Sequence record: NC_048731.1
Source of the DNA: Escherichia phage fp01
Direction: 5' to 3' (one strand)
Length of the DNA stretch: 64,000 nt
The position numbers and the translations under genes were made by a program. This document shows, piece by piece, positions 1-64,000 of this stretch. The notes beneath the pieces were generated by a model. That model saw only the letters and a program-made list of their open reading frames with translations, made no database searches and was not told where the DNA came from. How positions within the stretch are numbered: the first letter of the stretch is position 1; each line of letters starts with the position of its first letter.

Positions 1-158
1 ATGCAGCACTGGGAAACTGGCTATAAGGATGGTGTTGAATCCTGTGCTACTATGCTAGAAGTTATTGCTAATACCTTAATGGAGAAAGGCAATAAAGAAT
101 TAGCTGAGCTATTAGACAGTATTGGGCAAAATTTCAGAGAACAGGTGAAAAATGCGTA
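1..158 (+). CDS. C-terminal fragment of an ORF truncated by the window edge (hypothetical protein)
   Basis: Open frame 1 runs from window start to TAG at 156-158, overlapping the next start; no recognisable motifs. Confidence 0.3.
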
Positions 159-988
159 GATTAATTATTATTAGCGGTGCGGGTTTGAGTGTTGAAAGTG
201 GTGTACGAGCTTTTCGTACTGATACTGCTAGTGGTAAAGCATTGTGGGATGATTATGATCTAGAAGAAGTATGTAATATTCATGCCTTTCGTGGTAACTT
301 CTATCATAAAACCCATATGTTTTACAACAAGCGTCGTGAAGAGCTAAAAACTGTTGAACCCAATCTTGCGCATTTGCGTATTGGTGAATGGTATAAACAA
401 TATCCAGGTCAGGTAGTAAACTTGACTACCAACGTTGATGACCTTATTGAGCGTGCTGGCGTTCCAAATAGTGACATTCTGCACATTCACGGATATTTAA
501 AAGAGGTTGTTGTAGCTGATAGCTACAATAGTAGCAATAAACGGATTATTGATGTAGGATACAATTCTATTGATCCAGATGATTATAAATGGGTTAAACC
601 TAATGTAATCTTCTTTGGGGAGCATGCTCCAGCGTATGCAGAAATGTACAATGTTTTTGATGGTATTACCAGTCAAGATATGATCATTGTGGTTGGTTGC
701 TCTAACCAAGTAATTAACTTCTACTGGGAATTATTTCCTGTTCTTAATTTGAATGCTGCCAAACTAATGGTAGTTAACTACTATGATAGTGCCCTCGCAG
801 CGGAACCGGGCTATCAAGGTATGACTCGTAGTGAGATGTACCAACTGGAAGAACGTGGTATCCCTTACTGGAGTAAAGGTGCGGTAGATGCTTTTAGTGA
901 CCCTGATTTTATTGCTCGTGTAGAAGCTCATTTAGAGGGTAGACCTTATGTGTCGAGAAGCAAGGGAAACAGATATGTCCATAGTTAA
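152..988 (+). CDS. SIR2-family (sirtuin-like) NAD-dependent protein, zinc-ribbon-less
   Basis: Sirtuin core motifs in order: GAGLSVESGVRAFR, TTNVDDLIERAG, HIHG, VIFFGE, IIVVGCS; no CxxC...CxxC zinc module between HG and FGE. Confidence 0.6.
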   Translation: MRRLIIISGAGLSVESGVRAFRTDTASGKALWDDYDLEEVCNIHAFRGNFYHKTHMFYNKRREELKTVEPNLAHLRIGEWYKQYPGQVVNLTTNVDDLIERAGVPNSDILHIHGYLKEVVVADSYNSSNKRIIDVGYNSIDPDDYKWVKPNVIFFGEHAPAYAEMYNVFDGITSQDMIIVVGCSNQVINFYWELFPVLNLNAAKLMVVNYYDSALAAEPGYQGMTRSEMYQLEERGIPYWSKGAVDAFSDPDFIARVEAHLEGRPYVSRSKGNRYVHS

Positions 989-1157
989 ACCTGTGTATAC
1001 ACATCCTGATGATATATTTGTATGGGCGGACGGTAGTTGGTGCTATCGCTGTGAGCTGTGGGAAATGGATTATAAATCCGATGACTATGGTGTTATATAT
1101 GTTGATACGGTTGAGTATGATACGTTCTTAGAAAGGAACAAAAATGGAAATAAGTAA
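975..1157 (+). CDS. hypothetical small protein
   Basis: Short ORF bridging SIR2 and HAD genes; start moved to internal ATG (MSIVKPVY) to reduce overlap; no motifs. Confidence 0.25.
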   Translation: MSIVKPVYTHPDDIFVWADGSWCYRCELWEMDYKSDDYGVIYVDTVEYDTFLERNKNGNK

Positions 1158-1650
1158 TACTCCAATTATTTTTCTAGACATTGATGGGGTGCTCAATTCG
1201 AGCATCTCCCACCATCATGCACCTGATAATGAAAAGATTTTCTTTGGAAGTGACTGGGTTTTCAAACCCCTTCTCAAGGCTTTTCAGGATTTTATTCGTC
1301 CTTCTCCGATAATGATTGTTGGAGTATCCTCATGGTTCTCTGTCAGGAATGAGATGGAGAACGTTCAGATTATGACCGGATTAGGTCTTATCGATCGTTT
1401 TCTTGGTACAACGGATTTTACTGGGGGTGGATTATCTAGAGGTAATTCTGTTCTTCGTTTCGTTGAAAAGCATAAGCTCAAACATTGGTGTGTGCTTGAT
1501 GATGCTGGTGCTATGATGTATCAGTATCCAACGGTTATAGTCAACGGTAGGACTGGGATAAATCTTCAAGATTTAAAAGCTGTTAGCTATATGCTAGAAT
1601 TTAGCCCAGATCTTGAAATGTGTAAATCCTTACAACAATTTAAGGTGTAA
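1144..1650 (+). CDS. HAD-superfamily phosphatase (nucleotidase-like)
   Basis: HAD motif I FLDIDGVLN near N-terminus, motif II-like IVGVSS, motif IV-like VLDDAG; 168 aa. Confidence 0.5.
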   Translation: MEISNTPIIFLDIDGVLNSSISHHHAPDNEKIFFGSDWVFKPLLKAFQDFIRPSPIMIVGVSSWFSVRNEMENVQIMTGLGLIDRFLGTTDFTGGGLSRGNSVLRFVEKHKLKHWCVLDDAGAMMYQYPTVIVNGRTGINLQDLKAVSYMLEFSPDLEMCKSLQQFKV

Positions 1651-1652
1651 AT

Positions 1653-2081
1653 ATGTTCAATAATGTATTCTCTAAAGAAGCTAACCCAATTTTGGTTAAC
1701 TTTTGGCGTACCCTCCCGGCTAGCCTGTATAATGAGGCTATTAACTCTTTGAAAATATGGTGTGAGAATAACGAAATCTCCTTTGCTTTTAAAGATGATA
1801 TTGATGAGGCCCCTTGTATTGGTTTAATTGTTCAGGTAGAGGAGGGTCTTGAAGAGATTGTCGGCTGGAAAGAGTTAGATGAAATGGGCTTAGTTTTTGC
1901 ATTAAACTATAAGCTGTTTATGCCTGCTAAGCATCGCCTCGTTGTTAACTATAAAACTAGTGAATCTCCTGGTTTTCAGGTTAATGAACGTTATGGTTGG
2001 TCTTACTCACCGGAAGAAGTAAATGAGGGGATTCAGAAACTTCGACGTTTCGGGTATATGATCCCAGGTTTAACTGCTTAA
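1653..2081 (+). CDS. hypothetical protein, paralog A of a tandem pair
   Basis: Shares DDxPCIG...W.EL..MGL..ALN..LF.P...GxxPGL pattern with the adjacent ORF. Confidence 0.5.
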   Translation: MFNNVFSKEANPILVNFWRTLPASLYNEAINSLKIWCENNEISFAFKDDIDEAPCIGLIVQVEEGLEEIVGWKELDEMGLVFALNYKLFMPAKHRLVVNYKTSESPGFQVNERYGWSYSPEEVNEGIQKLRRFGYMIPGLTA

Positions 2082-2090
2082 GGAGGCAAA

Positions 2091-2483
2091 ATGGAACAAG
2101 TATATTGGCGTCAGATTGACCCTAGTTTGGTAAAGCGTGCGGAAAAGCTGCTACAACGTTGGTTGGGAGTAAGACAAGCCTCCTTCACTTTTCCGGAGCA
2201 GCAAACGGATGATCCCTGCATTGGCGTTTTCCTGTCTGGGTATGCCGGGGAATGGGAGATGGACTGGAATGAATTGTCCGCTATGGGTTTAATTGTTGCC
2301 CTAAATTTCTCTTTGTTCCATCCACGTGGTTTTGCCATATGTCGTGTGCCGGATGATGGCTGTTCGCCACATCTTTTACAGGTGGAAGACGATATTTGGG
2401 AGTACACTCCAGGTATTCTCAAAGAAGCTAAAGAACAGTTAAACAGTGTTGGGATCTATGTTCCGGGATTAAATGATGAATAA
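2091..2483 (+). CDS. hypothetical protein, paralog B of a tandem pair
   Basis: RBS GGAGG upstream; same conserved pattern as 1653-2081. Confidence 0.5.
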   Translation: MEQVYWRQIDPSLVKRAEKLLQRWLGVRQASFTFPEQQTDDPCIGVFLSGYAGEWEMDWNELSAMGLIVALNFSLFHPRGFAICRVPDDGCSPHLLQVEDDIWEYTPGILKEAKEQLNSVGIYVPGLNDE

Positions 2484-2667
2484 AGAATATTGGGTATGTT
2501 ATGGTAAAATTAAAAAGTGGAATAAGGGTCAACTTTCAGCTAAGCAAGTAAAATTTATGGCAAGATATTTGACTGATCCCACTTTCGATATTAAAAAGTT
2601 AAGTAGCTCAAACCGCGCTATTATACTTAAATTTGCTAGTACTATTCGTGGTCTTTTTTATGATTAA
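2473..2667 (+). CDS. hypothetical small basic protein
   Basis: 64-aa ORF overlapping the previous stop, followed directly by a hairpin terminator. Confidence 0.3.
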   Translation: MMNKEYWVCYGKIKKWNKGQLSAKQVKFMARYLTDPTFDIKKLSSSNRAIILKFASTIRGLFYD

Positions 2668-2672
2668 TCCGT

Positions 2673-2702
2673 ATAACCGAGTCATTTTGACTCGGTTTTC
2701 TC
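2673..2702 (+). terminator. rho-independent terminator
   Basis: Stem ataaccgagtc / gactcggtt with loop attttga, then TTTTC. Confidence 0.6.
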
Positions 2703-2734
2703 TATGCTCAAAGACACTGATAGCACCTTTGGGA

Positions 2735-2780
2735 AAAATTTACTTGCATGATGCCCAAAATCTTGATATAATATTTATAT
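2735..2780 (+). promoter_or_regulatory. T5-type early promoter (sigma70)
   Basis: AAAAATTT UP-like tract, -35 TTGCAT (2744-2749), 17-nt spacer, -10 TATAAT (2767-2772). Confidence 0.6.
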
Positions 2781-3271
2781 TGAATTGAGAGACATTAGTA
2801 AAAATTGATTTTGCTAATTTTTCTTGTTTACAATCCGCGATACGGAACAGTTAGGCTGCCCCATTAAGGGTTGTTTTAACTGTTACGTGTTAGTTTTTAA
2901 ACAAATAGTTAATAGAATACTTAGCGATCTGCGTCCCATAGGAACCCTGGTAAGGCCTCGAAGCAACCTAGTATGAGGTGGTTGTGAAGTGAGATGGGAG
3001 GAGTGAAAAACTACCGAGACGTGATTCTGTAAGTTATATTGCATCTAGTATGAGCTAGTACATGAAGCATTAGGTGAGCAAATCTGGCTTAGCGGCCATC
3101 CTCAAGGATTTGTGCGGTATAATGAGGCAGCAGCGCAGCGTGAAAGTGGAAGTTGCCACCCCACTTCAGTATTTGCGATTAATTGTTGAGAAATTGACAG
3201 TAACAGTTGTTCTATTCTTTCTGAATAGTCCTAAAGAAAACTTATTTCATTTCCAACACAGGAGTATTGTT

Positions 3272-6061
3272 GTGTTCTCAATCCTACAAGGTCATGCAGG
3301 ATTTCATCGCGATTTAGCCACTGGCATTTGGCGAGAAGTTAAAGCAGAAGACTATCTTTTTGCTAAAAGATTTTCCTCAAAGCATCCTGAAGGTAAACCA
3401 GCTTCAATGCCCTTCAAGTTTGATGTAATTGATGAAATTGATCCTCAAACCCTAGTAGAAATGCTCCCCCTTATGAGACGTTTAACGTCTGACCCTCATA
3501 TCGTTGCGGTACGAGGACGATGTCTTGCACCCAAAAATAATGTGCGACGTAAGAAGGGCAACTTTAATGTATCTAACCCAAGTCATATAATTGCAATGGA
3601 CGTGGATGGTATTGTAGATACAGGTGGTTGTAACAAGTTTGATCTTGTTGGCATGGCTCGACATATTATTAGGATGTTAAATAGTATTAGTGAGGATATG
3701 TTTCCTCTTGATGCAGGGTTTATTGCTCATGCATCGTCTTCGGCTGGGCTAAAACCAGGTATCCGAATGCACTTAATACTAGAATCTAATGTTAAAGTAA
3801 CTCAGGGTCAAATCAAATTCTTATTTACATCTATCAACGAAAGTAGTAGACAAAAGTATGGCTTTGATATTGCCGACTTAGCTTATTACTCTTCCGTACA
3901 GCTCCATTATTTTGCAGATCCGTTGTTTACCGATGGTATAGTAGATCCGTTTAAAGCGGAGGGTGCTTCACGTCTGGTATTTGTTAAGGGTTCTAAAGTA
4001 AATTTACCCAATAATCTGGTTGACTATGAAACAACTAGAGGTGAGTTTAAAGAAGAGTTCTACTCTTTACTCGACCAAATTAAGGGTAAAAAAGCTGCCT
4101 CTGATAAAGTAGAAGAAACTATCAGCGAACTAGAAGAAGCTGAGGATGGAGTGTATCTACGTATTATTCCTAAACTCTATCACAGGGCTTTGGAGGATGG
4201 TGTTGATTTTGCATGGTTAGAAAAAGAAATCCGTCCAGCCTTATCAGAATATATTGCAACTAAAGATAATAGTCGTAATATTCAAGACTACTTTAATAAT
4301 GGTCGTAAACAGGCTCTAAAAGCGTTTGTTAATAATTCTAAACGTGATATACCGGATGTTTTAAAAGGTATTCCACTTAAAAAGCTAGAAACTAACTCTT
4401 TAGAGACTGATAACTTCTTGAAATTAAATACTGTACCACCAGAAGGTTATATGACTTTTGTAAAAGCAAGTTTAGGTACAGGTAAAACTACAGCGGTTGT
4501 GCGTTGGTTAGATTCAGGAGTTATTAAAGGTAATTTCTTAGCAATTACCAATACTCGAGCACTGGTATCTTCAAATGCTAAGAAATTTAGTGCAGGACAA
4601 TATGATAAGTCTGTAGATATGCTTAATTTTAAGCGTGGTGCTATTGACCGTATGTCCACAACTATTCACTCTTTGCATAAGTTCAAGAGTTTTATTGGTC
4701 AAATCGATGCAATCTTTATCGATGAATGTGATGCTGTAATGAATGACCTATTGTTCGCCCCTGTTGTTAAACAACGTCGTGAATGTATTCAGGTTCTTCG
4801 GGATATTCTTGCAACTGCAAAAATCATTATATTATCTGATGGTGATATTAGTGCAGAAACAATTGAAGCATATGGTTCTTTGATTGAGTTTGATAAACCG
4901 GTTGCATTTTATAATCATCACCGTAAAATGCTGTCAAAAGCTCATGCTTACGAGTTCCCTGACGAATCCAGTATTTGGGTTGCACTTCAGACTTCTCTAG
5001 AGATGGGTGAGAAATCTATTCTGGTATCTGACTGTGGGCCGGATGAACTGAATGAGAAGGGCATGGCGTTGCGTCGTAATACGGGTGCATTAGTTAAGGA
5101 AATCCACTCAAACTCTACGTCTGATGTAGATATTAGACGTATTCTGGATTACACAACTAATGAGCTAATTGACCAACAAATTGATTGCTTATTATGTAGT
5201 CCATCCGTAACGAGTGGTGTTGACTTTAACTATTTTGATAACGTATTCGTTATCACTAGAACTAGTAACCAAGCGCCAAACATGCGTTTCCAAGCAATCA
5301 GGCGCGACCGTGGTGCTCAGAACATTTATTATTTTATTGATAAATCTACGAGTGGATTCTCCGCAGGTTCTGAGCAATATAACATTGATGAAGGTTGGCT
5401 GGAGTTAGCACAGCAATTATACGCACGTCGAAGAGAGCTGGAATCTAGGAACTATACTAGTACTTTACGTTATTATTTGCTTGATCAAGGTGCAACTATT
5501 GATATTTTCAGTGAAAGCTGGGGAACTATCGAAGGTGCAGGAAAAGAGTATACGGAAGAGCGAATCAAAGCTATATTGTATTCAACTCCTGATTATTGTG
5601 CTCCACGTCATGCAGATGCGTATGAAGCTAAACTACTTCTTGTTCGCTATTATCATCTTGAATCTATTAAAGATGTAACAGTTGAGCATGTTGAACAATA
5701 TATCAAGGATAAACCGAATGATCGAGCAGCATTCTTCCATAAAATGCACGAGATGTTCTGGGAAGATATTAAGAAGTGTTCAAATGTCACTATCAAACCA
5801 TTCATAGAAGCTCTGAAAGGTAAGAAGAAAGATTTCTTCCTTAAAACAGGTCAGAGTGCTAACCCAAAATATGCCAGAATGTATCTTGGTATGATGGGTA
5901 TTGGTAAGGATATGAACACGGAGAATATTGTAGACTGGTACAGAACTTATTGTAAAATCGAGTGTATGCCAATCCCGTATAAGTTTATGACTGATGAGGA
6001 GAAACATATGCATGATGAAGCAATGGCAGAGCTAGGTGCTAGAAATGACAGTGAAGAATAA
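3272..6061 (+). CDS. large P-loop NTPase, possible replication-initiation or origin-binding helicase-like protein
   Basis: Walker A SLGTGKTT and Walker B IFIDECD; frame open from 3074 but probable start is in-frame GTG at 3272 behind RBS AGGAG; N-terminal extension looks non-coding. Confidence 0.5.
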   Translation: MFSILQGHAGFHRDLATGIWREVKAEDYLFAKRFSSKHPEGKPASMPFKFDVIDEIDPQTLVEMLPLMRRLTSDPHIVAVRGRCLAPKNNVRRKKGNFNVSNPSHIIAMDVDGIVDTGGCNKFDLVGMARHIIRMLNSISEDMFPLDAGFIAHASSSAGLKPGIRMHLILESNVKVTQGQIKFLFTSINESSRQKYGFDIADLAYYSSVQLHYFADPLFTDGIVDPFKAEGASRLVFVKGSKVNLPNNLVDYETTRGEFKEEFYSLLDQIKGKKAASDKVEETISELEEAEDGVYLRIIPKLYHRALEDGVDFAWLEKEIRPALSEYIATKDNSRNIQDYFNNGRKQALKAFVNNSKRDIPDVLKGIPLKKLETNSLETDNFLKLNTVPPEGYMTFVKASLGTGKTTAVVRWLDSGVIKGNFLAITNTRALVSSNAKKFSAGQYDKSVDMLNFKRGAIDRMSTTIHSLHKFKSFIGQIDAIFIDECDAVMNDLLFAPVVKQRRECIQVLRDILATAKIIILSDGDISAETIEAYGSLIEFDKPVAFYNHHRKMLSKAHAYEFPDESSIWVALQTSLEMGEKSILVSDCGPDELNEKGMALRRNTGALVKEIHSNSTSDVDIRRILDYTTNELIDQQIDCLLCSPSVTSGVDFNYFDNVFVITRTSNQAPNMRFQAIRRDRGAQNIYYFIDKSTSGFSAGSEQYNIDEGWLELAQQLYARRRELESRNYTSTLRYYLLDQGATIDIFSESWGTIEGAGKEYTEERIKAILYSTPDYCAPRHADAYEAKLLLVRYYHLESIKDVTVEHVEQYIKDKPNDRAAFFHKMHEMFWEDIKKCSNVTIKPFIEALKGKKKDFFLKTGQSANPKYARMYLGMMGIGKDMNTENIVDWYRTYCKIECMPIPYKFMTDEEKHMHDEAMAELGARNDSEE

Positions 6062-6279
6062 AAAATGGGAAACAAGGAAGTTCCCAGTAAAAGAACGTAA
6101 AGTTCCTGTTTACGACACTTCGGAAAAGCTATGTAGGGTGGTACCACATAGATTAGCTGGCATCCCTAACATATCCGAGTGGTTACTTAAACAACGGAAA
6201 ACAAACGTGTCTCTTCGCATCGGCTTTGAGTTAGATAAAGTCTATGCTGAACTTGCTTCTTTGCTCAAGGAATCGTAAA

Positions 6280-6325
6280 AATTTATTTGCATAGTGCAAA
6301 AAATTTCTGTATAATAGATTCATAA
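6280..6325 (+). promoter_or_regulatory. T5-type early promoter, PN25-like
   Basis: AAAATTTATTTGCATAGTGCAAAAAATTTCTGTATAATAGATTCATAAATTTGAGAGAGGAG: -35 TTGCAT, 17-nt spacer, -10 TATAAT, conserved downstream ATAAATTTGAGAGAGGAG leader, closely resembling the classical T5 PN25 promoter as I recall it. Confidence 0.7.
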
Positions 6326-6346
6326 ATTTGAGAGAGGAGTTTAAAT

Positions 6347-7051
6347 ATGGCTGGTTCTCGTAGAAAGAAACATATCCATGAAATCCCTGATGAAGTCTTT
6401 AAAAAGGTTATAGAGCATCTGGGGAACGGTGGTACTAAGAAAGCAGCATGTGAAATGCTCGGCGTATCATCTAATCCAACTATGGAAAGGATGATTGAAG
6501 AATGGCAAGACCGCCAGATTCAAGTTGCCGAAATGAAGAAAAAGAAACGTGGCACACTTATTGAAGGCATCGAGCTAGCTAACGTTATTGAGCAGTATTT
6601 GTCTGGTGATTCTTTTGAAGAGATTGCCGATCGTAATTATCGCTCTGTAGCAATGGTTAAATCTGTTCTGGAACGATATGGTGCTCTACTTCGTTTGAAC
6701 GATATTGTAGATCCATTGAATCCTCCGATTATTCCTGATGATGCTGTAGCAGAAGAATTTGCAGTTGGTGAGCTTGTTTGGGTTCCTGGATACCAGTGTA
6801 TCGGTGAAATCAAAAAAGCAATGGATAATCCTGTTGGTTGCTACCGTGTATGGCTTCTATCAGAAGGCAAACAACAGAACGTCCATTATATGAATTACGA
6901 GCTGGCCTCTGTTAAACATCTGGAAAAGCTAGGGGTTGACGTAAAGTCTCTGGGATATAAATGGACTCGTGAAGAAATTATTACGTTGATTAACGAAGCT
7001 GTTAAGGCTGCCCTGAAACTTGATAAAGAAAAAGGAAAACGCCGTGAGTAA
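6347..7051 (+). CDS. hypothetical early protein with HTH-like segments, possible regulator
   Basis: Starts 16 nt after the PN25-like leader RBS; HTH-like stretches GTKKAACEMLGVSSNPTMERMI and FEEIADRNYRSVAMVKSVLER. Confidence 0.5.
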   Translation: MAGSRRKKHIHEIPDEVFKKVIEHLGNGGTKKAACEMLGVSSNPTMERMIEEWQDRQIQVAEMKKKKRGTLIEGIELANVIEQYLSGDSFEEIADRNYRSVAMVKSVLERYGALLRLNDIVDPLNPPIIPDDAVAEEFAVGELVWVPGYQCIGEIKKAMDNPVGCYRVWLLSEGKQQNVHYMNYELASVKHLEKLGVDVKSLGYKWTREEIITLINEAVKAALKLDKEKGKRRE

Positions 7052-7295
7052 GCTAACTGATTTGCTTAAAGATGGGGAAGTAAAAACTCTGTACCGTAGA
7101 AGCTGGGATAATGATAATAATGGCTTAGTATTACTAACTCTAGATGCTGATTTGGATGTAGTTACCCAACATACCTGGGTAGCTGGTAACTATCCGTATA
7201 GCGAGGTTGTAGCATTAACAGTATGCGAAGCTATTGCGGACGATTGGGAGGTTTCCAGCATCGATGATATGCTCGCTGTTGGCCTAGTGGAGTAA
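7047..7295 (+). CDS. hypothetical protein
   Basis: ORF overlapping previous stop (GTGA); probable GTG start after purine-rich tract; acidic small protein. Confidence 0.4.
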   Translation, partial: SKLTDLLKDGEVKTLYRRSWDNDNNGLVLLTLDADLDVVTQHTWVAGNYPYSEVVALTVCEAIADDWEVSSIDDMLAVGLVE

Positions 7296-7304
7296 CTACT
7301 GAAA

Positions 7305-7345
7305 AATTTCAGTTGCTTAATCCTATAATTCTTGATATAATATTC
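7305..7345 (+). promoter_or_regulatory. T5-type early promoter
   Basis: -35 TTGCTT (7313-7318), 17-nt spacer, -10 TATAAT (7336-7341), AT-rich upstream. Confidence 0.55.
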
Positions 7346-7398
7346 TCATAGTTTGAAAGAACTATTCTGTTTAATTCTTAATTAAGGAAATATAAAAT

Positions 7399-7809
7399 AT
7401 GACTACTCCAACTCAGTGGACTGATGAACTGTTCGAAAAAATGTCTTCCGAATACGTTGCTCGTATGGAGCAATTCCCAGAGGATGAACGTCCGGGTGTT
7501 AGCATGGAAATTGTTAGCGAAATTGCCCAAGAAAATGGTGTAACTCCGAACGGTTTTCGTATGAAGCTGACTAAAGCAGGTTTGTATATCAAGAAAGCTG
7601 CTGGCTCTGCTTCTAAATCTAGCGCATCTACAGGAGAAAAAGCTTCTGGTGGTTCTCGTACTTCCAAAGCCCAAGCTCATGCCGACCTTCGTTCAGCATT
7701 CTCTGATGCTGGCCTAGCACCAGATTTTCTGGATGATGCAATTATCGACAAACTGACCGGTAAAGCGGCTGCTCATCTGGCAGAAGCAATCCGAGCTATC
7801 ACTAAGTAA
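7399..7809 (+). CDS. hypothetical protein, likely abundantly expressed
   Basis: Good RBS (AAGGAAAT), strong bias to CTG/CGT/GCT codons unlike neighbours; Ala/Ser/Lys-rich central linker. Confidence 0.55.
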   Translation: MTTPTQWTDELFEKMSSEYVARMEQFPEDERPGVSMEIVSEIAQENGVTPNGFRMKLTKAGLYIKKAAGSASKSSASTGEKASGGSRTSKAQAHADLRSAFSDAGLAPDFLDDAIIDKLTGKAAAHLAEAIRAITK

Positions 7810-7823
7810 TAAGGAGATTATAC

Positions 7824-8114
7824 ATGAACAAGCAAGAAATTATCTCCGCATGTGAAGCTCATAACGAGTTCTATCTTCATTACGAGAAATTACGCCAAAA
7901 AGGTACTACGTACCTTCAAGGTACTATGGATTTTTCTGATAAGTACCTTAGTAAACGATTTGCCCAGGAGCGTATTCGTCAACCAAAAGACGACGAGATT
8001 CTAGTATTTAGTCGTACTAATGATAGCTTCCGTTTTATTCCTGTAAATAAGGTGAAACGTATTACTTCATTGTCTAGTGAACTCGATAGAGCTACGCCAG
8101 TAGGCAAAAAATAA
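7824..8114 (+). CDS. hypothetical protein
   Basis: RBS AAGGAGA 7 nt upstream; 96 aa; followed by a terminator. Confidence 0.45.
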   Translation: MNKQEIISACEAHNEFYLHYEKLRQKGTTYLQGTMDFSDKYLSKRFAQERIRQPKDDEILVFSRTNDSFRFIPVNKVKRITSLSSELDRATPVGKK

Positions 8115-8120
8115 TAAAGA

Positions 8121-8150
8121 AAAGGAGAGCTTCGGCTCTCCTTTGTTGTA
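8121..8150 (+). terminator. rho-independent terminator
   Basis: aaaggagagc-ttcg-gctctccttt perfect stem followed by TTGTTGTAT. Confidence 0.6.
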
Positions 8151-8161
8151 TATGGGTTATA

Positions 8162-8827
8162 GTGAAAAAGTTAACAGCAAAGCAAATAAATAAAGAATTA
8201 GAGCCGCGAGGTTTTAGTATAGTAAGTGAGTGGATTAATATAAGGACACCCGCCATATTTAAGTGCTCAAAAGGTCACCAATGGAGGGCATACCTAAACA
8301 ACATAAGAAAAGGTAGTGGTTGTCCACACTGTAGTAATAAAGCTAAGCTTACTATAGAGCAAATAAATCAACAATTAGCCAATAGAGGTATAAAACTTGT
8401 ATCCACGTATATCAATGCCCATAGTCAAGCAGTATTCGAGTGCGAAGAAGGACATAGGTGGACTAGTAGCGTGGATAAGATTAAAAATGCAGGAAGATCT
8501 TGTCCTATCTGTATAGCTACAAGCTATTTGTATATATTTTATAGCCAGCAGCTTGGAACAAAAATAGGAACATCTAAAAGTCCAGAGAGAAGACTTTTAG
8601 AGATCAAAAAAGATTCTAATCTAGAGGACTTGAGTGCATATGGAGTATACTCTTGTGAGGGGTCAGCATATAATCTAGAAAATAAAGCACATAGATTCTT
8701 TAGTGCTACACAGATATTTACAGAATCAATATTTGACGGTTCTACTGAGTTTTTCAATATTCAACCAGAGGAGGCAGAGGAATATCTCCTAAGTCAGGGA
8801 GCAATAAAATGTCAGGAGATAATGTAA
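8162..8827 (+). CDS. putative homing-endonuclease-like protein (duplicated Cys4 zinc ribbons plus GIY-YIG/T5orf172-like segment)
   Basis: Two repeated modules C-x-x-GH-x-W...C-P-x-C; downstream YLYIFYSQ...TKIGTS resembles the GIY-YIG/T5orf172 nuclease core; AT-rich codon usage unlike flanking genes; GTG start. Confidence 0.4.
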   Translation: MKKLTAKQINKELEPRGFSIVSEWINIRTPAIFKCSKGHQWRAYLNNIRKGSGCPHCSNKAKLTIEQINQQLANRGIKLVSTYINAHSQAVFECEEGHRWTSSVDKIKNAGRSCPICIATSYLYIFYSQQLGTKIGTSKSPERRLLEIKKDSNLEDLSAYGVYSCEGSAYNLENKAHRFFSATQIFTESIFDGSTEFFNIQPEEAEEYLLSQGAIKCQEIM

Positions 8828-9120
8828 ATCAGGATTATGTTGGACATGTAGATGATCAGTCCATAGTTATCTGGGAAAGAGAAGATGGCCAACAGGTTAG
8901 GCTAACTGTATCTGAGTTTAGGGGGAATCTATACTTAGGAATTAGGTACTGGCTCCAAGATATAGAAGGTGAATGGTTTCCAACAAAAAGTGGATTCAGT
9001 ATGCCCTACACTCTAGAAACAACATCTCATTTATTTAAGGCATTTACTAAAATATTATCTAATAGTGAGGTTTTATTAGAAGTAGAAAAAGAAGCTAAAC
9101 GCCTGGCGGAAAAAGAATAA
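8809..9120 (+). CDS. hypothetical protein
   Basis: 103-aa ORF overlapping upstream gene end; AT-rich codon usage shared with 8162-8827. Confidence 0.35.
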   Translation: MSGDNVNQDYVGHVDDQSIVIWEREDGQQVRLTVSEFRGNLYLGIRYWLQDIEGEWFPTKSGFSMPYTLETTSHLFKAFTKILSNSEVLLEVEKEAKRLAEKE

Positions 9121-9124
9121 ATGT

Positions 9125-9160
9125 ATTTGCTTTCAACTCAGTTTTGTTATATAATATTTA
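9125..9160 (+). promoter_or_regulatory. T5-type early promoter
   Basis: -35 TTGCTT (9127-9132), 17-nt spacer, -10 TATAAT (9150-9155), then ATAAATTGATGAGAG leader. Confidence 0.6.
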
Positions 9161-9186
9161 TATAAATTGATGAGAGATACAAATAA

Positions 9187-10158
9187 ATGACTAATGTAAA
9201 AGACTTTATTAAACGTTGTCAAGAAGCATATTACCAGGGAATGTCTTTAATCTCTGACGAAGAATATGATCGTCTGATTAAAAGATTTCCGTTAGAAGAA
9301 GAGATCGGGCCTAAGGGTGATATTCCACATCTGTATCGTATGTATTCTTTACAGAAAGTTTATTATAATCGTGGAGATAAACCCCCATTTAACCCGTTAG
9401 GTCAGGTAGAAACTGATAAGTTAGATGGTTGTGCGATTTCTCTGTTATATATTAATGGCGAATTTGTTCAAGCACTAACTCGTGGCAATGGTATTCTAGG
9501 GAATGATGTCACAAGCAACGTAAGATTGCTGAACATCCCCAAAAAGATTTCCCAAAAAGTACCTACTCAAATCACTGGTGAAGTTCTAATTACAAAAGAA
9601 GTAGAAAATAAACGTAACTTTGCCTCTGGTGCTATTAACCTCAAAGATAGCGATGATTTCGTACAACGTATCGGAGAAGGTGGTTTAATCTTCGTTGCAT
9701 ATGGTATCCAGTGTTCTGCTGAATCTGTAGGTATTACAGAAACGTATTTAAAAGATATGCTTTGGCTAGAGAATGAGAACTTCTTAACAGTTGTTAATGT
9801 GCGTTCCTTCTTTAAATGGATTCCGACGGATGGTAAAGTTGTTCGTATTAATGACAACAACAAATTCTTCCGAGAAGGCTGGACTAATAAATTCCCTCGT
9901 GGAGCATTCGCTATTAAAGAGGATGAAGAAGGCGAGATTACAACTCTTACTAAAGTTGAATGGCAGGTAGGGGCTTCTGGTAAAGTAACTCCAGTTGGTT
10001 ATTTCGAACCGGTAATTATTGATGATGCTACAATTGTTAAGGCGACTCTTAATAACGTTGATTATATTAACTCTCTTGATCTAGAGATCGGTTGCCAGAT
10101 TCGAGTGATTCGTGCCGGTGGTGTAATCCCGTGCATAGTAGAGCGAGTATACGATTAA
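9187..10158 (+). CDS. ligA: NAD-dependent DNA ligase, N-terminal subunit (domain Ia, adenylation, OB fold)
   Basis: Domain Ia-like SDEEYDRLIKRF, adenylation lysine motif KLDGCA, TRGNG motif; ends before the Zn-finger region. Confidence 0.8.
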   Translation: MTNVKDFIKRCQEAYYQGMSLISDEEYDRLIKRFPLEEEIGPKGDIPHLYRMYSLQKVYYNRGDKPPFNPLGQVETDKLDGCAISLLYINGEFVQALTRGNGILGNDVTSNVRLLNIPKKISQKVPTQITGEVLITKEVENKRNFASGAINLKDSDDFVQRIGEGGLIFVAYGIQCSAESVGITETYLKDMLWLENENFLTVVNVRSFFKWIPTDGKVVRINDNNKFFREGWTNKFPRGAFAIKEDEEGEITTLTKVEWQVGASGKVTPVGYFEPVIIDDATIVKATLNNVDYINSLDLEIGCQIRVIRAGGVIPCIVERVYD

Positions 10159-10208
10159 TACATAACCCTTTGCTACCCATCCACCATATCGGAATTATAA
10201 AGTGGTTA

Positions 10209-10237
10209 TTGACATTTTCGCCGCTTAGGTATATACT
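10209..10237 (+). promoter_or_regulatory. near-consensus sigma70 promoter inside the ligase spacer
   Basis: TTGACA (10209-10214), 17-nt spacer, TATACT (10232-10237). Confidence 0.5.
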
Positions 10238-10299
10238 ATTATCATTCAGTTGAGGGATAGAAAGTTATGGCGAGGGTAAGCAAAGTTAGTTAAAATTGT

Positions 10300-10335
10300 A
10301 GTTGCTAAATGCTTAAATACTTGCTATAATATTTA
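10300..10335 (+). promoter_or_regulatory. T5-type early promoter
   Basis: -35 TTGCTA (10302-10307), 17-nt spacer, extended -10 TGCTATAAT (10322-10330), then ATAAATTGATAAGGAAG leader. Confidence 0.6.
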
Positions 10336-10357
10336 TATAAATTGATAAGGAAGAAAT

Positions 10358-11140
10358 TTGATGAAAATCGAAATTCCAACACAATGTCCCTCTTGTGGTT
10401 CTAAGCTAGATCTTGTCAACGGACAATTATTCTGTCGGAATAAGTCCAACTGTCCAGCGCAATCAAGTAAGTTAATTGAGAACTTCTGTACAAAAATGAA
10501 GTTAAAGGGCTTTGGCCCAAAAACTATTGAGAAGCTGGAGCTGACGAAGATTTCAGAACTATTTTACCTAACCGAAGAAGATTTGGTTAGAGCCGTGGGT
10601 AGCAAGGTTGCCGCTAAGTTAATTAGCGAATTAAATACTAAAGTTCGCGGAGACATTGACTTTGGTTCAGTTCTCGGTTCTTTAGGAATCCCTCTAATAG
10701 GAGAGGTTGCAGCAAAGAAATTATCCCAAAATTGCACTAGCTTCCACGATGTGAAGGCTGACGGCAAGGCTGGAGAAAATTATAAAGCCTGGCTAAATTC
10801 CCCACAAGGCAGGGATGTTATCGAACTACCGTGGAAATTTTCAACCGGTATTAAGGGCACTAAAGCTAATATCATCATTACAGATGAATTAGTTGCCCAG
10901 CCAAATGGAATCGCGGTATGTATTACCGGATCTTTGCAAGATTTTGCAAATAGAACGGATGCAACAAACTATTTAGAAGGTCTAGGATATACGGTTAAGA
11001 AATCCGTTACCAAAGACGTCAAATACCTGATCTGTGAGGATGAATCAAAACGTTCTTCCTCATCTTATAAGAAAGCCGAAACGAATGGGATAGAAATCCT
11101 GTCGATTAAAGAACTATTGGAGAAAAATAATAATGTCTAA
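10358..11140 (+). CDS. ligB: NAD-dependent DNA ligase, C-terminal subunit (Zn finger, HhH, BRCT)
   Basis: Starts with Cys4 Zn finger CPSCGSKL...CRNKSNCPAQ, then Gly-rich HhH-like segments and BRCT-like C-terminus. Confidence 0.8.
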   Translation: MMKIEIPTQCPSCGSKLDLVNGQLFCRNKSNCPAQSSKLIENFCTKMKLKGFGPKTIEKLELTKISELFYLTEEDLVRAVGSKVAAKLISELNTKVRGDIDFGSVLGSLGIPLIGEVAAKKLSQNCTSFHDVKADGKAGENYKAWLNSPQGRDVIELPWKFSTGIKGTKANIIITDELVAQPNGIAVCITGSLQDFANRTDATNYLEGLGYTVKKSVTKDVKYLICEDESKRSSSSYKKAETNGIEILSIKELLEKNNNV

Positions 11141-11900
11141 ACTGAACTGGAACGTAGAAGGTGTAACCGAGTCTCTGAAAGCAAAAGCCACTGCTCTGGG
11201 TGTTTCTGTAATCTCTCAAGAACAAGTAGCTGCTATCGCTGCTGAACTGGCTGCTGAAACTGGCAAAGATGTTACTGCCCGCTCTGTTGGCTCTAAACTG
11301 CGTAAAGAAGGTTTTGAAGTACAGAAAGCTAACGAAGTACAGAAATCCCCGTGGACTCCTGAGCAGGAAGCTGAACTGGTTGATTTCCTGAACGCTCATG
11401 CTGGTCAGTATACCTATGCTGAAATCGCTGCTGCTGTAGCTGGTGGCCAGTTCGGTGCTAAACAGGTACAGGGTAAGATTCTGAGCCTGGAAATGACCGC
11501 TTCTGTTAAGCCAACCGAAAAAGCTGCTGCTGTTCGTTCCTTCACTCCGGATGAAGAAACTGATTTTGTTAATCAGGTTGTTGCTGGTGCTACTATTGAA
11601 GCTATCGCTGCTCACTTCGGTCGTAATATCAAGCAGATCCGTGGTAAAGCTCTGAGCCTGCTTCGTGAAGGTCGTATCGCGGCTATGCCGGTACAGGAAA
11701 CTTCAAGTGCTAAAACTCGTGAAGATCTGTTAGAAGGTCTGGATCTGGTTAACATGACTGTTGCTGAGATCGCTGAGAAAACTGGTAAATCTGAGCGCGG
11801 TGTTAAATCTATGCTGTCTCGTCGTGGTCTGGTTGCTAAGGACTATGATGGTGCCGCTAAGCGTGCTAAACTGGATGCAAAAGCTGCGGCTGTTGAATAA
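11133..11900 (+). CDS. Ala-rich abundant protein, possibly a D5-like DNA-binding protein
   Basis: RBS GGAG; strongly E. coli-optimised codons; internal duplicated segments; size about 28 kDa. Confidence 0.4.
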   Translation: MSKLNWNVEGVTESLKAKATALGVSVISQEQVAAIAAELAAETGKDVTARSVGSKLRKEGFEVQKANEVQKSPWTPEQEAELVDFLNAHAGQYTYAEIAAAVAGGQFGAKQVQGKILSLEMTASVKPTEKAAAVRSFTPDEETDFVNQVVAGATIEAIAAHFGRNIKQIRGKALSLLREGRIAAMPVQETSSAKTREDLLEGLDLVNMTVAEIAEKTGKSERGVKSMLSRRGLVAKDYDGAAKRAKLDAKAAAVE

Positions 11901-11914
11901 TCTGGTAAATTAAA

Positions 11915-11950
11915 CCTAAGGGGAGGGGGCTATGCTCCTTCCCCTTTTTG
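11915..11950 (+). terminator. rho-independent terminator
   Basis: aagggga...tcccctt stem followed by TTTTTG. Confidence 0.55.
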
Positions 11951-11982
11951 CATTTAGAAGGCACGAAAGCGTGCAAAGGAGA

Positions 11983-13455
11983 ATGACCTTGTTTAACGTG
12001 CAAGCTGTAGTGTTGAAGATGCTTCTAGCTTCCGAACAGAAGCAAATAGCATTGGAAACATTCTCAAAACTGCATAAAGATCATTTTAATGACGCTTTCT
12101 CCTCAATTTACCAAGCCGTCCAGAATTATTATAAAAAATATAACACAATGCCGTCCATTGACGCACTTATGCTTGAAGCTAATAGGAACGCCCGCCTTTC
12201 TCAAGCTCTAGTCGTCTTAGCTAACACTCAAATTCCAGAAGTGAGCATGGAACAGGCACTTGAAGTCCTAGAAGCCGAGTATACGCAGGATTTATTCTTG
12301 AAGCTTCTAGAAACAGACGTGCTTCAAGATTTAACAATGCTGGATCAGGGAGAAATTCTCAACCGAGTTGCCTCCCTTCACTTAAAATTAGAAGAGAAAG
12401 TAACGAATACTGGAAAAGTATTCAACGCAGATAACATGCGTATTTTCCAGAGAGAAGAAGATACCAAACTGAACTTAATCGCTCTTGGTATTTGTAATGA
12501 GTTCGACGCTCAAATTGGTTTAGCTCGCACAGAAACGTTACTGCTTGGTGGTTGGCGTGGTACTGGTAAATCCATTATCTGTTCAAACATACAGGTTCAG
12601 CAATATTTGAATGGAGATATTGCTCCATACTTCTCAATTGAGATGAAAGAACATGAAGTATTTAGACGTAATCTAGCCATGTTAGCTGGTGTATCAGCAC
12701 TAGCAATGCGTAATAATACTCTAGAAGGTGCAGCTCTGTTGAGATTAGCCAGAACTAGAGCTAGAATGTTTAATGGTGGTGAAGAGCTTTTCGATAACTT
12801 CGTTAAACAGTATACAATGGCTAAGATGAGTGATTTCTACGATATGGAGAGTAAGCTAATAGAAGGGTATGAACTACATACTCCTATGATTATTGTTTAT
12901 GATCCTGAACTGTCCATTACAACAGTTGACGTAGAATTAAATAAGTTAGTTGCTAGATATGGTGATAAAGTTACAGTAGCTTTACTTGATTATATTAACC
13001 AAACCCGACTTCCAGACTCTAAAACCATTGATATGTATGACTGGAAAGAACAGATGGTTGTTAGCTCGTCTTTCAAATCTATCTGTCAGAAACATAACGT
13101 GGCTGGCGTAGCTCCTTACCAGATCGATCAAGATGGTAGAACACGTATGTCAAAGGGGATTCTTGATTCCGCAGACATGGCTGCTAATCTTAATGCTGCA
13201 AAAGCTGATAATGGTCAAGGTGCTATTATGTTTGACTTCGTTAAGACTCGTTCTTCTGATAGCGTGAAGTTTATGCCTAAAATGAACTGGGAAACCCTGC
13301 GGATGGATAACACTACCAATCTAGCAATGGAAGATATATCTCAAATGGAAGCTGAGTTCGTTATCCCTATTGAGAAGGATAAGCCGGCTCAACCTAAACG
13401 TGCTAAGAAAGACAAAACTGAAAATTCAACAGGTGAACAGGCCAGCGATATATGA
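11983..13455 (+). CDS. DnaB-like replicative helicase (RecA-fold ATPase)
   Basis: Walker A-like GGWRGTGKS and Walker B-like IIVYDPE; start moved to internal ATG at 11983 (RBS AAAGGAG) because the track start lies inside the upstream terminator. Confidence 0.6.
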   Translation: MTLFNVQAVVLKMLLASEQKQIALETFSKLHKDHFNDAFSSIYQAVQNYYKKYNTMPSIDALMLEANRNARLSQALVVLANTQIPEVSMEQALEVLEAEYTQDLFLKLLETDVLQDLTMLDQGEILNRVASLHLKLEEKVTNTGKVFNADNMRIFQREEDTKLNLIALGICNEFDAQIGLARTETLLLGGWRGTGKSIICSNIQVQQYLNGDIAPYFSIEMKEHEVFRRNLAMLAGVSALAMRNNTLEGAALLRLARTRARMFNGGEELFDNFVKQYTMAKMSDFYDMESKLIEGYELHTPMIIVYDPELSITTVDVELNKLVARYGDKVTVALLDYINQTRLPDSKTIDMYDWKEQMVVSSSFKSICQKHNVAGVAPYQIDQDGRTRMSKGILDSADMAANLNAAKADNGQGAIMFDFVKTRSSDSVKFMPKMNWETLRMDNTTNLAMEDISQMEAEFVIPIEKDKPAQPKRAKKDKTENSTGEQASDI

Positions 13456-14342
13456 GTAGAATAACAGAACTACTTGATCTGAAAGGCATTGAATATAAAG
13501 ACACAGGTGGGGACATCCTCATCTGTTGTCTCAATCCAGATCATGACGATAAACACCCAAGTTTGCGTATTGATCCTGAAACAGGTATTATGCACTGCTT
13601 GAGTTGTGGCTTCGGTAAAGGTATACCGAGCATTTACCATTATTTTAATGAGACTCAGTACCGACAGTCTCCAAGACTATCGCAGGTACGTAAAAAGATT
13701 TCAGAGATTAGGAATGGATCTACGAATCTTGCAATTCCTGAATCTGCTTACCTTTTCGAAGGTGATTTCCGAGGTATAAGTTCTAAGACCTTGAAGAAAT
13801 ATTTTGCTTTCCAACACCAAGCAGACTGGGAAGGCAGAATTGTATTCCCAATCACAGATGCTGTTGGACGCAATATCCTATTTTTGGGTCGTTCTATAAA
13901 CAGTTCTGCCCCTCCTAAATACTTAGTAAAACCAAAACAAGTTTCACCACCGATTTTCCCTGTACGATATAATACTCCAGTTCTTATTCTAGTTGAAGGT
14001 ATCTTTGATATGCTGAACCTAGAGGATAATGGTATAGACTATGCTTCTTGCTGCTTTGGCACACATCAGTTCACCTCAGATAACATTGCAGATAAGTTCA
14101 GTCCTTATATTATTGCTGGTGTTAAAGTTGTTGTTATCTTACTAGATAATGATGCTTCTGGTAATAAGGCTGCACAAGCATTGGCCAAATTAATTCGTAC
14201 AAAAACGCGTTTAACACCTGTAGTTGCTAACTTTCTTCTACCAGAAGGCAAAGATCCAGGTGACTTAAACAAAGATGAAATTGATATGTTAGCAAAACGT
14301 ATTGAAATTTTAGTTGCTGAATCGCTTAAAGATTTGGTATAA
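13452..14342 (+). CDS. DNA primase (CHC2 zinc finger plus TOPRIM-like)
   Basis: Zn-binding CCLNPDHDDKHPSLRID...HCLSCG typical of DnaG-type primase; ATGA overlap with helicase. Confidence 0.7.
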   Translation: MSRITELLDLKGIEYKDTGGDILICCLNPDHDDKHPSLRIDPETGIMHCLSCGFGKGIPSIYHYFNETQYRQSPRLSQVRKKISEIRNGSTNLAIPESAYLFEGDFRGISSKTLKKYFAFQHQADWEGRIVFPITDAVGRNILFLGRSINSSAPPKYLVKPKQVSPPIFPVRYNTPVLILVEGIFDMLNLEDNGIDYASCCFGTHQFTSDNIADKFSPYIIAGVKVVVILLDNDASGNKAAQALAKLIRTKTRLTPVVANFLLPEGKDPGDLNKDEIDMLAKRIEILVAESLKDLV

Positions 14343-14404
14343 TATATTGGTAAGTTAGAGAAGAAACACTGAAGTTATACTTACTTACCAAGAGGAGATT
14401 AAAT

Positions 14405-16972
14405 TTGAAAATCGCAGTAGTTGATAAAGCTCTAAATAACACTCGTTACGATAAACATTTCCAGCTATACGGCGAGGAAGTTGATGTATTCCATATGTGT
14501 AACGAGAAGTTATCTGGTCGTTTGCTTAAAAAGCACATTACTATTGGAACACCAGAAAACCCATTTGATCCGAATGATTATGATTTTGTTATACTAGTAG
14601 GTGCTGAACCTTTCCTGTATTTCGCAGGTAAGAAAGGCATTGGTGACTATACTGGTAAACGTGTAGAGTATAATGGATATGCTAACTGGATTGCGAGTAT
14701 CAGCCCAGCCCAGTTACACTTTAAGCCTGAAATGAAACCAGTTTTCGATGCAACAGTAGAAAATATCCACGATATTATCAATGGTCGTGAGAAGATTGCA
14801 AAAGCTGGTGATTACCGTCCTATTACTGACCCTGATGAGGCGGAAGAATATATCAAGATGGTGTATAATATGGTTATCGGACCTGTCGCATTCGACTCCG
14901 AAACCTCAGCACTATACTGTCGAGATGGTTATCTGCTAGGTGTTTCTATATCTCACCAAGAGTATCAGGGTGTATATATCGATTCTGATTGTCTCACAGA
15001 GGTTGCAGTATATTATCTCCAGAAAATTCTGGATAGTGAAAACCACACTATTGTTTTTCACAACTTGAAGTTTGATATGCACTTTTATAAGTACCATCTG
15101 GGACTTACTTTTGATAAAGCACATAAAGAACGCAGGCTCCATGATACTATGTTGCAGCATTATGTTCTAGATGAGCGTCGTGGTACTCATGGCTTGAAAT
15201 CTCTAGCAATGAAGTATACCGATATGGGTGACTATGACTTTGAACTAGATAAGTTCAAGGAGGATTACTGCAAAGCACATAAAATCAAGAAAGAAGATTT
15301 CACCTATGATTTAATTCCGTTTGATATTATGTGGCCTTACGCTGCGAAAGATACTGATGCCACCCTACGTTTGCACAACTTCTTCTTACCAAAAATTGAG
15401 AAGAATGAAAAACTTTGCAGCCTGTATTATGATGTCCTAATGCCTGGTTGTGTATTTCTCCAGCGTGTTGAGGATCGTGGTGTACCTATTTCTATTGATC
15501 GTTTAAAAGAAGCACAGTACCAGTTAACCCATAATCTGAATAAAGCTCGTGAGAAGCTGTATACTTATCCAGAAGTAGTTCAGCTAGAGAAAGATCAGAA
15601 TGAAGCGTTTAACCCAAACTCTGTTAAACAACTCCGTGTTCTTCTGTTTGACTATGTTGGCTTAACTCCAACAGGTAAATTGACGGATACTGGAGCAGAC
15701 TCTACAGATGCAGAAGCTCTGAACGAATTGTCTACGCAGCATCCAATTGCTAAGACTCTACTAGAGATTCGTAAGCTGACTAAGCTGATCTCTACTTACG
15801 TTGAGAAAATTCTTCTGAGTATTGATGCAGATGGTTGCATTCGTACTGGCTTCCACGAACACATGACTACTTCTGGTCGCCTGAGTTCTTCTGGTAAACT
15901 GAACCTGCAACAGTTACCTCGTGATGAATCTATTATCAAGGGCTGTGTAGTAGCTCCTCCCGGGTATCGTGTAATCGCATGGGACTTAACAACTGCGGAA
16001 GTTTATTATGCTGCTGTTCTATCTGGCGATAGAAATATGCAACAAGTATTTATCAACATGAGAAATGAACCAGATAAATACCCGGACTTCCACTCTAACA
16101 TCGCACACATGGTATTTAAGCTCCAATGCGAACCTCGTGATGTTAAAAAGTTATTCCCAGCTCTGCGTCAAGCAGCTAAAGCAATCACCTTTGGTATTCT
16201 ATATGGTTCTGGCCCAGCTAAAGTAGCTCATTCTGTTAACGAAGCTCTTCTGGAGCAGGCTGCTAAGACAGGCGAACCGTTTGTAGAATGTACGGTTGCA
16301 GATGCTAAAGAGTATATCGAAACTTACTTCGGTCAGTTCCCGCAGCTTAAGCGTTGGATTGATAAGTGCCACGATCAGATCAAGAATCATGGATTTATCT
16401 ATAGTCACTTTGGTCGTAAGCGTCGTCTGCACAATATCCACTCCGAAGACCGTGGTGTTCAGGGTGAGGAAATCCGTTCTGGATTTAACGCAATCATTCA
16501 GTCTGCTTCTTCTGATAGTCTCCTTTTAGGTGCTGTAGATGCAGATAATGAGATCATTTCTCTTGGCCTAGAACAAGAGATGAAGATTGTTATGCTGGTT
16601 CATGACTCCGTAGTTGCTATTGTTCGTGAGGATTTGATCGACCAATACAATGAAATCCTGATTCGTAATATTCAGAAAGACCGTGGTATCAGTATTCCTG
16701 GCTGTCCGATTGGTATTGATTCAGATTCTGAAGCTGGAGGTTCTCGTGACTACTCTTGTGGTAAGATGAAGAAGCAGCATCCATCAATCGCTTGTATTGA
16801 TGATGATGAATATACCCGCTATGTCAAAAGTGTGTTACTTGATGCAGATTTCGAGTATAAGAAACTAGCTGCAATGGATAAAGAGCATCCAGATCACAGC
16901 AAATACAAGGATGATAAGTTTATTGCTGTATGTAAAGATTTGGATAACGTGAGAAGGATTCTCGGTGCTTGA
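14405..16972 (+). CDS. DNA polymerase, family A (Pol I-like) with 3'-5' exonuclease domain
   Basis: Exo motif AFDSETSAL, Pol A motif A-like IAWDLTTAEV, motif B-like RQAAKAITFGILYGSG, motif C VHDS; 855 aa; TTG start behind RBS GAGGAG. Confidence 0.9.
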   Translation: MKIAVVDKALNNTRYDKHFQLYGEEVDVFHMCNEKLSGRLLKKHITIGTPENPFDPNDYDFVILVGAEPFLYFAGKKGIGDYTGKRVEYNGYANWIASISPAQLHFKPEMKPVFDATVENIHDIINGREKIAKAGDYRPITDPDEAEEYIKMVYNMVIGPVAFDSETSALYCRDGYLLGVSISHQEYQGVYIDSDCLTEVAVYYLQKILDSENHTIVFHNLKFDMHFYKYHLGLTFDKAHKERRLHDTMLQHYVLDERRGTHGLKSLAMKYTDMGDYDFELDKFKEDYCKAHKIKKEDFTYDLIPFDIMWPYAAKDTDATLRLHNFFLPKIEKNEKLCSLYYDVLMPGCVFLQRVEDRGVPISIDRLKEAQYQLTHNLNKAREKLYTYPEVVQLEKDQNEAFNPNSVKQLRVLLFDYVGLTPTGKLTDTGADSTDAEALNELSTQHPIAKTLLEIRKLTKLISTYVEKILLSIDADGCIRTGFHEHMTTSGRLSSSGKLNLQQLPRDESIIKGCVVAPPGYRVIAWDLTTAEVYYAAVLSGDRNMQQVFINMRNEPDKYPDFHSNIAHMVFKLQCEPRDVKKLFPALRQAAKAITFGILYGSGPAKVAHSVNEALLEQAAKTGEPFVECTVADAKEYIETYFGQFPQLKRWIDKCHDQIKNHGFIYSHFGRKRRLHNIHSEDRGVQGEEIRSGFNAIIQSASSDSLLLGAVDADNEIISLGLEQEMKIVMLVHDSVVAIVREDLIDQYNEILIRNIQKDRGISIPGCPIGIDSDSEAGGSRDYSCGKMKKQHPSIACIDDDEYTRYVKSVLLDADFEYKKLAAMDKEHPDHSKYKDDKFIAVCKDLDNVRRILGA

Positions 16973-17462
16973 TTTCAAATTGCCCGTATATGCTTTACGG
17001 GCGTTTGTATCAATTGAGCAAGAGGGTGATTATTCCGTAATTACAACAAGGTATAATAAATATGTGCTAGATAACAGGAAGTTGCCTGGCACGTTTTCTC
17101 AACGTAGGCTTATTCTATTTGAGAAACGGAAAGAATTACCCTACAAGCTCTACCCTATTAGAGGTAGAATATCAATGTTGTCTCAATTAGTTGGGTCAAA
17201 GCGTAGCCAATTTATAGATTCTGATGGAAATCTTATTAACTGGAAGAAAACTACATTCTATGATGTTGTCACCTCTAAAGTTTTGCATTCAGCTAGAATT
17301 TATAATGGAAAATACCAATGCTATGTAGCTAAAGTTCCATACCCATTTGTATTATCCTATGTTCCAGCTTATATAAGCTATATTCTGGTAAATAATAGCC
17401 CTGTTATTTACCAAGTCCATCAAGAGGAGCCTGAAATTCCTAGACTTAGAATAAAATTATGA
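16965..17462 (+). CDS. hypothetical protein
   Basis: ORF overlapping polymerase stop, GTG start, AT-rich codons; no motifs. Confidence 0.35.
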   Translation: MLDFKLPVYALRAFVSIEQEGDYSVITTRYNKYVLDNRKLPGTFSQRRLILFEKRKELPYKLYPIRGRISMLSQLVGSKRSQFIDSDGNLINWKKTTFYDVVTSKVLHSARIYNGKYQCYVAKVPYPFVLSYVPAYISYILVNNSPVIYQVHQEEPEIPRLRIKL

Positions 17463-18811
17463 AAGTTGTTATATCTAATAAAGCCTATTTCAAGCCCGAT
17501 GATGAACTTTGGGATTATTGTAGTAAGCAAACCACTTATCACATAGAGACAATGACTAGTAAATACCCTATTATGTATAAGAATAGTGGTGTTGTTGCCA
17601 AAGAGATTAAGTGGATTCCTATCACTCGTCTAGATTTATTAGATGCTAAAGGAGTAAAATACGAATTAGTCGATAAACGCACATTAGCTCCGGCAGATAT
17701 ACCAAAACCTAAGTTCAAGCTGCGTGAAGAAGATCAGCTTCCAATATACGAAGAATGCGATGATACCTGTATTATTAATGGTAAGCCTGGATTTGGTAAA
17801 ACTATCCTAGCCCTTGCACTTGCGTATAAATTTGGCCAAAAAACTCTGGTAATATGTACGAATACATCCATTCGTGAGATGTGGGCAGCAGAAGTTCGTA
17901 AATGGTTTGGGTTTGAACCGGGTATCATAGGTTCTGGGAAATACAATATTGATCCACCAATTGTAGTCAGTAATATTCAAACAGTGAATAAACATGCGAA
18001 TAATCTTTCTAAAGTATTCGGTACTGTTATAGTTGATGAAGTTCACCATTGTGTGGCTACAACTTTCACTAACTTCCTAGAAATATCATGTGCTCGCTAT
18101 AAGATTGGACTATCCGGTACATTAAAAAGAAAAGATGGTCTACAAGTTATGTTCAAAGATTTCTTTGGATATAAGATTTTTAGCCCACCGGTTAATAATA
18201 CTGTTGCACCTACAATCCATAGGTACTCTGTACCTGTTGAGTTATCAGGAAATCAGAATGTGCCATGGGCATTACGTGCTAATGATGTGTACAATCATCC
18301 TGAGTATCGAGAAACTATTATAAACCTAGCACATTTATATGTGAATATGGGGCATAAAGTACTCATTGTAAGCGATAGAACAGAGTTAATCCAAACAGTA
18401 CTAGAAGCTCTTGCACAGCGTGGTGTTACAACTTATGAAATTATAGGGGCAACCCACTTAGATGACCGATTAAAAATCCAGGAAGATATAGCAAAAGGTG
18501 GACCTTGTGTACTTGCAGCAGCTCAGAGTATCTTCTCTGAAGGTATTTCCCTTAATGAGCTATCTTGTTTAATAATGGGAAGTCTTATTAATAATGAATC
18601 TCTCATTGAACAGCTTGCAGGACGTGTTCAACGTATTGTCGATGGTAAACTCGACCCTATTGTTGTAGATCTAATCATGAAAGGTGGTACTGGGCTAAGA
18701 CAGGCTTCTGGACGTATGGCAGTATATCGTAACAACGGGTGGAAAACTATTACCACGACTCCGGAGAAAGCAGTTCAATTAGCTAAAATTGCATTTGGCA
18801 ACAGCTCATAA
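17459..18811 (+). CDS. SF2 (DExH-box) DNA helicase
   Basis: Walker A GKPGFGKT, DExH motif VIVDEVHH, helicase C-terminal motifs; ATGA overlap upstream. Confidence 0.7.
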   Translation: MKVVISNKAYFKPDDELWDYCSKQTTYHIETMTSKYPIMYKNSGVVAKEIKWIPITRLDLLDAKGVKYELVDKRTLAPADIPKPKFKLREEDQLPIYEECDDTCIINGKPGFGKTILALALAYKFGQKTLVICTNTSIREMWAAEVRKWFGFEPGIIGSGKYNIDPPIVVSNIQTVNKHANNLSKVFGTVIVDEVHHCVATTFTNFLEISCARYKIGLSGTLKRKDGLQVMFKDFFGYKIFSPPVNNTVAPTIHRYSVPVELSGNQNVPWALRANDVYNHPEYRETIINLAHLYVNMGHKVLIVSDRTELIQTVLEALAQRGVTTYEIIGATHLDDRLKIQEDIAKGGPCVLAAAQSIFSEGISLNELSCLIMGSLINNESLIEQLAGRVQRIVDGKLDPIVVDLIMKGGTGLRQASGRMAVYRNNGWKTITTTPEKAVQLAKIAFGNSS

Positions 18812-18825
18812 ATGATGTATAATAT
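18795..18825 (+). promoter_or_regulatory. T5-type early promoter (first of tandem pair)
   Basis: -35 TTGGCA, 17-nt spacer, -10 TATAAT (18818-18823), then ATAAATTTGAGAGAG leader. Confidence 0.5.
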
Positions 18826-18892
18826 ATACATAAATTTGAGAGAGAAAGTTTCGGATTGATAAGAAAGTCCGAAGCAGAAAAATAAAAATTTT

Positions 18893-18926
18893 AGTTGCTA
18901 AATTCTCTCGAAATCTAGTATAATAT
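18893..18926 (+). promoter_or_regulatory. T5-type early promoter (second of tandem pair)
   Basis: -35 TTGCTA (18895-18900), 18-nt spacer, -10 TATAAT (18919-18924), then ATAAATTCGAGGAG leader. Confidence 0.55.
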
Positions 18927-19031
18927 ATACATAAATTCGAGGAGAAAACAAAAATTAAATTCTTCGATTATGAAAAGCTATACTTACTAGCTAGAGGAAA
19001 TTCCGACCTAATTATTAAGCTATTCAAAAGA

Positions 19032-19316
19032 ATGCTTACAGAGCCTGATGCTCACCAACTATTGGTCGGTTCCTCATTCATTTTGAATGAATCAACTATT
19101 GTTGATAATCCAAATAAATTGTCTAATAGACAACTGGCAGAATATCTAGGAATTTTAAGTCTACGAAATTATGCCGAATACAAGTTTACAAACGATCCTA
19201 GTTTGGACATGCAATATGTTCCAGTATGGATACCACGTTTAGTAATCGACACTAACCCACTAATCGCAATTAACAAATCGAAATTAATCTTTAAAGAGGA
19301 AATAAAATATGGCTAA
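19032..19316 (+). CDS. hypothetical protein
   Basis: 94-aa ORF between tandem promoters and the next gene; weak RBS. Confidence 0.25.
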   Translation: MLTEPDAHQLLVGSSFILNESTIVDNPNKLSNRQLAEYLGILSLRNYAEYKFTNDPSLDMQYVPVWIPRLVIDTNPLIAINKSKLIFKEEIKYG

Positions 19317-20082
19317 GTCTTGGGGCGAAACTACTGGCGGTTCTAACGATAAAATCGAATTCCTGAAGTTCAACAACGGTATCACTCGTGTTCGTATCGT
19401 TTCTGGTGTTCTTCCACGTTATGTCTATTGGCTGACTAATAAAGAGGGTAACGTAGCTCCTTTTGAATGTCTCCGTTTTAACCGTGACAAAGAGAGCTTT
19501 GTTCGTGGTAAAGCTGATCCAGTTCATGAGATGGGCTTCTTCGAGAAAGAGCTGGATAAAGATGGTAATCGTGTTCCGCTGAAACCGAAGAAAAACTATA
19601 TCGCTTTTGTTATTGACCGTTCTGATAACAAACTGAAAGTAATGGAAGTCAAGGCTACTATTCTGAAAGGCATCCAGTCTATCATGAAGCAGCTGAGCCT
19701 GGCAACTCCGTTTGATATTGATATTTCTATCGAGAAAAAAGGTAAAGGTTTCGATACTGAGTATGATGTACAGCAGATTGCTGCTATGCAGTTCCAGATT
19801 AAGCTGCAAGATCCTAACAGTGCGGAATCTAAGCAATATGCTGCGGATGTCGATCTGATCGGTGAAGCTATGTGTGATGAAGATGGCGACATCATTAAGT
19901 TCGAAAAAGTTCCTTCTCTGGAACAAACCTATCCGGTTCCTACCTATGAAGAGCAGAAAGAAGCAATTCAAGCCTTCATGGAGGGTCGTGAGAATAAAGA
20001 TGATGATGCCAAATCTGGTAATAGCAATGCAGGCTCCCAGAAAGGTATTGACTCAGAAGCTGCAAGCGATCTGGACGACTAA
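19309..20082 (+). CDS. putative ssDNA-binding protein
   Basis: Highly expressed codon usage, RBS AAGAGGA, acidic C-terminal tail (SEAASDLDD) typical of phage SSBs; sits among replication and recombination genes. Confidence 0.4.
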   Translation: MAKSWGETTGGSNDKIEFLKFNNGITRVRIVSGVLPRYVYWLTNKEGNVAPFECLRFNRDKESFVRGKADPVHEMGFFEKELDKDGNRVPLKPKKNYIAFVIDRSDNKLKVMEVKATILKGIQSIMKQLSLATPFDIDISIEKKGKGFDTEYDVQQIAAMQFQIKLQDPNSAESKQYAADVDLIGEAMCDEDGDIIKFEKVPSLEQTYPVPTYEEQKEAIQAFMEGRENKDDDAKSGNSNAGSQKGIDSEAASDLDD

Positions 20083-20087
20083 TAAAT

Positions 20088-20112
20088 AGAGGGGCTTCGG
20101 CCCCTTTCTTTT
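20088..20112 (+). terminator. rho-independent terminator
   Basis: agaggggc-ttcg-gcccctt then TCTTTTT. Confidence 0.6.
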
Positions 20113-20118
20113 TAACCA

Positions 20119-21096
20119 ATGAGAATATTATTTAGTGCTGATCATCATATCAAACTAGGACAAGATAAAGTTCCAAAGGAATGGCAGAAGCGTCGCTTCC
20201 TGATGCTAGGAGAACGGTTAAATGATATATTCCATAATCATAACTGTGATCTTCATATTGCTGGTGGTGATATACTTGATGTTGCCGACCCGTCGTCAGA
20301 AGAAATAGAACTGCTTGAACAGTTCATGTCAAGACTTGACCATCCAGGCAAAATCTTTACTGGAAATCATGAAATGTTAACTAAAACCATTTCATGTCTA
20401 TATCATTATGCAGGAGTTATTAATAAAGTAACGAGCGGGAAGTGGGAAGTAATTACCAAACCATATCGTTCCCCTGAATTTGATATTGTTCCATATGACG
20501 AAATCCATAAATCTAAGTGGAAACCATCTGAATCAAAACTATGTTTCACGCATGTTCGTGGTGAAATCCCTCCACATGTAAAACCAGAAATTGATCTAAC
20601 TAAGTATAACTGTTATGATACTGTAATTGCTGGCGATTTACATTCTTATACTAATAGCCAGACTATCGGATCTACTAGACTTCTCTACCCAGGGTCTCCA
20701 TTAACTACATCGTTCCATAGAGAACGCACAAAAGGTACAAATGGTTGTTTTATCGTTGATACCGACACATTAAAAGTAGAATGGATTGAACTCGGTGATT
20801 TACCACAACTGATTCGTAAAACAATCGGAGCCGGTGAAGAGATGGAACCTAGTGATTATGATCGTGTAGTATATGAAGTTACTGGTGACGTTGTTCAATT
20901 AAAGTCAATCAAAGACTCTGATTTATTAGATAAGAAGATTAACCATCGAGTTACTAAAGACGCTAAGTTAAATCTTGTCGATCTTGATATGTTAGGTGAA
21001 CTTGAACTTTACTTCCGTGAAGTCGAGAAGCTATCTCAAGGCGACATTGATAGAATCTTGGCTAGAGCTGCGAAATATGTCAAAGATTACAATTAA
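20119..21096 (+). CDS. SbcD/Mre11-like metallophosphoesterase nuclease
   Basis: Calcineurin-like motifs: LFSADHH, GGDILD, GNHE, GDLH. Confidence 0.75.
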   Translation: MRILFSADHHIKLGQDKVPKEWQKRRFLMLGERLNDIFHNHNCDLHIAGGDILDVADPSSEEIELLEQFMSRLDHPGKIFTGNHEMLTKTISCLYHYAGVINKVTSGKWEVITKPYRSPEFDIVPYDEIHKSKWKPSESKLCFTHVRGEIPPHVKPEIDLTKYNCYDTVIAGDLHSYTNSQTIGSTRLLYPGSPLTTSFHRERTKGTNGCFIVDTDTLKVEWIELGDLPQLIRKTIGAGEEMEPSDYDRVVYEVTGDVVQLKSIKDSDLLDKKINHRVTKDAKLNLVDLDMLGELELYFREVEKLSQGDIDRILARAAKYVKDYN

Positions 21097-22915
21097 GACA
21101 CTAAAATTTAGTAACGTTATGTCTTACGGTAAGGACATCGTAATTCATTTCGATAAGAATCCAGTTACTCAACTAATTGGTGGCAATGGGCTAGGGAAAT
21201 CCACTATTGCTACTGTTATTGAAGAATTGTTTTATAACAAGAACTCACGGGGTATTAAGAAGGACGCCCTGTTCTCTTGGTCTACTCCGAAAAAAGAGTA
21301 TGATATGCACGCTTACTTCTCGAAAGATGAAGATGAGTATGAATTGCATAAAGTAGTTAAATCAACTGCTAAAGTAACTCTTATTAAGAATGGAGAAGAT
21401 ATTAGTGGCCACACGGCAACTCAAACATACAAGATGATTGAAGAGATTATGGGTGGTGACTTCCAAACATTCACCAAACTAATTTATCAATCAGTGGGTT
21501 CCAATCTAGACTTTCTAAAAGCAACAGATGCAACACGTAAGGCTTTTCTTGTCAACTTGTTCAATCAAGAACAGTATAAAGAAATGTCAGAAACTATTAA
21601 GGCTGACCGTAAAGAAATAGCAAATACCTTAAATAATTTGCAGGGCCAAATGGCTGTAATTACGAAGATCCTTAATGGAAAGAATAATCTGGGAACTTTG
21701 CAGGAACCTGTAGAAGTACCGGAGTTTGATGAAGAGCCATTAGCACAAGAACTTACTGAATCGAAAATTAAGGCGGCATTAGCCAAGTCTCAAGAGGCTA
21801 ATATTACTAAATTGCGTAATTTGGACAAAGCTGTACAAGTTGCCGAACAATCTTTCGAACCTTTCAAAAATTTGCCCGCGCCTACTGACCAAAACGAAGA
21901 GATCTCAAGTGTTACGCGTGACCTAACGATTGTGACCTCACGTGCGGGAGAAGTTAAGAAACGTTATCAGAAGTTCAAGCAAGAGGCTTCAAATACTGAA
22001 TGTCCTACTTGTGGTACTCATCTGGATACAACTGCTGCTCAAAAAGCAATGGATATGGCTAGAATAGAATATGACCCTCTGTTCAAAGAGAAGCAATCTC
22101 TTGAAGCTAAGCTAGAACAGTTGAAGAAAGAACAACTTGAGTACGTTGCGTATACTAGAGCAAAGGATGCTTTGGATAAAGCAGTGGCAGCTAGAGACGA
22201 GTTCAAAAATTCAATGAGTGACGCCTCTTTTGAAGAACTCAATGTGCAAAACCTACAGGTGCAAATCCGACAACTAGAACAGGAAATAGCTGATGGCCGT
22301 TCTAAGGTTGCAATTGCCAAAGAGCATAATGCAAATGTCGAATTAGCCAATGCAAAATATAAAGCGAAACTAGAACAGATTGAGAAAGCTGAGGCAGAAA
22401 TGTCTGAGATTACTTCCAAACTGGATGAAGTATCAGAAGCTGTTTCTGATCTAGATATTCTGATTGCTGCATTGAAAAATCTGGTAGGGTATAAACTAGA
22501 ACATAGCGTGAAAGTATTTGAAGAGCTTATCAATAAATACCTTTCCATTATGACTGGCGGTAAGTTCGCACTTGGATTTGAACTTGATGAAACAAAATTA
22601 CAAGTAGTAATCTTCAATGATGGAAACCGTACTAGTATGGAGAATTGCTCTACTGGTCAGCAAAGTCGAATCAACCTAGCAACTCTGTTAGCTATTCGAA
22701 TGCTACTAACATCTATTAGTAAAGTTAATATTAATCTTCTATTCCTTGATGAAGTAATTAGCTTTATTGATACGAAAGGACTTGACACCCTTGTTGAATT
22801 ATTAAATGAGGAAGAAAGTCTAAATTCTATCATTGTTTCTCATGGGCATACGCATCCATTGGCCCATAAGATTACTGTCAAAAAAGATGCAGAAGGATTT
22901 TCCTACTTAGAATAA
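21077..22915 (+). CDS. SbcC/Rad50-like ATPase with zinc hook
   Basis: Walker A GGNGLGKST, long coiled-coil, CPTCG hook motif, C-terminal LFLDE (Walker B/D-loop); start set to internal ATG at 21077. Confidence 0.75.
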   Translation: MSKITIKTLKFSNVMSYGKDIVIHFDKNPVTQLIGGNGLGKSTIATVIEELFYNKNSRGIKKDALFSWSTPKKEYDMHAYFSKDEDEYELHKVVKSTAKVTLIKNGEDISGHTATQTYKMIEEIMGGDFQTFTKLIYQSVGSNLDFLKATDATRKAFLVNLFNQEQYKEMSETIKADRKEIANTLNNLQGQMAVITKILNGKNNLGTLQEPVEVPEFDEEPLAQELTESKIKAALAKSQEANITKLRNLDKAVQVAEQSFEPFKNLPAPTDQNEEISSVTRDLTIVTSRAGEVKKRYQKFKQEASNTECPTCGTHLDTTAAQKAMDMARIEYDPLFKEKQSLEAKLEQLKKEQLEYVAYTRAKDALDKAVAARDEFKNSMSDASFEELNVQNLQVQIRQLEQEIADGRSKVAIAKEHNANVELANAKYKAKLEQIEKAEAEMSEITSKLDEVSEAVSDLDILIAALKNLVGYKLEHSVKVFEELINKYLSIMTGGKFALGFELDETKLQVVIFNDGNRTSMENCSTGQQSRINLATLLAIRMLLTSISKVNINLLFLDEVISFIDTKGLDTLVELLNEEESLNSIIVSHGHTHPLAHKITVKKDAEGFSYLE

Positions 22916-22918
22916 AAC

Positions 22919-23401
22919 ATGGCTGTAGATAGTAGAGAGAAAGGTAAACGTGGTGAATATCAGGTAAGAGATATTCTACGTGAGCGTACAGGTCTTGAGT
23001 GGGAACGTGTTCCTGGCTCTGGTGCTTTTGGCCAGAGCCACGGACTAAAAGGTGACATCTACCTTCCACCACAAAGCGGACACATTAGTAGATACTGCTT
23101 CGAAGTTAAGTGGTATAAAGATGATAATATATCAAGTAATTTATTTAATGTTGGTGAATCCACTCTAGAGAAGTGGTGGCAGCAGTGCTCACGTGAAGGT
23201 GAGCAAATGAACTCCAAACCTGCATTAATATTCAAAAAAGACAGAGGACAGTGGTTAATAGCTTTGGATAGCTCAGACCCGATGGTTGACAACTTAATGA
23301 GTCGTACCCATATGGTGTTAAATAAGAAAGACATGGAAATCGTAATTGGTTTATTTGAGCCGTGGCTACATCATGCATCTGTTGAGGACTTAATTAAATA
23401 A
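22919..23401 (+). CDS. putative Holliday-junction resolvase-like nuclease (PD-(D/E)xK, Hjc-like)
   Basis: N-terminal REKGKRGE...ERVPGSGAF...KGDIY resembles the Hjc/restriction-endonuclease-fold signature. Confidence 0.4.
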   Translation: MAVDSREKGKRGEYQVRDILRERTGLEWERVPGSGAFGQSHGLKGDIYLPPQSGHISRYCFEVKWYKDDNISSNLFNVGESTLEKWWQQCSREGEQMNSKPALIFKKDRGQWLIALDSSDPMVDNLMSRTHMVLNKKDMEIVIGLFEPWLHHASVEDLIK

Positions 23402-24276
23402 TGAGTAAATCCTGGGGAAAATTTATTGAAGAAGAGGAAGCTGAAATGGCTTCCCGTCGTAACCTAATGATTGTCGATGGAACTAACTTAGGCTTTCGCT
23501 TCAAGCATAACAATAGTAAAAAACCATTTGCCTCAAGTTATGTTTCCACTATTCAGTCTCTTGCAAAATCTTATTCTGCTAGAACTACAATAGTTTTAGG
23601 AGATAAGGGGAAGTCTGCATTCCGCTTAGAGCATTTACCTGAGTATAAGGGTAATCGAGATGAGAAATACTCTCAGCGTACGGAAGAGGAGAAAGCGTTA
23701 GATGAGCAGTTCTTCGAGTATTTGAAAGATGCTTTCGAATTATGTGAAACTACGTTCCCAACTTTCACTATTCGTGGTGTAGAAGCAGACGACATGGCAG
23801 CTTATATTGTTAAGCTCATCGGGCATCTATATGATCATATTTGGCTAATTTCTACCGATGGTGACTGGGATACTTTATTAACTGATAAAGTATCTCGCTT
23901 CTCTTTCACAACACGTCGTGAATATCATCTTCGTGATATGTATGAGCATCATAATGTTGACGATGTAGAGCAGTTTATCTCCCTGAAAGCAATTATGGGT
24001 GATTTAGGGGATAATATCCGAGGTGTTGAAGGTATTGGGGCAAAGCGTGGGTATAATATTATTCGTGAATTTGGTAACGTTCTGGATATTATTGATCAGC
24101 TTCCACTGCCTGGAAAACAGAAATATATACAGAATTTAAATGCTTCGGAAGAATTGCTTTATCGAAACCTAATTCTGGTTGATTTACCTACCTACTGTGT
24201 GGATGCTATTGCTGCTGTAGGTCAAGATGTATTAGATAAATTTACAAAAGATATTTTGGAGATTGCAGAACAATGA
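23401..24276 (+). CDS. flap endonuclease / 5'-3' exonuclease
   Basis: 291 aa; FEN N-terminal acidic cluster MIVDGTNLGFR and HhH-like region GDLGDNIRGVEGIG. Confidence 0.8.
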   Translation: MSKSWGKFIEEEEAEMASRRNLMIVDGTNLGFRFKHNNSKKPFASSYVSTIQSLAKSYSARTTIVLGDKGKSAFRLEHLPEYKGNRDEKYSQRTEEEKALDEQFFEYLKDAFELCETTFPTFTIRGVEADDMAAYIVKLIGHLYDHIWLISTDGDWDTLLTDKVSRFSFTTRREYHLRDMYEHHNVDDVEQFISLKAIMGDLGDNIRGVEGIGAKRGYNIIREFGNVLDIIDQLPLPGKQKYIQNLNASEELLYRNLILVDLPTYCVDAIAAVGQDVLDKFTKDILEIAEQ

Positions 24277-24719
24277 TTAAAATTAAATTAACTCATCCAG
24301 ATTGTATGCCTAAGATTGGTTCCGAAGATGCTGCAGGTATGGATCTGCGAGCATTCTTTGGTACTAACCCTGCTGCAGATTTACGTGCTATTGCACCAGG
24401 CAAATCCCTAATGATTGACACCGGTGTCGCGGTGGAAATTCCGCGAGGTTGGTTCGGTTTGGTAGTTCCTCGTAGCTCTTTAGGTAAGCGTCATTTGATG
24501 ATTGCAAATACCGCGGGAGTGATTGACTCAGACTATCGTGGAACTATTAAGATGAACCTGTTCAACTACGGTTCTGAAATTCAAACTCTGGAAAATTTTG
24601 AAAGACTTTGTCAGCTGGTAGTAGTACCACACTACTCAACTCATAATTTTGAAATTGTTGACGAACTAGGGGAGACTGATCGTGGAGAGGGTGGCTTTGG
24701 AAGTTCGGGAAGTAAATAA
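24273..24719 (+). CDS. dut: dUTP diphosphatase
   Basis: dUTPase motifs AAGMDLRA, PRSS, IANTAGVIDSDYRG, RGEGGFGSSG. Confidence 0.85.
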   Translation: MIKIKLTHPDCMPKIGSEDAAGMDLRAFFGTNPAADLRAIAPGKSLMIDTGVAVEIPRGWFGLVVPRSSLGKRHLMIANTAGVIDSDYRGTIKMNLFNYGSEIQTLENFERLCQLVVVPHYSTHNFEIVDELGETDRGEGGFGSSGSK

Positions 24720-24741
24720 TCTACATATCAAATAAATAATA

Positions 24742-24780
24742 AACCCCAGAGGGATATCCCTCTGGGGTTTTCTTTTATTG
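24742..24780. terminator. bidirectional terminator between convergent early and late blocks
   Basis: aaccccagaggg-atat-ccctctggggtt flanked by A-rich tract on one side and T-rich on the other. Confidence 0.6.
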
Positions 24781-26904
24781 AGGTACTATCTGTACCTTTA
24801 ATTGCTTGAGTTCTTCTTCTAAGTCTTCAATCCTTTTAATAAGATCTTGAACAACATGCATAGTATCAAGAAGCATTGGAGTTGTATCAAGTTCTTTTTG
24901 TTCCTGTTCTGCCCCATTGTTATCATAGAATTTTCTAGTTTTAACATAAAGCGGTTCTATAACTTCTGTTTCCTGAGCGATAACACCTCGTCTTATACGT
25001 TGAAGATTATCGTTATTATATATGAATGTCACAAAGTTTAGATTTTTGATGTTTTCTAAAGCTTTTTCAACAGTTGTATTTTCTATAGAATGTTTAAGGC
25101 GCCTATCTGAAGTTGCATTCTTTTGTAAAGTGTATGTTTCTTCTGATCCTGGTTGCCATTTGTGGAAAAAAATATCGGAATTTAATGGTTGAATACCGAC
25201 ACGAACTCCATAAGCGTTATTAGCATCGCCAGCAATATGCCATACGGATTGTGCAAAAGATGTTCCGTTGTGATGAATCATCCCCCAGTGACACGAAGTC
25301 TTATAACCACCTTGACTAGATTGGGCACCACTAAGAAGACTATTAAAAGCGTAATTTGCTCCAATAGCCTGGTCTTCCGCGCTAAATGTACCTTTAGTAA
25401 AACCTGTTTCACTCCAAGCCATCATAGTCCCATATCTTGCTCTATATCGATCGCTACTCAGCGTACCTGTGTCATCAAAGGCAAGGTCTTTTGTCACCCC
25501 TTTTGTCTTGTTGTATACAGACAGAATCGCATAATAAAGGCCATCCATGTATGCATCGCATCGCAATCCTGCATCCGCTTCAACAACGGTGCCGATTTTG
25601 TATTGGGCCTTTACCTGTCCTGACAATGCCTTTACGCCAGAGCCTGGGCGGACAGCATCAGCATTCATTACACTCCAAGACGTATTCGCGGCAACAAAGC
25701 CACCAGAGGCACGAATCACCCAAACGCCGACAAAGTTGCGCGGAACGATTTCTGCTGCTGAACGACCATAAACAGGACTGCAGCGAGAAGCGTCAAAGTT
25801 GGTTTGTATGTACCTTGAACCAGAGCCAACCGCAGCAGGAGCGTCCCCCGAAGTTATCGACTGAAAAGCACCGTTAGTTGCCACTTGGCTTGCTAAAGAA
25901 GCCAATGTCACCATTGTGTGCGGCGCTGCGTAAGTTATATTTGGAGCGCCTGATTCAGACACAACCCCGTTGGACGATGAATTCCCGCCGTCACCCCTGC
26001 CAAATAAGGCCTGTATGGAACCAGTTTGAACACCGTTCCTGTCAGGCACTCGAAACGTTGTTGTTCCGTTACCCAAAGAATATTTACCACGCTTTGATGC
26101 GTCAGCAAGCCATTCCGCATCTGAAATCGGCGTAAGCATTTGCGCATATGCCCAAAGCTCAGGCCAGTCAGCCCTGTTAAGAAGCTGCCCATCAGAAACC
26201 ACCTCATACGGTTGAATATACGCACGGCTATCTCGAAGATGGAAATCACCGACACCGTAGTTCATCACGCCATTCATTGTGGGTCCTACTGTGCCAGTAT
26301 TAATTTTGTTCTCCACCCAACGCTTAGTTACAGCATCATAATCATTAACGGGGTCTCCCGCAAGGGGGGTAGATCCAATAGGACGAACATTTAACCACGC
26401 AGCTGCGCGATCTGCTAAATCTGATAAATTATTTTCAGTCAATAGGCTTTCGTCTTTTGTTGGCACATTATAACTTTGTCTAAAAGCTTCTTTTGATACT
26501 ACTCCAGTACCCCCTTGTTCTATAGAAAGTGCAGTGGTTAAACCTGTTAAAGATTTAATAGTTGAGTTGGCACCATCCATGTCTATACTAGCAAATCTTG
26601 ACCATGCAGTCCATGAACTGTAAAAAGATCTACTATATATCTCATTACTATTATAAGGTAAGTAAATTTGAGTACAAGAAGTTGCTAAATTGCTTGCATT
26701 ATTTTTTAAAACTAGTAATGTACCTGCAGCCGCAACAGGATAGTTAAGAGAAGTAGGAGAGTTAGCATTTTCAGATTGCCAATACTTTCCATACACACTC
26801 CCATCAAGTGTATTTAAATTTGTTCCTGTAGTAATTAAACCATATACAGGTAAAGCGGCTACATCAGTAGCCTTTAAGTTAATTTTATCAATTCTAAGAG
26901 CCAT
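24775..26904 (-). CDS. tail fibre distal subunit (LtfB-like) with C-terminal intramolecular chaperone domain
   Basis: RBS AAGGAG; C-terminal SDRRLKHSIE...coiled-coil matches the self-cleaving S74-type chaperone domain of phage fibres; GC-rich internal segment. Confidence 0.7.
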   Translation of the reverse strand: MALRIDKINLKATDVAALPVYGLITTGTNLNTLDGSVYGKYWQSENANSPTSLNYPVAAAGTLLVLKNNASNLATSCTQIYLPYNSNEIYSRSFYSSWTAWSRFASIDMDGANSTIKSLTGLTTALSIEQGGTGVVSKEAFRQSYNVPTKDESLLTENNLSDLADRAAAWLNVRPIGSTPLAGDPVNDYDAVTKRWVENKINTGTVGPTMNGVMNYGVGDFHLRDSRAYIQPYEVVSDGQLLNRADWPELWAYAQMLTPISDAEWLADASKRGKYSLGNGTTTFRVPDRNGVQTGSIQALFGRGDGGNSSSNGVVSESGAPNITYAAPHTMVTLASLASQVATNGAFQSITSGDAPAAVGSGSRYIQTNFDASRCSPVYGRSAAEIVPRNFVGVWVIRASGGFVAANTSWSVMNADAVRPGSGVKALSGQVKAQYKIGTVVEADAGLRCDAYMDGLYYAILSVYNKTKGVTKDLAFDDTGTLSSDRYRARYGTMMAWSETGFTKGTFSAEDQAIGANYAFNSLLSGAQSSQGGYKTSCHWGMIHHNGTSFAQSVWHIAGDANNAYGVRVGIQPLNSDIFFHKWQPGSEETYTLQKNATSDRRLKHSIENTTVEKALENIKNLNFVTFIYNNDNLQRIRRGVIAQETEVIEPLYVKTRKFYDNNGAEQEQKELDTTPMLLDTMHVVQDLIKRIEDLEEELKQLKVQIVPQ

Positions 26905-26913
26905 TTTAACTCC

Positions 26914-27219
26914 TTATGCCCACATGCGAACAGGTGTTTCTGGGTTTACTATAAATTTATCTAGTATAGAGAGATCAAAATCATCAATATTCATAATACG
27001 CAGATTAACGTGATATCCTTCTTGCACTACATACTCAATATCTTCTATATTTTGATACTCTGTTAAGGGTTTTGCAGGCTGACTGATAATACCGATAAAA
27101 TCAATACTGACATTTTCACAATATAAACTACCTGTTTCTTCATCTAAACTAAAGCCAAATTTTATCAAATTAATTTTCATTTCATCAGCATTAGTAAATT
27201 TTAGATATAAATCTTTCAT
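26914..27219 (-). CDS. hypothetical protein between the two tail-fibre genes
   Basis: 101-aa acidic ORF with RBS AAGGA. Confidence 0.35.
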   Translation of the reverse strand: MKDLYLKFTNADEMKINLIKFGFSLDEETGSLYCENVSIDFIGIISQPAKPLTEYQNIEDIEYVVQEGYHVNLRIMNIDDFDLSILDKFIVNPETPVRMWA

Positions 27220-27265
27220 TATAGAATCCTTAATTTTATGGGAACATTATATAATATTCCTGTAC

Positions 27266-29169
27266 TTACCGTAAGCCATTAATTTGATCATTATTTAAAG
27301 CCCTATACCATACTCGGAAATTCTTAATATGATATACAAATTTAGAAGGGGTAGGAGATGGTGATGCACCTAACCTAGACGGAATACCTGTCAAACTCAC
27401 GGGAGTACTAGTAGATTTAGCAGTTTTACCATTAAAGAAATTACTAATCTCATTCCCTGTTATTTTTTGAGCATAGGTCATAGGAGGTAGACTTTCTATA
27501 TCTGGAATAGCTAAGGTTGGCCCTGTACTAGATCTATATGTTCTTATAGTGGCATTATCAGCGCTATCACAGCGGCAGATAATGTCATACTTAGAACCTC
27601 TTACTTGCATAACTTCTACATAACTAGTATAAGGTCGTACTTTACAATTAAATTCAAAAGATACTGTGCGCTCAAAGTAGTCCGCCAGGGTTCTATAGCC
27701 GGCATTATCTGGTATACACCACCATTCATCTGCTGTTCTAGTAGTGGTGGTATCAGTGCTATTACGGATGTAAGAAGTTGGAGCTATGCCTTCCTCAACC
27801 TGTATACCCCAAATGTAGAAACCAGAAACACCATCCCCCTGGTAGACAGTAGTATTGGTATTTTTAGCCATCTGGAGTCTAAATATAGTGCTTCGACTTT
27901 CAGTGGCTGCAAAAGAAACCCAAATTCTATATATACCTCCAGTTAATCTCTCATACCCCCCTCTAATATTACTAGCAGAACCACTTGTAGCAACAGTTTC
28001 ATTTTTAATATCAAAAAACATACCAACAGTTGTACCGGAAGCTACACGTAGATATACTAAACGGTTAGCGGTATCATCTTTAACATAAGCAGAATAGCAA
28101 TAAAAAGTATCAGCAGTCAAAGATATCCATTTATCGTTGCAGTAATGCTCGCCGTCATTGGTATTCTCGGTAAACTTAGTCATCAACATTTCGCCAGTCG
28201 GGCACGCCGAAGCATTAGGAGTTGTAATAACTAGACTACCTCCAGTAATTGCTTCTGAATTAGTATATAAATTAGTGCACTGAGACTCCATTAATAAACC
28301 TTGCTTTTCAAATCTAGGTTCATTAATATCTGCAAAACACATTTTACCACTTTTATCTATATAACTGGCGGTAGTTGAGCGAGTAAAATTTGCAGATTTT
28401 GTTGGCAATTCCAGAGTTACATCATTAATTGTTGCTAAATCGTAGGGGGCCATACCAGATAATAATCTCATATCATCAGTTAAAGGTACCCAAACATCCG
28501 GATAAGGGACAGGTTCATACATAATAATACTAGCAGCAGAAGCAGCGGCGGCAGCTTCAGAAGCTTTAGCATTAATTTCAGAAGCTTTAGCGTTAGTCTC
28601 TGAAGCTTTAGCATTAGTCTCAGAAGNNNNNNNNNNNNNNNNNNNNNNNNNNNNNNNNNNNNNNNNNTTTTACTTGCTAATGCATTAGTTTCGCTAGTAG
28701 CAGCATTAGTTTCCGAGGTTTTAGCTTTGGTTTCACTAGATTTTGCATTAGTTTCTGATGCTTTTGCATTAGTCTCGGATGTTTTAGCCTTAGTTTCACT
28801 AGCTTTCGCATTAGTCTCAGATACTTTAGCTGCTGCGGCTGATGCTGCAGATCTATCCGCTGATGCAGCAGATTGAGTAGCAGATGTAGCGGACTGAGTG
28901 GCAGAGGCTTCAGAAGCTCCAGCAGAAATAGCAGCTTCCTGTTCAGAATCCTTAGCATTAAGTTCTGAAGTCTTAGCAGCTATCTCAGAAGCTTTTGCAG
29001 CTGCAGCAGATTTAGCCGTAGCCTCAATAGAGGATACTAATTCACTTGCAGTAATAGAGCTAATAGAATTACCTAGAGTTACAGTATATCTAGGAAATTT
29101 ACTAGCAGTAGCTTTAGTATCATCAATATTTAATATCTGTTGTACAATAATCTTAGTAGTTACTGCCAT
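27266..29169 (-). CDS. L-shaped tail fibre proximal subunit (pb1 N-terminal/LtfA-like), interrupted by an assembly gap
   Basis: The 418-aa and 229-aa track ORFs are the same reading frame on either side of the N-run; SETNAKA-type repeats continue in frame; N-terminus matches the T5 fibre N-terminus as recalled. Confidence 0.6.
28540..28860 (-). repeat. in-frame tandem 21-nt coding repeats (heptapeptide A-K-A/T-S-E-T-N array)
   Basis: Repeated gcattagtctc(a/t)ga(a/t)gctttagc units on both sides of the gap. Confidence 0.8.
28627..28667. other. assembly gap (41 N)
   Basis: Run of n characters inside a tandem coding repeat. Confidence 0.95.
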
Positions 29170-29591
29170 TATTTAGTTACCCCATCACTGATAAATACTT
29201 TACCCTCCATTATGCGAAAGGAGCTAATTGCAGATCCTACAACATCTCTAGTCATGATTATATCATAGTATCCTGCTAATCGCTGACGGGGGTTATACTT
29301 ATCTCTATCTTTAGATGCTTTAGCTCCTAGATTTTCCACGGATTCTACTGGCAAACTTATAGCCACAGCCCCCTGGGCAGCATCAATAATATTAGTAGTA
29401 AAGGATGCTAGGGTTTCTGCGTTCTCTTCTAGACTACTTTTTATAACACCTCTTAGAGAATACCCCGTTAAATTAACAGGGGTATTTGTAGGTGGGTAAG
29501 TACTATCATCAACATCTAAGAACTGCATCATTAAACCATATGGTACTTTCTCATCTATTACTAAGTCTATAACTCTATTTTCAGTACTCAT
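29169..29591 (-). CDS. tail collar protein (p132-like)
   Basis: 140 aa, directly downstream of baseplate genes and upstream of the fibre gene. Confidence 0.45.
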
Positions 29592-29594
29592 TAT

Positions 29595-31667
29595 TTACCT
29601 TATATGGATGTACCCGTTTTGCAGGTCTATCTTCATTCTGTAATAGGCTTCCGGGTTGGAGGATAGTGCTGCTGCACGATCATATATAATATTTACACCG
29701 ATTTGGGATAGGAAAGCATTACCAGCAACTATTTTACTAGCAGTTACAGTACCATTAACTATCATATCACCGTGTAAGACCATAGCAGGGCTAACCCATG
29801 CCGAGCCATTCCATTGTCTAGTAAATGCTGTTTGCGGAGCATTACTATTAAACTCAGTTAATACATCGTATTTAACAGGCGGGGAACCAAAATTACTTTG
29901 GAAGAAGGAGTTAGCACGACTATCGTCCCATCCTCCTAATCCGGCCACTCCAAGAGAATACATGCCCGGACCTCTCTGGCCATCCGCACCAATAGTACCT
30001 TCAGTACCACTCCACTGAACAACATCCGCCCAACTAGTACCTTCCAATAATTTATTTGTAACAGGGTCTAGAGTACCAGTTGTAGCATAAATATTCTGAG
30101 TCATATCAGTACGGTTAGGTGGTGTTTTAGACCATCCAGGAGGCGGATAATCTTGCTCCAATGGTTTTGCTGGCAAACTTTTACCAAGTTTATAAACAAA
30201 TACTGTTTGTTTACCCTGCATCCCAGTACCAATATCTACGTCTCCATTAGGAGTACCAATAACAACTCCACTAGAAATACGAAGAGTATCGCCATCATAG
30301 CGTATCCACTGAGTAGCATTACCTATATCTAACTTTGGCTTAGCAGAAGTGTTATCCATTCCCATCCAGATACCAGATTTTGTATCTCCCCAAGTTTTAC
30401 CTTGAGTATAGATTGCCGGGTTATCTTGGCCAGTTAGATTAGTCATTACAAAGTTAGCAGCATTGATAGTTTTAGTTATAATACTACCATCAACGTTAAC
30501 TATCTTTTTAATAGGGTCGAAAGATATTGGTGCTTTTCCTTCTGCATCTAGGAGGCCTATATTAATAGCACCAGTAGCAGCATCGATTAAAAATGTTTGC
30601 TTCCACGTGGAGCCATCTTTGATCTTACCTTTAATATACGCATAGTTTACTTCTATACCAGTTTCATTAACAAAGCTATTATCAAGATGGGTGTCCTCAT
30701 TTAGTATAAAAGTCTGTACTGCAGAATCTGTAACATCTTGAGCATTTGGCCCCCACGCTATAGAGGAGACCTTAAATTTATGCTCAATTTTCCACGGAAA
30801 CGATATAATAGTTGCCGCTTGTGCAGCACCTACGTTAATTTTTTGGGCCTTAGTCCATCCAGTTCTTGCAAATTCTGTGGAATCTATATAAGAAACGACA
30901 AATTCCCGAACATTGGCTCCAGATCCCCTATTCCACTCCCACTGTACACGAAGGTCATATCTCTCTTTACCATCTGCAATTCTTGCAGCCTTGAAGGTAA
31001 TATTGCTAGGAGCAGTGGGCGGTACAAAGTTATACTCTACAGTAAGAACTTTAGAAAATTCAAAGTATCCAGAGGAGTCTACCGTTACACCATCAGGCAT
31101 AGTAACTTGCCCTGATATGCGTACTTTATAATCACCAATAGGGACACCACCAAATCTAATAGTGGGGGATAACGGACCTACATAATATTTTACCCACGTA
31201 CTATTTGAAGGTTGAGTACTTTTTAACTCAATAGTACAGTAGCTTGCTTCACCAGTTGTTTCTACGACAACTATCGGTGCACCTACCCCAACATCCACAG
31301 GTTCTGATTCAGATCTTGCTGCAACAATTGTTGGCTTCTCTTTTGTCCTAAAGTTAGTCTCATTAGAGAGATTGATACCAATCTTAGCCTCTAACAGTTC
31401 AGAATCAATAATAGAGTCGTAAAAAGCCCCTTGAATCTCATAAGAGGTTGAAGGGGTCAGATTATTAATCATTACGAAGAAAGTATCTATACCAGTATAA
31501 TCACGTCTATCTATACTTTCTCCTGTCTTTAACCAAAAAGATCTGCCAATAACGTCATAGTCAGTATATATAGAATGCTGGACATATGCCATTGTATATC
31601 CAGTCATTATACTATTTAAGACCATTTTGGCTGGTGCATTATTCGAAATCATTAAATGGATGCCCAC
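29595..31667 (-). CDS. baseplate / central fibre protein (pb4-like)
   Basis: 690 aa; position between baseplate hub and collar; Gly-rich beta-structure signature. Confidence 0.55.
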   Translation of the reverse strand: MGIHLMISNNAPAKMVLNSIMTGYTMAYVQHSIYTDYDVIGRSFWLKTGESIDRRDYTGIDTFFVMINNLTPSTSYEIQGAFYDSIIDSELLEAKIGINLSNETNFRTKEKPTIVAARSESEPVDVGVGAPIVVVETTGEASYCTIELKSTQPSNSTWVKYYVGPLSPTIRFGGVPIGDYKVRISGQVTMPDGVTVDSSGYFEFSKVLTVEYNFVPPTAPSNITFKAARIADGKERYDLRVQWEWNRGSGANVREFVVSYIDSTEFARTGWTKAQKINVGAAQAATIISFPWKIEHKFKVSSIAWGPNAQDVTDSAVQTFILNEDTHLDNSFVNETGIEVNYAYIKGKIKDGSTWKQTFLIDAATGAINIGLLDAEGKAPISFDPIKKIVNVDGSIITKTINAANFVMTNLTGQDNPAIYTQGKTWGDTKSGIWMGMDNTSAKPKLDIGNATQWIRYDGDTLRISSGVVIGTPNGDVDIGTGMQGKQTVFVYKLGKSLPAKPLEQDYPPPGWSKTPPNRTDMTQNIYATTGTLDPVTNKLLEGTSWADVVQWSGTEGTIGADGQRGPGMYSLGVAGLGGWDDSRANSFFQSNFGSPPVKYDVLTEFNSNAPQTAFTRQWNGSAWVSPAMVLHGDMIVNGTVTASKIVAGNAFLSQIGVNIIYDRAAALSSNPEAYYRMKIDLQNGYIHIR

Positions 31668-34501
31668 TCCACAGACTGTTCTCCATCATCTCCTTCCGCT
31701 CTAATACGAAAATATAGTTTTCTATTGATTCCTAGAGCATCACTATTATGAAGAGCAAAATCTGCCTTATTATACATTAATAAATAGTCATAAGTATACT
31801 GATTTTCAATACGTACACTTCTTAGCATTCTATTCTGGGAATCATAGATTTCCAGAGTATAGAATATACTTTCTATTATATCTTCTTCTGGTATCCTATC
31901 CCAAGCTAGTTTTACATCTGGGCCTACAAATTCAGTTACATCCCCAGAAGCCGTATTAGTTACCCTAAAATTAGATACTACGCTTAGGTTTTTAGCAGAG
32001 TTAAGTTCTATAGATAATGTTACTGGAGAACTTCTCCTACCATTTATATCCACAGCCCTTATTTCAAATATTGCTAAACCTGCAGGCTCTCCAATTATCT
32101 CTTGGATCATGCGTTCATTGGGATTTGTTTCTAGTTGCTGCACAATATAAGGCTCAGCATGACCGGAATGCACGATAGAGTAATAAACTACGTTATTAGT
32201 TAAACTTGGAAGCCAGGATAACTCACCATTTTTTCCTATGGAACCAACTAAACCACCAGGTGTAGGAGTATATTTAAAATCTCTAGGAGGAAGAACATTG
32301 TTACTAATATCTGGTATATCATTACCACTATTATCTACTTGATCAGAGTTGATAAATACATCTTCCCCATACTCCTGTAGAGTAACATTTATCTTTCCTT
32401 CCCTAGAGTTTTCGACTTCATCTACTAAAAAGTACTTCTTATCCCATCCGTAACGGTCGTATGTAAATGCAATAGCATCATTAGGCTCAATACCAATGAA
32501 TTGATATGGTAAAGAAAATGAGAGGGTTCTAGAATACCTAGATTTCTTAAGTTCTCTGTCTGCAAAACTTCTAGCAGTATAGTAGTTAGTTATATTTGCA
32601 AAAGATAATTGTAATTTTTTGTCTAAATTTTTATCTTGCTCTTTATATCTAGAGTTATAAAAGGTAATAGAGTTAGTTTTCCAGCTAAGAGCTGGGTCTA
32701 CGATAGATGCTTGAACTGAGTTGAATTTATTTCTACCAGTAGTATCTGATAGCTCTAAATCACCATAAGTATCCAGAAAATTAATTTCTAATGGAGTATT
32801 AGAATATTTTTCTACAGTAATCCTATATTGACCCGATAAGTTGTTAATAGCCCCACCGTAGGATTCTAGTAAACCTTGAACATTTTTAAATACTGATTCA
32901 GATGTATCTAGAATAGTATTCATTTGTACTATTTGTCTATTTTCTGCTAATGGATCAGTCCACCCAACATATCTCCAGTATGGCTGCCAGGATACTTGGT
33001 AGGATTCATCTATAATATCTAGGATAGCAGCTTCTTGTACCAATTGTTGGAGAGGGAACTGATCAATAGCAATGTTTGCACCATACCTATCTGAAGTTAA
33101 GTAGTCAAGTGTTTGCCAAATACCATTTAAACTAGTACTATTAGCAGTTACTCTACCATCAGAATGGTAGATTTTTATCTTCTTACCCTGAATCTCAGCA
33201 CTAACTTCTGGAATCTCAGTTCTATTTTCATTAATAGTAAAGCGTACTACCGCGTATGCAGTATCTAATAGTTTATATCTAGCATCCCAGTACTCAGGCC
33301 CATTACCGTTCATACTTTGGAGATAGAACCCACGCTCCTTCGCTATATTTACTAATACTTCAGAAGCCGTTTGATCAGCTTTTCCATGATAAGTCCAAAT
33401 CCTTATATCACCATTACCATCGTTATATTTATATTCCTGGCCATGCACAGAAGGACTACTAGAAGACATTCCTGATGCTATTCTCTGCATGGTGTCTCCT
33501 GCTACTTTTTTAACACCGAAACAGGTTCTAGCAGAGCTATCATTAGAGTCCATACAAATCATAGGGTTATCCCCGAAGGAAAAGTCAAGAAAACCGTCTA
33601 TCTCTCCTTCAGCAAAAGCATATACTACGTAAACTATATTAGGATTGTGTAATTCCGTATCCGCAAAAATAGGTATTCCCGGTATTTTCTGTACACCATA
33701 AACTACTGGTATATACTTAGCAGCAAGGTTAAAATCTATATCTACTTCTTTAGTAACAGTCTCATAATACTTTTTAAGACTATAACTTCTAGATAGTCCA
33801 AATAGCTTTTTCTTAGACTTTAGCTTGTATCTTTCTTCCTGTACCTGATACTTTGCTAGAATAGAGATACTTTTATTGGCGTGAAAGAAACCGTAGTCTT
33901 CTTGGTACTCAAGTCTTTTAGCCCCATTAGATGGAAGTAATTGTCCTGCTACAACTTCAAGCCCTCTATGAGAAGCATCATCAGTAAATCTACCATTAAC
34001 CCTATCAAAATCATAGAATTGGTTAGAACAATTCCAAGTAATTGTGGAGGTTCCAACTCCCGAAGTACTAATATTATCCTTAATACCTCCACCAGTAATT
34101 CTACCTCTAAAGTATAATAAAGGCCCATTTGTGTCTGGGTCTACAGGTAAAATAGAACCATCCTCTGTAATAATTGCTTGATGAATTGATACTAGTCTAT
34201 CTAAAAAGGACACACCATTCTGCACTAATTTCAGTACTTCATCCTGCGCTGTACCTGTAATAGTAAAAGATAGGCTGCCAATAGATAAATCTCTATTTTG
34301 TTTATGTGTGCTAATAGACTTAACTTTACCGGCCTGGTACAGAATACCGTTATATAGTACATCTCTAAAATAGTCAGTTAAGTAAATAAAAGCAGTACTA
34401 GTACCAGTAGAGCCGGGTAATTCTAGAGAAATTAGACTAGCAGTTTTTATTCTGCTATTATTTTTTAAGTAGTTTCTAGCACTATCTAATATTTTTTTCA
34501 T
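31652..34501 (-). CDS. baseplate hub protein (pb3-like)
   Basis: 949 aa immediately downstream of the distal tail protein gene. Confidence 0.6.
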   Translation of the reverse strand: MKKILDSARNYLKNNSRIKTASLISLELPGSTGTSTAFIYLTDYFRDVLYNGILYQAGKVKSISTHKQNRDLSIGSLSFTITGTAQDEVLKLVQNGVSFLDRLVSIHQAIITEDGSILPVDPDTNGPLLYFRGRITGGGIKDNISTSGVGTSTITWNCSNQFYDFDRVNGRFTDDASHRGLEVVAGQLLPSNGAKRLEYQEDYGFFHANKSISILAKYQVQEERYKLKSKKKLFGLSRSYSLKKYYETVTKEVDIDFNLAAKYIPVVYGVQKIPGIPIFADTELHNPNIVYVVYAFAEGEIDGFLDFSFGDNPMICMDSNDSSARTCFGVKKVAGDTMQRIASGMSSSSPSVHGQEYKYNDGNGDIRIWTYHGKADQTASEVLVNIAKERGFYLQSMNGNGPEYWDARYKLLDTAYAVVRFTINENRTEIPEVSAEIQGKKIKIYHSDGRVTANSTSLNGIWQTLDYLTSDRYGANIAIDQFPLQQLVQEAAILDIIDESYQVSWQPYWRYVGWTDPLAENRQIVQMNTILDTSESVFKNVQGLLESYGGAINNLSGQYRITVEKYSNTPLEINFLDTYGDLELSDTTGRNKFNSVQASIVDPALSWKTNSITFYNSRYKEQDKNLDKKLQLSFANITNYYTARSFADRELKKSRYSRTLSFSLPYQFIGIEPNDAIAFTYDRYGWDKKYFLVDEVENSREGKINVTLQEYGEDVFINSDQVDNSGNDIPDISNNVLPPRDFKYTPTPGGLVGSIGKNGELSWLPSLTNNVVYYSIVHSGHAEPYIVQQLETNPNERMIQEIIGEPAGLAIFEIRAVDINGRRSSPVTLSIELNSAKNLSVVSNFRVTNTASGDVTEFVGPDVKLAWDRIPEEDIIESIFYTLEIYDSQNRMLRSVRIENQYTYDYLLMYNKADFALHNSDALGINRKLYFRIRAEGDDGEQSVEWASI

Positions 34502-35112
34502 AGACTTTCCCGTAAATTTAATGAGATGTTGGAATATGTTCCGTTATTATTTAGTGTAGATCCAAAAGCATCACCATTCATGAGTTTTGTTCTAAATAGT
34601 ATTCCATTAAATACTGGCTTCTCCGCTCCAGTAGTAGTTATAAATAAATCAGGGTATAAGTTTATAGACCATGTATTACCTGATTTGTTAAATGATGTTA
34701 TTTTATATACTTTTGGGTGGTTAGACAGCTTAAATAGATCCCCCGGTTTTGGAGTACCTGTAAGAAGTCCTTTTGTATCCATAGTTACATTAGAACCCTT
34801 CTGTCCAGCAGGTATATTTACTAGACTAGTATTACCTCTAACTCTAAAAGCTTCGTATTGGGGTAATATAACATCTATGTAACCACCAGTCCTTTTGTAT
34901 TCTAGAATAAAAGCATCTAGAACACTATATTCATCTGGAAATAATTCTGGATAAGAAATATTTATACCCCAGTATTGAGCAGATACCTTAACTTCGTTAA
35001 CTTTACCATTTGGTAACTCATCACGAATTACTGGGTCATTATCAATCAGGTTAACACTTTCGAATCCTAAGCCTGAAAGTTCTGGATTCGTGTATGGGTC
35101 TGGTAATCTCAT
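34498..35112 (-). CDS. distal tail protein (pb9-like)
   Basis: 204 aa directly after the tape measure gene; preceded on the minus strand by TTGATA-17-TATAAT and RBS. Confidence 0.55.
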   Translation of the reverse strand: MRLPDPYTNPELSGLGFESVNLIDNDPVIRDELPNGKVNEVKVSAQYWGINISYPELFPDEYSVLDAFILEYKRTGGYIDVILPQYEAFRVRGNTSLVNIPAGQKGSNVTMDTKGLLTGTPKPGDLFKLSNHPKVYKITSFNKSGNTWSINLYPDLFITTTGAEKPVFNGILFRTKLMNGDAFGSTLNNNGTYSNISLNLRESL

Positions 35113-35192
35113 AGTTAATTTCTCCTCTTTAATAACAATATTATAATAGTATTAGAAAATTTTATCAAGAAATTTTTATTTTTCCATAAAGA

Positions 35193-35221
35193 AAAGGAGG
35201 ACTCAAAGTCCTCCTCCAGTT
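35193..35221 (-). terminator. intra-operon terminator after tape measure gene
   Basis: Minus strand ggaggactttgagtcctcc then TTTTCTTT. Confidence 0.5.
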
Positions 35222-38200
35222 TTAAGAATTTCCTAATGTTTTCAGACTAGCACCGTTCTCATTCAGAGCTAATTCTACTGCGTCTCTTAGAGCACTACTA
35301 TTACTAGAAGCAAACTCTCTAAAACTTGCAGCATCCATAGCACTAATATTCAGGATGATAGGTCTTCCTGAAGTTGAGTTAGATGAGGTTTTTAGCTCAT
35401 CATTAGGTGTAGCTTTCATAGGAACCATAGGGGTAACTACTTCTGTACCATGCTCACCCATTTGATAACTAACCCCAGGGTACATATTACCGCCTTCAGC
35501 ACGAGGAACGAAAGAGTTAGCACCACCTATACCTTTATCGCCTCTGATATAAGATAGTTCACCTGCATTAGCAGACATGGACACATCTATATTCTTCTGA
35601 CGTTCTCCTAAGGTTAGGTAACTAGTTGTATCCGCTCCAGAATCTGCAATAGAAGACATACCAGATGCAGAAGATGCTTGAGCAAGAGCTAAGGCACCTG
35701 CTAAACCTGCCGCCACCATCAAAGGAATAGAGAACGGGTACGGTACAGCTGTCGCCGCTTGCATTACAGCTACTGCAGTTTGGATGATGATCTGCTTCTT
35801 AGCTGCGTCTTGTTGAATCTTCAGTTTTTCAGCTTCCAACTTCTTCAACTTAGCTTTAGATGCTTCTGATTTACCATCACGTTTCTGCTCTGCTGCAATA
35901 GCCTGATCAATTGCACTAACCTGCTGACTAGTACTATACTGAATCACAGAAGATACAGCTTGCATACCTGCTGCGATCGTGGAAGTAGTATCTAGTGATT
36001 TCATTGAGAACTGAATCATAGCATTAGTTAAATTACCCATGCTTTGAGCCACAGCAGTTGCTTCTGAGTTTAGCTCAGATAACTTAGAGATTGCCTGATC
36101 ATAAGAGGCCATCCTATTTCCCATATCAGCAAAATCTTTGTCTTTTCCAGATAGTCCAGTTGTAGGAGTATACACAGCACCTAAAGAAGACCCAACAGAA
36201 GCTTGCATTTGAGCATTACGTTGTGCTGTTAAAGCCGCTATCTGAGCCCTTGTCTTGGCTATTTCAGCATTCCAACGCATCTGCTCATTAGCGTTACCTT
36301 TAGTAAGTTCCTTCATCTGAGTATAAAAGTCTAACTGCATTTCCATTTTTTGCATTTCCCCTGCCAGAGGGAACATTGAAGTTAGAGTATTTTCAAAGGC
36401 TTCCTGCCTTTTACTGGTCATTTCAGCTTGCTGATCTTGGCGGAATTTCCAGATTTCACGTTCAATTTGGGCTTGAGCACGTCTTGATTGTTCAGCTTCT
36501 TTGTGTTTATCTGCTTGCTTAGAGTACCACTCATACTTTTCTTTTTCAATGGTCAATTCAAGATTTAACTGTGCTAGACGATACTGAGTATCTGTCATAG
36601 TACGGTTATTTAAGAGAGCTATCTCACGATCTACACCCAGGATTTTATCTGTGTAATCCTTGACCTTCTTCTGAGCTTCCATACCCTGATTGGTAAGTTT
36701 AAGTTTCTCCAGCTGAATTTTTTCAATTTCTTTCTCAACAGCTTTATTTCCCTGGTTTGTTTGAAGAACACGGCGTAAAGCAGCTTCTTGCTCTTCTAAC
36801 TGTTGCAGCTCTAAACGTCTACCAGCTTCCTGAGCTTTTTCTTTATCCTTAGTTTGGTTATATACATCAGCTATCTTCTGTTGAACTGCTAACTGGTTCT
36901 TAGTCTCATTACCAGTTAGTTTAACGTACTCAGATAAGGCCTGAGACGCAGTTTTCATTTCAGACAGAGTATTGTAACCTAGGTTAAGATTTTTAACGTA
37001 TTCATCAGCACTCTTACCAGTACCTAGAGATAGAGATTCTATGTTTTTTATAGCATCTGCTAAAGTAGCACTAGTTTTAGCAGCAGTATCTGTATTCTGA
37101 GCAACGTTCTGTATATCATTAGCTAAGTCACTAGCAGTTTTCTTAGTCTGATTGTACGCTTTCTGCTGCTCAGTTAATCCTTTTAATACAGTAGAGTTAA
37201 AATCGTATACAGCATCAGGATCAGTAGTGTCTCTTTGTAGATTAATTTGCTTCTGAAACTCTGGACTAGCCTTTGCAGCAGCAGCCCCAGCAGCTTGATA
37301 CGCTGATTTCCAAGCATTTAGGTTCTCTGTAGAATCCTCTACTTCCTTACCAAGTCTAGTTACTTGTAGACCCATAGCTGCAGTTTCTGCTACAAATTGC
37401 TTATTGGCCTCCGAAGCACCTGCTGCTGCAAGACCAACAGGAATACCTTCACCAACTTGACGTATAGCTAGTTTTGTATAGAAATCTGCTTGTTCCATTC
37501 GTTTATCGAACTCAGATTTTAGCTTATTACGCTTATCAAGAGATTCCTTATACATATCTAGAGCTTTATTATAGCCTTCTTCAGAGGCAGCTAAACTTAA
37601 AGCAACAGCACCAACATTGGTAGGGTCTATCTGTCTATTAGTTTTTTCTTGGGCCCTAGCTGCTTCAGCAGATATAGAAGCCTGAGATGTATAAAATACT
37701 GTGTTGATAGCATCAATTACTGGCCCTAAATATTTAGCAGCAGCTTGTTGTATTTTTCTTAGTGCAGCATCTGCATTAGCAGCAAATTGCTCCCACGGAG
37801 TTGCACGTAGTACTTCATCTAGGTAGCCAAATCGCTTAGTAGATTCAGCAATTACCGCGTTAGCGTATGCTTGTTGTTTCTGGAAGGTAGTAAGACTATT
37901 AACATTATATGTTATACCTGTGTTTGCAGCATTTAACTGTTTAACATAATCAGCGTATGCGTCATTAAGACGGATAGTGACACCAAGTTCATCCAGAAGT
38001 TCGATTTCTTGTTTAGATACGCCCTTAATTACACGGTTAAGTGCATCAGTCATATCAACGCCAAGAACAGCAGCCGCACGACGAGCTACTAAACCAAATT
38101 TATTAAGTTGTTCGGCATCAAATCCATAAGCGGATGCTGAAGACGCCTGTCTCATTGCTTCCTCAAAAGAAATAGCATATCCAGCAGCTTCTTGTAGCGA

Positions 38201-38905
38201 TCTAGCAAGGGTCTGAACAGGAGTACCTGTCTGAGTACCTACTATAACACCAAATTTTTCTAGACGATTTAGCTGATCACCTAGTTTAAGTTGTTCAAAT
38301 GCTGATTGCAAAACGAAGATGTTGGAAGCAAGAGCTGCGTACATAATAGGTAGACTACCACCGATCTTAGCCATTGCCGCAAAATCACGAGTTGCACCAC
38401 GTGCTGAACCAGAAGTATTACCAATAGCTCTAGAAGCTCTACCAGCGGCACCAGCAGTATCATTAAAACCCCTAGCTGTGCCACCTAATGCTCTATTAGT
38501 ATCATATAATCTATCCTGGACTTTTTCTGTTGCAGCTGCAACATCATTACCCATTGTTTTAACAGATCTAGAAACTCCATCGAATCCAATTTCTAGTTTA
38601 TCTGTTACTTCAATGAGCTGGATAGCCAGGTAATCTAGCTTATCACCAATACCGTCAATGGATTTAGTGATACCAGCCATACCCCTACTAGCTTGCATTT
38701 TAGTAAGACTTTTCGCTGCTCTGTCTGCTGCCCTCTCAATGGAATAAAGAGTTTTGGGCATTTTACCTAACTGCTCATTTGTCAGTTCGGAAGCAGCAGC
38801 AGCGTTTTCTAACGCATCAGATACGTTTTCAATAGACTTTGCAGTACGAGTTGCCCCCTTCTGTTTAACGTCTATTAATAATTCTCGTATTAGCTTATCA
38901 GTCAT
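35222..38905 (-). CDS. tail tape measure protein (pb2-like)
   Basis: 1227 aa; long Ala/Gln/Glu-rich coiled-coil, hydrophobic segment, C-terminal region. Confidence 0.85.
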   Translation of the reverse strand: MTDKLIRELLIDVKQKGATRTAKSIENVSDALENAAAASELTNEQLGKMPKTLYSIERAADRAAKSLTKMQASRGMAGITKSIDGIGDKLDYLAIQLIEVTDKLEIGFDGVSRSVKTMGNDVAAATEKVQDRLYDTNRALGGTARGFNDTAGAAGRASRAIGNTSGSARGATRDFAAMAKIGGSLPIMYAALASNIFVLQSAFEQLKLGDQLNRLEKFGVIVGTQTGTPVQTLARSLQEAAGYAISFEEAMRQASSASAYGFDAEQLNKFGLVARRAAAVLGVDMTDALNRVIKGVSKQEIELLDELGVTIRLNDAYADYVKQLNAANTGITYNVNSLTTFQKQQAYANAVIAESTKRFGYLDEVLRATPWEQFAANADAALRKIQQAAAKYLGPVIDAINTVFYTSQASISAEAARAQEKTNRQIDPTNVGAVALSLAASEEGYNKALDMYKESLDKRNKLKSEFDKRMEQADFYTKLAIRQVGEGIPVGLAAAGASEANKQFVAETAAMGLQVTRLGKEVEDSTENLNAWKSAYQAAGAAAAKASPEFQKQINLQRDTTDPDAVYDFNSTVLKGLTEQQKAYNQTKKTASDLANDIQNVAQNTDTAAKTSATLADAIKNIESLSLGTGKSADEYVKNLNLGYNTLSEMKTASQALSEYVKLTGNETKNQLAVQQKIADVYNQTKDKEKAQEAGRRLELQQLEEQEAALRRVLQTNQGNKAVEKEIEKIQLEKLKLTNQGMEAQKKVKDYTDKILGVDREIALLNNRTMTDTQYRLAQLNLELTIEKEKYEWYSKQADKHKEAEQSRRAQAQIEREIWKFRQDQQAEMTSKRQEAFENTLTSMFPLAGEMQKMEMQLDFYTQMKELTKGNANEQMRWNAEIAKTRAQIAALTAQRNAQMQASVGSSLGAVYTPTTGLSGKDKDFADMGNRMASYDQAISKLSELNSEATAVAQSMGNLTNAMIQFSMKSLDTTSTIAAGMQAVSSVIQYSTSQQVSAIDQAIAAEQKRDGKSEASKAKLKKLEAEKLKIQQDAAKKQIIIQTAVAVMQAATAVPYPFSIPLMVAAGLAGALALAQASSASGMSSIADSGADTTSYLTLGERQKNIDVSMSANAGELSYIRGDKGIGGANSFVPRAEGGNMYPGVSYQMGEHGTEVVTPMVPMKATPNDELKTSSNSTSGRPIILNISAMDAASFREFASSNSSALRDAVELALNENGASLKTLGNS

Positions 38906-38925
38906 GTTTTATTTTTCCCAATAAA

Positions 38926-38956
38926 AAAGGCTCTGGGCAAATCACCCAGAGCCAAG
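38926..38956 (-). terminator. terminator within a conserved module upstream of the tape measure gene
   Basis: Minus strand ggctctgggtgatttgcccagagcc then TTTTTTATTGGGAAAAATAAAAC-ATG. Confidence 0.6.
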
Positions 38957-38988
38957 CCTCATCGTGGAACGCCCATTGGAGGAAACTT

Positions 38989-39357
38989 TTATCGTGCACG
39001 AGATTTAGCATGTGGTTTAACGTTAGGAATCCTTCCGTTTTGCGGTTTATGCTTCTCAGCACGTTTACGTGCAGCGTCTACAGCTTTAGCATCAAATATA
39101 TTGATAATGTGTAGAACAAATTCTTTTTCTATAGGATCAGTAATCCCATAAATATCAAATAAAACACCTAATGCAGCCTTATCCTTACCTATAAAAATAG
39201 GAAAGTCACCCGGTATGAAACAATCAATTAGACTGTTATAAATATTCATACTAATAGATACAATAGGTGGAAAATCTTCGAGTTCAACGGGCATAGCCTT
39301 TGGATCAGGTTCTATACCCATTGACTCGCAAAGTATTAAATATTGTTGTTTAGTCAT
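38989..39357 (-). CDS. putative tail assembly chaperone
   Basis: 122-aa ORF immediately upstream of the tape measure gene. Confidence 0.35.
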   Translation of the reverse strand: MTKQQYLILCESMGIEPDPKAMPVELEDFPPIVSISMNIYNSLIDCFIPGDFPIFIGKDKAALGVLFDIYGITDPIEKEFVLHIINIFDAKAVDAARKRAEKHKPQNGRIPNVKPHAKSRAR

Positions 39358-39418
39358 TTTAGATGCTGAGCTTTTAATACATTTGTCTGCAAAATCAGCA
39401 ACAGCATCTAGGAGTTCT

Positions 39419-39823
39419 TTACGCTTTTGGGCTACGAAAAGTGTCTAAGTGGAACACTGTCTGGTTGATCCAAGAATCAAACGCAGCAGAGTTCTGCATG
39501 AGCATTACAGCATTATCGCGGCTAAAAGGAACCTCAGTAGCAGGATCAGCATCTGTTTCAATCAGCATCAGTTTTTCAACGTCACCAACAGTTAAGCCAG
39601 TCCAACCTTTAATAGCTGCGTCAACAAAGGCTTCAATGAACTTATCATCATCCTGCACCTGAATCAAAGTACCGTTAACCCATTCATCGCGTTTAGCAGA
39701 AGAAATAACACGTTTAGAGGTAGCACGAGACATATAGTTAAGTTCTAGTTTAAAGTTCGGCATACCTGGGTAGGAAAGAGTAATAGTACGAGTATCAAGA
39801 GTAATATCTTTTAAATTAATCAT
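39419..39823 (-). CDS. putative tail assembly chaperone
   Basis: 134-aa ORF between tail tube and tape measure genes. Confidence 0.35.
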   Translation of the reverse strand: MINLKDITLDTRTITLSYPGMPNFKLELNYMSRATSKRVISSAKRDEWVNGTLIQVQDDDKFIEAFVDAAIKGWTGLTVGDVEKLMLIETDADPATEVPFSRDNAVMLMQNSAAFDSWINQTVFHLDTFRSPKA

Positions 39824-40719
39824 TTTTTAATTTCTCCAAAGAAATCTATTCTCACTGGGTCTGAAGAAGCAGTAGGTATAATATCCCACTCAACTCTATA
39901 CACATCTGAGAACTCTAGGCGTTTTGTAATACGTGCTGAAGGAAAATCTATAGAAATATTATTATTTCTTATCGTTAAAGGTACATCTGTCTCCGGTTCT
40001 ATATTATAAACCATATCTCCTGCAAAACGTTTTAAGTAGTATAGAGAAATGGTTGCCGAAGCATTCATTTCAGTTACATAGGCTCTTTTATTATTATAAA
40101 TTTTATTTATATCAAAAACACTCTTATCCTCTCTCCAGGAGCACTGCTGTTGGAAAGATAAAGAGGCAGAAATAAGACCGGGTAAGATGCTGCCATTAGT
40201 AGAAGCCATTACTGGGCTGTAAGACATTACTTCACCCTGTATAATAGAAGCTGCTTCTCTATATGTAGATACTTCTGAGAATTTCCCAGACTCAATACCA
40301 ACATTAAGAATTGGTATGTTCTTATCTAAAGAAAAATCTACTGTAGATACATAACAGTTTTCAAAATATACACAGTTATTATCTTTGTTTACTATATAGA
40401 TATTGAACATAATAGGTTCAATATTACTACTATATAGCGGGAGTAAGAAAGTATTACCTTTTCTATCAAAACCTAACCATTCAAAGAAGTTAGCCTCAGT
40501 AAGAGTATTACTGAAATTTACTGCTAAAGAGATAGAAGAGGGGGTTTGAGCATTTATAATAGAGTCTGCATAGTTAGTTCTACGATGAACAGTCCTACGA
40601 AGAGTCTTGAATTCCTCGTAGGAAGTCTGTATATCATAGTTTGATAGGGCATCAAAATGAAATGCCCTACCATCATACTCAACTATAACTTTTGACTCTC
40701 TCATTAGAGAGTAGTACAT
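39820..40719 (-). CDS. hypothetical tail-associated protein
   Basis: 299-aa ORF, AT-rich codons, downstream of tail tube gene. Confidence 0.35.
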   Translation of the reverse strand: MYYSLMRESKVIVEYDGRAFHFDALSNYDIQTSYEEFKTLRRTVHRRTNYADSIINAQTPSSISLAVNFSNTLTEANFFEWLGFDRKGNTFLLPLYSSNIEPIMFNIYIVNKDNNCVYFENCYVSTVDFSLDKNIPILNVGIESGKFSEVSTYREAASIIQGEVMSYSPVMASTNGSILPGLISASLSFQQQCSWREDKSVFDINKIYNNKRAYVTEMNASATISLYYLKRFAGDMVYNIEPETDVPLTIRNNNISIDFPSARITKRLEFSDVYRVEWDIIPTASSDPVRIDFFGEIKK

Positions 40720-40723
40720 TTAA

Positions 40724-42133
40724 TTAGCCACCAGAACTAGTAACTGTAATGCTCTTAGTACCTTCTACACCAGAACCATCTTTAGCAACAGCTTTAACAG
40801 TAACCTCTCCAGTCTTAGTAGTATCCGCAGTTAATAGACCAGATTCTGGATCAATTGTAGCTGCATCACCACTAGAAATAGACCAAGTTACAGCACTATT
40901 AGTAGCGTCAGGCGGAGTTACTTCAACAGACATCTGTAAAGTATTGCTATTCTCCACTGAAGTGACATTACCAGCAGATTTAACTGTGATTGATTCAACT
41001 AGTTTTGGTGGAGTTTTAGCGCCATCTCCTGTAGCAATCAGATTAGCCACAGTGGTTTTAGTATACTTGTTAGAGAAACCAAGATAACCCTCATCACCCG
41101 TATCCAAATCTGTAGGGATAGCTTTAAACTCTACTGAAGTACCAAGTACATCATCAGTCTCAATAGTAGGAATGTTAACATGCGCCTGTTTAGCAACTAA
41201 CACAGCTGCCGGACGTTCATCATCGTATTCACCACCAAGGATAAGTGCAATCTCAAACTTGTTAACTACCTTAAGAGTTTTAATTAGATCTTTATATAGC
41301 TCCATAGATCCTAGAGCTTTATCGTTAAGGTAAGCTGTCAGAGAACCAGTTAGTTCAAATGCGCCAGTAAATGAACCGATCGGAATATTTACACGGGACA
41401 TAATATTCGGGGTTAGATACGTGATGTTATTATTAATGGTGAAAGTACCACCAGTAATAGGGATATCATATGCCTTATCAGAATCCATATCCTTAATTTT
41501 CAGGATAGTCAATTTGTTCTTGATATAAGAACTCTGAATAGTCATATAAGTTTCATCATCAATACCTACCTCATCTGGATCAAATGGTTGCGCATCCAGA
41601 GGAATAAGCTGATTACCATTACCAGACCAAGTTACACGACCAATATCCTCAATATCAACGTTAACTTCTGCCTGGTTGATCTGGCAAGAGTCGATGTAAC
41701 TCCATGCTTTGTCAGTCAGGATGTAGATATGCAGCATTGCCAGTTCGTGGTACGCGTTATCTTTAAAGTTAACCATAAAATTGGTTTCGTTATTATGTGC
41801 TCCTGTATCACCTTCTAGGTTAAGAGCTTTACCACTAGAAAGAGCATGCCATAACATATAGTCAGGGACAATCTGTTTGTTAGTAGTTTTATCTTTATAT
41901 GGCAGGATATAAGTAGAGAAACTCCACTCAGCCGCGTTTAAAGAGTCGTTAAAACGTTTAGAACCACGAGTTGGACGCGGACCAGCTTCATTAACAGTAA
42001 TATCTGTTGAGTTACTGTCCTGACCCCAAGAAATATCATCCTGAACTAGAATCTCTTGCGTGTTGGTCTTATCATGACCAGTCTTAACCGTAGACACGAA
42101 GATTCGAGTATTACGTAATAGTTGTAAAGACAT
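40724..42133 (-). CDS. major tail tube protein (pb6-like) with C-terminal Ig-like domain
   Basis: 469 aa; highly expressed codon usage; C-terminal Big_2-like Ig segment. Confidence 0.7.
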   Translation of the reverse strand: MSLQLLRNTRIFVSTVKTGHDKTNTQEILVQDDISWGQDSNSTDITVNEAGPRPTRGSKRFNDSLNAAEWSFSTYILPYKDKTTNKQIVPDYMLWHALSSGKALNLEGDTGAHNNETNFMVNFKDNAYHELAMLHIYILTDKAWSYIDSCQINQAEVNVDIEDIGRVTWSGNGNQLIPLDAQPFDPDEVGIDDETYMTIQSSYIKNKLTILKIKDMDSDKAYDIPITGGTFTINNNITYLTPNIMSRVNIPIGSFTGAFELTGSLTAYLNDKALGSMELYKDLIKTLKVVNKFEIALILGGEYDDERPAAVLVAKQAHVNIPTIETDDVLGTSVEFKAIPTDLDTGDEGYLGFSNKYTKTTVANLIATGDGAKTPPKLVESITVKSAGNVTSVENSNTLQMSVEVTPPDATNSAVTWSISSGDAATIDPESGLLTADTTKTGEVTVKAVAKDGSGVEGTKSITVTSSGG

Positions 42134-42159
42134 TTAATTATTTTCTCCTAATCTGTAAC

Positions 42160-42645
42160 TTATCTGCGAAGTGACCTACGTGGAGGCTGATACCTCACTG
42201 TTACATTTATTTCTGCTAAACCATATGGGGCCAGTAGACCCTCATCTGTACTAACTGATGTAATGATCATATCAGTTGCCTCACATGGGAAGGTCGATCC
42301 ATTAGGTTTACTAACAGTATATTCTAAATTTCCACCTGTGTCAATAACGGTTTTTATATCCGCTACGAGTTTTTCAAGTTGCTCTTGAATGTCTGTTTTC
42401 TCTTTATCGTACACCAGGATTGGAAGTTCTAAAAACATCCACTGTTGGCCTGAAGGAAGATACTGCCCAGTTTCAGTTCCGATATGAACTGCCACATAAG
42501 GAAACTCTCGTATTTCCTCAAATTTATAAGTTTGACGAGAAACGTTTCCATATAGGTTATTAAAATATTCGTCAGGTTGAGAACCGTCCAACTGTTTAGA
42601 TATACGGTCAACCAGAGCTTGTGCAATACTTGTTCTATGATCCAT
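42160..42645 (-). CDS. tail terminator protein (p142-like)
   Basis: 161 aa directly upstream of tail tube gene. Confidence 0.45.
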   Translation of the reverse strand: MDHRTSIAQALVDRISKQLDGSQPDEYFNNLYGNVSRQTYKFEEIREFPYVAVHIGTETGQYLPSGQQWMFLELPILVYDKEKTDIQEQLEKLVADIKTVIDTGGNLEYTVSKPNGSTFPCEATDMIITSVSTDEGLLAPYGLAEINVTVRYQPPRRSLRR

Positions 42646-42648
42646 TTA

Positions 42649-43416
42649 TTAGGTTCCTTGATTAACCTTGATTTTATATCTAGAGTGAATCAGGTCTCTT
42701 GCAGCTTTTGCTATAGCCTCACCAATAAGTTTTTGGGGGTTTCTAGCACCAGGATAAGGTCGTAGAGATAGTCCCCTATAGGTAGATACTGCAGGGTTGA
42801 ATACAGAATATGGACGAGTCATATAATTATACGTTACGTTTAATTCAGGAGAACCTTTACTAGTTTCAGAATCACGGAGCATAACATCTTTAATTTTTAA
42901 AGAGTTTGCAAACCTGCCAGTTCTAAATTTTAATGGAGCTCCTGTCTTTTTCATATCCTTTATTAAGTACTCTTTAGCAACTATCTCTAGTATAACCTTC
43001 ATATTGCTATTAGACACGAAACGTCCGGAAGCACCTGTTATTGCACCTGAGTATCCATCCTCTACGTCTCTAGGATCCCCAAAGTTTACCTGCACTCTGC
43101 CTGTAGAACGTTTTTTACCTACAGCGGATTTTTTGCCAGCAGTTGCCTGTATAAGATTTTCTAGAGCACCTAAATCCCCAGAAAGATCTAAACTAGAGGA
43201 TACCGCTTTTAGTATAGAGGCTGTTCTAACATCAAGAAGATCTTGTGATACGGGTTTTGAAAACTTAAAAGATACTTGAGCAACAGTACCATCTCTGGTA
43301 GGATCTTTTAACCCTGTTTCAACAGAGTATACAACAGTATTCTTATTATTTTCAGATCGTCCTGCAGTATCTAGCTGCTCTTTAATAATCTGTTTAGCTA
43401 GATCGGAAAGAGACAT
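42649..43416 (-). CDS. hypothetical head-tail joining or tail completion protein
   Basis: 255-aa ORF between connector and terminator genes. Confidence 0.4.
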   Translation of the reverse strand: MSLSDLAKQIIKEQLDTAGRSENNKNTVVYSVETGLKDPTRDGTVAQVSFKFSKPVSQDLLDVRTASILKAVSSSLDLSGDLGALENLIQATAGKKSAVGKKRSTGRVQVNFGDPRDVEDGYSGAITGASGRFVSNSNMKVILEIVAKEYLIKDMKKTGAPLKFRTGRFANSLKIKDVMLRDSETSKGSPELNVTYNYMTRPYSVFNPAVSTYRGLSLRPYPGARNPQKLIGEAIAKAARDLIHSRYKIKVNQGT

Positions 43417-43928
43417 TATACTCTCCTATACACTTCAATAATAGTACGAATATGCTCTGGAATACCAGACTTAGTGCTATTGAAGGTTACTGTTTCACCA
43501 CCAATTGTTTTAGCTTGGCGGTAATCTTGTTTGTGCCAATGATCTACTAGCATACATGCTGCAAGTTTGAGATCTTCAGGTATTGGATTGAATCCACCTT
43601 GTGTATATGCTACATCCATATAACCTTCTGGAGGATTAAATTTGAGAAGGATAATACCGTCAGAGTATAGCTTATACTGCTCTGGGTCAATCTCATTATC
43701 ATTAATCGTCACTTTAGTTACGGAAGTAGCAGATGGTGAACTCAGAAAATATTTCCTACGTGTAGGTTTTGTATTGATTAACTGGTCTACCGCATCAGCA
43801 TCATCCATGCCTAGAAGGCTTGTAATCAGCGCATTGGCAGCAGTAATCATCATTTCTACACCAGACTCTAATTCAGGTCGTTTTAAACTACCGTATAATC
43901 TATAATCTTCGGCTGTGATGATTTGCAT
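43416..43928 (-). CDS. putative head completion / head-tail adaptor protein
   Basis: 170-aa ORF immediately after capsid gene; start preceded by the conserved GGGAAAAATAAA motif. Confidence 0.4.
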   Translation of the reverse strand: MQIITAEDYRLYGSLKRPELESGVEMMITAANALITSLLGMDDADAVDQLINTKPTRRKYFLSSPSATSVTKVTINDNEIDPEQYKLYSDGIILLKFNPPEGYMDVAYTQGGFNPIPEDLKLAACMLVDHWHKQDYRQAKTIGGETVTFNSTKSGIPEHIRTIIEVYRRV

Positions 43929-43940
43929 TTATTTTTCCCA

Positions 43941-43972
43941 ATAAAAAAGGAGAGCCGAAGCTCTCCTTATCG
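43941..43972 (-). terminator. terminator within a conserved module after the capsid gene
   Basis: Minus strand ggagagcttcggctctcc then TTTTTTATTGGGAAAAATAAATG. Confidence 0.6.
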
Positions 43973-43987
43973 GCTGAAAAGCCTGTA

Positions 43988-45364
43988 TTAAGACGCAGCG
44001 TAAGCACCAGATACAACGCCATTACTAAAGTAACGTTGCAGGTTAACACGCTGAGTAACGTAGTACGCATCACGCTGTTTACCAGCTTGGCGCTCACGTT
44101 CAACAGTAACAGCGCGCTGACGCGGCATTACGAAGTTATCTTTATAAACAATAACTGCGAACTCTTTATCTACTGCTTTAGCTGGGAAGTACTCAGAAAC
44201 TACAACCGGCAGACCATAAATACGACCAACCTGACCTTGCAGTTTAACAGCATCGTTACCAACCTGGGCAACATCCTGCCATTCTTCATCTTCTAGCAGG
44301 TCGTAGTAAGCATCCATAGATACGATCAGTACCAGTTTGCTCAGTTTCAGACCATGACGGCCAAGTTTACGACGCAGTTTAGAAATAGTTTTAGCAGTTA
44401 CCAGAACAGTACCATCAGCTTTAGCTTCAGTAGTAACTTTAGCACCATCGTCTTCAGCCAGTTTCAACAGACCTTTCGGTTTACCAGTACCATCACCAGT
44501 CATAAACGCTTCTTCGATAGAAACAGCATGTGCTTCAATCAGACGCTTACGCAGCAGAGGCAGCAGAGAGAAGATTGCATCTTCTTCAGTTTCATCAGTG
44601 ATGAAGGATTTAGCAGCCAGTTTGTAGGTTTTAAAACTAATTTCAGTTAAAGTACCCTTAACTTCTTCACCAACAGTAGCATCAGTACCATATGAACCAG
44701 CATCTACCCAAGTAGCTTTTCCAGCTTCAGGCTCAACCAGCATAGTAAGAATTTTGCTGGACATTGGCAGTTCATCGAACAGTGCACCAACTACTAACTC
44801 TTTCTGCAGGTCACGAAGAATACGGGTAGAGAAAATAGTTTCATAGTTTTCACTGGAAACCTGTACAGAGGAAGAGGTATTAACAGCTTTAACGTGGGCC
44901 TTACCATGTTCAGTTTCAAATACGTCCTTCTCCATCATATAGGACAGAAGAACTAGTTTTTCAACTTCATCTTCAAAAGCTTCCTGAGTACCGTACAGTG
45001 CTTTAGCTACACTATCACCAACGAAGGAACGACCTTCACGAGCTGCTAGCAGAGATTTAATTTCATCCTGAAGACCAACAATAGTTTCCTGCTGTTTTTC
45101 TACAGTCTGTGCAAACAGTTCTGCGCTCTTCTTGGATTTTTCATCCAGGGACTTAACCAGCTCCAGAGCTTGTTCCAGTTTCTGACGATCTTCGCCAACT
45201 GCTTTAGAAACCAGGTCATTCATACGAGCCAGTTCTTTTTCTTCCTGCTCTTTACGCATACGTTCAGCTTCGGCAGCTTTCTGAGCAGCGGTCAGACCTT
45301 CCAGAGATTTAGCCAGATCACCCAGACCAAGTTCTTCTTTCAGCTTATTAATATCAATAGTCAT
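43988..45364 (-). CDS. major capsid protein (HK97 fold) with N-terminal scaffolding delta domain
   Basis: 458 aa; N-terminal coiled-coil about 150 aa then capsid core; optimised codons; RBS GGAG. Confidence 0.85.
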   Translation of the reverse strand: MTIDINKLKEELGLGDLAKSLEGLTAAQKAAEAERMRKEQEEKELARMNDLVSKAVGEDRQKLEQALELVKSLDEKSKKSAELFAQTVEKQQETIVGLQDEIKSLLAAREGRSFVGDSVAKALYGTQEAFEDEVEKLVLLSYMMEKDVFETEHGKAHVKAVNTSSSVQVSSENYETIFSTRILRDLQKELVVGALFDELPMSSKILTMLVEPEAGKATWVDAGSYGTDATVGEEVKGTLTEISFKTYKLAAKSFITDETEEDAIFSLLPLLRKRLIEAHAVSIEEAFMTGDGTGKPKGLLKLAEDDGAKVTTEAKADGTVLVTAKTISKLRRKLGRHGLKLSKLVLIVSMDAYYDLLEDEEWQDVAQVGNDAVKLQGQVGRIYGLPVVVSEYFPAKAVDKEFAVIVYKDNFVMPRQRAVTVERERQAGKQRDAYYVTQRVNLQRYFSNGVVSGAYAAS

Positions 45365-45381
45365 TTTTAAATAATTCTCCG

Positions 45382-46014
45382 TTATTCTTTAACGTAGCCT
45401 AAAGCTATCGCAAGTTTTTCTAGTTCAGAAAGATTACGTTCTTGAGCTGGGACAGCTTTAGAACTTATTGCAGTAAAAGATTTGCGCCATTCAGTATAAT
45501 CATGACCATTCATACTCTTAGCGAGATTGAATGTTGAGTCTTGATTACAAGGTACAGAAACTACCGAAACTTCGTATAGTTCTAAATCTTTAATAATAAA
45601 TATATCAGTAGCTTCATCCCACTCTGCATCTAGGCAGCGGAATCCGATACTAAAAGTTTTCAGTACACCGTTTTTAATTAGTGAAAAGATAGCCGGATCA
45701 GAACTTTCATAGATCTCGCATTCGATTTCGAGACCCATTTCAGTAGGATTAAGATCAATACACTTGCCGATTGGACGACGATGGTCGTGTCCGAAAAGAA
45801 TAATCGGGTTTTTCATGTAGTTAGCAAGTGCATTAGATGTTTTCCATGCCGAAGCAGGAATCACATCACCAGCACGATCTTTACTAATTGTATTAGCAAA
45901 TCCACGGATTTTTACAACACCCTCTTTGGATTCGCTATCAATAGATTTAATATAAGCATCTAAATGAACCGGTGCTGATTTTAACTTATTATAGTCAATC
46001 GCAGCGTTTGTCAT
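45382..46014 (-). CDS. prohead maturation protease
   Basis: 210 aa between portal/decoration and capsid genes; HK97-type protease-like. Confidence 0.7.
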   Translation of the reverse strand: MTNAAIDYNKLKSAPVHLDAYIKSIDSESKEGVVKIRGFANTISKDRAGDVIPASAWKTSNALANYMKNPIILFGHDHRRPIGKCIDLNPTEMGLEIECEIYESSDPAIFSLIKNGVLKTFSIGFRCLDAEWDEATDIFIIKDLELYEVSVVSVPCNQDSTFNLAKSMNGHDYTEWRKSFTAISSKAVPAQERNLSELEKLAIALGYVKE

Positions 46015-46017
46015 TTA

Positions 46018-46500
46018 TTAGCCTCCAACACCGGGATTAACAGTAGCCACACACTCGTTAGAAGTAATAGAAACGGATTTACTATCCGTTACCACAACTT
46101 TATAAGTGCCAGCATCTTCCGCAGCAGCTGTAGCTTTGTTAAAGTTAGGACCAGTAGCACCACTTAGCGGGGAACCATCTTTAGTCCAAGCATAAGTATA
46201 AGGTGCTGTACCTCCAGTAACTGTTACACCAAGATTAATTGCTGCACCAGTTTCAACTGTTAGAGTTTTAGCTAAATTTTTAGTGAAGGCTAGAGCAGGT
46301 ACTGCTGGACCAGCCTTACCATAAGCCTCTACAAATTTCTTCCATACTTTGCGGTTAGTATGCGCAGATGAAAGTCCTAGTTCTCTACGCAGAAAAGCAT
46401 AGCTAGGAACATATTTATGCGCAGCAACCGTAGCAAAGAAGATATGAGATTCTGGTAGTTTTTCACCAAAAATGGTCTTTAGACCACTATAATCAATCAT
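46018..46500 (-). CDS. capsid decoration protein with Ig-like domain (pb10-like)
   Basis: 160 aa; C-terminal Ig-like beta segment. Confidence 0.5.
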   Translation of the reverse strand: MIDYSGLKTIFGEKLPESHIFFATVAAHKYVPSYAFLRRELGLSSAHTNRKVWKKFVEAYGKAGPAVPALAFTKNLAKTLTVETGAAINLGVTVTGGTAPYTYAWTKDGSPLSGATGPNFNKATAAAEDAGTYKVVVTDSKSVSITSNECVATVNPGVGG

Positions 46501-47714
46501 TCTTTATCTCCCTCGGTGGAACCTTGAGGTCTACCACCTTCTTGACCGGATACGCCTGTTGCAGAACCAGCGACGTTAGCAGGAATACGAATCTTATTCA
46601 TCTGCTCATCATCTAAAGGCTCAAGGTTCAGCTCTAAACGAGCTTCGTTACCAGTTATAATACCATTATTAACCAATGAGGTTAAATGTTTAGCCTCAGA
46701 TTCTTTATCTGGTGTTAATGCAGCTACTTCCTTAGTATTAGGAGTAATCTTATAACCAAAAAAGAAAGTAAGAGAACTAGTCAGCTTGTTCAGCATAGGG
46801 ATGATAGTCATATAATAGAACAGTTCGATATTTGGTCGAATGTTCGCATTATTACCACCATCAAGTAGCACTTGCGGAACACCAAAGGCTAGACAGATAG
46901 ATTTATTAAATCCTTCAATGTCTTCCTTAAAGTCTAGATCTTTAAAAGAGGATATTTGGGAGTACGGTTTAGCTTTCATACCACCATCTAGAATCAGGAC
47001 AGAGGACTGACCAGTACTAGGATTATAATCTAGTTGCAATTCTTCTTGTTTACGCTCACGCAATTTCTTGTTCAGGATTTCATCCGTCTCAAGAATAAGA
47101 CCAATCACGGTTCCGTTATCGAGGAATTTCTCTTTAAAGTTAAGCATCTTAGAACGCTTCTCAAGAGAATCAATAACAGTAGCAACACGAGATTGTCCAG
47201 AAATTTGAGAATTTGTGCCGCACACGTAACTGTTATCCTTTATAAAGATAATCTCATCTACGCGATAGTCTATCTGATTATTAAATATAAATTTTTTGAT
47301 AAACTTATTGGCATCTGCCTCTACTTGCATTAGTGCAGCAGGGACATGGTAAAGTGCTGTGCCATCCCAATAGATGTATGCACAACCTTCAAAGAGTAGG
47401 TCAGTGACTACAAGTCTACGGAATGTGCTTATATCCATGAATGGATTAGGTCGTACATTTAAGAGAGTGTCTAGAGTCTTTGTCTTGATGCCATTGGCAT
47501 ATGTGACAATATTATATTTATCTCCGACAGTATAAGAACACTCCGCCGCACTATCTATAACCATATTAGCAGTTCTATTGAGAATCTCAATTTTACTGTA
47601 GGCTTGTCCAGTGGTAAAAGGCTTACGGTTAGTGCGATGACTAACTGGTTCCATGTCTCTTATAATACGTTGACCCGGATTTAGCTTTTCAGTAATCCAG
47701 CTTTTAAAACCCAT
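46497..47714 (-). CDS. portal protein
   Basis: 405 aa immediately downstream of terminase region and upstream of protease. Confidence 0.75.
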   Translation of the reverse strand: MGFKSWITEKLNPGQRIIRDMEPVSHRTNRKPFTTGQAYSKIEILNRTANMVIDSAAECSYTVGDKYNIVTYANGIKTKTLDTLLNVRPNPFMDISTFRRLVVTDLLFEGCAYIYWDGTALYHVPAALMQVEADANKFIKKFIFNNQIDYRVDEIIFIKDNSYVCGTNSQISGQSRVATVIDSLEKRSKMLNFKEKFLDNGTVIGLILETDEILNKKLRERKQEELQLDYNPSTGQSSVLILDGGMKAKPYSQISSFKDLDFKEDIEGFNKSICLAFGVPQVLLDGGNNANIRPNIELFYYMTIIPMLNKLTSSLTFFFGYKITPNTKEVAALTPDKESEAKHLTSLVNNGIITGNEARLELNLEPLDDEQMNKIRIPANVAGSATGVSGQEGGRPQGSTEGDKE

Positions 47715-48151
47715 TATAAGAACCTTGCGAATCCTGATTTTGTTTCAGTCTTGACTTGTGTCTTTTCTTGAGGATTCTGTAATTTGTCTTTCTGCTTTTG
47801 AACCCACACTTTTTGCTTATTAGCAGAAAATAAGGGAGGTTCTTTTGTGTAAACCTTATGTAATAATTGGTGATGGTGTACACAAAGGGTAACAGTGTCT
47901 TCTACTAGCTCATGCCTGTATCGATCATAGAATGCCGTCCTATTTGAAAGGACTGTTTCTTCGTCAGTGAAATCCAGTTGGAGTTCTTTAGCAAATTTTT
48001 TAACTAGTAGAGACACCGTATGGTAATGATGAAGCTCTAATTCTTCAGCACAACCGCAGATAGCACATTGAGAGTCTTTTTTATATTGACTTTTTATTCC
48101 GTCTCTCATAAGGGATATAGCATCGCGTTTATATTTTACATTGCTTGCCAT
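47714..48151 (-). CDS. HNH endonuclease
   Basis: CAICGC...HHYH...CVHHH..LH zinc-finger HNH motif; start set at internal ATG with RBS GAGGAG. Confidence 0.65.
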   Translation of the reverse strand: MASNVKYKRDAISLMRDGIKSQYKKDSQCAICGCAEELELHHYHTVSLLVKKFAKELQLDFTDEETVLSNRTAFYDRYRHELVEDTVTLCVHHHQLLHKVYTKEPPLFSANKQKVWVQKQKDKLQNPQEKTQVKTETKSGFARFL

Positions 48152-48265
48152 AGTGTTCTCCTCAACTGTATGAATATAGTATACATAATCGTATCGAATT
48201 TGTAAAGGGGATTTTAAAATGCAGGAATGGGATACCAACTGAGTAGTATCCCATCCTATACTTAT

Positions 48266-49582
48266 TTATTTACCACGGGAAATAGAGTAAATTCCATAGC
48301 GCAGAGCATCACAAAGGTGAGAGTTAGCATCATGACGTGGTTTTTCACGTGATAATTTCTCTTCGCCTTCTTGGAAATCCCACTTGTAGTTCTGCAATGC
48401 ATGGATTAATGAAGAGCATGAAGCGTCTACAATAATCTTACCCTGTTGGAATAGTGCTTGTAAACATGCTAATCCATCTAGGACAGATTTTTTAGCTGGA
48501 GCTGATGCAATTTCATGTTCGTAAGCTAAGTCCTGGCGGAACTGAGCTGCCGCGGAATCAACGAAGATACGATCTACGTTATAACGATCTATACAGTGCT
48601 GAATATACGCAGCATGCTGAGCTGTAGTTTTCTCTGCCTGCTGGTACTCTTCTAATACATAGTAAGTATCTGTATCATAATGATACTTGATAGTAAGAAC
48701 TGCTGTAGGATCACGATAACCAACGTCAATGCCAAGCAATGTTTCGAATGCTTCATCATCTTTAAAGAAGTGACGCATACCTTTAAGGTCTTTAACATGA
48801 TCGATAGCATTAAAGGTATCAAAGATCTGACCTTCGAATACAGAGAAGTCAGCCTCATATTCCTGACGGAAGTAGTTTTTACTAACAGTACGACGTGCTT
48901 CTTCGATGTCATTCAGGTCAGCACGTGGATTATCACGATATGTACCATGAATAGACACCCAGTTAGGTAATGTATCATCAAATCCATAGGCATAAAACTC
49001 TTTAAACCAGTTACCACCACGAGGAGTAGAGATAAATAGAGCCTTAGAATTAGGTTTATCTAGAGTAGGGCGCAGCTGAACCCTAAAGGCATCACCACCC
49101 ACATCGGAAATTGCCGCCTCGTCAAAGATGATAAAATCATATGAACGTCCAACTGCGGAGTCCGCCTGAGCCGCAGAAGCTAGTTTAAATAGAGAACCAT
49201 TAGCTAACTCAATCTCTTTATCTTTAGCATTCTCACGTTCAGTTTGCAACCCATACTTCTTAATAAGACCACGAATCTGAGACCATCCGATATTGGCCAG
49301 TGAGTAGTTAGGGGCAACTACTAGCACCTTCACATTAGGTTCCAGCAATTTTAGGAACCCAAGTGTATATGCTATAAAGGATTTGCCTACACGACGTGAC
49401 ACACACGCCGTTACAAAACGATGTCTAGGGTCCTCTAAAGCATTAATAATTGCTATTTGAGGACCATTAGGTGTAATACCTTCTTGCGCTAGTATTCCTG
49501 AAACCGGTAGACGAAAGAAACGTTTGTCTATTCCGAAATCAATAACATCTACTGTATTAACGTAGGGTCTTGATACTTCCAT
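48266..49582 (-). CDS. terminase large subunit
   Basis: Walker A VSRRVGKS, Walker B DFIIFDEAA, C-terminal nuclease-like region; 438 aa. Confidence 0.85.
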   Translation of the reverse strand: MEVSRPYVNTVDVIDFGIDKRFFRLPVSGILAQEGITPNGPQIAIINALEDPRHRFVTACVSRRVGKSFIAYTLGFLKLLEPNVKVLVVAPNYSLANIGWSQIRGLIKKYGLQTERENAKDKEIELANGSLFKLASAAQADSAVGRSYDFIIFDEAAISDVGGDAFRVQLRPTLDKPNSKALFISTPRGGNWFKEFYAYGFDDTLPNWVSIHGTYRDNPRADLNDIEEARRTVSKNYFRQEYEADFSVFEGQIFDTFNAIDHVKDLKGMRHFFKDDEAFETLLGIDVGYRDPTAVLTIKYHYDTDTYYVLEEYQQAEKTTAQHAAYIQHCIDRYNVDRIFVDSAAAQFRQDLAYEHEIASAPAKKSVLDGLACLQALFQQGKIIVDASCSSLIHALQNYKWDFQEGEEKLSREKPRHDANSHLCDALRYGIYSISRGK

Positions 49583-50064
49583 TACTTCTTACCTCCAGTA
49601 GCTAGGGAAGTAATTAAGTCCATGTAGTTTTGATCCCCAGCTCCAGCAATAATATTATTCTGGATGTTGGTCTGATTGGCTGGAGTACGGGCTGCTGCCT
49701 TCACTTTCTCCAGTTCTACCATCATTTTCATTTCTTCCATCTTCATCTTGTGTGCCTTCCAGAGAATATCCATAATATCCTGGTCAGAACCCATGCCGGT
49801 TTCTTCTAGCTCCTCTAGTTTACGCTTGATAACTTCATCCAGAACACCAAATAAACGATCTCTGTTACGGAAACCACTCTCCATAAAAATATCATTTAAG
49901 TAGTTCTTAACTTCACTACGATTCATAATATCTCGAAAAGCAATTTCGGACATCCCAAGACTACGTGCGGCAGAAGGCACATCGCTGCCGCACTGTAAAT
50001 AAGCTTCAATCACATCCATCCCTTCAGGGGACATAAGATCTGGTACTAATACATCATTTGCCAT
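49582..50064 (-). CDS. putative terminase small subunit
   Basis: 160 aa, N-terminal HTH-like [17 protein letters not shown], coiled-coil C-terminus; immediately upstream of large subunit. Confidence 0.45.
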
Positions 50065-50074
50065 ATTTCCTCCT

Positions 50075-51832
50075 TTAGGTAAGGCGTTGAACTGTTACTC
50101 TTAATCTAGGTAGGAAAACCGCACTACCTAAACTTACGTGCATAACTACCCCTAACTCTACATTTCCATTTCCTAGATTTTTAACTGTATATGTGAAACT
50201 ATTTCTACTTAGTGCATTATTAGGTGTGTATCTAAATGCAGATGTAGTATGAAATGGTACTAAGTAACCTACAGGTAATGTTAAAATCTGGTGGAATATT
50301 GCATCTCCATTACTATAGCTATAAGCCCTTCTTCCCTGCACCTGAAATACACCGTTATTCCATGTATTAGCCGGAACACCAGCACAATTAAGATTACCAG
50401 ATATAACTTCAGTAGTAAGAATAACGGTAGCATTACCTCCTGGAATTCCTAGTCCAATAGTAGATAGAGCCACGTATCTGTCTCCAGTTCCGGGGTAGTA
50501 AGGGGTAATATCATCCCCCATGTAAGAACTACCAACATTTCCACTAAAAAGTCTCAGAGGAACTGAAGAAGGCCCCCAAACAACACCATGTTCATTACCA
50601 ATAGTATTATTACTTGAGTTTACGTACCATTGCTTACCCGCTCCGAATTTGTAAATACTAATTTGAGACTTAGCCCCTCCATAGTCTACGGGAGACCATA
50701 AACTTCCATTACTAGAGCCTACAAGTTCGCACCTTGCAGTGGTATCTCCAAAGGCTCCAGTGTACGCTGCGTTATTTCCGACGTATTCCATATCTGGCCT
50801 ATAGCCTAAGTTACCAAAAGCATTCTGGTTAATAAACTTATATCCAGTATTCGGTAAACTAACCCCTTTTATAGTAAAATTAGAGGGGGAGATAAGAATA
50901 TCTGAACCAGTAAAAGGATTACCAGAGATACCCATATTACCATTAGAATACCTCAGATTAAGTACATACCAAATAACCTTAGTAGGAGTTATGTTATACC
51001 AATCCTGTAATATTGTAGCATTACCAGATTGATTAGCTAAATTAGTTGTAGAACCCCTACAAACAAATCTGTTACCTCCATCGTGGTACATAGTATTTAC
51101 GCTACCAGGAAGACCTTGTCTTACCCCGCCATACCCACGTATGTTAGAGCTACAAACATAGAACCAATCGTGTCCTCTGTGTGCTGATCCTAAAGGAGAC
51201 ATCCATCCCGGATCCCAGTAATATGGATTATTACCATCTATAGGTACTGTACTACTATTAGTAGGAAAACCCAGCTGTGCAAAAGCTTCTGCAACAGTAA
51301 TACCTACTGGAGCTCCTGCACCTGGCCTAACTATACCATGATAAGTACTATGTAGGGTGGTCCCACCAGTACCATTTCTAGAGATAGATTCTTCATGCCC
51401 TATAGATGGGTTATAGTTATATGTGCCAGATGCCAGGCTATTACCAAATGCAAATCCACTAGTTTGGGAAACGCTAGCAAAAGATCTAAAAGGATCTGCT
51501 TGAGTGGCAACTATAGTTTGACCTACTTTACTCTGAGTACCATTAAGAAAAGCCCTATGAGTACCATTAATCTCAATAGCAGTTAGTATAACTCTACCTG
51601 GGTCATTGGATTTAATATTTATTATGTCAGAGGGCATCTGACATACAAAAAACCCATTTCCAGCATTTCCTAACCCGGCCTCATAAGTACCATCAACTAG
51701 GACAAATGGCATATCACTATGAAAAATACTATTGGCATTTGGACTATAGTGACGATTAATGTCACCCCCAGATTCAGTATTTAAAGATAGTACGGTCTTA
51801 CCATCGCTATATTTTCCAGCGAAAAAACCCAT
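50075..51832 (-). CDS. putative receptor-binding tail protein (pb5-like)
   Basis: 585-aa Gly/Asn/Ser/Tyr-rich beta-type protein next to a divergent lipoprotein gene, the arrangement of T5 oad/llp. Confidence 0.5.
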
Positions 51833-51857
51833 ATAATCTCCTATTATAAAAATGTAT

Positions 51858-51890
51858 TTGCTTTCATCCCTCTATTTTGCTATAATAGAT
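51858..51890 (+). promoter_or_regulatory. T5-type early promoter for the lipoprotein gene
   Basis: -35 TTGCTT (51858-51863), 17-nt spacer, -10 TATAAT (51881-51886), then AGATTCATAAATTAGAAATGGAGAG leader. Confidence 0.6.
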
Positions 51891-51917
51891 TCATAAATTA
51901 GAAATGGAGAGATAAAT

Positions 51918-52184
51918 ATGAAAAAGTTTGTGATTGCACTAGTTGCCGCAGTTATGTTATCTGGTTGTGCACCTGCTCCCAAACCATTTTGTACTGGATT
52001 TGTAAAATCTTTTGGTGGTGCGGGAGAAGAACATTACGGTCTCAAGATTCAAAAAGTTCGTATTAAGGGAGATCGCTTCCCAGTAGTACAGCTCCGTACT
52101 AAGTTTGGGTGGTGGGATCTCAGTCAGTTTGACCTTAAATATGGTGATTGTAAATTTAAACTAGAGCAATCTAACTACCTGTAA
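51918..52184 (+). CDS. llp: superinfection-exclusion lipoprotein (Llp-like)
   Basis: Signal peptide with lipobox LSGC; small size; divergent from the receptor-binding gene; own early promoter. Confidence 0.6.
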   Translation: MKKFVIALVAAVMLSGCAPAPKPFCTGFVKSFGGAGEEHYGLKIQKVRIKGDRFPVVQLRTKFGWWDLSQFDLKYGDCKFKLEQSNYL

Positions 52185-52359
52185 TTAGTATAAAGCAAAA
52201 AGACATCCAAGTAAACTAAATTTTTTATTTTTTGGATGGTATATTGGCAGAAACCACTATGCAAGAAAAGTAGAAGTCCTTCTAGGAAGTCACGAGTATG
52301 GTTGGTTATGCACAAACTATAAAATATTCCAAATACAACATTTACGGGGCACGAAAGTT

Positions 52360-52488
52360 ATGTCAAATAAAAGAAAGAGCAGACGCGGAGAAGTGTATGA
52401 TAGCTGGATAAATAGTTTTGGGTTCGGAACTATCTTATTCTTTATTTTCGTAGGTTTTTGGTTAGCAGCTATGGCGGGGTGGATTTAA
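52360..52488 (+). CDS. small membrane peptide (42 aa)
   Basis: C-terminal hydrophobic helix ILFFIFVGFWLAAMAGWI; stop overlaps next start (TAATG). Confidence 0.35.
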   Translation: MSNKRKSRRGEVYDSWINSFGFGTILFFIFVGFWLAAMAGWI

Positions 52489-52592
52489 TGGGAGTAGTAA
52501 TTATTGTTTTACTAATTATTGTAATTCTAGGGCAATGTGTCTTGGATAACCACTTAGCTCGTATTGAACGTAAGCTGCGGGAATATAAATAA
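52488..52592 (+). CDS. small membrane peptide (34 aa)
   Basis: N-terminal hydrophobic helix GVVIIVLLIIVILG; TAATG overlaps on both sides. Confidence 0.35.
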   Translation: MGVVIIVLLIIVILGQCVLDNHLARIERKLREYK

Positions 52593-52837
52593 TGTTTAGT
52601 ATTATAATTGCTTTTATTATCGGGATACTCGCGGGAGTTTTCGGGACGACTGCGGCAATCAACAAGCATCGTAAATATATTGCGGGAGTGACGCGGGAGA
52701 TTGCGGAAAGGGAGCGGAAGTTTGACGAGAAACGTGCGGAGTTTGAGCGAGAGTGGTCGGATGGATCTCGGGCGTCGCGGAAGAGATTCCGTGAGTTCAG
52801 GCCAGAACACAGGTTTGATGACCCTTCTATGCGCTAA
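52592..52837 (+). CDS. small membrane protein with charged Arg/Glu-rich tail (81 aa)
   Basis: N-terminal TM helix FSIIIAFIIGILAGVFG then highly charged tail. Confidence 0.4.
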   Translation: MFSIIIAFIIGILAGVFGTTAAINKHRKYIAGVTREIAERERKFDEKRAEFEREWSDGSRASRKRFREFRPEHRFDDPSMR

Positions 52838-52947
52838 TTTGACTTTTGCCAAATTTCATAAGATTACACATGGAGGTGTGCCCAGTGGGTTGGGGGAGAA
52901 TACTTAGTCTGCTAACCGCCACCCCCGTTACTATTACCTTGCTAACT

Positions 52948-52986
52948 GTTTCATCCTGTAACCATTTTAATTACAGGATGAAACTA
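52948..52986. promoter_or_regulatory. perfect hairpin downstream of dmp-like gene
   Basis: gtttcatcctgtaa-ccatttta-ttacaggatgaaac, 14-bp perfect stem; no clear U-tract. Confidence 0.4.
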
Positions 52987-53001
52987 TGTCAACTTTAATT
53001 A

Positions 53002-53736
53002 TTACGCAACTTTTAATTTCTCAATATATTGTTGCGGGCTGCAACTATATTCTGCGCGTTCTTCCTCGGTCATACTTTCCCAACATAATTTCAAACGATC
53101 GGCTAGGAACTGATAATCATTATCATCCTCGAGGGATTCATCAATAAAGGTTCCGCCTATCAATGCCACGCCGATTGATAGAATATCATTAACGGCTTGC
53201 GCATCTAGCGTTTTAAATCCATATGACGCAGCCGCTGATAATACACCTTTATGATCATCAATCATTGTAAAATCAGCGTTCGGATATAGCTGTTTAAATA
53301 ATTCAAAGTAATAACTTTTGTATACTGCGTCCTTGCTGTGGTATATCTCGCTAACCTTATCAGCCTCAAAATATTTATGCAGTGTATCGCGGGAAAATAC
53401 ACGGATATTACTATCACCACGCCCGCGCAATCCTTGTTTGCGCAAATAATAATAATCCGACTTGCTCATCAGCCGAGCGGTGCAAATAATGTTTAAAGTA
53501 TTTGAGTCATTCATACATTGGCGCATATATTCCACCAAAGGTAATAAGGTGTCTTGCATTATTAAATCATGTTTACACGCTTCATTTTTATACTTATTTA
53601 AATTTAAATTCCCGTCGCTATCAAAGCAAGGCGCTACACGATGGAAAGAATTAATGATAGTGCCGTCCAGATCCCAAATCATGACGCGGGAAATATGCGG
53701 GAAATTACGGGAAATATTCATAATAGCTTTATTCAT
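53002..53736 (-). CDS. dmp: HAD-family phosphatase, 5'-deoxynucleotidase (Dmp)-like
   Basis: HAD motif I IWDLDGTIINS, motif II-like ICTARL, motif IV-like MIDDHKG; 244 aa; location in pre-early region next to A1-like gene. Confidence 0.5.
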   Translation of the reverse strand: MNKAIMNISRNFPHISRVMIWDLDGTIINSFHRVAPCFDSDGNLNLNKYKNEACKHDLIMQDTLLPLVEYMRQCMNDSNTLNIICTARLMSKSDYYYLRKQGLRGRGDSNIRVFSRDTLHKYFEADKVSEIYHSKDAVYKSYYFELFKQLYPNADFTMIDDHKGVLSAAASYGFKTLDAQAVNDILSIGVALIGGTFIDESLEDDNDYQFLADRLKLCWESMTEEERAEYSCSPQQYIEKLKVA

Positions 53737-53815
53737 TTGTTACGTTCTCCATTAAAGGGATGTAGTTTATCCAGCACTGCCCGCTATTTATAAGCGGGCA
53801 ATAATAAATCAACTA

Positions 53816-54223
53816 TCAAAGACCATAAGCCAAAGCATCGGCGATAAAACTAATATCTTCGCCGGATATATGGGAACGAATACCCGCGCAGATATACACC
53901 TTTGCGCTTGATAGCTGATCATCAAAGCAAGCCGGACAAGGCGCGACAACTGCAAACGCAAGGCCAGCTTTCACGGCGTCAATGATAATCGTTTCTTGTT
54001 TCACCGTATCAACATAAACGCCTGCGGCCTTGATGTAACTACTTGCGCGGCCTTGCGTATAGGCGAAAGTCGTGATCTGTAGCGCCTCATTAAATTCGAT
54101 TAAATCATCAACAACGTGACCGGCCTCAACGTGATACCGCTCACCATTAGAATAAACCAGAACGATTGAGGATTGAGCGCGATCGAATGGAATATTTTGC
54201 TTTTTCATATTTATAAACTCCAA
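53816..54223 (-). CDS. hypothetical pre-early protein (A2-position)
   Basis: 135-aa ORF between A1-like and dmp-like genes; contains HVE...PCPAC. Confidence 0.4.
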   Translation of the reverse strand: MEFINMKKQNIPFDRAQSSIVLVYSNGERYHVEAGHVVDDLIEFNEALQITTFAYTQGRASSYIKAAGVYVDTVKQETIIIDAVKAGLAFAVVAPCPACFDDQLSSAKVYICAGIRSHISGEDISFIADALAYGL

Positions 54224-54274
54224 TTAATTTAATAAGGGGCATAAGCTGGAAGTATTTCCAGCTTATAAATTTAA

Positions 54275-55954
54275 TTATGCGAAAAATTTGCCGTTTTTAA
54301 AGTCAATCAAAGTGCGTTGCCCGTTGGCGTATGTAATTAAATGCGTTTGCGTCCAGCTTGACGCGCCAACGTTGTAACCCATATCCAGACTACCAGCTAC
54401 GCCAGCGGTATAAACGCCGCCATAAATGCTAGCGGTGTGAGTGTGTCCGGTGTTTAACTTGCCCAATTTCTTAAACTGCTTAGGATTGCCACGGCTGCCG
54501 TTTATGCCGTTATGACCGTGTACACCACACTCAATGCCTGCAATTTTGAATGATTGATCAGTCGTTAGGAAAATCGCGTTAAACTCGCAACCTGCGACGC
54601 TACGCAGCGCATAATCTAGCACGTTGAAAGTATCGTCATGATTACCGATTGCCGCGTAAATTGCAGCATTAAGGCGGTGATATAGTTCCGCATTGGCTGG
54701 GTCGTCTTTAATGTTAGCATTACGATCATCAAGCCAACGAGATAGCGCCAAATCGTGATTCGATTCAACAATGATCGTTTGACTAAAATCACGCTCCATC
54801 GATTCCAGCACGCGCCCGGTATCGATAAGATCATCAATAACCTTATCCCGTCCGGCTGCATACTGTTTCGCTAGAAATACACCGGAAGCGCGGTTATGAT
54901 GATTGCGCGATGTAAAATCATGCACGTCATGGATAAACTGATATTTAGGCTTGAGAATATCAAGCAAACTATTGTCGCCAGCCCATGACGCTGCGGCGCA
55001 CTCCTCATCTAATTTTTCGGCGTGAATGTCACCATACTGTAAGCCTAAAACATGCCCCGATGTTTCATAGCATCCGGCGGGAGTAGCGCAAACATTCAGA
55101 TCATAAAACACCCCGCTTTCATCCATTGTTTCAAGCTGGCGAACAAAAAATTCACCGTCCTCATCGAACTCGACAATCAGCGCACCAAAGTTATGAAGTG
55201 CTTCCGCTTTCTGTCCTGCTTTCTGCTGAATGTAGTTTTTGAGTGTTGCCGTTCCGGTTGAATACATGCGGCGCACCACTTCACCTTTTAAAGCTGGGAC
55301 GCTTTCGGCGGTGATTTTAGCGTGACCAATTGCCAGACCCTCGATATTTAAAGCCGTTGCAGTTTCTGCAAATCCAGAAAGCGGATAATCTGCGGTTGGC
55401 AAAACATTAATTTCAGCCATGAAAGCAAAACGGCGGTTATTTAAAAACACGTTTTTGCTGCAAATATACTTATCAAAAGCGGAATCATATTTGATTCCGT
55501 CAGCACCTTCCCCATTTTGGAATCCGTTTTTATTATAAATATACTTAGAAACAAGCAAATCAGCGCCGATAAATTTGGCATATTGTTCAAGCGAGGACAA
55601 AAAGTTTTTATGCGGGAAAGTATTATTCTGAATCGATGTAATAATAAAGCGTTTGCCTTGTTTTACTTCCCACTGTTCCACGGTACTAGAAACAATTCCA
55701 GCCGCTTCGGGGCGCTCATCGTTTTTAATGGCTTTTACCGCTTTCGCCGCTTTCGGTTTAGCTGGTTTATTTGCTTCCAGCCAGTCGCAGATAGCGGTTG
55801 AATGTTTTGCAGTATCGTAAACCGCTTTTGATATATCGTCGCAGACCTCCAATTTAGTAGCGCGCAGACGTTTACCATAGAAATTAAAGTCAGCGGCTAG
55901 TTTCAGGATAGCGGTTTGTTTTTCTGCGGAAAAAATCATAGTAATAAACTCCAT
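54275..55954 (-). CDS. A1: A1-like pre-early protein with metallophosphoesterase-type nuclease motifs
   Basis: 559 aa; calcineurin-like motifs GDIHAE and GHTH; GC-rich composition; position matches T5 A1. Confidence 0.55.
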   Translation of the reverse strand: MEFITMIFSAEKQTAILKLAADFNFYGKRLRATKLEVCDDISKAVYDTAKHSTAICDWLEANKPAKPKAAKAVKAIKNDERPEAAGIVSSTVEQWEVKQGKRFIITSIQNNTFPHKNFLSSLEQYAKFIGADLLVSKYIYNKNGFQNGEGADGIKYDSAFDKYICSKNVFLNNRRFAFMAEINVLPTADYPLSGFAETATALNIEGLAIGHAKITAESVPALKGEVVRRMYSTGTATLKNYIQQKAGQKAEALHNFGALIVEFDEDGEFFVRQLETMDESGVFYDLNVCATPAGCYETSGHVLGLQYGDIHAEKLDEECAAASWAGDNSLLDILKPKYQFIHDVHDFTSRNHHNRASGVFLAKQYAAGRDKVIDDLIDTGRVLESMERDFSQTIIVESNHDLALSRWLDDRNANIKDDPANAELYHRLNAAIYAAIGNHDDTFNVLDYALRSVAGCEFNAIFLTTDQSFKIAGIECGVHGHNGINGSRGNPKQFKKLGKLNTGHTHTASIYGGVYTAGVAGSLDMGYNVGASSWTQTHLITYANGQRTLIDFKNGKFFA

Positions 55955-56033
55955 TAAAGGGATAAAAAACGTTTGTTATTGGCAATATTGCCAGATATAA
56001 CGCCTTGAATAATAGGCGTTATAATTTGCAACA

Positions 56034-56231
56034 TTAATTTAAAGGCATAAGGCTAGAACTAACACCACAAACAACGGCGGCAATAAAACAAATCAGACCT
56101 AAACGCTTCGCTAACTTAGATTTGCGTTTAAAATAATACGAATCTAAGTCATTTTGAAAATATGCGAACAATAACGAGGCCGCCATAATAAATAGTCCTA
56201 GAATCAGCGATTCAGTAGGGTAAAAGATCAT
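56034..56231 (-). CDS. small membrane protein
   Basis: Two hydrophobic helices; start set to internal ATG with RBS TGGAG. Confidence 0.35.
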   Translation of the reverse strand: MIFYPTESLILGLFIMAASLLFAYFQNDLDSYYFKRKSKLAKRLGLICFIAAVVCGVSSSLMPLN

Positions 56232-56288
56232 TTTAATAACTCCAGTTAAAGGGAAATTATAGTGGGGAATAATCCCCACTAGTTAAAT

Positions 56289-56696
56289 TTATTCACCTGC
56301 GGCCTGTTTTACTTCATCGGCAACGCCTAACAACTGCGCCACGGCGTCCAGCGTTTCCAGTTTCGCGCTTTCAAGGCTTGCCAGATCATCGGCGTCTTTG
56401 ATAATGCCGGAATCAATAGCGTGTTTTGCAATTACTCGCACATAATGAGCCTTGCGGATTGAACTGCCGCCGCCAACTTTGCGCGGCTTATCGCTTTTTT
56501 GATAGGCTTTCGCGCTGGTCAATTTTGAGCGAACGGATACGGGAGAAGTCGCGCCCACTGCCTTTGCAATCTCTTTCAGGCCGTCGCTATTTGCAAATTC
56601 TAAACCGTTTTCGTTGATTAACTGCTGATACAGGGTAACAGCTTTTTGGGTGTTGTCTTCATTCCAAGTGAATTTTGCGGTTTTTGCGTTAGTCAT
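56289..56696 (-). CDS. hypothetical pre-early protein
   Basis: 135-aa ORF, E. coli-like codons, RBS GGAG. Confidence 0.45.
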   Translation of the reverse strand: MTNAKTAKFTWNEDNTQKAVTLYQQLINENGLEFANSDGLKEIAKAVGATSPVSVRSKLTSAKAYQKSDKPRKVGGGSSIRKAHYVRVIAKHAIDSGIIKDADDLASLESAKLETLDAVAQLLGVADEVKQAAGE

Positions 56697-56794
56697 GGTA
56701 AAAACTCCAATTAATTTAATTTAAGGGATTAGATTAACTAATGTTAATCGTTATAACCCTCCTTATTCTAGGAGGGTATAAAGTTAACACTAAT

Positions 56795-57046
56795 TTATAA
56801 TACAGCTTCCCATTTTTCGTTGCGTTGAACAACCTTTACAACATCGCCTGATTTAACGCGAACGTTATAAACGGTTTTGCCGTTGTTACTGCGTTCTGTT
56901 TCAGCGTATACCGCGTCGATTGTATCGAACGGCATAAGCGCCGCGCCTTTAATACGTTCGGCCTTTCCGGTTAATTCATCCGTTTTAGTAACGAAAGGAA
57001 TAAAAACGGATTGACCAATTTTAGGCGTGGTAATAACGTTTTGCAT
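56795..57046 (-). CDS. hypothetical pre-early protein
   Basis: 83-aa ORF with RBS GGAG. Confidence 0.4.
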   Translation of the reverse strand: MQNVITTPKIGQSVFIPFVTKTDELTGKAERIKGAALMPFDTIDAVYAETERSNNGKTVYNVRVKSGDVVKVVQRNEKWEAVL

Positions 57047-57246
57047 AATATAGACTCCAGTTTATTCAGTGGATTGTTCCGCATTACCTGCTAGAAAATA
57101 ACAGGTAATAAGAAAAAATCCGCTCGCCATTATAAAATCAAATTAAAGAACTCCACGCGGGCCGCTATATCCCAGTTAGGGGGCGAGACACATTATGGTA
57201 AGTGCCGACCGTCAAATTGTATCAAGTTATCGCTCTTTTCGAACTG

Positions 57247-57271
57247 GGTATATCTTAAAAGCCCATCGGCT
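57247..57271. repeat. left arm of a 25-bp inverted repeat flanking a two-gene cassette
   Basis: GGGTATATCTTAAAAGCCCATCGGC; reverse complement with one mismatch at 57670-57694. Confidence 0.8.
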
Positions 57272-57277
57272 AGGTTG

Positions 57278-57478
57278 TCAAACTATTTTTTGCAGTTTTT
57301 TATGATTTTCCTTCAGGTCAATCATAATATTACGCCAGATCATTTCTAAACCTTGCTGGCGCCCTTTCTTGTACTGCGTGAAGCGGTATTTTACCGATCT
57401 TTGCGCTACTGTCAATAATTTTTTAGTTTCGCTATCCAGTGCCTTGCTAGGTTTACCAGTGATCAATAGAGTTTGCAT
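57278..57478 (-). CDS. hypothetical small basic protein
   Basis: 66 aa, Lys/Arg-rich; start overlaps upstream stop (TAATG). Confidence 0.35.
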   Translation of the reverse strand: MQTLLITGKPSKALDSETKKLLTVAQRSVKYRFTQYKKGRQQGLEMIWRNIMIDLKENHKKLQKIV

Positions 57479-57636
57479 TATTTGAGATCCTCCAAAGCGT
57501 ATAAACCTTTGCCATCATTGCAGATTATTACTGCTTCTGAATAGGTGGCATGATATTCGTTTGCCGCTTTTACCCATTGCTCGATCTTTTCGATCGTGTC
57601 GTGGGTAGCTGGATGATCGTTATATATTGTTTGCAT
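57478..57636 (-). CDS. hypothetical small acidic protein
   Basis: 52-aa ORF found by hand (below the track length cut-off); RBS AAGGA 9 nt upstream; translationally coupled to the next gene. Confidence 0.3.
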   Translation of the reverse strand: MQTIYNDHPATHDTIEKIEQWVKAANEYHATYSEAVIICNDGKGLYALEDLK

Positions 57637-57669
57637 ATCGTCGATTCCTTATAATGAATAAGTTTACCG

Positions 57670-57694
57670 CCGATAGGCTTTTAAGATATACCCA
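57670..57694. repeat. right arm of the 25-bp inverted repeat
   Basis: GCCGATAGGCTTTTAAGATATACCC; embedded in a local palindrome agtttaccgccg...cggcggtaaact. Confidence 0.8.
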
Positions 57695-58148
57695 ATTTTT
57701 AAAGAGCGCGGCGGTAAACTCCCCGCCGTGTAGTTCGTCATTGCCGCCCTACGAGATAAATAATAACAAACAACGAAAAAGGCGCAACCTTATATTTGTA
57801 AAGAAATGTAAAGACAAAATCCACCGGACACCGTGCGGCGATCTGGGCGCGACGGCCTAAAATTAAAAGAAACGGGCGCGCGAATACCACAAAACACAGC
57901 AGATAAGCAAGTAATTTTTTCATTTATATTTGCTTTGCCCTACTTGACAAAATCTAAAAAGCTCGTGGCGACGATAAACGACGTGGCCCCTTATGATTGG
58001 ATGGCTAAAAACTTTACTGCGTTCTGGGGCGTTTCAGGCCGCTTATTTTCGACTTAACAAATCATTAACAAACGCAAAATTGAAAAATAGTTGGAAAAGG
58101 TCTTGACTTTTAAAAATCAAGACCAAATGACTTAATTTATTAAATTAA

Positions 58149-58667
58149 TTAATTGACAATTCCAAATTCAGCTTTTTTAGTTTCAAGCCATAATAATAAC
58201 TCTTGTAAATCATAACCTGACTTACTAACACGCTTGTTAGTAATAGGATTCTTAATTTGAGCAGTCAAATAGTCACGCCCGTAACTATCACGGGGGCGAA
58301 CTTTATTAACGTAAATGTTTTTAGGGATACCATTAGCACGCTTACAGTTTTCATACTCACTAGGAGTACGATTATAATTATTCTGCGAACTATCAACCGC
58401 GCGAAGATTCCAGATGTTATTATTACGAGTGTTACGATCGATATGATCAATCATTAGCTCGCTATCTATACCGCCATTCATTATACAAAAGATAATTCTA
58501 TGTACTTTTAACTGTCCCATGCCTAATAGTTCAACTTGCCAATAATTACCATTTAAACCACCTGCGACGGCGTGATCTTCCCGCCAACGTAAAAATGATA
58601 ACGCTGTTTCATCATAATAAAAGTAACTATTAAAAAGATCATAATCTATATCTTTATATTTACCCAT
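58149..58667 (-). CDS. HNH homing endonuclease
   Basis: HNH signature MIDHIDRNTRNNNIWNLRAV (H-x-D...N...N); AT-rich codons unlike the GC-richer neighbours. Confidence 0.65.
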   Translation of the reverse strand: MGKYKDIDYDLFNSYFYYDETALSFLRWREDHAVAGGLNGNYWQVELLGMGQLKVHRIIFCIMNGGIDSELMIDHIDRNTRNNNIWNLRAVDSSQNNYNRTPSEYENCKRANGIPKNIYVNKVRPRDSYGRDYLTAQIKNPITNKRVSKSGYDLQELLLWLETKKAEFGIVN

Positions 58668-58931
58668 TGTTATAGTTTCCTTATGTTATTAATTTAATCT
58701 CTATTATATTATATCAAAACAATTAGCAGACTAGCTAATGAGTTTTTCAGGTTTAATTAGCAGACTCATAATCACTCTAAAAACCTATTAGCCAACTAAC
58801 TATATTTTATTATATAATAACTGTATAAATTAGTTAGTGAGAACCACTATCATTTAAGTTACCCACAGCCTTATACATTTTGTAAAATAATTTGACACAA
58901 TAGGCGGCGATATGAGGGCTTTTACACAGAC

Positions 58932-58940
58932 TTATCCACA
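58932..58940 (+). promoter_or_regulatory. consensus DnaA box
   Basis: TTATCCACA exact match to the DnaA box consensus. Confidence 0.5.
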
Positions 58941-58950
58941 GGTTATTCCA

Positions 58951-58966
58951 CTGTATAAATATACAG
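58951..58966. promoter_or_regulatory. LexA (SOS) box-like palindrome
   Basis: CTGTATAAATATACAG fits CTGT-(AT-rich 8)-ACAG. Confidence 0.4.
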
Positions 58967-59232
58967 GGTAAAAAGGTAGTGTTAACAACTGCAATCAATT
59001 TTAAGCGGCCTAAAACGCTTTCTAACGAGCTAAACGCTGCGGGGTAGTATTAAAGTAAAGCCTTCACCCGTCGGCCTGGTGGCTTCGCCGTGTCTTGCTC
59101 TTTACTACACCGCTGCGCGGTTAGCATAAAACTAGGTGTTAGGCAAGGAAAATAAAAAAGTAAAATAATCTTTGCCTATGCTAGAAAATTACCCTTATCA
59201 TTCACTCACCGATTAACGAGGGAGGCCAACAA

Positions 59233-60219
59233 ATGCGGCTATATAAACCAGATAACGCAACCGTCTTAAAAGGTGCGCTGCGTAACCTGCTGGACGGTAG
59301 CAGAACAACCAGCATTAAACATTTTGTTTTCAATATTGAAACTATTCATCAAAACTTTTTTGATGATTATGATGCTTACAATATGAATAGTTTTCTACCG
59401 TTATATAAGCAAGGGGCAACGCTTGTTTTATATAATCAGGATTATCAATTACTTACTAGTAGGGGGCCGGATACTGATTTCATAGTCGTAAAAGGCAACA
59501 CAGTAAAAGCCTATGATACTGGGGCGGGCTTAGAAGTTTTTTCAATAGAAAACTATGAAGCCAATGATAATGATCTTTATGACGTAGAAAATTTTCTTGA
59601 TTCATTTTGGCGTTATTTATCAGTTGGCTGGAATCGGTCGGATTCTGATGGGTATCGTTTTGCGGCTATAATGGCCTTTGATGATAACGGTAATTTTTTG
59701 CTACCGTCGGAGTTATATAATCGGGTATATGAAGGCGATATTGTTGACGCCGGATTTTCTTTCGAAAGGGAAGAAAGTATTGACAGTATAGAAAAACATG
59801 CTGTAAATTCTAACACTAAAAGCGTTCACACTCAAACTACTGAAAACAAAGGAAAAAATGCCATGACCAAGATCGCTAACATCGTTGCCGCCAATAAGTC
59901 TGCCGTTGTAAACGCTGCAAAACTGGAAGCGGGTAAAATTGCACTGACTCAAATTACGAAAGTAGCGGCTAAAAAAGCACCGTTCATGATCAAAGGCTAT
60001 ATTGATACGCCGATTGGTCGTGTAGTGATCGCTAACCTGCTGAGTGTAGCGGTTGACCAGTACGCCCCGAGTAACCAGAAAGCGAAAGCGGTAGCAGGGG
60101 CGGCTATGGAAGCGGCGATGTTGGAAATGGTGCAAAGTTTTAACATCGCTGAGATGATTGATGAAATGGTAAAAGGTATCGATATTTCTACTTTCACCAC
60201 TAACACCGAAAGCGAGTAA
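59233..60219 (+). CDS. hypothetical pre-early protein (328 aa), two-part composition
   Basis: RBS GAGGGAGG; C-terminal third Ala-rich with E. coli-like codons. Confidence 0.45.
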   Translation: MRLYKPDNATVLKGALRNLLDGSRTTSIKHFVFNIETIHQNFFDDYDAYNMNSFLPLYKQGATLVLYNQDYQLLTSRGPDTDFIVVKGNTVKAYDTGAGLEVFSIENYEANDNDLYDVENFLDSFWRYLSVGWNRSDSDGYRFAAIMAFDDNGNFLLPSELYNRVYEGDIVDAGFSFEREESIDSIEKHAVNSNTKSVHTQTTENKGKNAMTKIANIVAANKSAVVNAAKLEAGKIALTQITKVAAKKAPFMIKGYIDTPIGRVVIANLLSVAVDQYAPSNQKAKAVAGAAMEAAMLEMVQSFNIAEMIDEMVKGIDISTFTTNTESE

Positions 60220-60283
60220 TAATAACTAGCGGGGTAACAATCCCCGCTTTACTATTCCCTTGTTAATTAATAGGAGGCTAATT

Positions 60284-60601
60284 ATGCAGCTTAACAAAAA
60301 AATGCTAGAACAATTGCGGGGTAGAATCCAGCGCGATGACTACCCTCACATTAATTATTCTTCGGAAGTAGTAGACACTGCCGATTCATGGAAAAAAGCA
60401 GGTTACCCCTATGTATGGCAACATGCAGAAAGCGCAAACGGATTCCATGCCTTTCGTGATTTAGGTCATGGAAAACTTTGCGTTTTTAAAGGTGAGTTAT
60501 TAATAGGAGTATCAGAATCGGAAGTAATCACGGATGAGGTTGTATTCTTAGACAATGACCAATATGAAACAGGCAATCAGTTTTATTTTCCCGCTAATTA
60601 A
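60284..60601 (+). CDS. hypothetical protein
   Basis: Start at ATG 60284 behind TTAATTAATAGGAGGCTAATT; the track start at 60260 lacks an RBS. Confidence 0.4.
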   Translation: MQLNKKMLEQLRGRIQRDDYPHINYSSEVVDTADSWKKAGYPYVWQHAESANGFHAFRDLGHGKLCVFKGELLIGVSESEVITDEVVFLDNDQYETGNQFYFPAN

Positions 60602-60615
60602 TAGGAGGCTAATTA

Positions 60616-61110
60616 ATGGCTGAAGAAAAATATGGCTTCTCACTGGGAGAAGTGAGCACGGCAAAACATGATATGATCATTTTAGTCGATTGTCATACTG
60701 GCTATTGCGGGGAAGGGAATACCGAGGAATATTTTGTTCCTGCTGGTACGGATCTAGACGCTTTCGCTCAGGAAATGGCTATTGATAATGCTTCTCGTTT
60801 TGGTAGCGATGGCTATGAAGACGAGGAAACTGGCGAATGGTATGAAAATGAAAACGTATATGCGAGCCTTTATCATTATCAATTAAGTAAATCCGGCACA
60901 TATGTAAACGGCGGCGATCCTATTAATTCCGTCATGAAATTAATTATTAAACACGGTGGCGTCGAGATAATTGATAACAAAGCGGTAATATATGCAAACC
61001 GATTAAAACAGCTTGTTTATATCCCTGATAGTACCCGATGGGATGAATACGCCGTTTTGCATGACGAATTGAAACGATGTTTCAATGTTGAAGCCTTACA
61101 AGTAGTCTAA
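60616..61110 (+). CDS. hypothetical acidic protein
   Basis: Preceded by the same TTAATTAATAGGAGGCTAATTA element; 164 aa. Confidence 0.45.
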   Translation: MAEEKYGFSLGEVSTAKHDMIILVDCHTGYCGEGNTEEYFVPAGTDLDAFAQEMAIDNASRFGSDGYEDEETGEWYENENVYASLYHYQLSKSGTYVNGGDPINSVMKLIIKHGGVEIIDNKAVIYANRLKQLVYIPDSTRWDEYAVLHDELKRCFNVEALQVV

Positions 61111-61123
61111 TGTAAAGTTTTGT

Positions 61124-61152
61124 AAAGGTCGCCTTTTATGGTGGCCTTTTTT
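61124..61152 (+). terminator. putative terminator followed by an extended -10 element
   Basis: aaaggtcgcc-ttttat-ggtggccttt (G-U wobble stem) then TTTTTTGCTATAATG. Confidence 0.4.
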
Positions 61153-61216
61153 GCTATAATGCCTTTACACCGTTTGAGGACGGTTGAAAATTTTCCCAAA
61201 AATTTGGAGGCTTAAA

Positions 61217-61447
61217 ATGGTTGCTTATTCTTCTTCTGACGCTCTTTTCACTGGGAAAGGCTGGGTATCTAATCGCTGGATTATTCAAGAAATGGTGCAA
61301 GAATACGGCATTGCTAAAACTTACACTACCATTCAGGCGCTTTATGATAATGATCAAATCGATCAGCAAACGGCGGGCTTTTTGCTGGATACCCTGAAAG
61401 CGGAACACTGTACCAAAAAACAAGCGGCAAAAATTGTTTTAATGTAA
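61217..61447 (+). CDS. hypothetical protein
   Basis: ATG at 61217 with RBS TGGAGG; 76 aa. Confidence 0.35.
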   Translation: MVAYSSSDALFTGKGWVSNRWIIQEMVQEYGIAKTYTTIQALYDNDQIDQQTAGFLLDTLKAEHCTKKQAAKIVLM

Positions 61448-61496
61448 TTAATAACGGGGCGTTACTTTCGCCCCACTAACTAGGGGAGTAGTACAA

Positions 61497-61679
61497 ATGG
61501 TTATTTTTCGAGCTGTTCTAGCAGGTATCTTGGGCGCTATTTTGACCCTTTTCGCCACCGCGTATGGTATTCAGGATTCCTATTGCGGTTTGGTAAATAC
61601 AAAACCAATGGTTACTATTGGCGCTGGCATTGCTGTATTTTCTTATCTGCTAGGCTGCATGACTAGTAAAGGAGAATAA
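61497..61679 (+). CDS. small membrane protein
   Basis: 60 aa with two hydrophobic helices; RBS GGGGAG. Confidence 0.35.
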   Translation: MVIFRAVLAGILGAILTLFATAYGIQDSYCGLVNTKPMVTIGAGIAVFSYLLGCMTSKGE

Positions 61680-61681
61680 AA

Positions 61682-61894
61682 ATGATCCGCAACGTTTCTC
61701 TTGCACGTTCGAAAGGCTTTAAGCTGGTGGATGCTAACACGTTCGAGCGTCTTGATTGTAAAATCGAATATGTAGCACGTAACAAAAATGCCTTTCGTGT
61801 TACCGAGAAAAAATTTGACAAGCGCGGCAACGTGATCGCTGAAACGGTTAAACACTTTGCCACCTTTTACGCTGCGTTTCGTGGGGTGTTATAA
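61682..61894 (+). CDS. hypothetical small basic protein
   Basis: 70 aa; starts 3 nt after previous stop. Confidence 0.35.
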   Translation: MIRNVSLARSKGFKLVDANTFERLDCKIEYVARNKNAFRVTEKKFDKRGNVIAETVKHFATFYAAFRGVL

Positions 61895-61895
61895 A

Positions 61896-62240
61896 ATGGT
61901 TATTTATGAAGGCAATCGTTTTGTTGCTAATTGCCGCCCGGCATTGTTAGCAAACTATTTAAATCAGCTTTCGCCAGCTTATAAGGGCGTTATTAATATT
62001 TATGAGGGCAAGGCACATTATAAAATTAATGCGGTCGTTGCCCGTGAACTAGCATTTCAATTTTTGACCTTTGCATCTTGTGACGTTCAAGTTATGGGTG
62101 AAGCATTAATTGCGGAAAATGAAGAGGATTTTATTAATATTTTCCGCAAGGTATGCACCGAGCGCCTGATAATGAAAGGCGCGTATATTCAATCCACTGC
62201 GGATAGTATTGAAACAGCGTTTCGAAAGGTGGCACAATGA
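61896..62240 (+). CDS. hypothetical protein
   Basis: ATG at 61896 directly after upstream stop; 114 aa. Confidence 0.35.
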   Translation: MVIYEGNRFVANCRPALLANYLNQLSPAYKGVINIYEGKAHYKINAVVARELAFQFLTFASCDVQVMGEALIAENEEDFINIFRKVCTERLIMKGAYIQSTADSIETAFRKVAQ

Positions 62241-62395
62241 AAAAGTTTTTAATAGCTGGCATGTTTCCTTTGTTGCCTTATGTAATTTGCTGGGCTTTAT
62301 ATGCTCATGGTGCTAGTGTTCCCGGTGTGGCTGCATTTGGTGTATCAGCGGGCTTTCTAGCCGGACTACTAGCAAGCGTATATTTACGCAAGTAA
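62237..62395 (+). CDS. small membrane peptide (52 aa)
   Basis: Hydrophobic throughout; ATGA overlap with upstream gene; found by hand. Confidence 0.3.
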   Translation: MKKFLIAGMFPLLPYVICWALYAHGASVPGVAAFGVSAGFLAGLLASVYLRK

Positions 62396-62414
62396 TTAAC
62401 AACGGAGCGTTATT

Positions 62415-62609
62415 ATGAGCAATAAAATTATTGTAACCAAAACCAGCACAACGGTTGATGTTTTTTACGTGCCCGATACGCCGGAAAACCGACAAGCGGT
62501 CGAGCGTGGGGAATATGATAAAGTGATTTATGATCACGATGGTTATTATCAGTATTTGGTGGATTCATATGGGGAGGAGGAAAAGATCACGCACCGACTA
62601 CCGGACTAA
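62415..62609 (+). CDS. hypothetical small acidic protein
   Basis: 64 aa; RBS ACGGAG. Confidence 0.35.
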   Translation: MSNKIIVTKTSTTVDVFYVPDTPENRQAVERGEYDKVIYDHDGYYQYLVDSYGEEEKITHRLPD

Positions 62610-62650
62610 TAATCACGGGGCGCAACTATCAGGAAGTGCCCCCAATTCTC

Positions 62651-62671
62651 AAATGAGAATGATTCTCATTT
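62651..62671. repeat. perfect 21-bp palindrome
   Basis: AAATGAGAATGATTCTCATTT; related copies at about 63160 and 63220. Confidence 0.7.
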
Positions 62672-62893
62672 GACCGCGCCCGCGATGGTTAGCCTGCTAA
62701 TGGTTAGGGTGTTACGTGTCGCCTTGTGTGATCGTTAGCGAGCTAACTAATTTTCAAGCCTCCTCCAATTTTGCCCTTGTTTTAGTATCCCCACCAAAAT
62801 TAAACGCGTTAGAATGCGTTTGAGGGCGTTTTAGCGGTATATTAGAATTATTCACTGCGTAGGAATACTGTATATTTATCCAGTAGGATAAGC

Positions 62894-62978
62894 TGTGGAT
62901 AAGTCTGTTGATAACGCTTCAAAACGGCTAGGATTTTGTCAAGTCAAATCGTGCTGTTGATAAGTCTGGGGATAACTT
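62894..62978. promoter_or_regulatory. cluster of DnaA-box-like sites
   Basis: TGTGGATAA (62894-62902, exact reverse-complement consensus), TGTTGATAA at 62906 and 62955, GGGGATAAC at 62967. Confidence 0.55.
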
Positions 62979-63007
62979 AAATAATAGTGTTTCTCACTTC
63001 CGTTCTT

Positions 63008-63250
63008 AAATGCGAATCATTATCATTTGCATTCCACTTCCTGAATAAGAATCATTCCACTATCTAAACGATAATCATTCCACTTCCTGAATAATAATCA
63101 TTCCACTATCTAAATAAGAATCATTCCACTATCTAAACGATAATCATTCCACTTTTTAAATGAGATTGATTCTCATTCCACTTTCTAAATGCGAATTATT
63201 ATCATTCGCATTCCGCTTTTTAAATGAGAATGATTCTTATTATCATTCGT
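63008..63250. repeat. about 9 tandem copies of a roughly 23-bp direct repeat (iteron-like)
   Basis: Repeating (A)ATCATTCCACT(A/T)TCTAAA(C/T)(G/A) units. Confidence 0.8.
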
Positions 63251-63255
63251 ATTTA

Positions 63256-63282
63256 GCGCAGAGCAATTGCTCTGCGCTTTTG
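63256..63282 (+). terminator. perfect 22-bp palindrome with T-tract
   Basis: GCGCAGAGCAATTGCTCTGCGC then TTTTG. Confidence 0.55.
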
Positions 63283-63520
63283 TGCAAAACCGACATTGCT
63301 CCACGGGTGTTACGTGCGGGCGTATGTGCAAATCCGACAGGATTTTTGGTAGTGTGCAAATCCGACCCGAAAAATTTTTATAGTGTGCGAATCCGACAAT
63401 GAATTTTTCCAAAAACTCCAGCAATCCGATGCTGCGCATCAATCCTGTGGAATTAACTAGAATATGTGCAAATCCGACATGAGTTTATTTGTGCGAATCC
63501 GACAAGATTTTTGTGACTTC
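63282..63520. repeat. six direct 13-bp repeats GTGCRAAWCCGAC
   Basis: Copies near 63282, 63328, 63353, 63384, 63466, 63490, each followed by an A/T-rich tract. Confidence 0.8.
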
Positions 63521-63529
63521 GATTGGAGG

Positions 63530-63700
63530 GTGTGTGATTGTGTGGGTTTGGGGAGAAGTTGAGAGAGCGAGGGAAAATTAGGGGAGAAGCTAGAGAGGCG
63601 CATGTTTGGTGCGGGGGCACCCGATTTGCGGGGATTTTGGGGAAGAGTTGAGAAGATTTGGGTTAATTTGAGATTAGTGGAGATAAAGTAAAATTTTATT
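63530..63700. repeat. purine-rich G-tract region with three GGGGARRAGYTRGAGA copies
   Basis: ggggagaagttgagaga, ggggagaagctagagag, ggggaagagttgagaag; strong G/A strand skew. Confidence 0.6.
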
Positions 63701-63834
63701 AGCTAAATGGGGCAAAATAGCTTGACAAGTGAAAATTCTTGTGGCTCTAAAAACTCAGGCAATCATGGGCCTTCGGCCCGAAATAATGCTGCCATTTTCA
63801 AGAGATTATGTGTCCATGAAAACTTAGGCAATTG

Positions 63835-63985
63835 TGCAAATCCGACCATAAATTTCTAGAAACACAATGTGCAAATCCGACAGTAAAATCCAGAAATGTG
63901 TTTTCAAAAAATGTTGTCTAGAAATAACCGCCCTCCCCATAACCGCCCTGTATTAAACCGCCTAGTATATGTTCCTAGAAACTTA
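63835..63985. repeat. two further GTGCAAATCCGAC copies followed by four AACCGCC motifs
   Basis: GTGCAAATCCGAC at about 63837 and 63870; AACCGCC at about 63927, 63943, 63957, 63981. Confidence 0.7.
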
Positions 63986-64000
63986 GGAGAACCGCCCACT

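Follow-up and report, generated by a model that had tools for sequence, protein, structure and literature searches.

A T-shaped tail fibre gene with a GC-rich shaft and first receptor-binding domain in the T5-like phage fp01, very probably assembled by recombination from at least three sources

The window, a stretch of 64,000 nucleotides of sequence record NC_048731.1, is DNA of the T5-like phage fp01 (Tequintavirus). Its gene at 24775-26904 encodes the distal lateral tail fibre subunit. The 709-aa product matches phrog_6921 'tail fiber' (E 8e-193). The lateral-fibre locus is made up of the following features.

29169-29591, minus strand: LtfC-like collar protein (Pfam LtfC, E 3.5e-13)
28480-29169 and 27266-28522, minus strand: proximal fibre, split into a 229-aa ORF and a 418-aa ORF
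26914-27219, minus strand: small 101-aa ORF
24775-26904, minus strand: gene for the distal lateral tail fibre; its 709-aa product and the fp01 'tail fiber protein' (P0018) are 100% identical
24741-24770, unstranded: GC-rich hairpin with a perfect 13-bp stem and runs of T on either strand, located in the gap where the dUTPase and fibre genes converge

The proximal fibre gave tail fibre N-terminus matches to phrog_5481 and phrog_24369. The order LtfC, proximal fibre, 101-aa ORF and distal fibre is the same in HMD-P3, IME178, SP15, KookSpook and IrisVonRoten. The hairpin is probably a bidirectional terminator. Rfam returned weak two-strand noise matches at its position.

The distal fibre gene was divided into five regions.

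26425-26904, minus strand: N-terminal domain, aa 1-160; AT-rich (GC 0.34, GC3 0.17)
26140-26424, minus strand: conserved shaft and first half of a collar-like motif, aa 161-255 (NLSDLADRAAAWLNVRPIGSTPLAGDPVNDYDA...WPELWAYAQ)
25345-26154, minus strand: RBD1 cassette, codons 251-520, gene nt 751-1560; GC about 0.50, GC3 about 0.42; core of the GC-rich tract
25111-25419, minus strand: second receptor-binding region, aa 496-598; GC 0.41, GC3 0.25, near the phage background
24775-25110, minus strand: C-terminal intramolecular chaperone (Peptidase_S74), aa 599-709; PF13884, E 3.6e-12

The N-terminal domain has 95-100% nucleotide identity to IME178 and HMD-P3, and the same form occurs in these two phages and in the T5-like Logan/ENA contigs P0019 and P0028. 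Residues 1-160 showed weak similarity to the R2 pyocin fibre structures 6ct8 and 6cl6 (E 0.01-0.03), and this domain is presumed to attach the subunit to the proximal fibre. The upstream portion of the GC-rich tract is the shaft (GC 0.49, GC3 0.39). It is conserved in Tequintavirus, Wifcevirus and DT57C LtfA/LtfB with 73-94% nucleotide identity across lineages, and many columns from D184 to Q255 are invariant in 47 homologues. The cassette starts within the collar-like motif, of which it holds the second half, and runs through the variable RBD1 into the beginning of RBD2. Residues 496-598, whose DNA is 97% identical to that of Salmonella phage ABTNLsp4, may correspond to the 'T5-like RBD2' of T-shaped fibres, judging from colinearity with Gp24 and with the fibres described in PMC11990801. 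In the chaperone domain the PF13884 alignment spans aa 599-649, and the S-D-x-x-x-K motif (Ser-Lys dyad) lies at the cleavage site, with S599, D600 and K604 invariant in the 47 homologues. Foldseek matched this domain to the MyRF ICA domain (7dc3, E 2e-5) and the endosialidase chaperone (3gw6). It is predicted to cut itself off once the trimer has assembled.

RBD1 of T-shaped fibres has been placed in the Gp12-like superfamily (SSF88874) from trimer predictions for homologues (PMC11990801). The fp01 fibre has a collar-type motif, TTFRVPDRNG, and its match to Pfam Collar (E 1.3e-3) scored 19 bits, short of the cutoff of 24. AlphaFold models of the monomer, for a fold that is itself trimeric, had a mean pLDDT of 50 at full length and 58 for RBD1 only. 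When both monomer models were compared with the PDB by Foldseek, significant matches were confined to the chaperone domain and Gp12 was absent. Gp12 was also absent from a profile search of PDB sequences, whose matches were limited to DT57C LtfA, chaperone domains and, weakly, pyocin fibres; LtfA is modelled only at its N-terminus in PDB 8hqz.

A first-pass annotation of the sequence had described about 1 kb of the distal fibre gene as richer in G+C than its AT-rich flanks, with codons of the GCG/CGC/CTG type. The sliding-window GC profile bore out the first part of this description. GC is 0.495 at 25400-26420 against a mean of 0.390 (sd 0.026, all 1021-bp windows of the 64 kb; z about 4.3), and the top 1021-bp window of the whole 64 kb starts at 25403. 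The runner-up peak away from the tract reaches 0.474 at 54314-54320. A single minus-strand ORF, the 709-aa frame at 24775-26904, holds the entire GC-rich tract at codons ~162-502. Within the fibre gene GC3 falls from 0.41 inside the tract to 0.20 outside it (Fisher p = 2e-9). This contrast is strong inside the gene, yet on its own the tract GC3 is only ~1.8 sd over the genome, since the 50 other ORFs in the window have a GC3 of 0.30 ± 0.06 with a maximum of 0.485.

Codon-family fractions in the tract were raised over the background for GCG (0.24 vs 0.11), CGC (0.20 vs 0.10), GGC (0.32 vs 0.15), GTG (0.30 vs 0.11), CCG (0.29 vs 0.18) and ACG (0.17 vs 0.07). CTG, in contrast to the first-pass description, was not enriched (0.11 vs 0.17 as a fraction within the amino acid's codon family). 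The GC excess of +0.104 is divided among codon positions 1, 2 and 3 as 18%, 46% and 36%. Because positions 1 and 2 carry most of it (64%), about two thirds of the excess is amino-acid composition, with more Gly, Ala, Val and Arg in the tract and less Lys, Ile, Glu and Leu. The remaining excess is codon usage near Wifcevirus levels.

Breakpoint analysis with relatives, a check that the first-pass annotation had proposed, was carried out with mismatch counts and the maximum chi-square method, and two switches were located, at gene nt ~745-770 and ~1471-1560. They define two features within the gene, and a third was delimited by homology to Wifcevirus.

26137-26160, unstranded: upstream recombination breakpoint, where an IME178-like block gives way to a P0019-like cassette at the WPELWAYAQML codons
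25345-25434, unstranded: downstream crossover zone, where the P0019-like cassette and an ABTNLsp4-like block are both near-identical to fp01
25414-26376, minus strand: block in which the DNA is homologous to the T-shaped fibre genes of Wifcevirus (Bas98-101 and Wifcevirus contigs from Logan), coinciding with the GC-rich tract

IME178 is 97.5% identical to the fp01 gene at nt 1-750 and ~50% identical beyond (p = 3e-134). The T5-like Logan contig L015 (P0019) is 99.8% identical at gene nt 751-1560, with 2 mismatches in 810 nt, and the 8.5 kb of this contig around the cassette is 93.7% identical to fp01. ABTNLsp4 is 95.7% identical from nt 1471 on and 55% identical before (p = 3e-93). The upstream switch at gene nt ~745-770 was read from mismatch counts per 30 nt. 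Downstream, P0019 identity runs to gene nt ~1560 and the 96% identity of ABTNLsp4 starts at nt ~1471; this zone matches the drop in GC3 at codon ~500. These alignments show a three-part recombinant gene with sharp breakpoints, composed of an IME178-like part, a P0019-like cassette and an ABTNLsp4-like part. The shaft is near-identical to IME178 (93-100% in most 20-codon windows, minimum 87%), and therefore position 26420 marks a long-established domain boundary, not a recent breakpoint. The upstream crossover probably relied on homology within the shaft. The GC-rich kilobase encodes the shaft (aa 161-255) and RBD1 (aa ~251-500), two things and not one acquired block, with 25345-26154 as the recently exchanged cassette.

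Similarity within RBD1 is discordant with genome relatedness. HMD-P3 and IME178 (Tequintavirus), the closest genomic relatives, are ~95% identical to fp01 over 20000-35000, yet over RBD1 codons 256-400 they are merely 54-56% identical. Over the same codons the Wifcevirus myoviruses, which are unrelated and have 68-kb genomes, are 88-89% identical, and the P0019 cassette reaches 99.8%. A BLAST search with the segment alone, as had been suggested for finding the related fibre family, led to Wifcevirus Bas98-101, which match 25403-26400 at 82-84% over ~1 kb by megablast and blastn. The maximum chi-square block against Bas101 spans gene nt 529-1491, with 84% identity inside and 52% outside. Identity between Wifcevirus and fp01 RBD1 is 97-100% in some 60-nt windows. 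Overall the two differ by 11-12% of nucleotides, and ~30% of amino-acid-identical codons differ synonymously.

The RBD1 module is present in 422 phage records. A protein-database search with the RBD1 segment alone returned 17 fragmentary matches and missed known homologues; the full-length query worked. An IMG/VR peptide-pattern scan for a nearer donor found no relative. A resident-prophage donor at 50% GC was rejected, as blastn against 5426 complete E. coli genomes gave 1 match, at 72%. In the RBD1 tree, whose lineage labels were assigned solely by the lengths of proteins and contigs, T5-like, Wifcevirus and other sequences are intermixed, and the fp01 allele group, on the same labels, is sister to the Wifcevirus clade and not nested inside it. 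At amino-acid-identical codons 256-400 GC3 is 0.41 in fp01, 0.26 in IrisVonRoten and 0.46-0.49 in Wifcevirus. The fp01 allele, at 0.41, lies between the T5-like and Wifcevirus genome averages (Bas98 has a genome GC of 0.464 and a gene GC3 of 0.49 ± 0.05). Among 12 T5-like single distal fibre genes (DT57C LtfA/LtfB excluded) RBD1 allele GC3 ranges from 0.23 to 0.42; in DT57C LtfB it is 0.57. No amelioration, in the form of an AT-ward synonymous bias of the fp01 copy, was found against Bas98, as third-position differences were 32 GC vs 24 AT. The proposal that a receptor module was acquired by recombination from another phage lineage therefore stands in part. Module homology, recombination and cross-lineage sharing support it, while a single imported block is contradicted. 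Neither the tree nor the synonymous differences gave a donor or a direction of transfer: the fp01 group is sister to the Wifcevirus clade and shows no AT-ward drift.

We consider it very probable that this T-shaped fibre, with its GC-rich shaft and RBD1, is encoded by a gene assembled by recombination from at least three sources. The joins would have been made by homologous recombination within conserved linkers, bringing together an IME178-like N-terminal part and shaft, an 810-bp RBD1 cassette that circulates in T5-like phages and has deeper relatives in Wifcevirus fibres, and an RBD2 and chaperone block like that of Salmonella phage ABTNLsp4. The fp01 RBD1 allele carries GC-ending codons typical of phages of ~46% GC such as Wifcevirus, unlike the T5-like backbone of 39% GC. 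The cassette may have come into the T5-like phages from a lineage of higher GC, and the exchange may have taken place by recombination during co-infection. Alternatively, the cassette could have originated in T5-like phages or in a third pool and been exported to Wifcevirus, its codon usage reflecting an older or other source and no Wifcevirus-to-T5 transfer. We regard this as possible though doubtful. The sister position of the fp01 allele group and the absence of an amelioration signal against Bas98 both favour export, as do the allele GC3 of 0.39-0.45 in Wifcevirus, which is under the Wifcevirus gene average of 0.49, the presence of the module in many other phage groups, and the GC3 of DT57C LtfB, which is above that of Wifcevirus. 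On the other hand, the allele GC3 is ~1.8 sd over the T5-like background and ~1.5 sd under Wifcevirus, and in IrisVonRoten the corresponding allele shows T5-like codon usage, which is what longer residence would give. A prophage pool is also unlikely with one 72% relative in 5426 E. coli genomes.

The GC-richness might also be a mere by-product of the composition of a Gly/Ala-rich fibre domain and be silent on horizontal origin. The 64% share of codon positions 1 and 2 in the excess agrees with this, and the shaft is GC-rich in every homologue irrespective of host genome (0.46-0.53 in 15/15 homologues compared). However, composition does not account for the doubling of GC3 in the tract, and the GC3 difference from IrisVonRoten at amino-acid-identical codons largely refutes it. 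T5-like RBD1 alleles moreover vary in GC3 from 0.23 to 0.57, and the similarity pattern conflicts with genome relatedness, so a by-product is very unlikely. It is still more improbable that the mosaic is an assembly chimera or sequencing artefact. The fp01 assembly is a Nanopore/Illumina hybrid (PMC9961651) and the adjoining proximal-fibre gene is broken in two where a repeat tract lies; against this, the 709-aa ORF is intact, the junctions are located at conserved codons, and independent assemblies show them. P0019 is shared to codon ~510 and P0028 to ~400, and P0020 has the shared RBD1 with a different N-terminus. Hardly credible at all is a second element in the tract, such as a repeat, a structured RNA or a gene overlapping on the opposite strand. 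The tract does contain four antisense ORFs (84-146 aa), but none of them has a Pfam match, and long open frames opposite a GC-rich coding sequence are to be expected. Rfam was blank over 25000-26900, as was a repeat search of the tract, and differences from Wifcevirus in the annotated frame comprise 65 synonymous and 24 amino-acid-changing codons. Recombination of at least three sources thus remains our preferred reading.

T5-like lateral tail fibres determine the O-antigen types that a phage can penetrate, and Wifcevirus isolates with an RBD1 ~90% identical in amino acids depend strictly on the E. coli O16 O-antigen. RBD1 of fp01 may bind an O-antigen-type glycan. The fp01 RBD2 and chaperone region has 96-97% nucleotide identity to the Salmonella phage ABTNLsp4. 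We wondered whether the chimeric dual-RBD fibre contributes to the reported polyvalent Escherichia/Salmonella host range of fp01; this is a speculative and rather unlikely suggestion. If true, a single fibre would combine two binding heads, one from a pool of E. coli phages and the other from a pool of Salmonella phages. In the paper on the fp01 genome, polyvalence was put down to the pb5-like protein and FhuA alone, and the fibres were never mentioned. A map of blocks onto binding heads aids host-range prediction and phage engineering. The boundaries at ~26150 and ~25400 have been used repeatedly by natural recombination and should therefore provide ready-made junctions for RBD1/RBD2 swaps. 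The spread of allele GC3 from 0.23 to 0.57, for one domain at one locus, could be used as a marker of residence time in T5-like genomes.

Humolli et al. 2025 (PMC11990801) described T-shaped fibres, with a Gp12-like RBD1 and a T5-like RBD2, from Tequintavirus, Wifcevirus and Gordonclarkvirinae and noted that the RBDs of these fibres are 'frequently transferred horizontally'. In DT57C and DT571/2 a recombination swap of the divergent LTF region changes host range (PMC4728585). Modular tail-fibre exchange, including that between Tequintavirus and Wifcevirus, is thus already published; the present results leave current understanding unchanged and add no new mechanism.

The T5 fibre pb1 is encoded at the same locus after LtfC/p132, and both pb1 and the fp01 fibre have an S74 chaperone. 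The 229-aa ORF of fp01 is the homologous N-terminal anchor, whereas pb1 is a single 1396-aa protein with one binding tip. A pb1-type single fibre of ~1400 aa was ruled out for fp01, in which the distal protein has 709 aa and a separate ORF of 229 aa carries the T5-type N-terminus (phrog_24369, residues 2-167). Sequence comparison with pb1-type fibres gave no homologue of the GC-rich RBD1 module. The fp01 tract aligns to residues 528-876 of DT57C LtfA (E 2e-132; Golomidova 2016, PMC4728585; PDB 8hqz). The shafts are nearly identical, S74 chaperones are present in both, and the distal parts of DT57C are likewise GC3-rich. DT57C differs in having two chaperone-bearing fibre proteins, with the 1076-aa LtfA fused to a T5-type N-terminus, and its RBD1 is ~50% identical to that of fp01. 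A DT57C-type branched LTF was ruled out because S74 is found only on the 709-aa protein and the proximal ORFs (229 and 418 aa) are without it.

Wifcevirus is a myovirus with a 68-kb genome of 46% GC, unlike fp01. Gp114 of Wifcevirus ManiWeber (Bas99) is 54% identical to the fp01 fibre over aa 21-703, and the C-terminal S74 chaperone is present in both fp01 and Wifcevirus fibres. RBD1 is shared with Wifcevirus fibres at ~90-93% of amino acids and 84-89% of nucleotides, with a block GC of 0.51-0.52 and a GC3 of 0.40-0.45, like fp01. The Wifcevirus fibre of 777 aa has another type of baseplate anchor, ~32-36% identical to fp01 aa 1-160, and its RBD2 is ~50% identical. Gp24 of Tequintavirus IrisVonRoten (Bas32) has 67% amino acid identity to the fp01 fibre without gaps over aa 150-709 and the same order of shaft, RBD1, RBD2 and chaperone. 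Both genes adjoin a convergent dUTPase gene and follow the proximal fibre and a small ORF. The fp01 fibre is longer (709 vs 574 aa) by an extra 150-aa N-terminal domain, and the two RBD1 alleles differ, with 63-68% nucleotide identity in the core and a GC3 of 0.42 in fp01 vs 0.23 in IrisVonRoten. Colinearity, the chaperone and gene order are all found in fp01, and by these sequence features its fibre appears to belong to the T-shaped dual-RBD group.

A GC plateau of 0.47–0.53 extends from about 25400 to 26450 in the sliding GC profile, against 0.31–0.42 in the surroundings. The first-pass annotation had flagged 25400–26420 as a GC-rich mosaic segment of the distal tail fibre gene, and the profile is indeed far from uniform. 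This 1021-bp segment has a GC content of 0.495, the highest level among 1021-bp windows over all 64 kb (mean 0.390, sd 0.026); the top window begins at 25403 (z about 4.3). A single 709-aa ORF on the minus strand (24775–26904) contains the entire tract, which covers codons about 162–502. GC3 climbs from about 0.17 to 0.40–0.46 around codon 160 and drops to about 0.26 around codon 500, giving 0.41 in the tract vs 0.20 in the remainder of the gene (Fisher p = 2e-9). GC3 of the 50 other ORFs in the window averages 0.30 ± 0.06. The maximum, 0.485, belongs to a 135-aa DNA-binding protein (phrog_1725, A2-like; 56289–56696, minus strand), and the second GC peak, 0.474 at about 54320, falls in a 559-aa 'DNA transfer protein' (phrog_1745, T5 A1-like; 54275–55954, minus strand). 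The window thus has compositional outliers other than the fibre segment.

Codon positions 1, 2 and 3 contribute 18%, 46% and 36% of the tract GC excess (+0.104). Since positions 1 and 2 carry the larger share, most of the excess is due to amino acid composition, with Gly, Ala, Val and Arg up and Lys, Ile, Glu and Leu down. A true codon usage shift is superimposed on this effect. GCG/CGC/CTG-type codons had been noted; GCG and CGC, together with GGC, GTG, CCG and ACG, are about two-fold enriched in the tract, but CTG is not (0.11 vs 0.17 in the background). The antisense ORFs of the tract gave no Pfam match, and searches for Rfam families and repeats found no other element there.

The 709-aa product is 100% identical to the Escherichia phage fp01 'tail fiber protein', and window 20000–35000 shares about 95% identity with the Tequintavirus phages HMD-P3 and IME178. 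Fibres are absent from the text of the fp01 genome paper (PMC9961651). The minus-strand gene order of the fibre locus is:

pb3-like and pb4-like genes
LtfC-like collar protein (Pfam LtfC)
proximal fibre
101-aa ORF
709-aa distal fibre gene

The sole Pfam match in the distal fibre is a C-terminal Peptidase_S74 intramolecular chaperone (aa 599–649), with S599, D600 and K604 invariant across 47 homologues. The only solved-structure relative found by sequence is DT57C LtfA (8hqz), residues 528–876 of which align to fibre aa 151–490; the 8hqz model covers the LtfA N-terminus only. The fibre is colinear with IrisVonRoten Gp24 (67% identity, gapless, aa 150–709) and Wifcevirus ManiWeber Gp114 (54% identity). 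Humolli et al. 2025 (PMC11990801) described the 'T-shaped' lateral tail fibre with these two as its exemplars: it carries a Gp12-like first receptor-binding domain (RBD1), a T5-like second one (RBD2) and a chaperone domain. Judged from sequence, the GC-rich tract matches the shaft and RBD1 of this architecture. In a search for the Gp12-like fold Pfam Collar was sub-threshold; AlphaFold models, of the monomer only, were low-confidence, and Foldseek matched the chaperone domain alone.

The AT-rich N-terminal domain (window 26500–26850, aa 17–135) has weak likeness to R2-type pyocin fibre structures 6ct8 and 6cl6 (E 0.01–0.03) and is homologous to Wifcevirus fibre aa 104–190 (about 33–40% identity). 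Knob-like domains are unusual at this end of a distal fibre. At its other end the gene is convergent with the dUTPase gene. Between them, at 24741–24770, a GC-rich palindrome forms a perfect hairpin of 13 bp, with T-runs on both strands; it is probably a bidirectional terminator and also gave weak two-strand Rfam noise matches (His_leader, NsiR1).

A codon-level comparison set the fibre gene against 18 homologues taken from GenBank phages and Logan/ENA contigs, and the best match changed from block to block:

gene nt 1–750: IME178 (T5-like), 97.5% inside and about 50% outside (p = 3e-134)
gene nt 751–1560 (window 25345–26154): P0019, on 110-kb T5-like Logan contig L015, 99.8% (2 mismatches/810 nt)
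gene nt 1471–end: Salmonella phage ABTNLsp4 (T5-like), about 96% inside and 55% outside (p = 3e-93)

Identity to P0019 is 80–88% just upstream of the middle block and about 55–65% downstream. The 8.5 kb of its contig around the gene are 93.7% identical to the window; thus the cassette is far closer to P0019 than the background is. The gene has thus been put together from three parts by recent recombination among T5-like phages. Crossovers map to window about 26137–26160, at conserved WPELWAYAQML codons, and about 25345–25434, and each junction is found independently in other occurrences. Two further contigs share the fp01 RBD1 allele with different partners (P0028 departs after codon about 400; the P0020 N-terminus is short). 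Inside RBD1, the stretch VWVIRASGGFVAANTSWSV (window 25645–25765, codons 381–420) is near-invariant in the 47 homologues. Several alleles, that of P0028 among them, change similarity here, indicating an internal crossover point that divides RBD1 into two exchangeable halves.

The shaft (aa 161–255) is GC-rich in all homologues (GC 0.46–0.53) and in fp01 falls in the IME178-like block. The upstream edge of the tract, at about 26420, thus marks an old domain boundary rather than a recent breakpoint. The first-pass annotation, which proposed a receptor-recognition module acquired by recombination from a different phage lineage, was right in substance: the module is recombinant and shared with Wifcevirus. 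However, the GC-rich kilobase was not imported in one piece: it combines a conserved shaft with an 810-bp cassette.

The segment is not equally present in relatives. At RBD1 codons 256–400 the nearest genomes, HMD-P3 and IME178, are only 54–56% identical, whereas Wifcevirus myoviruses (68 kb) are 88–89% identical, with some 60-nt windows at 97–100%. The maximum chi-square similarity block against the Wifcevirus Bas101, window 25414–26376 (84% inside, 52% outside), nearly coincides with the segment originally flagged. A tblastn search placed the module in 422 phage records, among them Gordonclarkvirinae, T7-like phiKT and PGT2, and phages of Yersinia and Vibrio. Only 1/5426 E. coli genomes carries it (72% identity). 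Its pool is virulent phages, not prophages.

BLAST of the segment had been proposed as a way to find the donor fibre family. Bas98, Bas100 and Bas101 are the only megablast matches covering the whole tract. In an RBD1 neighbour-joining tree the fp01 group (P0018, the fp01 fibre, with P0019, P0020 and P0028) stands as the sister group of a clade made up mainly of Wifcevirus and does not nest within it. No closer RBD1 donor was found in IMG/VR. Over codons 256–400 fp01 (GC 0.51, GC3 0.42) resembles Wifcevirus alleles (GC 0.51–0.52, GC3 0.39–0.45). Among T5-like alleles GC3 is 0.23–0.27 in IrisVonRoten, phC17, ABTNLsp4 and IME178, 0.37–0.38 in SP15 and KookSpook, and 0.57 in DT57C LtfB. At codons with the same amino acid in all three proteins GC3 is 0.41 in fp01, 0.26 in IrisVonRoten and 0.46–0.49 in Wifcevirus; codon usage tracks allele lineage rather than protein sequence. 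The Bas98 genome has a GC content of 0.464 and its long genes a GC3 of 0.49 ± 0.05. Composition favours an RBD1 source at about 46–50% GC. Synonymous third-position differences from Wifcevirus have no AT-ward bias in fp01 (32 GC vs 24 AT), and the cassette may have been exported from T5-like phages or have come from a third source.

The proximal fibre gene (27266–29169, minus strand) is split into ORFs overlapping by 43 nt in different frames:

28480–29169, minus strand, 229 aa
27266–28522, minus strand, 418 aa

The IME178 counterpart is a single 729-aa ORF, about 330 nt of which are missing from the window inside a 21-nt (heptad) tandem-repeat tract (28499–29010). The split could be genuine or a frameshift/assembly error in the repeats; the former is conceivable because HMD-P3, SP15 and KookSpook are also annotated with two ORFs. 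The C-terminus of the 418-aa ORF (27266–27470) has a sub-threshold Laminin_G_3/ConA-like lectin match (E 2.9e-4, 21 bits vs cutoff 27.6), which fits the extra 'galectin-like' domain reported in the IrisVonRoten proximal fibre. This putative lectin-like region may be a third glycan-binding site.

In relatives, HNH endonuclease genes occupy differing sites in the recombination-gene cluster (D11–D15) adjoining the fibre locus, a cluster that contains none in the window:

L005, 121–597
contig L015, 8597–9004
L016, 7904–8413

Such mobile endonucleases could promote local recombination. The blocks would be exchanged through homologous recombination in co-infection, with presumptive homology arms in the conserved shaft, the conserved VWVIRASGGFVAANTSWSV stretch and the chaperone region. 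RBD1 would bind a surface glycan, and the chaperone domain would be cleaved away after trimerisation. Related Wifcevirus isolates are strictly dependent on the O16 O-antigen, although the authors were unable to name the RBD responsible (PMC11990801). In DT57C and DT571/2 a recombinational swap of a divergent LTF region switched host range (PMC4728585), supporting the functional meaning of fibre exchanges. Tail fibre mosaicism, including the Tequintavirus–Wifcevirus link, is already published, and fp01 adds a new, well-resolved case.

Follow-up and report, generated by a model that had tools for sequence, protein, structure and literature searches.

The window analyzed here, 64,000 nt of the genome of Escherichia phage fp01 (NC_048731.1), contains a single run of Ns, 41 N at 28627–28667, and the question that this locus raises is whether the two ORFs flanking the run, 27266–28522 and 28480–29169, both on the minus strand, are separate genes or the halves of one, and what length of DNA is missing between them. 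An initial annotation, whose span of 27266–29169 corresponds precisely to these two ORFs, had proposed that the run interrupts a 21-nt tandem repeat encoding A-K-A/T-S-E-T-N units within one tail-fiber gene. We conclude, with a probability of about 0.88, that the Ns mark a gap left by scaffolding in the published fp01 genome, cutting one lateral (L-shaped) tail-fiber gene of the LtfA/pb1 type (27266–29169, minus strand) within the repetitive DNA that codes for its shaft.

Tandem Repeats Finder detected a period-21 array abutting the gap (28557–28626, 3.3 copies, 87% matches, score 112) and, on the opposite side, a period-21 array at 28682–28819 (6.6 copies) and a period-63 array at 28703–28827 (2.0 copies of 63 nt, 83% matches, score 180). 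Base identity at a lag of 21 nt was 0.65–0.77 in the sequence adjoining the gap, compared with a mean of 0.39–0.43 and never more than 0.62 in 2000 codon shuffles, while at lags of 20 and 22 nt it was 0.21–0.32. Translation of the minus strand gives the heptads SETNAKA, SETKAKT, SETNAAT and SETNALA; the initially proposed units are these SETNAKA-type heptads in another phase, and the location of the run within a 21-nt tandem repeat was confirmed. The Ns replace sequence that is continuous in relatives, where 33 or 327 nt occupy this position, and the edges of the gap coincide with repeated DNA. Masking by the data provider was ruled out as the source of the Ns: the deposited fp01 protein, a "hypothetical protein" to which the 418-aa ORF is 100% identical, is already the truncated ORF, and the Ns therefore belong to the deposited record. 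Other ORFs in the array, in another frame or on the opposite strand (28898–29176, plus; 28677–28958, minus), were rejected as by-products of repeat composition. No tRNA genes were found in the window.

Close homologs of the fp01 protein, 11 of 11, are encoded by single ORFs of 519–729 aa, which comprise a collar anchor, a heptad shaft and a 417-aa C-terminal domain. They have the same N-terminus as the fp01 protein and are 87–97% identical to it in the C-terminal domain; one of them, from IME178 (729 aa), is annotated as a "tail fiber protein". Because all of them are single ORFs, with which both halves of the fp01 locus are colinear, we regard 28480–29169 and 27266–28522 as one gene. In addition, phrog_1419 spans both halves in colinear order, and the downstream frame is open right from the gap edge (SETNAKA SETNAKA SEINAKA...). 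This evidence upholds the earlier proposal that the same gene lies on both sides of the gap, with one correction: as deposited, the two sides do not share a frame. The length of 41 nt is not divisible by 3, so that the upstream ORF reads on past the Ns in a meaningless frame (...LLRLMLKLQRL...), and the halves share one frame only after the arbitrary N count gives way to the real length.

The identity of the gene as a tail fiber was borne out by its N-terminus and its position. Using the IME178 ortholog as the query, residues 1–219 match DT57C LtfA (PDB 8hqz chain d; E 7.8e-38), and the N-terminus encoded in the window differs from that of IME178 by a few residues. The fiber ATG (29169–29167) overlaps the stop codon of ltfC/p132 (TAATG), the collar gene that immediately precedes it and encodes the anchor of the fiber (29169–29591, minus strand; PF23926 LtfC, E 3.5e-13; phrog_34807, collar tail protein). 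A pb4-like gene (29595–31667) and a pb3-like gene (31652–34501) are also present, placing the fiber gene within the pb3–pb4 tail-tip module. On its other side, a conserved 101-aa ORF (26914–27219, minus strand; phrog_18574/1361, unknown function), found at the equivalent position in IME178, HMD-P3 and three metagenome contigs, separates it from a second fiber gene of 709 aa (24775–26904, minus strand). Residues 151–490 of the 709-aa protein match residues 528–876 of DT57C LtfA (E 8.1e-149), and its C-terminus is a Peptidase_S74 intramolecular chaperone (PF13884, E 3.6e-12).

A gap of 41 nt is incompatible with both the reading frame and the heptad register. The true missing length must be 12 + 21m nt, and the full product is predicted to have 624 + 7m aa. 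The relatives have either 33 nt (631-aa form) or 327 nt (729-aa form) between the same flanks, and the full product is most likely 729 or 631 aa. Should the 41 N be a paired-read distance estimate, 33 nt is closer to it than 327 nt.

The loss of about 327 nt, which gives a 729-aa protein with 38 heptads, is the most likely case. A 729-aa relative (L005) contains a 70-nt exact repeat with a spacing of 294 nt; the upstream flank in the window stops 18 nt into copy 1 of this repeat, the downstream flank starts 19 nt short of the end of copy 2, and the flank contexts match the two copies at 56/63 and 62/63 positions. With the long allele, contig ends predicted for word sizes of 21–33 fall no more than 11 nt from both observed edges. 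In an array of the 631-aa type, no word of at least 17 nt recurs. The value of about 327 nt is thus favored because the edges lie in a duplicated 70-nt element and the short allele is devoid of repeated words that would break an assembly. No single k gives both edges exactly (491/1362 for k = 21 and 501–503/1372–1374 for k = 31–33, against the observed 502/1361), and the word-size argument is therefore only approximate.

The smaller gap, in which fp01 has the short allele of P0002 and P0009 and lacks only 33 nt (NAAAASQTAAKT), resulting in 631 aa with 24 heptads, is possible but not probable. The closest C-terminal domain is that of the 631-aa P0002 (97% identity), whose DNA is 93 and 97% identical to the upstream and downstream flanks, respectively; 33 is the permitted value nearest to 41 N, and the 631-aa form is identical in two independent metagenome assemblies. 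However, this allele offers no cause for a break at ~2300x coverage. The heptads that flank the gap (SETNAKS upstream; SETNAKA SETNAKA SEINAKA downstream) are also closer to those of the 729-aa P0006 than to those of P0002, and over the first 110 nt past the gap the identity is 97.3% to P0006 against 92.7% to P0002.

fp01 is a Tequintavirus, the nearest genomes being those of the Tequintaviruses IME178 and HMD-P3 (~94% nucleotide identity). According to the fp01 paper, MiSeq reads were assembled de novo with CLC and completed with the CLC finishing module, and the repeats of the shaft very probably defeated this short-read assembly. The paper also gives MinION reads with a mean length of 7.5 kb at about 19x. 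At the same array, the HMD-P3 record contains an Illumina adapter plus NN, and it is an independent assembly failure at this site. An unlikely variant, compatible with the main explanation, is that several repeat-number variants coexisted in the fp01 stock that was sequenced and that a bubble in the assembly graph, and not the length of the repeats alone, made the break. Close relatives differ by 7–30 heptads, direct repeats of 21–294 nt are substrates for slippage and recombination, and the DT57C authors observed an extra copy of another tandem motif in an ltf mutant and considered this locus a potential hot spot for mutations; the repeats by themselves, however, suffice to explain the break.

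The repeat number, which the initial annotation had supposed may vary between phage stocks, is variable among homologs: 8, 24, 29, 31 or 38 heptads were counted per homolog, and the differences were always whole heptads. The region ahead of YEPVPYPD has 312, 263, 249, 214 or 102 aa, the variants differing by 7, 9, 14 or 30 heptads, and the unit number thus changes with preservation of the frame between alleles that are 87–97% identical in the C-terminal domain. Some short variants, for example the 519/520-aa forms derived from automated short-read assemblies, may be assembly collapses. Units of 21 nt and super-units of 63, 105, 147 and 294 nt, gained or lost through homology, would alter the shaft by whole heptads, each of which would add ~1 nm. 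Any such event, be it biological or computational, by its nature leaves the 21-nt phase intact, and whole-heptad differences are therefore no proof of selection. It is conceivable, if rather doubtful, that the array is a fast-evolving, register-preserving switch of fiber length, in which recombination between the 21–294-nt repeats produces shafts of ~9–40 nm within populations, the fp01 stock itself being mixed, and in which length tunes the reach of a lectin-like tip through O-antigen or capsule and contributes to the reported Escherichia–Salmonella polyvalence of fp01. A literature search linking the heptad, repeat number and tail fiber found no paper.

The first part of the protein is the segment inserted into the LtfC collar (residues 1–39; 29053–29169, minus strand). 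In the IME178 ortholog, residues 1–100 were near-identical to DT57C LtfA (8hqz_d), whose N-terminal segment, lodged in the LtfC ring, folds into two short beta-strands and a "lasso", and whose helix, beginning at T40, enters a three-helix coiled coil (PMC10713586). By homology to this cryo-EM structure, residues 1–39 of the fp01 protein would be clamped in the dodecameric LtfC collar, and from about residue 40 three chains would run away from the tail tip as a parallel alpha-helical coiled coil. A low-confidence model places strands at residues 5–9 and 28–32. The start of the predicted alpha-helical shaft (residues 40–167; 28668–29052, minus strand) ends with ...SETNALA SK plus 1 nt at the gap edge. 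Heptads with Ser at position 1 and Ala at position 5 are unbroken from residue 47 (29031), and strict SETNAKA-type units extend from about 28821 to the gap edge. Beyond the gap, after the last 2 nt of the split codon, follow the last five shaft heptads (SETNAKA SETNAKA SEINAKA SEAAAAA SAASIIM; 28520–28626, minus strand). With the 167-aa N-terminal half as the query, a search of 5.8 billion proteins was overwhelmed by words of low complexity and yielded only 10 fragments.

Among 299 heptads, Ser occupied position 1 in ~100% and Ala position 5 in 85%, with no break in register. This pattern suggests that the Ser1-x-x-x-Ala5-x-x array extends the coiled coil without a register break up to the 417-aa tandem lectin-like domain. 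Judged by its sequence, the array is consistent with a three-helix coiled coil, a structure known by experiment only over the first helical residues of DT57C LtfA. It is very improbable that this Ala/Ser/Thr-rich array forms no coiled coil and is either a flexible linker of low complexity or a different fibrous fold. The core residues (Ala, Ser) would indeed be unusually small, neither the repeat nor the anchor is covered by a Pfam model, and confidence over the array is low in the full-length AF2 monomer, which has a helix over residues 41–207 and a mean pLDDT of 35.6, a poor value for which it was used for secondary structure only. Nevertheless, the helix seen as a three-helix coiled coil in the DT57C cryo-EM structure is prolonged by the array without a shift of register, the invariant positions of the array are spaced 4 and 3 residues apart in an a/d signature, and the region of lambda Stf with AAKTSETNA motifs falls in the part modeled as the proximal coiled-coil domain.

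The last shaft heptad ends in a Met codon (28522–28520), at which the annotated 418-aa ORF spuriously begins; Ile or Thr is encoded here in 10 of the 11 homologs, and the ATG is therefore an internal codon and no true start. That the gap hides a stop or frameshift between two real genes, one for a short anchor/coiled-coil protein and one for a separate 418-aa protein, is scarcely credible: the 418-aa ORF stands alone in the fp01 record and HMD-P3 has two annotated CDSs, but the HMD-P3 split is due to the adapter and NN inside the array, every intact homolog is a single ORF with Ile or Thr at this Met in all but one, and from the gap edge onward fp01 has an open frame that keeps the heptad register.

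The remainder of the lateral fiber gene encodes a 417-aa all-beta domain (YEPVPYPD...NGLR) followed by the stop codon (27266–28519, minus strand). It was modeled by AF2 with a pLDDT of 88.8 as a tandem LamG/concanavalin-A-like jelly-roll pair; Foldseek matched it to the baseplate-fiber proteins of phages Pa193 and E217 and to laminin LG4-5 pairs, and there was a weak Laminin_G_3 match. Residues 77–264 of the 418-aa ORF (27731–28294, minus strand) are a GTA head-spike-fiber domain (NF048003, 112 bits against a cut-off of 36), and the IME178 ortholog matched Rcc01080 (PDB 6tb9; E 4.8e-20). Given that the RcGTA head spike fiber binds capsular polysaccharide, the fold and this homology point to a presumed polysaccharide-binding tip, which would bind surface polysaccharide in a reversible first adsorption. 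The domain could instead, or additionally, be the docking site of the second fiber protein. A scan of IMG/VR for the C-terminal domain found nothing.

A sequencing artifact in a known kind of gene is an ordinary finding, and its main value is one of curation: the fp01 genome is called complete, while its lateral tail-fiber gene is broken and the record lists only a 418-aa "hypothetical protein" for the downstream half. In T5-like phages, adsorption to O-antigen-bearing hosts is decided by the lateral fibers, and the missing gene therefore matters for explaining the polyvalence of fp01. The fp01 paper analyzes host range via the receptor-binding protein, and the words "tail fiber" and "L-shaped" are absent from it; three uses of "gap" in it refer to genome comparisons and not to the N-run. 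Since the array also broke the HMD-P3 record, the fiber shafts of T5-like phages are a predictable weak point of short-read assembly, and repeat counts that derive from them call for caution. The length polymorphism in whole heptads, unsurprising for coiled-coil fibers, is a natural series for testing shaft length against adsorption.

Among known systems, lambda Stf has the same AAKTSETNA-type Ala/Ser/Thr-rich motifs, with a weak local match (E 1e-4), in a region modeled as a coiled coil in Ur-lambda, whereas its anchor domain (gpStfN) and tip differ. The similarity is confined to low-complexity repeats and therefore does not establish common ancestry. Rcc01080 of RcGTA has a homologous lectin-like beta-sandwich domain; in contrast to it, the fp01 domain ends a siphovirus tail fiber rather than being located at a capsid vertex, and is followed by a second LamG-like domain.

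T5 pb1 and DT57C LtfA are alike in several respects: there is near-identity in the collar-binding segment and where the helix begins, the gene likewise lies directly after ltfC/p132, pb4 and pb3, the proximal shaft likewise consists of Ala/Ser-rich heptads, and DT57C also has a second fiber gene downstream. The distal part differs, being in fp01 a tandem LamG-like GTA-spike-fiber domain and not the pb1 bullet domain or the distal region of DT57C LtfA (528–876), which in fp01 is found in the separate downstream 709-aa gene. A Pfam search did not detect in the gap-split gene the Peptidase_S74 chaperone (PF13884) present in pb1, DT57C LtfA and LtfB; this chaperone defines the distal module only, and the assignment of the anchor to the pb1/LtfA family therefore stands. 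The ortholog IME178 QYC97257.1 (729 aa), which also has metagenomic orthologs, shares with the fp01 protein 95% identity in the C-terminal domain, the N-terminus, the heptad register and the gene neighbors, and the IME178 gene is intact, with 327 nt where fp01 has 41 N.

The window contains a single N-run, exactly 41 N long (28627-28667), with period-21 tandem repeats on both sides: one array touches the gap (28557-28626, 3.3 copies, 87% matches), and on the other side lie a second array (28682-28819, 6.6 copies) and a 63-nt super-unit (28703-28827, 2.0 copies). The 21-nt periodicity is real, since base identity at lag 21 in the gap flanks (0.65-0.77, compared with 0.21-0.32 at lags 20 and 22) exceeded that of all 2000 codon-preserving shuffles (mean 0.39-0.43, maximum at most 0.62). 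Minus-strand translation gives the units SETNAKA, SETKAKT, SETNAAT and SETNALA. The initial annotation had described an N-run interrupting a 21-nt tandem repeat of A-K-A/T-S-E-T-N units, and both statements are borne out, the SETNAKA-type heptapeptide being the other phase of those units; the span it gave, 27266-29169, is precisely that of the two gap-flanking ORFs (28480-29169 and 27266-28522, minus strand). Two further ORFs of 92-93 aa lie within the repeat region, one in another minus-strand frame (28677-28958) and one on the plus strand (28898-29176); they have no support as genes and were rejected as read-throughs that are rich in Leu/Lys or in Ala because of the repeat composition.

As deposited, the two halves do not share a frame, 41 not being divisible by 3, and the upstream ORF runs through the Ns into nonsense. 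The downstream frame, terminated by the stop codon at 27266-27268, is open right from the gap edge (SETNAKA SETNAKA SEINAKA SEAAAAA SAASIIM-YEPVPYPD...). Eleven homologues were collected from NCBI genomes, from metagenomes in ENA and from Logan assemblies, among them the annotated 729-aa tail fiber protein of phage IME178. Every one of them is one uninterrupted ORF (519-729 aa) in which the shared N-terminus leads through a heptad array into the shared 417-aa C-terminal domain, the latter 87-97% identical to that of fp01. The start Met codon of the annotated downstream ORF (28522) corresponds to Ile in seven of them and Thr in three, and both halves align colinearly with the PHROG family phrog_1419. 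Taken together, these results establish that the gene is single and the N count arbitrary; the earlier claim that one gene occupies both sides of the gap stands, while its claim of a shared reading frame does not hold for the deposited 41 N.

The upstream flank ends in ...SETNALA SK plus one base (A), and the downstream flank starts with two bases (CT) followed by SETNAKA. Frame and heptad register together demand a missing stretch of 5+7m codons, or 12+21m nt (12, 33, 54 ... 327), which does not allow 41 nt. At this position, relatives carry either 33 nt (NAAAASQTAAKT, 631 aa) or 327 nt (729 aa). The locus of one 729-aa relative, L005, holds a 70-nt exact direct repeat whose copies are 294 nt apart; our upstream flank breaks off 18 nt into copy 1 (context match 56/63), and the downstream flank begins 19 nt before the end of copy 2 (62/63). 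We joined the window flanks to each candidate middle and compared repeated words. With 327 nt, unique-word contig ends are predicted at 491-503 and 1362-1374 nt (word sizes 21-33), and the observed values are 502 and 1361. The repeat edges and the word comparison favor the long allele, and we put the probability that about 327 nt are missing, which would give 729 aa and 38 heptads, at roughly 60%. A missing stretch of only 33 nt, giving 631 aa, appears less likely: the 41 N would favor it if they represent a paired-read distance estimate, but the joined sequence contains no repeated word of 17 nt or longer, so that a de Bruijn assembler would have had no reason to stop. A mixed stock is possible with either the long or the short allele. 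The only relative annotated with two CDSs ('tail protein' and 'tail fiber protein'), HMD-P3, is not evidence for two separate genes, because its array is interrupted by AGATCGGAAGAGCGTCGTGTAGGGAAAGAGTGT...GTAGATCTCGGTGGTCGCCGTATCATT, the Illumina TruSeq adapter, and then NN (PQ462667.1, L002 locus 5690-5760, minus strand), a second, independent assembly failure at the array. HMD-P3 was deposited as a 'complete genome' despite the adapter sequence within its fiber gene.

The Ns belong to the deposited fp01 record, since the 418-aa ORF (27266-28522) is 100% identical to a deposited fp01 'hypothetical protein'. According to the genome paper, the genome was published as a 'complete genome' (MH745368.2, 109,515 bp), assembled de novo from MiSeq reads with CLC Genomics Workbench and its genome finishing module with ~19x MinION support, and host range was examined via the receptor-binding protein (PMC9961651). 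Neither 'tail fiber' nor 'L-shaped' occurs in that paper, and the three uses of 'gap' shown by a search of it all concern genome comparisons, none the 41-N run (PMC9961651). Within the phage collection, two Tequintaviruses, IME178 and HMD-P3, come closest (~94% nucleotide identity). The feature is an artefact of assembly, and the gene it affects belongs to a well-known family; the break matters in practice for the fp01 record and for any explanation of fp01 host range.

The initial annotation suggested that the repeat number may vary between phage stocks; among relatives, it does vary. The region N-terminal of YEPVPYPD, where the C-terminal domain starts, comprises 312, 263, 249, 214 or 102 aa, with 38, 31, 29, 24 or 8 heptads from about residue 47, and the differences are all whole heptads (7, 9, 14 or 30), a regularity that homology-driven events would preserve in phage or assembler alike. 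The 680-aa form equals the 729-aa form less one seven-heptad block (147 nt), and the IME178 array has super-units of 63, 105 and 147 nt besides the 21-nt unit. Two metagenome assemblies, independent of each other and built with different assemblers, encode the 631-aa protein identically. Other Tequintavirus fibers, for example those of YJin-2024a, EC148, EC122 and bastian (9-21 strict units), share the first heptads and differ beyond them. Two near-identical alleles from Logan assemblies, P0004 (519 aa) and P0005 (520 aa), keep only 8 heptads and have different in-register deletion junctions (SAA|DALA and SELNAK|T SETNAKA); they stem from automated short-read assemblies and are either real short-shaft mutants or collapsed assemblies. 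With the short forms and phase-keeping as caveats, whole-heptad length polymorphism among relatives is real and is the expected behavior of a repeat-encoded coiled coil. In the database records of phages bastian (L009, MT074459.1, Salmonella phage, locus 4670-4709 and 4946-5010), bux and polluks, the orthologous gene carries 'repeat_region' features annotated by the depositors, so the repetitiveness of the shaft had already been noticed there.

The gene is the lateral (L-shaped) tail fiber of a T5-like phage, as indicated by its upstream neighbors and its N-terminus. In the sequence TAATG, its ATG (29169-29167) shares bases with the stop codon of the gene just upstream, which encodes the LtfC/p132 collar protein (PF23926, E 3.5e-13), and pb4-like and pb3-like genes lie farther upstream. 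Residues 1-219 of the IME178 orthologue match DT57C LtfA (PDB 8hqz chain d, E 7.8e-38), the first 100 being near-identical, and this anchor was found in 523 records of the phage collection. By cryo-EM, DT57C LtfA starts with two short beta-strands, followed from T40 by a long helix that forms a three-helix coiled coil pointing radially outward (PMC10713586). At the pb4/pb3 region, where fp01 and HMD-P3 each have one 690-aa and one 949-aa gene, the IME178 record lists a series of short CDSs that overlap and are named 'tail fiber protein' (L001, MZ398246.1, locus 6883-10687; e.g., 6883-7905, 7871-8941 and 8941-9462), a pattern that suggests frameshift errors in the IME178 record.

Written in sevens from their C-terminal end (299 heptads), the 11 homologous shafts keep one register without a break between about residue 47 and the globular domain. 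Ser occupies position 1 in ~100% of the heptads, and at position 5, 85% have Ala and 11% Ser, whereas positions 2 (E/A/K), 3 (T/A/N), 4 (N/A), 6 (K/A/L) and 7 (A/T) vary. A pair of invariant small residues with 4- and 3-residue spacing is the hallmark of the a/d core of a coiled coil. Given this spacing, and because the array runs on in register with the DT57C helix of known structure, we infer that it would form a trimeric coiled-coil shaft. The rise of a coiled coil is ~0.15 nm per residue, so each heptad would add ~1 nm. The full-length AF2 monomer model places strands at residues 5-9 and 28-32, with a helix at 41-207, but carries little weight at a mean pLDDT of only 35.6. Lambda Stf residues 205-286, with AAKTSETNA motifs, match weakly (E 1e-4) and fall within the proximal coiled-coil domain (102-393) modelled in the Ur-lambda study.

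The AF2 model of the 417-aa domain is all-beta and confident (pLDDT 88.8, pTM 0.86). Foldseek against the PDB returned baseplate/tail-fiber proteins of Pseudomonas phages Pa193 (9b45) and E217 (8env) first and laminin LG4-5 pairs and neurexin next, by which the modelled fold is a tandem LamG/concanavalin-A-like jelly-roll pair. Sequence searches identified the NCBIfam GTA head-spike-fiber domain at residues 77-264 of the 418-aa ORF (112 bits, cut-off 36), and the IME178 orthologue matched RcGTA Rcc01080 (6tb9, E 4.8e-20), which binds capsular polysaccharide (PMC10218006); by homology, the fp01 domain may bind polysaccharide. Homologues of ~555 aa covering the whole domain (33-50% identity, most 45-50%) are common in Leclercia chromosomes (P0013-P0073, from Leclercia and related Enterobacteriaceae, named 'phage head spike fiber domain-containing protein'); they are presumably prophage or tailocin fibers with a different N-terminal anchor.

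Downstream lies a second fiber gene (24775-26904, minus, 709 aa) with a Peptidase_S74 chaperone, and between the two is a 101-aa ORF (26914-27219, minus) that is conserved, in this position, in IME178, HMD-P3 and three metagenome contigs. The 101-aa ORF has no matches other than PHROGs without an assigned function (phrog_18574, phrog_1361) and is a candidate fiber chaperone or adaptor. Residues 151-490 of the second fiber match the distal part of DT57C LtfA (528-876, E 8.1e-149); the fp01 fiber locus is therefore a mosaic with parts of LtfA distributed over two genes. Attachment of the second fiber could involve the lectin-like domain of the first or the 101-aa protein. This two-gene split recalls DT57C, whose branched fibers consist of two proteins (PMC4728585). 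Unlike DT57C LtfA and T5 pb1, which have a Peptidase_S74 chaperone, the gap-split fiber gene of fp01 has none.

Follow-up and report, generated by a model that had tools for sequence, protein, structure and literature searches.

A predicted site-specific nicking endonuclease gene, sciA, between the terminase and portal genes of a T5-like phage

Introduction

What is the role of a small nuclease gene that lies between the large terminase and portal genes of a phage? The question is raised by the packaging module of Escherichia phage fp01, of which a stretch of 64,000 nucleotides (record NC_048731.1, here called the window) was analyzed. The first-pass annotation of this DNA had placed an HNH endonuclease gene at 47714-48151 and offered two roles for its product: a free-standing homing endonuclease, of which a patchy distribution among relatives would be the sign, or a protein that cooperates with terminase in the formation of DNA ends. 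T5 biology offers a further candidate role. In virions of phages T5 and BF23, one DNA strand is nicked at specific sites (PMC10644984, PMC3517423), and the genes responsible for nicking, sciA and sciB, map to the late region (PMC3517423). In a 2012 discussion of older work, the consensus of the T5 nicks is given as 5'-R/GCGCRGG-3', the slash marking the nick (PMC3517423). We asked which of these roles fits the gene in the window.

Results

Genome context and gene neighborhood

Nucleotide comparison of a 3.3-kb segment around the gene assigned the window to a T5-like phage of the Demerecviridae. The segment was 96-98% identical to many T5-like Salmonella and Escherichia phages, among them HMD-P4, Th1, Spc35 and slur09 (97% for the Salmonella phages HMD-P4, Th1 and Spc35), and 468 phage records matched it. 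The window shares the orientation of T5 (AY543070), running from the late genes through the terminal repeat to the equivalent of T5 position 10220 and onward. One copy of the terminal repeat was found, at about 52880-63747. When compared with T5, this single copy, flanked by late genes and by the equivalent of T5 position 10220, indicates at the level of sequence that the window is a collapsed or concatemer-junction representation of the genome.

The gene and its neighbors are arranged on the minus strand as follows, in the order of the reading direction.

49582-50064, minus strand: terS, terminase small subunit (PHROG 3802, 6.5e-91)
48266-49582, minus strand: terL, terminase large subunit (Pfam Terminase_6N/6C, PHROG 2)
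48158-48163, minus strand: Shine-Dalgarno sequence GAGGAG, 6 nt 5' of the sciA ATG (direct sequence reading)
47714-48151, minus strand: sciA coding sequence, an open reading frame of 145 codons plus stop; predicted T5-family endonuclease that nicks at specific sites
46497-47714, minus strand: portal protein gene (Pfam Phage_portal, 9e-50)

The coding sequence of sciA starts with the ATG at 48151-48149, 114 nt after the end of terL, and stops with the TAA at 47716-47714. The portal gene lies directly downstream and its ATG (47714-47712) shares one base with this TAA. The TerL protein of the window was 99.8% identical in amino acid sequence to T5 TerL, and the GenBank records of some relatives label terS 'putative SciB protein'. 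A longer ORF with a TTG start (from 48238) was rejected as the gene, as homologues begin at MA(T/S)N, which corresponds to the ATG start, and the ribosome-binding site precedes this ATG.

Identity of the gene product

The predicted protein was 83% identical to T5.153 (AAS77192.1; 121 of 145 residues). A sequence profile of the family, made from 67 diverse homologues, matched the PDB chains 9qgv_A and 9qgx_A, named 'Nicking endonuclease', over residues 1-141 with an E-value of 5e-61; this was the sole kind of solved structure matched. Since the profile, the structural model (described below) and the sequence identity all lead to these entries and to T5.153, the gene was identified as the orthologue of T5 sciA. 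Its product is thus very probably the counterpart of T5 SciA, the late-expressed site- and strand-specific nicking endonuclease of the Demerecviridae. Our comparisons established that the gene is orthologous, syntenic and core, that the fold and the catalytic and zinc residues are conserved, and that two nick sites are retained; that SciA nicks DNA, that it is specific for GCGC and that the nicks are dispensable was taken from PDB titles, T5 GenBank notes and PMC3517423.

The gene is already known, as its name (sciA), a DNA-bound structure and the exact protein sequence are all public. The same 145 amino acids are found in Salmonella phage Spc35 (ADW80120.1) and in other GenBank entries, and the UniRef name for this sequence is 'Nicking site-specific endonuclease'. 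In the records of relatives the product is called either 'hypothetical protein' (many) or 'nicking (site-specific) endonuclease', and the gene name sciA is used in Gostya9, DT571/2 and Sepoy. A tblastn search with the window protein returned 898 phage records with a best E-value of 9e-83, a degree of conservation well outside what chance would give. In a metagenome protein collection of 5.8 billion proteins the family formed 114 clusters, all of which (114/114) carried the precomputed Pfam assignment PF26848.1. PHROG 3497, described as 'unknown function', matched SciA at 1e-69, and weak matches to PHROG HNH families were obtained at 6e-6 and 2e-3. Scans of SciA against a local copy of Pfam-A and against NCBIfam gave no match at E<=1.

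Predicted fold and conserved residues

The structure of SciA was modeled with AlphaFold2 from the alignment of the 67 homologues. The model had a mean pLDDT of 87.7, and residues 126-145 were disordered. In a Foldseek search it matched 9qgx_A and 9qgv_A with an E-value of 2e-16, a target-normalised TM-score of 0.95, an rmsd of 0.8-0.9 Å and 80% identity. The two entries, both released on 2026-03-25, are titled 'SciA(H42A) endonuclease from Escherichia phage T5 in complex with 10 bp DNA (GCGC sequence 1)' (9QGX) and 'SciA(H42Q) ... (GCGC sequence 2)' (9QGV). All other Foldseek matches had E-values above 0.5, the best of them being HNH nucleases (CBASS Cap5). SciA is therefore likely a member of the His-Me finger superfamily, with the model giving weak matches, to HNH proteins, beyond its own family.

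The Cys/His pattern of the window protein reads C29-x2-C32, H41-H42, C90-x2-H93-H94 and H98. Residues R16, D17, K20, Y23, C29, C32, H41, H42, R71, L89, C90, H94, L97, H98, Y101, P105, Q113, W116 and V117 were invariant in the 67 homologues. In the model, a strand comprising residues 38-42 ends in H41-H42, a second strand (residues 86-90) ends in C90, and the helix that follows (residues 91-101) bears H93, H94 and H98. As modeled, these elements correspond to the beta-beta-alpha-metal core of His-Me finger nucleases. In the model the two core strands are kept apart by three helices of together about 40 residues (46-84) and, because this insertion splits the strands, canonical HNH sequence models miss SciA: the protein had no Pfam match of the PF01844 type, which describes a contiguous beta-beta-alpha-Me core. 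We infer that H42 is the catalytic general base, since both crystal forms with bound DNA carry a substitution at this position. Other HNH enzymes suggest by analogy that C29, C32, C90 and H93/H94 form a structural zinc site, and H98, judged from its position on the alpha helix of the fold, is likely a ligand of the catalytic metal. The three-helix insertion and the N-terminal helix presumably read the DNA. What the first-pass annotation had observed was confirmed at the stated coordinates, and its reading of the motif as that of a zinc-containing HNH-type nuclease was right. The ORF is real, it is preceded by a ribosome-binding site, its Cys/His motif is conserved and it lies downstream of terL and abuts the portal start as described; its designation as an HNH gene has to be qualified, as the protein is not a canonical HNH protein by sequence.

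Past residue ~125 a variable linker of low confidence is followed by a conserved short motif, which is duplicated in many members. It reads GFARFL in the window protein and RFSRFKC, LSSFKV or LLDFMV in other members, and can be written as G-F-x-[RK]-F-[LI] or L-x-x-F-[KM]-V. The PDB chains resolve 119-121 of 148 residues, and the C-terminal tail is not seen in them.

T5 SciA (9QGV/9QGX) has the same length (145 residues), the same position between terL and portal and the fold that is predicted for the window protein, and H42 and the zinc ligands are identical. The two proteins differ by 24 substitutions, 22 of which fall within residues 1-91, a region that includes the nuclease core and the insertion helices. 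At the nucleotide level, the N-terminal two-thirds of sciA were ~78% identical to T5, compared with 94-100% for its 3' end, portal and terL. This pattern may reflect recombination beside a homing-endonuclease hot-spot, or a change of specificity. Because the N-terminal two-thirds are notably diverged, the exact site preference of the window protein could differ from that of T5 SciA.

Nick sites in T5 and in the window

Five 'major DNA single-chain interruptions' are entered in the T5 record AY543070, each of them on the minus strand: 9748/9, 22336/7, 39746/7, 78573/4 and 121279/80. The extracted contexts, AAAA/GCGCAGGGC, GAGA/GCGCAGGGG, GAGA/GCGCAGGGC and GTGG/GCGCGGGCA, fit R/GCGCRGG. One of the major nicks lies ~470 bp inside the terminal-repeat boundary and is present in both repeat copies. 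Three candidate sites were located in the window.

21875-21882 (site 21878), minus strand: candidate SciA nick site G/GCGCGGG (pattern match), homologous to T5 78573/78574
63270-63278 (site 63274), minus strand: A/GCGCAGAG, a candidate nick site of SciA that lies in the terminal repeat (T5 alignment), homologous to T5 9748/9749 = 121279/121280
34243-34250, minus strand: A/GCGCAGG, a further exact match to the R/GCGCRGG pattern, candidate only

The sites of both T5 major interruptions that fall within the span of the window were thus retained on the same strand (2/2, at 21878 and 63274). The site at 21878 reads CAGTAG/GCGCGGGCAA, is an exact match to the consensus and lies in a 302-nt context that is 97% identical to T5. 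The site at 63274 reads ACAAAA/GCGCAGAGCA and is one base off R/GCGCRGG; where T5 has GCGCAGGG at its terminal-repeat nick, the window has GCGCAGAG.

The motif itself was not enriched in the window: RGCGCRGG was found twice, compared with 2.2 occurrences expected from shuffled sequence, and inspection of all 91 GCGC sites in the window revealed no obvious strand bias of the looser GCGCRG. As its count is no higher than in shuffles, such a short motif cannot alone define sites or strand; the same is noted for T5, where the 7-nt consensus occurs on the un-nicked strand too (PMC3517423). Motif counts neither support nor refute the activity of SciA. The terminal-repeat site of the window, GCGCAGAG, is a perfect 22-bp palindrome and presents a site on each strand.

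Distribution and alternative roles

The two roles originally proposed were weighed against the distribution and the surroundings of the gene. As a free-standing homing endonuclease, sciA would be a selfish gene that copies itself into the terL-portal junction of relatives that lack it. Such a reading has some appeal, because SciA is a small stand-alone HNH-type nuclease, the phage is of a kind rich in homing endonucleases, T5 having hegA-hegH, and the locus is an insertion hot-spot. The HNH homing endonucleases of T5 (F-TflI, II, IV; hegA-hegH) come from the same phage family and nuclease superfamily and are likewise encoded by small stand-alone ORFs. The heg genes are variably present and are found mainly in the tRNA and early regions of T5, whereas sciA is a fixed core gene: it was found by tblastn in 898 phage records, compared with 906 records that contain the TerL clade (E<=1e-60). 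Per host genus, the numbers of records with SciA and with TerL were 356/356 for Vibrio, 128/128 for Escherichia, 81/81 for Klebsiella, 10/10 for Proteus, 7/7 for Aeromonas and 267/271 for Salmonella. The order terS-terL-(insert)-sciA-portal was the same in the window, in T5, Gostya9 and IrisVonRoten (Tequintavirus), in Proteus phage 2 (Novosibvirus) and in Vibrio phage Ceto (Cetovirus), and the subfamilies that have sciA at this fixed place share 50-60% TerL identity. SciA divergence tracks genome divergence, with 55-70% identity to the window protein in these lineages and 55% in Vibrio phages. When hegG and hegF, two HNH homing endonucleases of T5, were compared with the SciA family by profile-profile alignment, no similarity was detected. 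Across the family, sciA is core and syntenic and shows no patchiness, and the homing reading is largely refuted by this distribution; we regard it as extremely improbable.

The element that does come and go at this locus is the neighbor of sciA. The relevant features of the window are given below.

48152-48265, minus strand: terL-sciA spacer, the empty form of the insertion hot-spot (comparison with T5)
48225-48256, minus strand: terminator-like hairpin with a 13-bp stem, immediately behind the stop codon of terL (RNA fold and consensus scan; pattern match only)
48178-48206, minus strand: sigma-70-like promoter match TTTACA-17-TATACT upstream of sciA (consensus scan, 10/12; pattern match only)

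Positions 48170-48297 of the window are 99.2% identical to the T5 sequence just downstream of terL, where T5 then has ~740 extra nt comprising T5.154, a T5orf172-type gene of 277 aa that separates terL from sciA in T5 and is missing from the window. The same absence is reported for Erwinia phage Key (PMC10194208). The locus is occupied by an intact 224-aa version in IrisVonRoten, where the annotation calls it a homing endonuclease, by a frameshifted remnant of 518 nt in Gostya9 and by an unrelated ORF of 683 aa in Proteus phage 2. Both T5.154 and the IrisVonRoten version match the Pfam families T5orf172/MUG113, CapR and DUF4379 (treble-clef zinc finger). The mobile element at the locus is thus the T5orf172-type endonuclease gene, and it is this adjacent gene, not sciA, that occurs in intact, decayed and absent forms.

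The alternative that SciA is a terminase-accessory HNH protein, like HK97 gp74 and other cos-adjacent HNH proteins, that it stimulates or completes terminase cleavage and that the ends or the duplication of the 10-kb terminal repeat depend on it, draws on the position of sciA among the packaging genes, next after terL and with its stop coupled to portal. The T5 nick ~470 bp from the repeat boundary and the 'SciB' label of terS, a hint that nicking and terminase are genetically connected, point in the same direction. The HNH proteins of cos phages (the HK97 gp74 type, N.phiGamma and GVE2 HNHE) are also small zinc-binding His-Me finger nucleases of the packaging module (PMC3592412, PMC5304195), and several of them are nicking enzymes as well. 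These proteins match the canonical Pfam HNH family, are encoded beside cos/terS and are needed for terminase cutting; SciA gave no Pfam HNH match and has the helical insertion in its modeled core. The gene lies between terL and portal and not upstream of terS, and T5-like phages have long direct terminal repeats and not cos ends. No GCGC site occurs at the ends annotated for T5 (5'-TGTCCACTG... on one strand, 5'-GAGCCACAG... on the opposite one), and SciA was rejected as the maker of genome ends for this reason. Viable T5 mutants without nicks have been reported (PMC3517423, citing Rogers et al. 1979), so the nicks appear dispensable, unlike the cleavage role of the HNH proteins of cos phages. 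A terminase-helper function is therefore very unlikely. Neither of the two originally proposed roles accounts best for the gene, and the orthologue of the T5 nicking endonuclease is the reading that we retain.

Discussion

According to the proposed mechanism, SciA would be a small, zinc-stabilised His-Me finger (HNH-type) nuclease that recognizes short GCGC-centered sites and cleaves a single strand on the 5' side of the GCGC. These cuts would give rise to the localized single-chain interruptions that have long been known in one strand of T5 and BF23 virion DNA. The gene would be transcribed together with the packaging genes (TerS-TerL-SciA-portal) and translationally coupled to portal and, because of this arrangement, the enzyme would be made during DNA packaging.

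A functional coupling of nicking to packaging is possible, and it is hinted at by the location of the gene, by the translational coupling to portal and by the conserved C-terminal peptide. That SciA is physically tied to the packaging machinery, together with the related idea that enzyme and sites have co-evolved, seems to us rather unlikely. In such a case, the C-terminal peptide may dock SciA on TerL, TerS or portal, and the DNA may be nicked during its translocation. If true, docking would explain the fixed placement of the gene between terL and portal, as well as the cutting of a single strand despite the presence of the consensus on the other one. Likewise, the diverged N-terminal two-thirds of the protein and the changed site GCGCAGAG may represent co-evolution of the specificity with its sites, and not recombination beside the hot-spot.

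The finding is real but ordinary. It corrects the expectation attached to such genes: an HNH gene in a packaging module is not automatically a homing element or a terminase cofactor, and in the Demerecviridae a gene of this kind is, on the reading preferred here, the enzyme behind the classic single-strand interruptions of T5.

Nicks of a comparable kind are found outside this family. Like T5, phiKMV-like phages and Pseudomonas phage tf have strand-specific virion nicks that appear late in infection at a short consensus; PMC3517423, which describes them, names no nickase gene for these phages. Their consensus sequences, such as TACT/RTGMC in Pseudomonas phage tf, differ from the R/GCGCRGG of T5 (PMC3517423).

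Insertions in the terL-sciA spacer

The spacer between terL and sciA (48152-48265) is an insertion hot-spot. In the window it occurs in the empty form, with 99.2% identity to T5 as far as a breakpoint near 48170, and the following elements occupy it in T5 and two relatives:

T5 (AY543070), 105773-106606: intact T5orf172/GIY-YIG-like putative homing endonuclease gene
IrisVonRoten, 2928-3602 of the terL-sciA locus (L007): intact T5orf172/GIY-YIG-like putative homing endonuclease gene
Gostya9, 2483-3000 of the terL-sciA locus (L001): frameshifted remnant of 518 nt

The same spacer of Proteus phage 2 holds an unrelated ORF of 683 aa. Two candidate signals, recognized by consensus match only, were located on the minus strand of the window spacer, and both are retained in T5:

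within 48178-48256 (-): terminator-like hairpin with a 13-bp stem, directly 3' of the terL stop
within 48178-48256 (-): promoter-like TTTACA-17-TATACT, after the hairpin and upstream of sciA

Divergence of sciA and the SciA C-terminus

The divergence of sciA from T5 was uneven. The 5' two-thirds of the gene (47901-48151) had ∼78% nucleotide identity with T5, while the sciA 3' end (47714-47900), the portal gene and terL had 94-100%. At the protein level TerL was 99.8% identical to that of T5, and 22 of the 24 amino-acid differences between the two SciA proteins fell within residues 1-91. The 5' divergence may have arisen by recombination or co-conversion beside the endonuclease hot-spot; alternatively, the specificity of the enzyme may have shifted.

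At the C-terminus of the SciA family (alignment A1 of SciA homologues; window 47714-47791, residues ∼121-145), a disordered linker leads into a short conserved motif. This motif takes forms such as GFARFL, RFSRFKC, LSSFKV and LLDFMV and is present in duplicate in many members. The motif is unresolved in the SciA chains of the PDB and looks like a putative partner-docking peptide.

The terminal repeat and its candidate nick site

The terminal repeat of roughly 10 kb is present only once in the window (∼52880-63747), and the equivalent of T5 10220 onward (63748-64000) follows it directly, which indicates that the source assembly either collapsed the repeat or was closed into a circle across it. 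GCGC sites were far denser in the terminal-repeat region than in the late genes.

At the candidate nick site in the repeat the window has a perfect 22-bp palindrome, GCGCAGAGCAATTGCTCTGCGC (63256-63277), and A|GCGCAGAG can therefore be read on either strand, the two copies lying 22 bp from each other. A G-to-A change is mirrored in the opposite arm. The T5 site has GCGC in one arm only (GAGCAGGGCAATTGCCCTGCGC). The 11-mer core of the site, AGCGCAGAGCA, was also found at 48298-48308 (+), inside the terL 3' end and ∼30 nt before the stop. As any given 11-mer is expected about 0.03 times in the window by chance, this copy could still be a coincidence.

In GenBank, the records of several relatives (Spc35, ABTNLsp4, S124) give the terminase small subunit gene (49582-50064, -) the label "putative SciB protein". 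By the title of Rhoades (1984), as cited in PMC3517423, sciB is a T5 locus whose mutation raises the nick frequency; if the label is correct, TerS would be tied to the control of nicking.

Follow-up and report, generated by a model that had tools for sequence, protein, structure and literature searches.

The divergent gene pair analysed here, which encodes a 585-aa receptor-binding protein (RBP) and an 88-aa lipoprotein (Llp), is very probably the BtuB version of the T5-like host-recognition module, in which the RBP would bind BtuB and Llp would block it. In the window, that is, the whole 64-kb stretch of DNA that was analysed, the basis for this assignment is the anatomy of the locus, the homologies of both proteins, the promoter motif and a similarity in fold. 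BtuB dependence and blockade of the receptor by Llp alone have been shown by others on near-identical proteins.

Organization of the locus

The preliminary description of this DNA had proposed a 585-aa ORF next to a divergent small lipoprotein ORF with a signal peptide and the lipobox LSGC, and both ORFs are present (Table 1). The 585-aa protein starts with MGFFAGK and ends with QRLT. Since hundreds of homologues were found for each of the two ORFs (E = 0 to 1e-53), neither the RBP gene nor llp is a chance ORF. The RBP gene lies on the late strand directly upstream of terS/terL, and llp adjoins it in divergent orientation with a promoter of its own.

Table 1. Features of the RBP/llp locus (positions in the window)
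Feature	Position	Strand	Remarks
Terminase large subunit gene terL	48266..49582	-	
Terminase small subunit gene terS	49582..50064	-	phrog_3802, E 6.5e-91; context gene that places the RBP gene at its canonical site
RBP gene (pb5/Oad/Hrs homologue, 585 aa)	50075..51832	-	AKFV33-type allele, BtuB-binding group
Divergent intergenic control region (85 bp)	51833..51917		Common to the RBP gene and llp
Shine-Dalgarno sequence of the RBP gene	51837..51842	-	AGGAGA, ATG 4 nt on; read from the sequence
T5-type sigma-70 promoter of llp	51858..51886	+	-35 TTGCTT (51858-51863), 17 nt, extended -10 TGcTATAAT (hexamer 51881-51886)
Shine-Dalgarno sequence of llp	51906..51911	+	GGAGAG, ATG 6 nt on; read from the sequence
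llp (88-aa lipoprotein precursor, BF23 type)	51918..52184	+	Receptor-blocking (superinfection exclusion/lytic conversion)
Lipobox L14-S15-G16-C17	51957..51968	+	Codons 14-17; Ala at +2

The order of the genes is portal gene, a small endonuclease-like ORF, terL, terS, RBP gene and then, in divergent orientation, llp, which is followed by small membrane ORFs and the terminal-repeat genes dmp and A1. The same order is found in T5, AKFV33, BF23 and DT57C. The window is that of a Tequintavirus (T5-like phage): a 25-kb stretch around the locus matched Tequintavirus genomes at 91-94%. The 2110-bp locus itself showed 96.8% DNA identity to Escherichia phage AKFV33 over the full length and was more than 90% identical to about 85 further T5-like phage records, in which the two genes are usually annotated as 'receptor-binding tail protein' and as 'receptor-blocking protein' or 'Cor superinfection exclusion protein'. 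The AKFV33-type variant is already known: over 100 deposited genomes carry it, and in most of them it is annotated accordingly. The T5 oad/llp arrangement that had been suggested for the pair is supported by its position upstream of terS/terL, its divergent orientation and its promoter motif, all of which are as in T5.

Some neighbouring features were recorded as well. The small ORF between the portal gene and terL (47714..48238, minus strand) is listed with a TTG start as 174 aa long, matches phrog_3497 from residue 40 onwards and gives a weak match to HNH endonucleases; BF23 has an annotated 'nicking endonuclease' at this position. Translation of this ORF probably starts at residue 30, where there is an internal ATG. 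Downstream of llp two small conserved membrane ORFs of 42 aa (phrog_8596) and 81 aa (phrog_6447) are located at 52360..52837 (plus strand). The minus-strand ORFs at 53002..55954 occupy the places that dmp and A1, pre-early genes of the terminal repeat, have in T5 and BF23; near 52.9 kb the window therefore leaves the late region and enters the terminal repeat. A search of the window for tRNA genes gave none, so the tRNA cluster that T5-like phages typically carry must lie outside it.

The llp promoter

It had been claimed that the lipoprotein gene has its own early promoter, and a T5-type motif is indeed situated in the 85-bp spacer. Its -35 and -10 hexamers and a stretch AAAAAT upstream of them are kept in T5, BF23, DT57C, AKFV33 and phiR2-01, i.e., in six phages when the window is included. 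Between T5 and the window the promoter is conserved despite flanking coding sequences with less than 30% amino-acid identity. The spacer is identical to that of AKFV33 over the aligned region, and only two to three positions differ from BF23 and DT57C. Exact copies of TTGCTT-N17/18-TATAAT occur three times in the window compared with 0.07 copies expected by chance. TTGCTT is the T5 consensus, and the AKFV33 record annotates the same site as a match to the T5 promoter consensus. A generic sigma-70 scan did not list the llp promoter because TTGCTT matches TTGACA in only three of six positions; the promoter was established via the T5 consensus, the enrichment test and the conservation across phages.

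In the equivalent spacer of T5 two putative promoters are annotated, the early T5P41 and the late T5P42. From the motif and the T5 annotation we infer an early timing of the llp promoter. The other two exact copies of the T5-type promoter are found at 7313..7341 and 9127..9155 (plus strand), upstream of plus-strand ORFs of the early region. With a generic terminator scan no terminator was detected near the locus, and no canonical intrinsic terminator follows llp. The sequence 3' of llp (52185..52260) has no more than an inverted repeat of 7 bp, CATCCAA...TTGGATG, whose T-rich loop is about 20 nt long.

The lipoprotein Llp

Llp begins with MKKFVIALVAAVMLSGC... and carries both a signal peptide, predicted to comprise residues 1-16, and a lipobox; the predicted cleavage takes place between MKKFVIALVAAVMLSG and Cys17, the residue predicted to be lipidated. 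The Pfam profile LPAM_1 matched residues 1-18 with 23.9 bits (cut-off 20 bits), and G16 and C17 are invariant in 12 homologues. In the Lol pathway of E. coli lipoproteins are sorted according to the residue at position +2, and alanine at this position is no signal for retention in the inner membrane. The Ala at +2 of Llp predicts sorting of the protein to the outer membrane.

The protein differs from the receptor-blocking lipoprotein of BF23 by the exchange I44V only (87 of 88 residues identical), shares 86 of 88 residues with DT57C Llp and has 100% identity to its counterparts in phages NG_A1 and GSP044. A search of a large protein database with Llp returned only 11 clusters, all of them at least 59% identical; the family of the BF23-type Llp is thus a narrow one, and only a shallow alignment was available for folding. 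Folded from this shallow alignment, Llp resembles the small beta-barrel of T5 Llp. A phmmer search of Llp against the PDB sequences gave noise only. T5-like sequence was also seen in two records that are labelled with other hosts, OR849067.1 ('Listeria phage LM 4-14-1'), whose Llp is 98.9% identical to the one described here, and MG065692.1 ('Campylobacter phage C13'); these host labels are probably wrong or reflect contamination.

The Llp proteins of BF23 and T5 are termed non-homologous in the literature, and the pairwise similarity of the window's Llp to T5 Llp is marginal (23% identity). The profile phrog_1119 matched Llp with an E-value of 1.7e-26 (residues 1-82 on profile positions 1-78 of 78), and the same profile matched T5 Llp, likewise over the full length (E 1.1e-19), and g145 of phiR2-01 (E 1.2e-19). 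Two cysteines, Cys25 and Cys78 (Cys9 and Cys62 of the mature protein), are invariant in 12 of 12 homologues. Their positions are equivalent to Cys26 and Cys73 of T5 Llp, which form the disulphide Cys11-Cys58 of the mature T5 protein. The common profile and the cysteines, together with gene position, orientation and promoter, indicate that the BF23-type and T5 Llp proteins belong to one family.

The blocking function is known from experiments on the closest relatives. DT57C llp on a plasmid lowers the plating of DT57C and BF23 more than 100-fold and leaves T5 unaffected, and mutations that inactivate btuB lead to resistance (Golomidova et al., PMC4728585). Expression of llp alone, be it that of DT57C or that of BF23, is sufficient to block BtuB-dependent phage (PMC4728585).

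Proposed mechanism

We propose that the 585-aa late protein is located at the tip of the straight central tail fibre and would bind irreversibly to BtuB, the outer-membrane vitamin B12 transporter, whereby the ejection of the DNA would be triggered. Production of the 88-aa Llp from the T5-type promoter of llp would start soon after infection. Once exported and lipidated on Cys17, the protein would be sorted to the outer membrane and reside in its inner leaflet. Llp would then bind to the periplasmic side of BtuB and lock the transporter in a state that the RBP is unable to bind. As a result of this blockade superinfecting BtuB-dependent T5-like phages would be excluded, and the progeny would be spared from loss on receptor in cell debris. 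The location of Llp at the inner leaflet, its binding to the periplasmic face and the plug of the receptor and an allosteric shift of the extracellular loops into a conformation that shuts out the RBP would follow by analogy with T5 Llp and FhuA. For T5 Llp the FhuA mutant I9P suggests that blockade depends on the TonB-dependent transport cycle.

Both consequences need not be of equal weight. The main benefit of Llp could lie in the shielding of released progeny from irreversible adsorption to BtuB in debris, a role that has been proposed for T5 Llp and is cited for the family (PMC4728585), and the T5 RBP indeed binds its receptor irreversibly. This explanation is complementary to superinfection exclusion and does not exclude it, and as each effect follows from the same receptor blockade, the sequence cannot separate the two. 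We regard the emphasis on progeny protection as plausible, but adopt it tentatively at most.

Receptor assignment of the RBP

Pfam has no family for the RBP, and PHROGs were used instead: residues 1-585 matched positions 1-650 of phrog_4815 'receptor binding tail protein' (E 4e-273). BLASTP aligned residues 1-585 with T5 pb5 (E 2e-52), the length of which had been given as roughly 640 aa and is 640 aa. The only solved relatives are T5 pb5 with FhuA (PDB 8a8c_B and 8b14_B, E 1e-47), and the fold of the RBP is settled by its sequence homology to this solved protein. T5 pb5 possesses a large central beta-sheet (PMC9586334). A beta-rich RBP is expected from the full-length homology to pb5 and from the composition, in which G, N, S, T, V and Y are abundant and K and E scarce.

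Identities of the RBP were taken from global alignments, with tblastn values added from the database search. The top database match was Salmonella phage HMD-P4 (98.8% identical), and the identity to the AKFV33 protein is 98.3%. The proteins of phages with BtuB as known or assigned receptor share 96.4% (Bas31 DaisyDussoix), 73.0% (DT57C Hrs), 66.6% (BF23 Hrs) and 55.8% (phiR2-01 g144) with the RBP, compared with 29.5% for T5 pb5 (receptor FhuA) and about 28% for the RBP of H8 (receptor FepA). In the BASEL study the RBPs of the Markadamsvirinae form three clusters that predict the use of BtuB, FepA or FhuA (PMC8594841). According to the identity comparison the RBP falls in the BtuB cluster and not in the FhuA or FepA cluster.

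BtuB use has been demonstrated experimentally for Bas31, T5_ev212, DT57C and BF23. BtuB is listed as the terminal receptor of Bas31, and a genome-wide screen gave btuB as the top match in two replicates. The locus of T5_ev212 shares 92.4% identity with that of the window, and this phage was assigned to BtuB in a genome-wide screen study; in the same study each of the 23 non-FhuA Demerecviridae that were tested bound BtuB, and their RBPs share about 30% identity with pb5. The authors of the AKFV33 study left its receptor open in 2012.

Judged by these sequence relationships, the receptor of the module is one other than FhuA and almost certainly BtuB. The preliminary description had supposed a receptor different from FhuA, which was borne out, as both RBP and Llp group with the BtuB phages. 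It had named BtuB and FepA as alternatives; the first of these stands (RBP 67-98% identical to BtuB binders), whereas about 28% identity to the H8 protein makes the second unlikely. The alignment against FhuA-, BtuB- and FepA-type proteins that it had called for placed the RBP in the BtuB group, and the close identity to T5 pb5 and Llp that it had listed as contrary evidence was not seen (29.5% for the RBP and 23% for Llp).

The further statement that the pair sets host receptor specificity holds for the terminal receptor only; the primary, O-antigen specificity resides in the lateral tail fibre genes. This locus, at about 24775-29169 on the minus strand, is the truly variable host-range region of the window. 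It encodes a 709-aa fibre protein (phrog_6921), a 418-aa tail protein (27266..28522) and a 229-aa ORF (28480..29169), the last of which matches long fibre profiles at positions 1-166 only. The 418-aa and 229-aa ORFs overlap by 43 nt, and this may therefore be a split, frameshifted or mosaic gene of the LtfA type. No phage record covered at least 80% of the region 24700-29650, the best being HMD-P3 (79% at 91.6%) and IME178 (70% at 94.3%). By this comparison no other host-range determinant in the window is as poorly conserved as the lateral tail fibre locus.

Exchange of the RBP gene beside a constant llp

The nucleotide identity to BF23 and DT57C is 96-100% in terS and in llp with the spacer, and 38-83% in the RBP gene, with sharp edges at both ends of the gene. 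In the protein, residues 91-270 (42-58% identity) and 451-540 (58-64%) diverge most from BF23. Residues 91-270 align with the part of pb5 that bears the FhuA-contacting loops around Gln115 and Phe170. In the phage collection about 180 records have an Llp at least 90% identical to that of the window, but only about 103 have an RBP at least 90% identical; one Llp is therefore paired with several RBP alleles. The recombination point of hrs/llp lies between the two genes, and mixed combinations remain functional because every allele targets BtuB (Golomidova et al., PMC4728585).

We considered whether, with such a recombination cassette, the AKFV33-type RBP could have switched to another terminal receptor (a TonB-dependent transporter or a porin) while Llp still blocks BtuB, the module being mismatched as a result. 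The exchanged RBP gene between conserved flanks would agree with a switch, as would the maximum of divergence from BF23 in the presumed receptor-contact part, residues 91-270; yet Bas31, which carries the same allele, has only 6 of its 21 differences in this part and is btuB dependent in genome-wide screens and in knockout assays, and T5_ev212 likewise uses BtuB. The AKFV33 receptor left open by its authors leaves room for a switch, but the 23 of 23 BtuB binders mentioned above argue against it. Moreover, BtuB use and sensitivity to blockade by the BF23-type Llp are both retained in DT57C, the allele of which is even more divergent. A receptor switch is thus very improbable. Least probable of all, and rejected for low RBP identity and missing Llp cross-protection, is a module of the FhuA type (T5) or the FepA type (H8). 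Gene order, orientation and promoter, which are as in T5, and the homology of the RBP to full-length pb5 would agree with it, but the RBP identities to T5 pb5 and H8 are far below those to BtuB binders, Llp is 23% identical to T5 Llp versus 99% to BF23 Llp, and DT57C Llp gives no protection against T5.

With BtuB as the receptor of all alleles, the AKFV33-type RBP may dock on BtuB by other extracellular loops than the Hrs proteins of BF23 and DT57C, and the near-invariant periplasmic Llp would block all RBP alleles; we consider this joint reading possible, though rather doubtful. The PDB copy searched contained no structure of BtuB with an RBP or with Llp.

Comparison with known systems

The closest counterpart of the module is orf158/orf159 of AKFV33 (vB_EcoS_AKFV33), with an RBP of equal length (585 aa, 98.3% identical), an Llp identical in 87 of 88 residues and the same promoter and gene order. 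Ten substitutions in the RBP and one in Llp (I44V) separate the two, which is no difference of kind. The AKFV33-type allele is also present in Bas31 DaisyDussoix, T5_ev212, HMD-P4, Lindwurm and about 100 further records.

The prototype of the BtuB module is hrs (oad)/llp of BF23 (Mondigler et al. 2006; OR083247), which is alike in architecture and receptor and has flanks and an intergenic promoter region 96-100% identical to those of the window. With the BF23 protein, which is 10 aa longer (595 versus 585 aa), the RBP of the window shares only 66.6% identity, so that a different cassette stands beside the same Llp. The hrs/llp pairs of DT57C and DT571/2 (Golomidova et al. 2016) likewise combine a divergent RBP allele with an almost invariant BF23-type llp, and the DT57C RBP (586 aa, 73% identical) is a third allele.

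The mechanistic model for binding and blockade is pb5 (oad)/Llp of T5 with its FhuA structures (8a8c, 8b14, 8a60, 7qjf). The window shares with T5 the gene position, the divergent orientation, the promoter motif, the full-length RBP homology, the PHROG and the cysteine pattern of Llp and its small beta-barrel fold. It differs from T5 in that pb5 has 640 aa and uses FhuA instead of BtuB, and in that a BF23-type Llp does not cross-protect. The Cor proteins of T1/phi80-like phages are likewise small outer-membrane lipoproteins that inactivate a TonB-dependent receptor. Llp is grouped with Cor in phrog_1119, which is named 'Cor superinfection exclusion protein', and many RefSeq records annotate this llp gene as 'Cor'. 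The Cor proteins differ in that they act on FhuA and belong to another phage family.

Biological implications

The module is a textbook one, and its import beyond annotation is small. The structural question of how BtuB is engaged by the RBP and by Llp concerns the whole family rather than this window. If docking by different loops were true, swaps of the RBP behind a constant llp would be an escape from variation in the BtuB loops with self-exclusion being kept. For the phage itself the module predicts BtuB as the required terminal receptor, on E. coli or Salmonella. The phage would be expected to select btuB-resistant mutants and to be cross-excluded by other carriers of a BF23-type Llp, whereas no competition with FhuA- or FepA-dependent phages is expected, which would be useful for the composition of phage cocktails.
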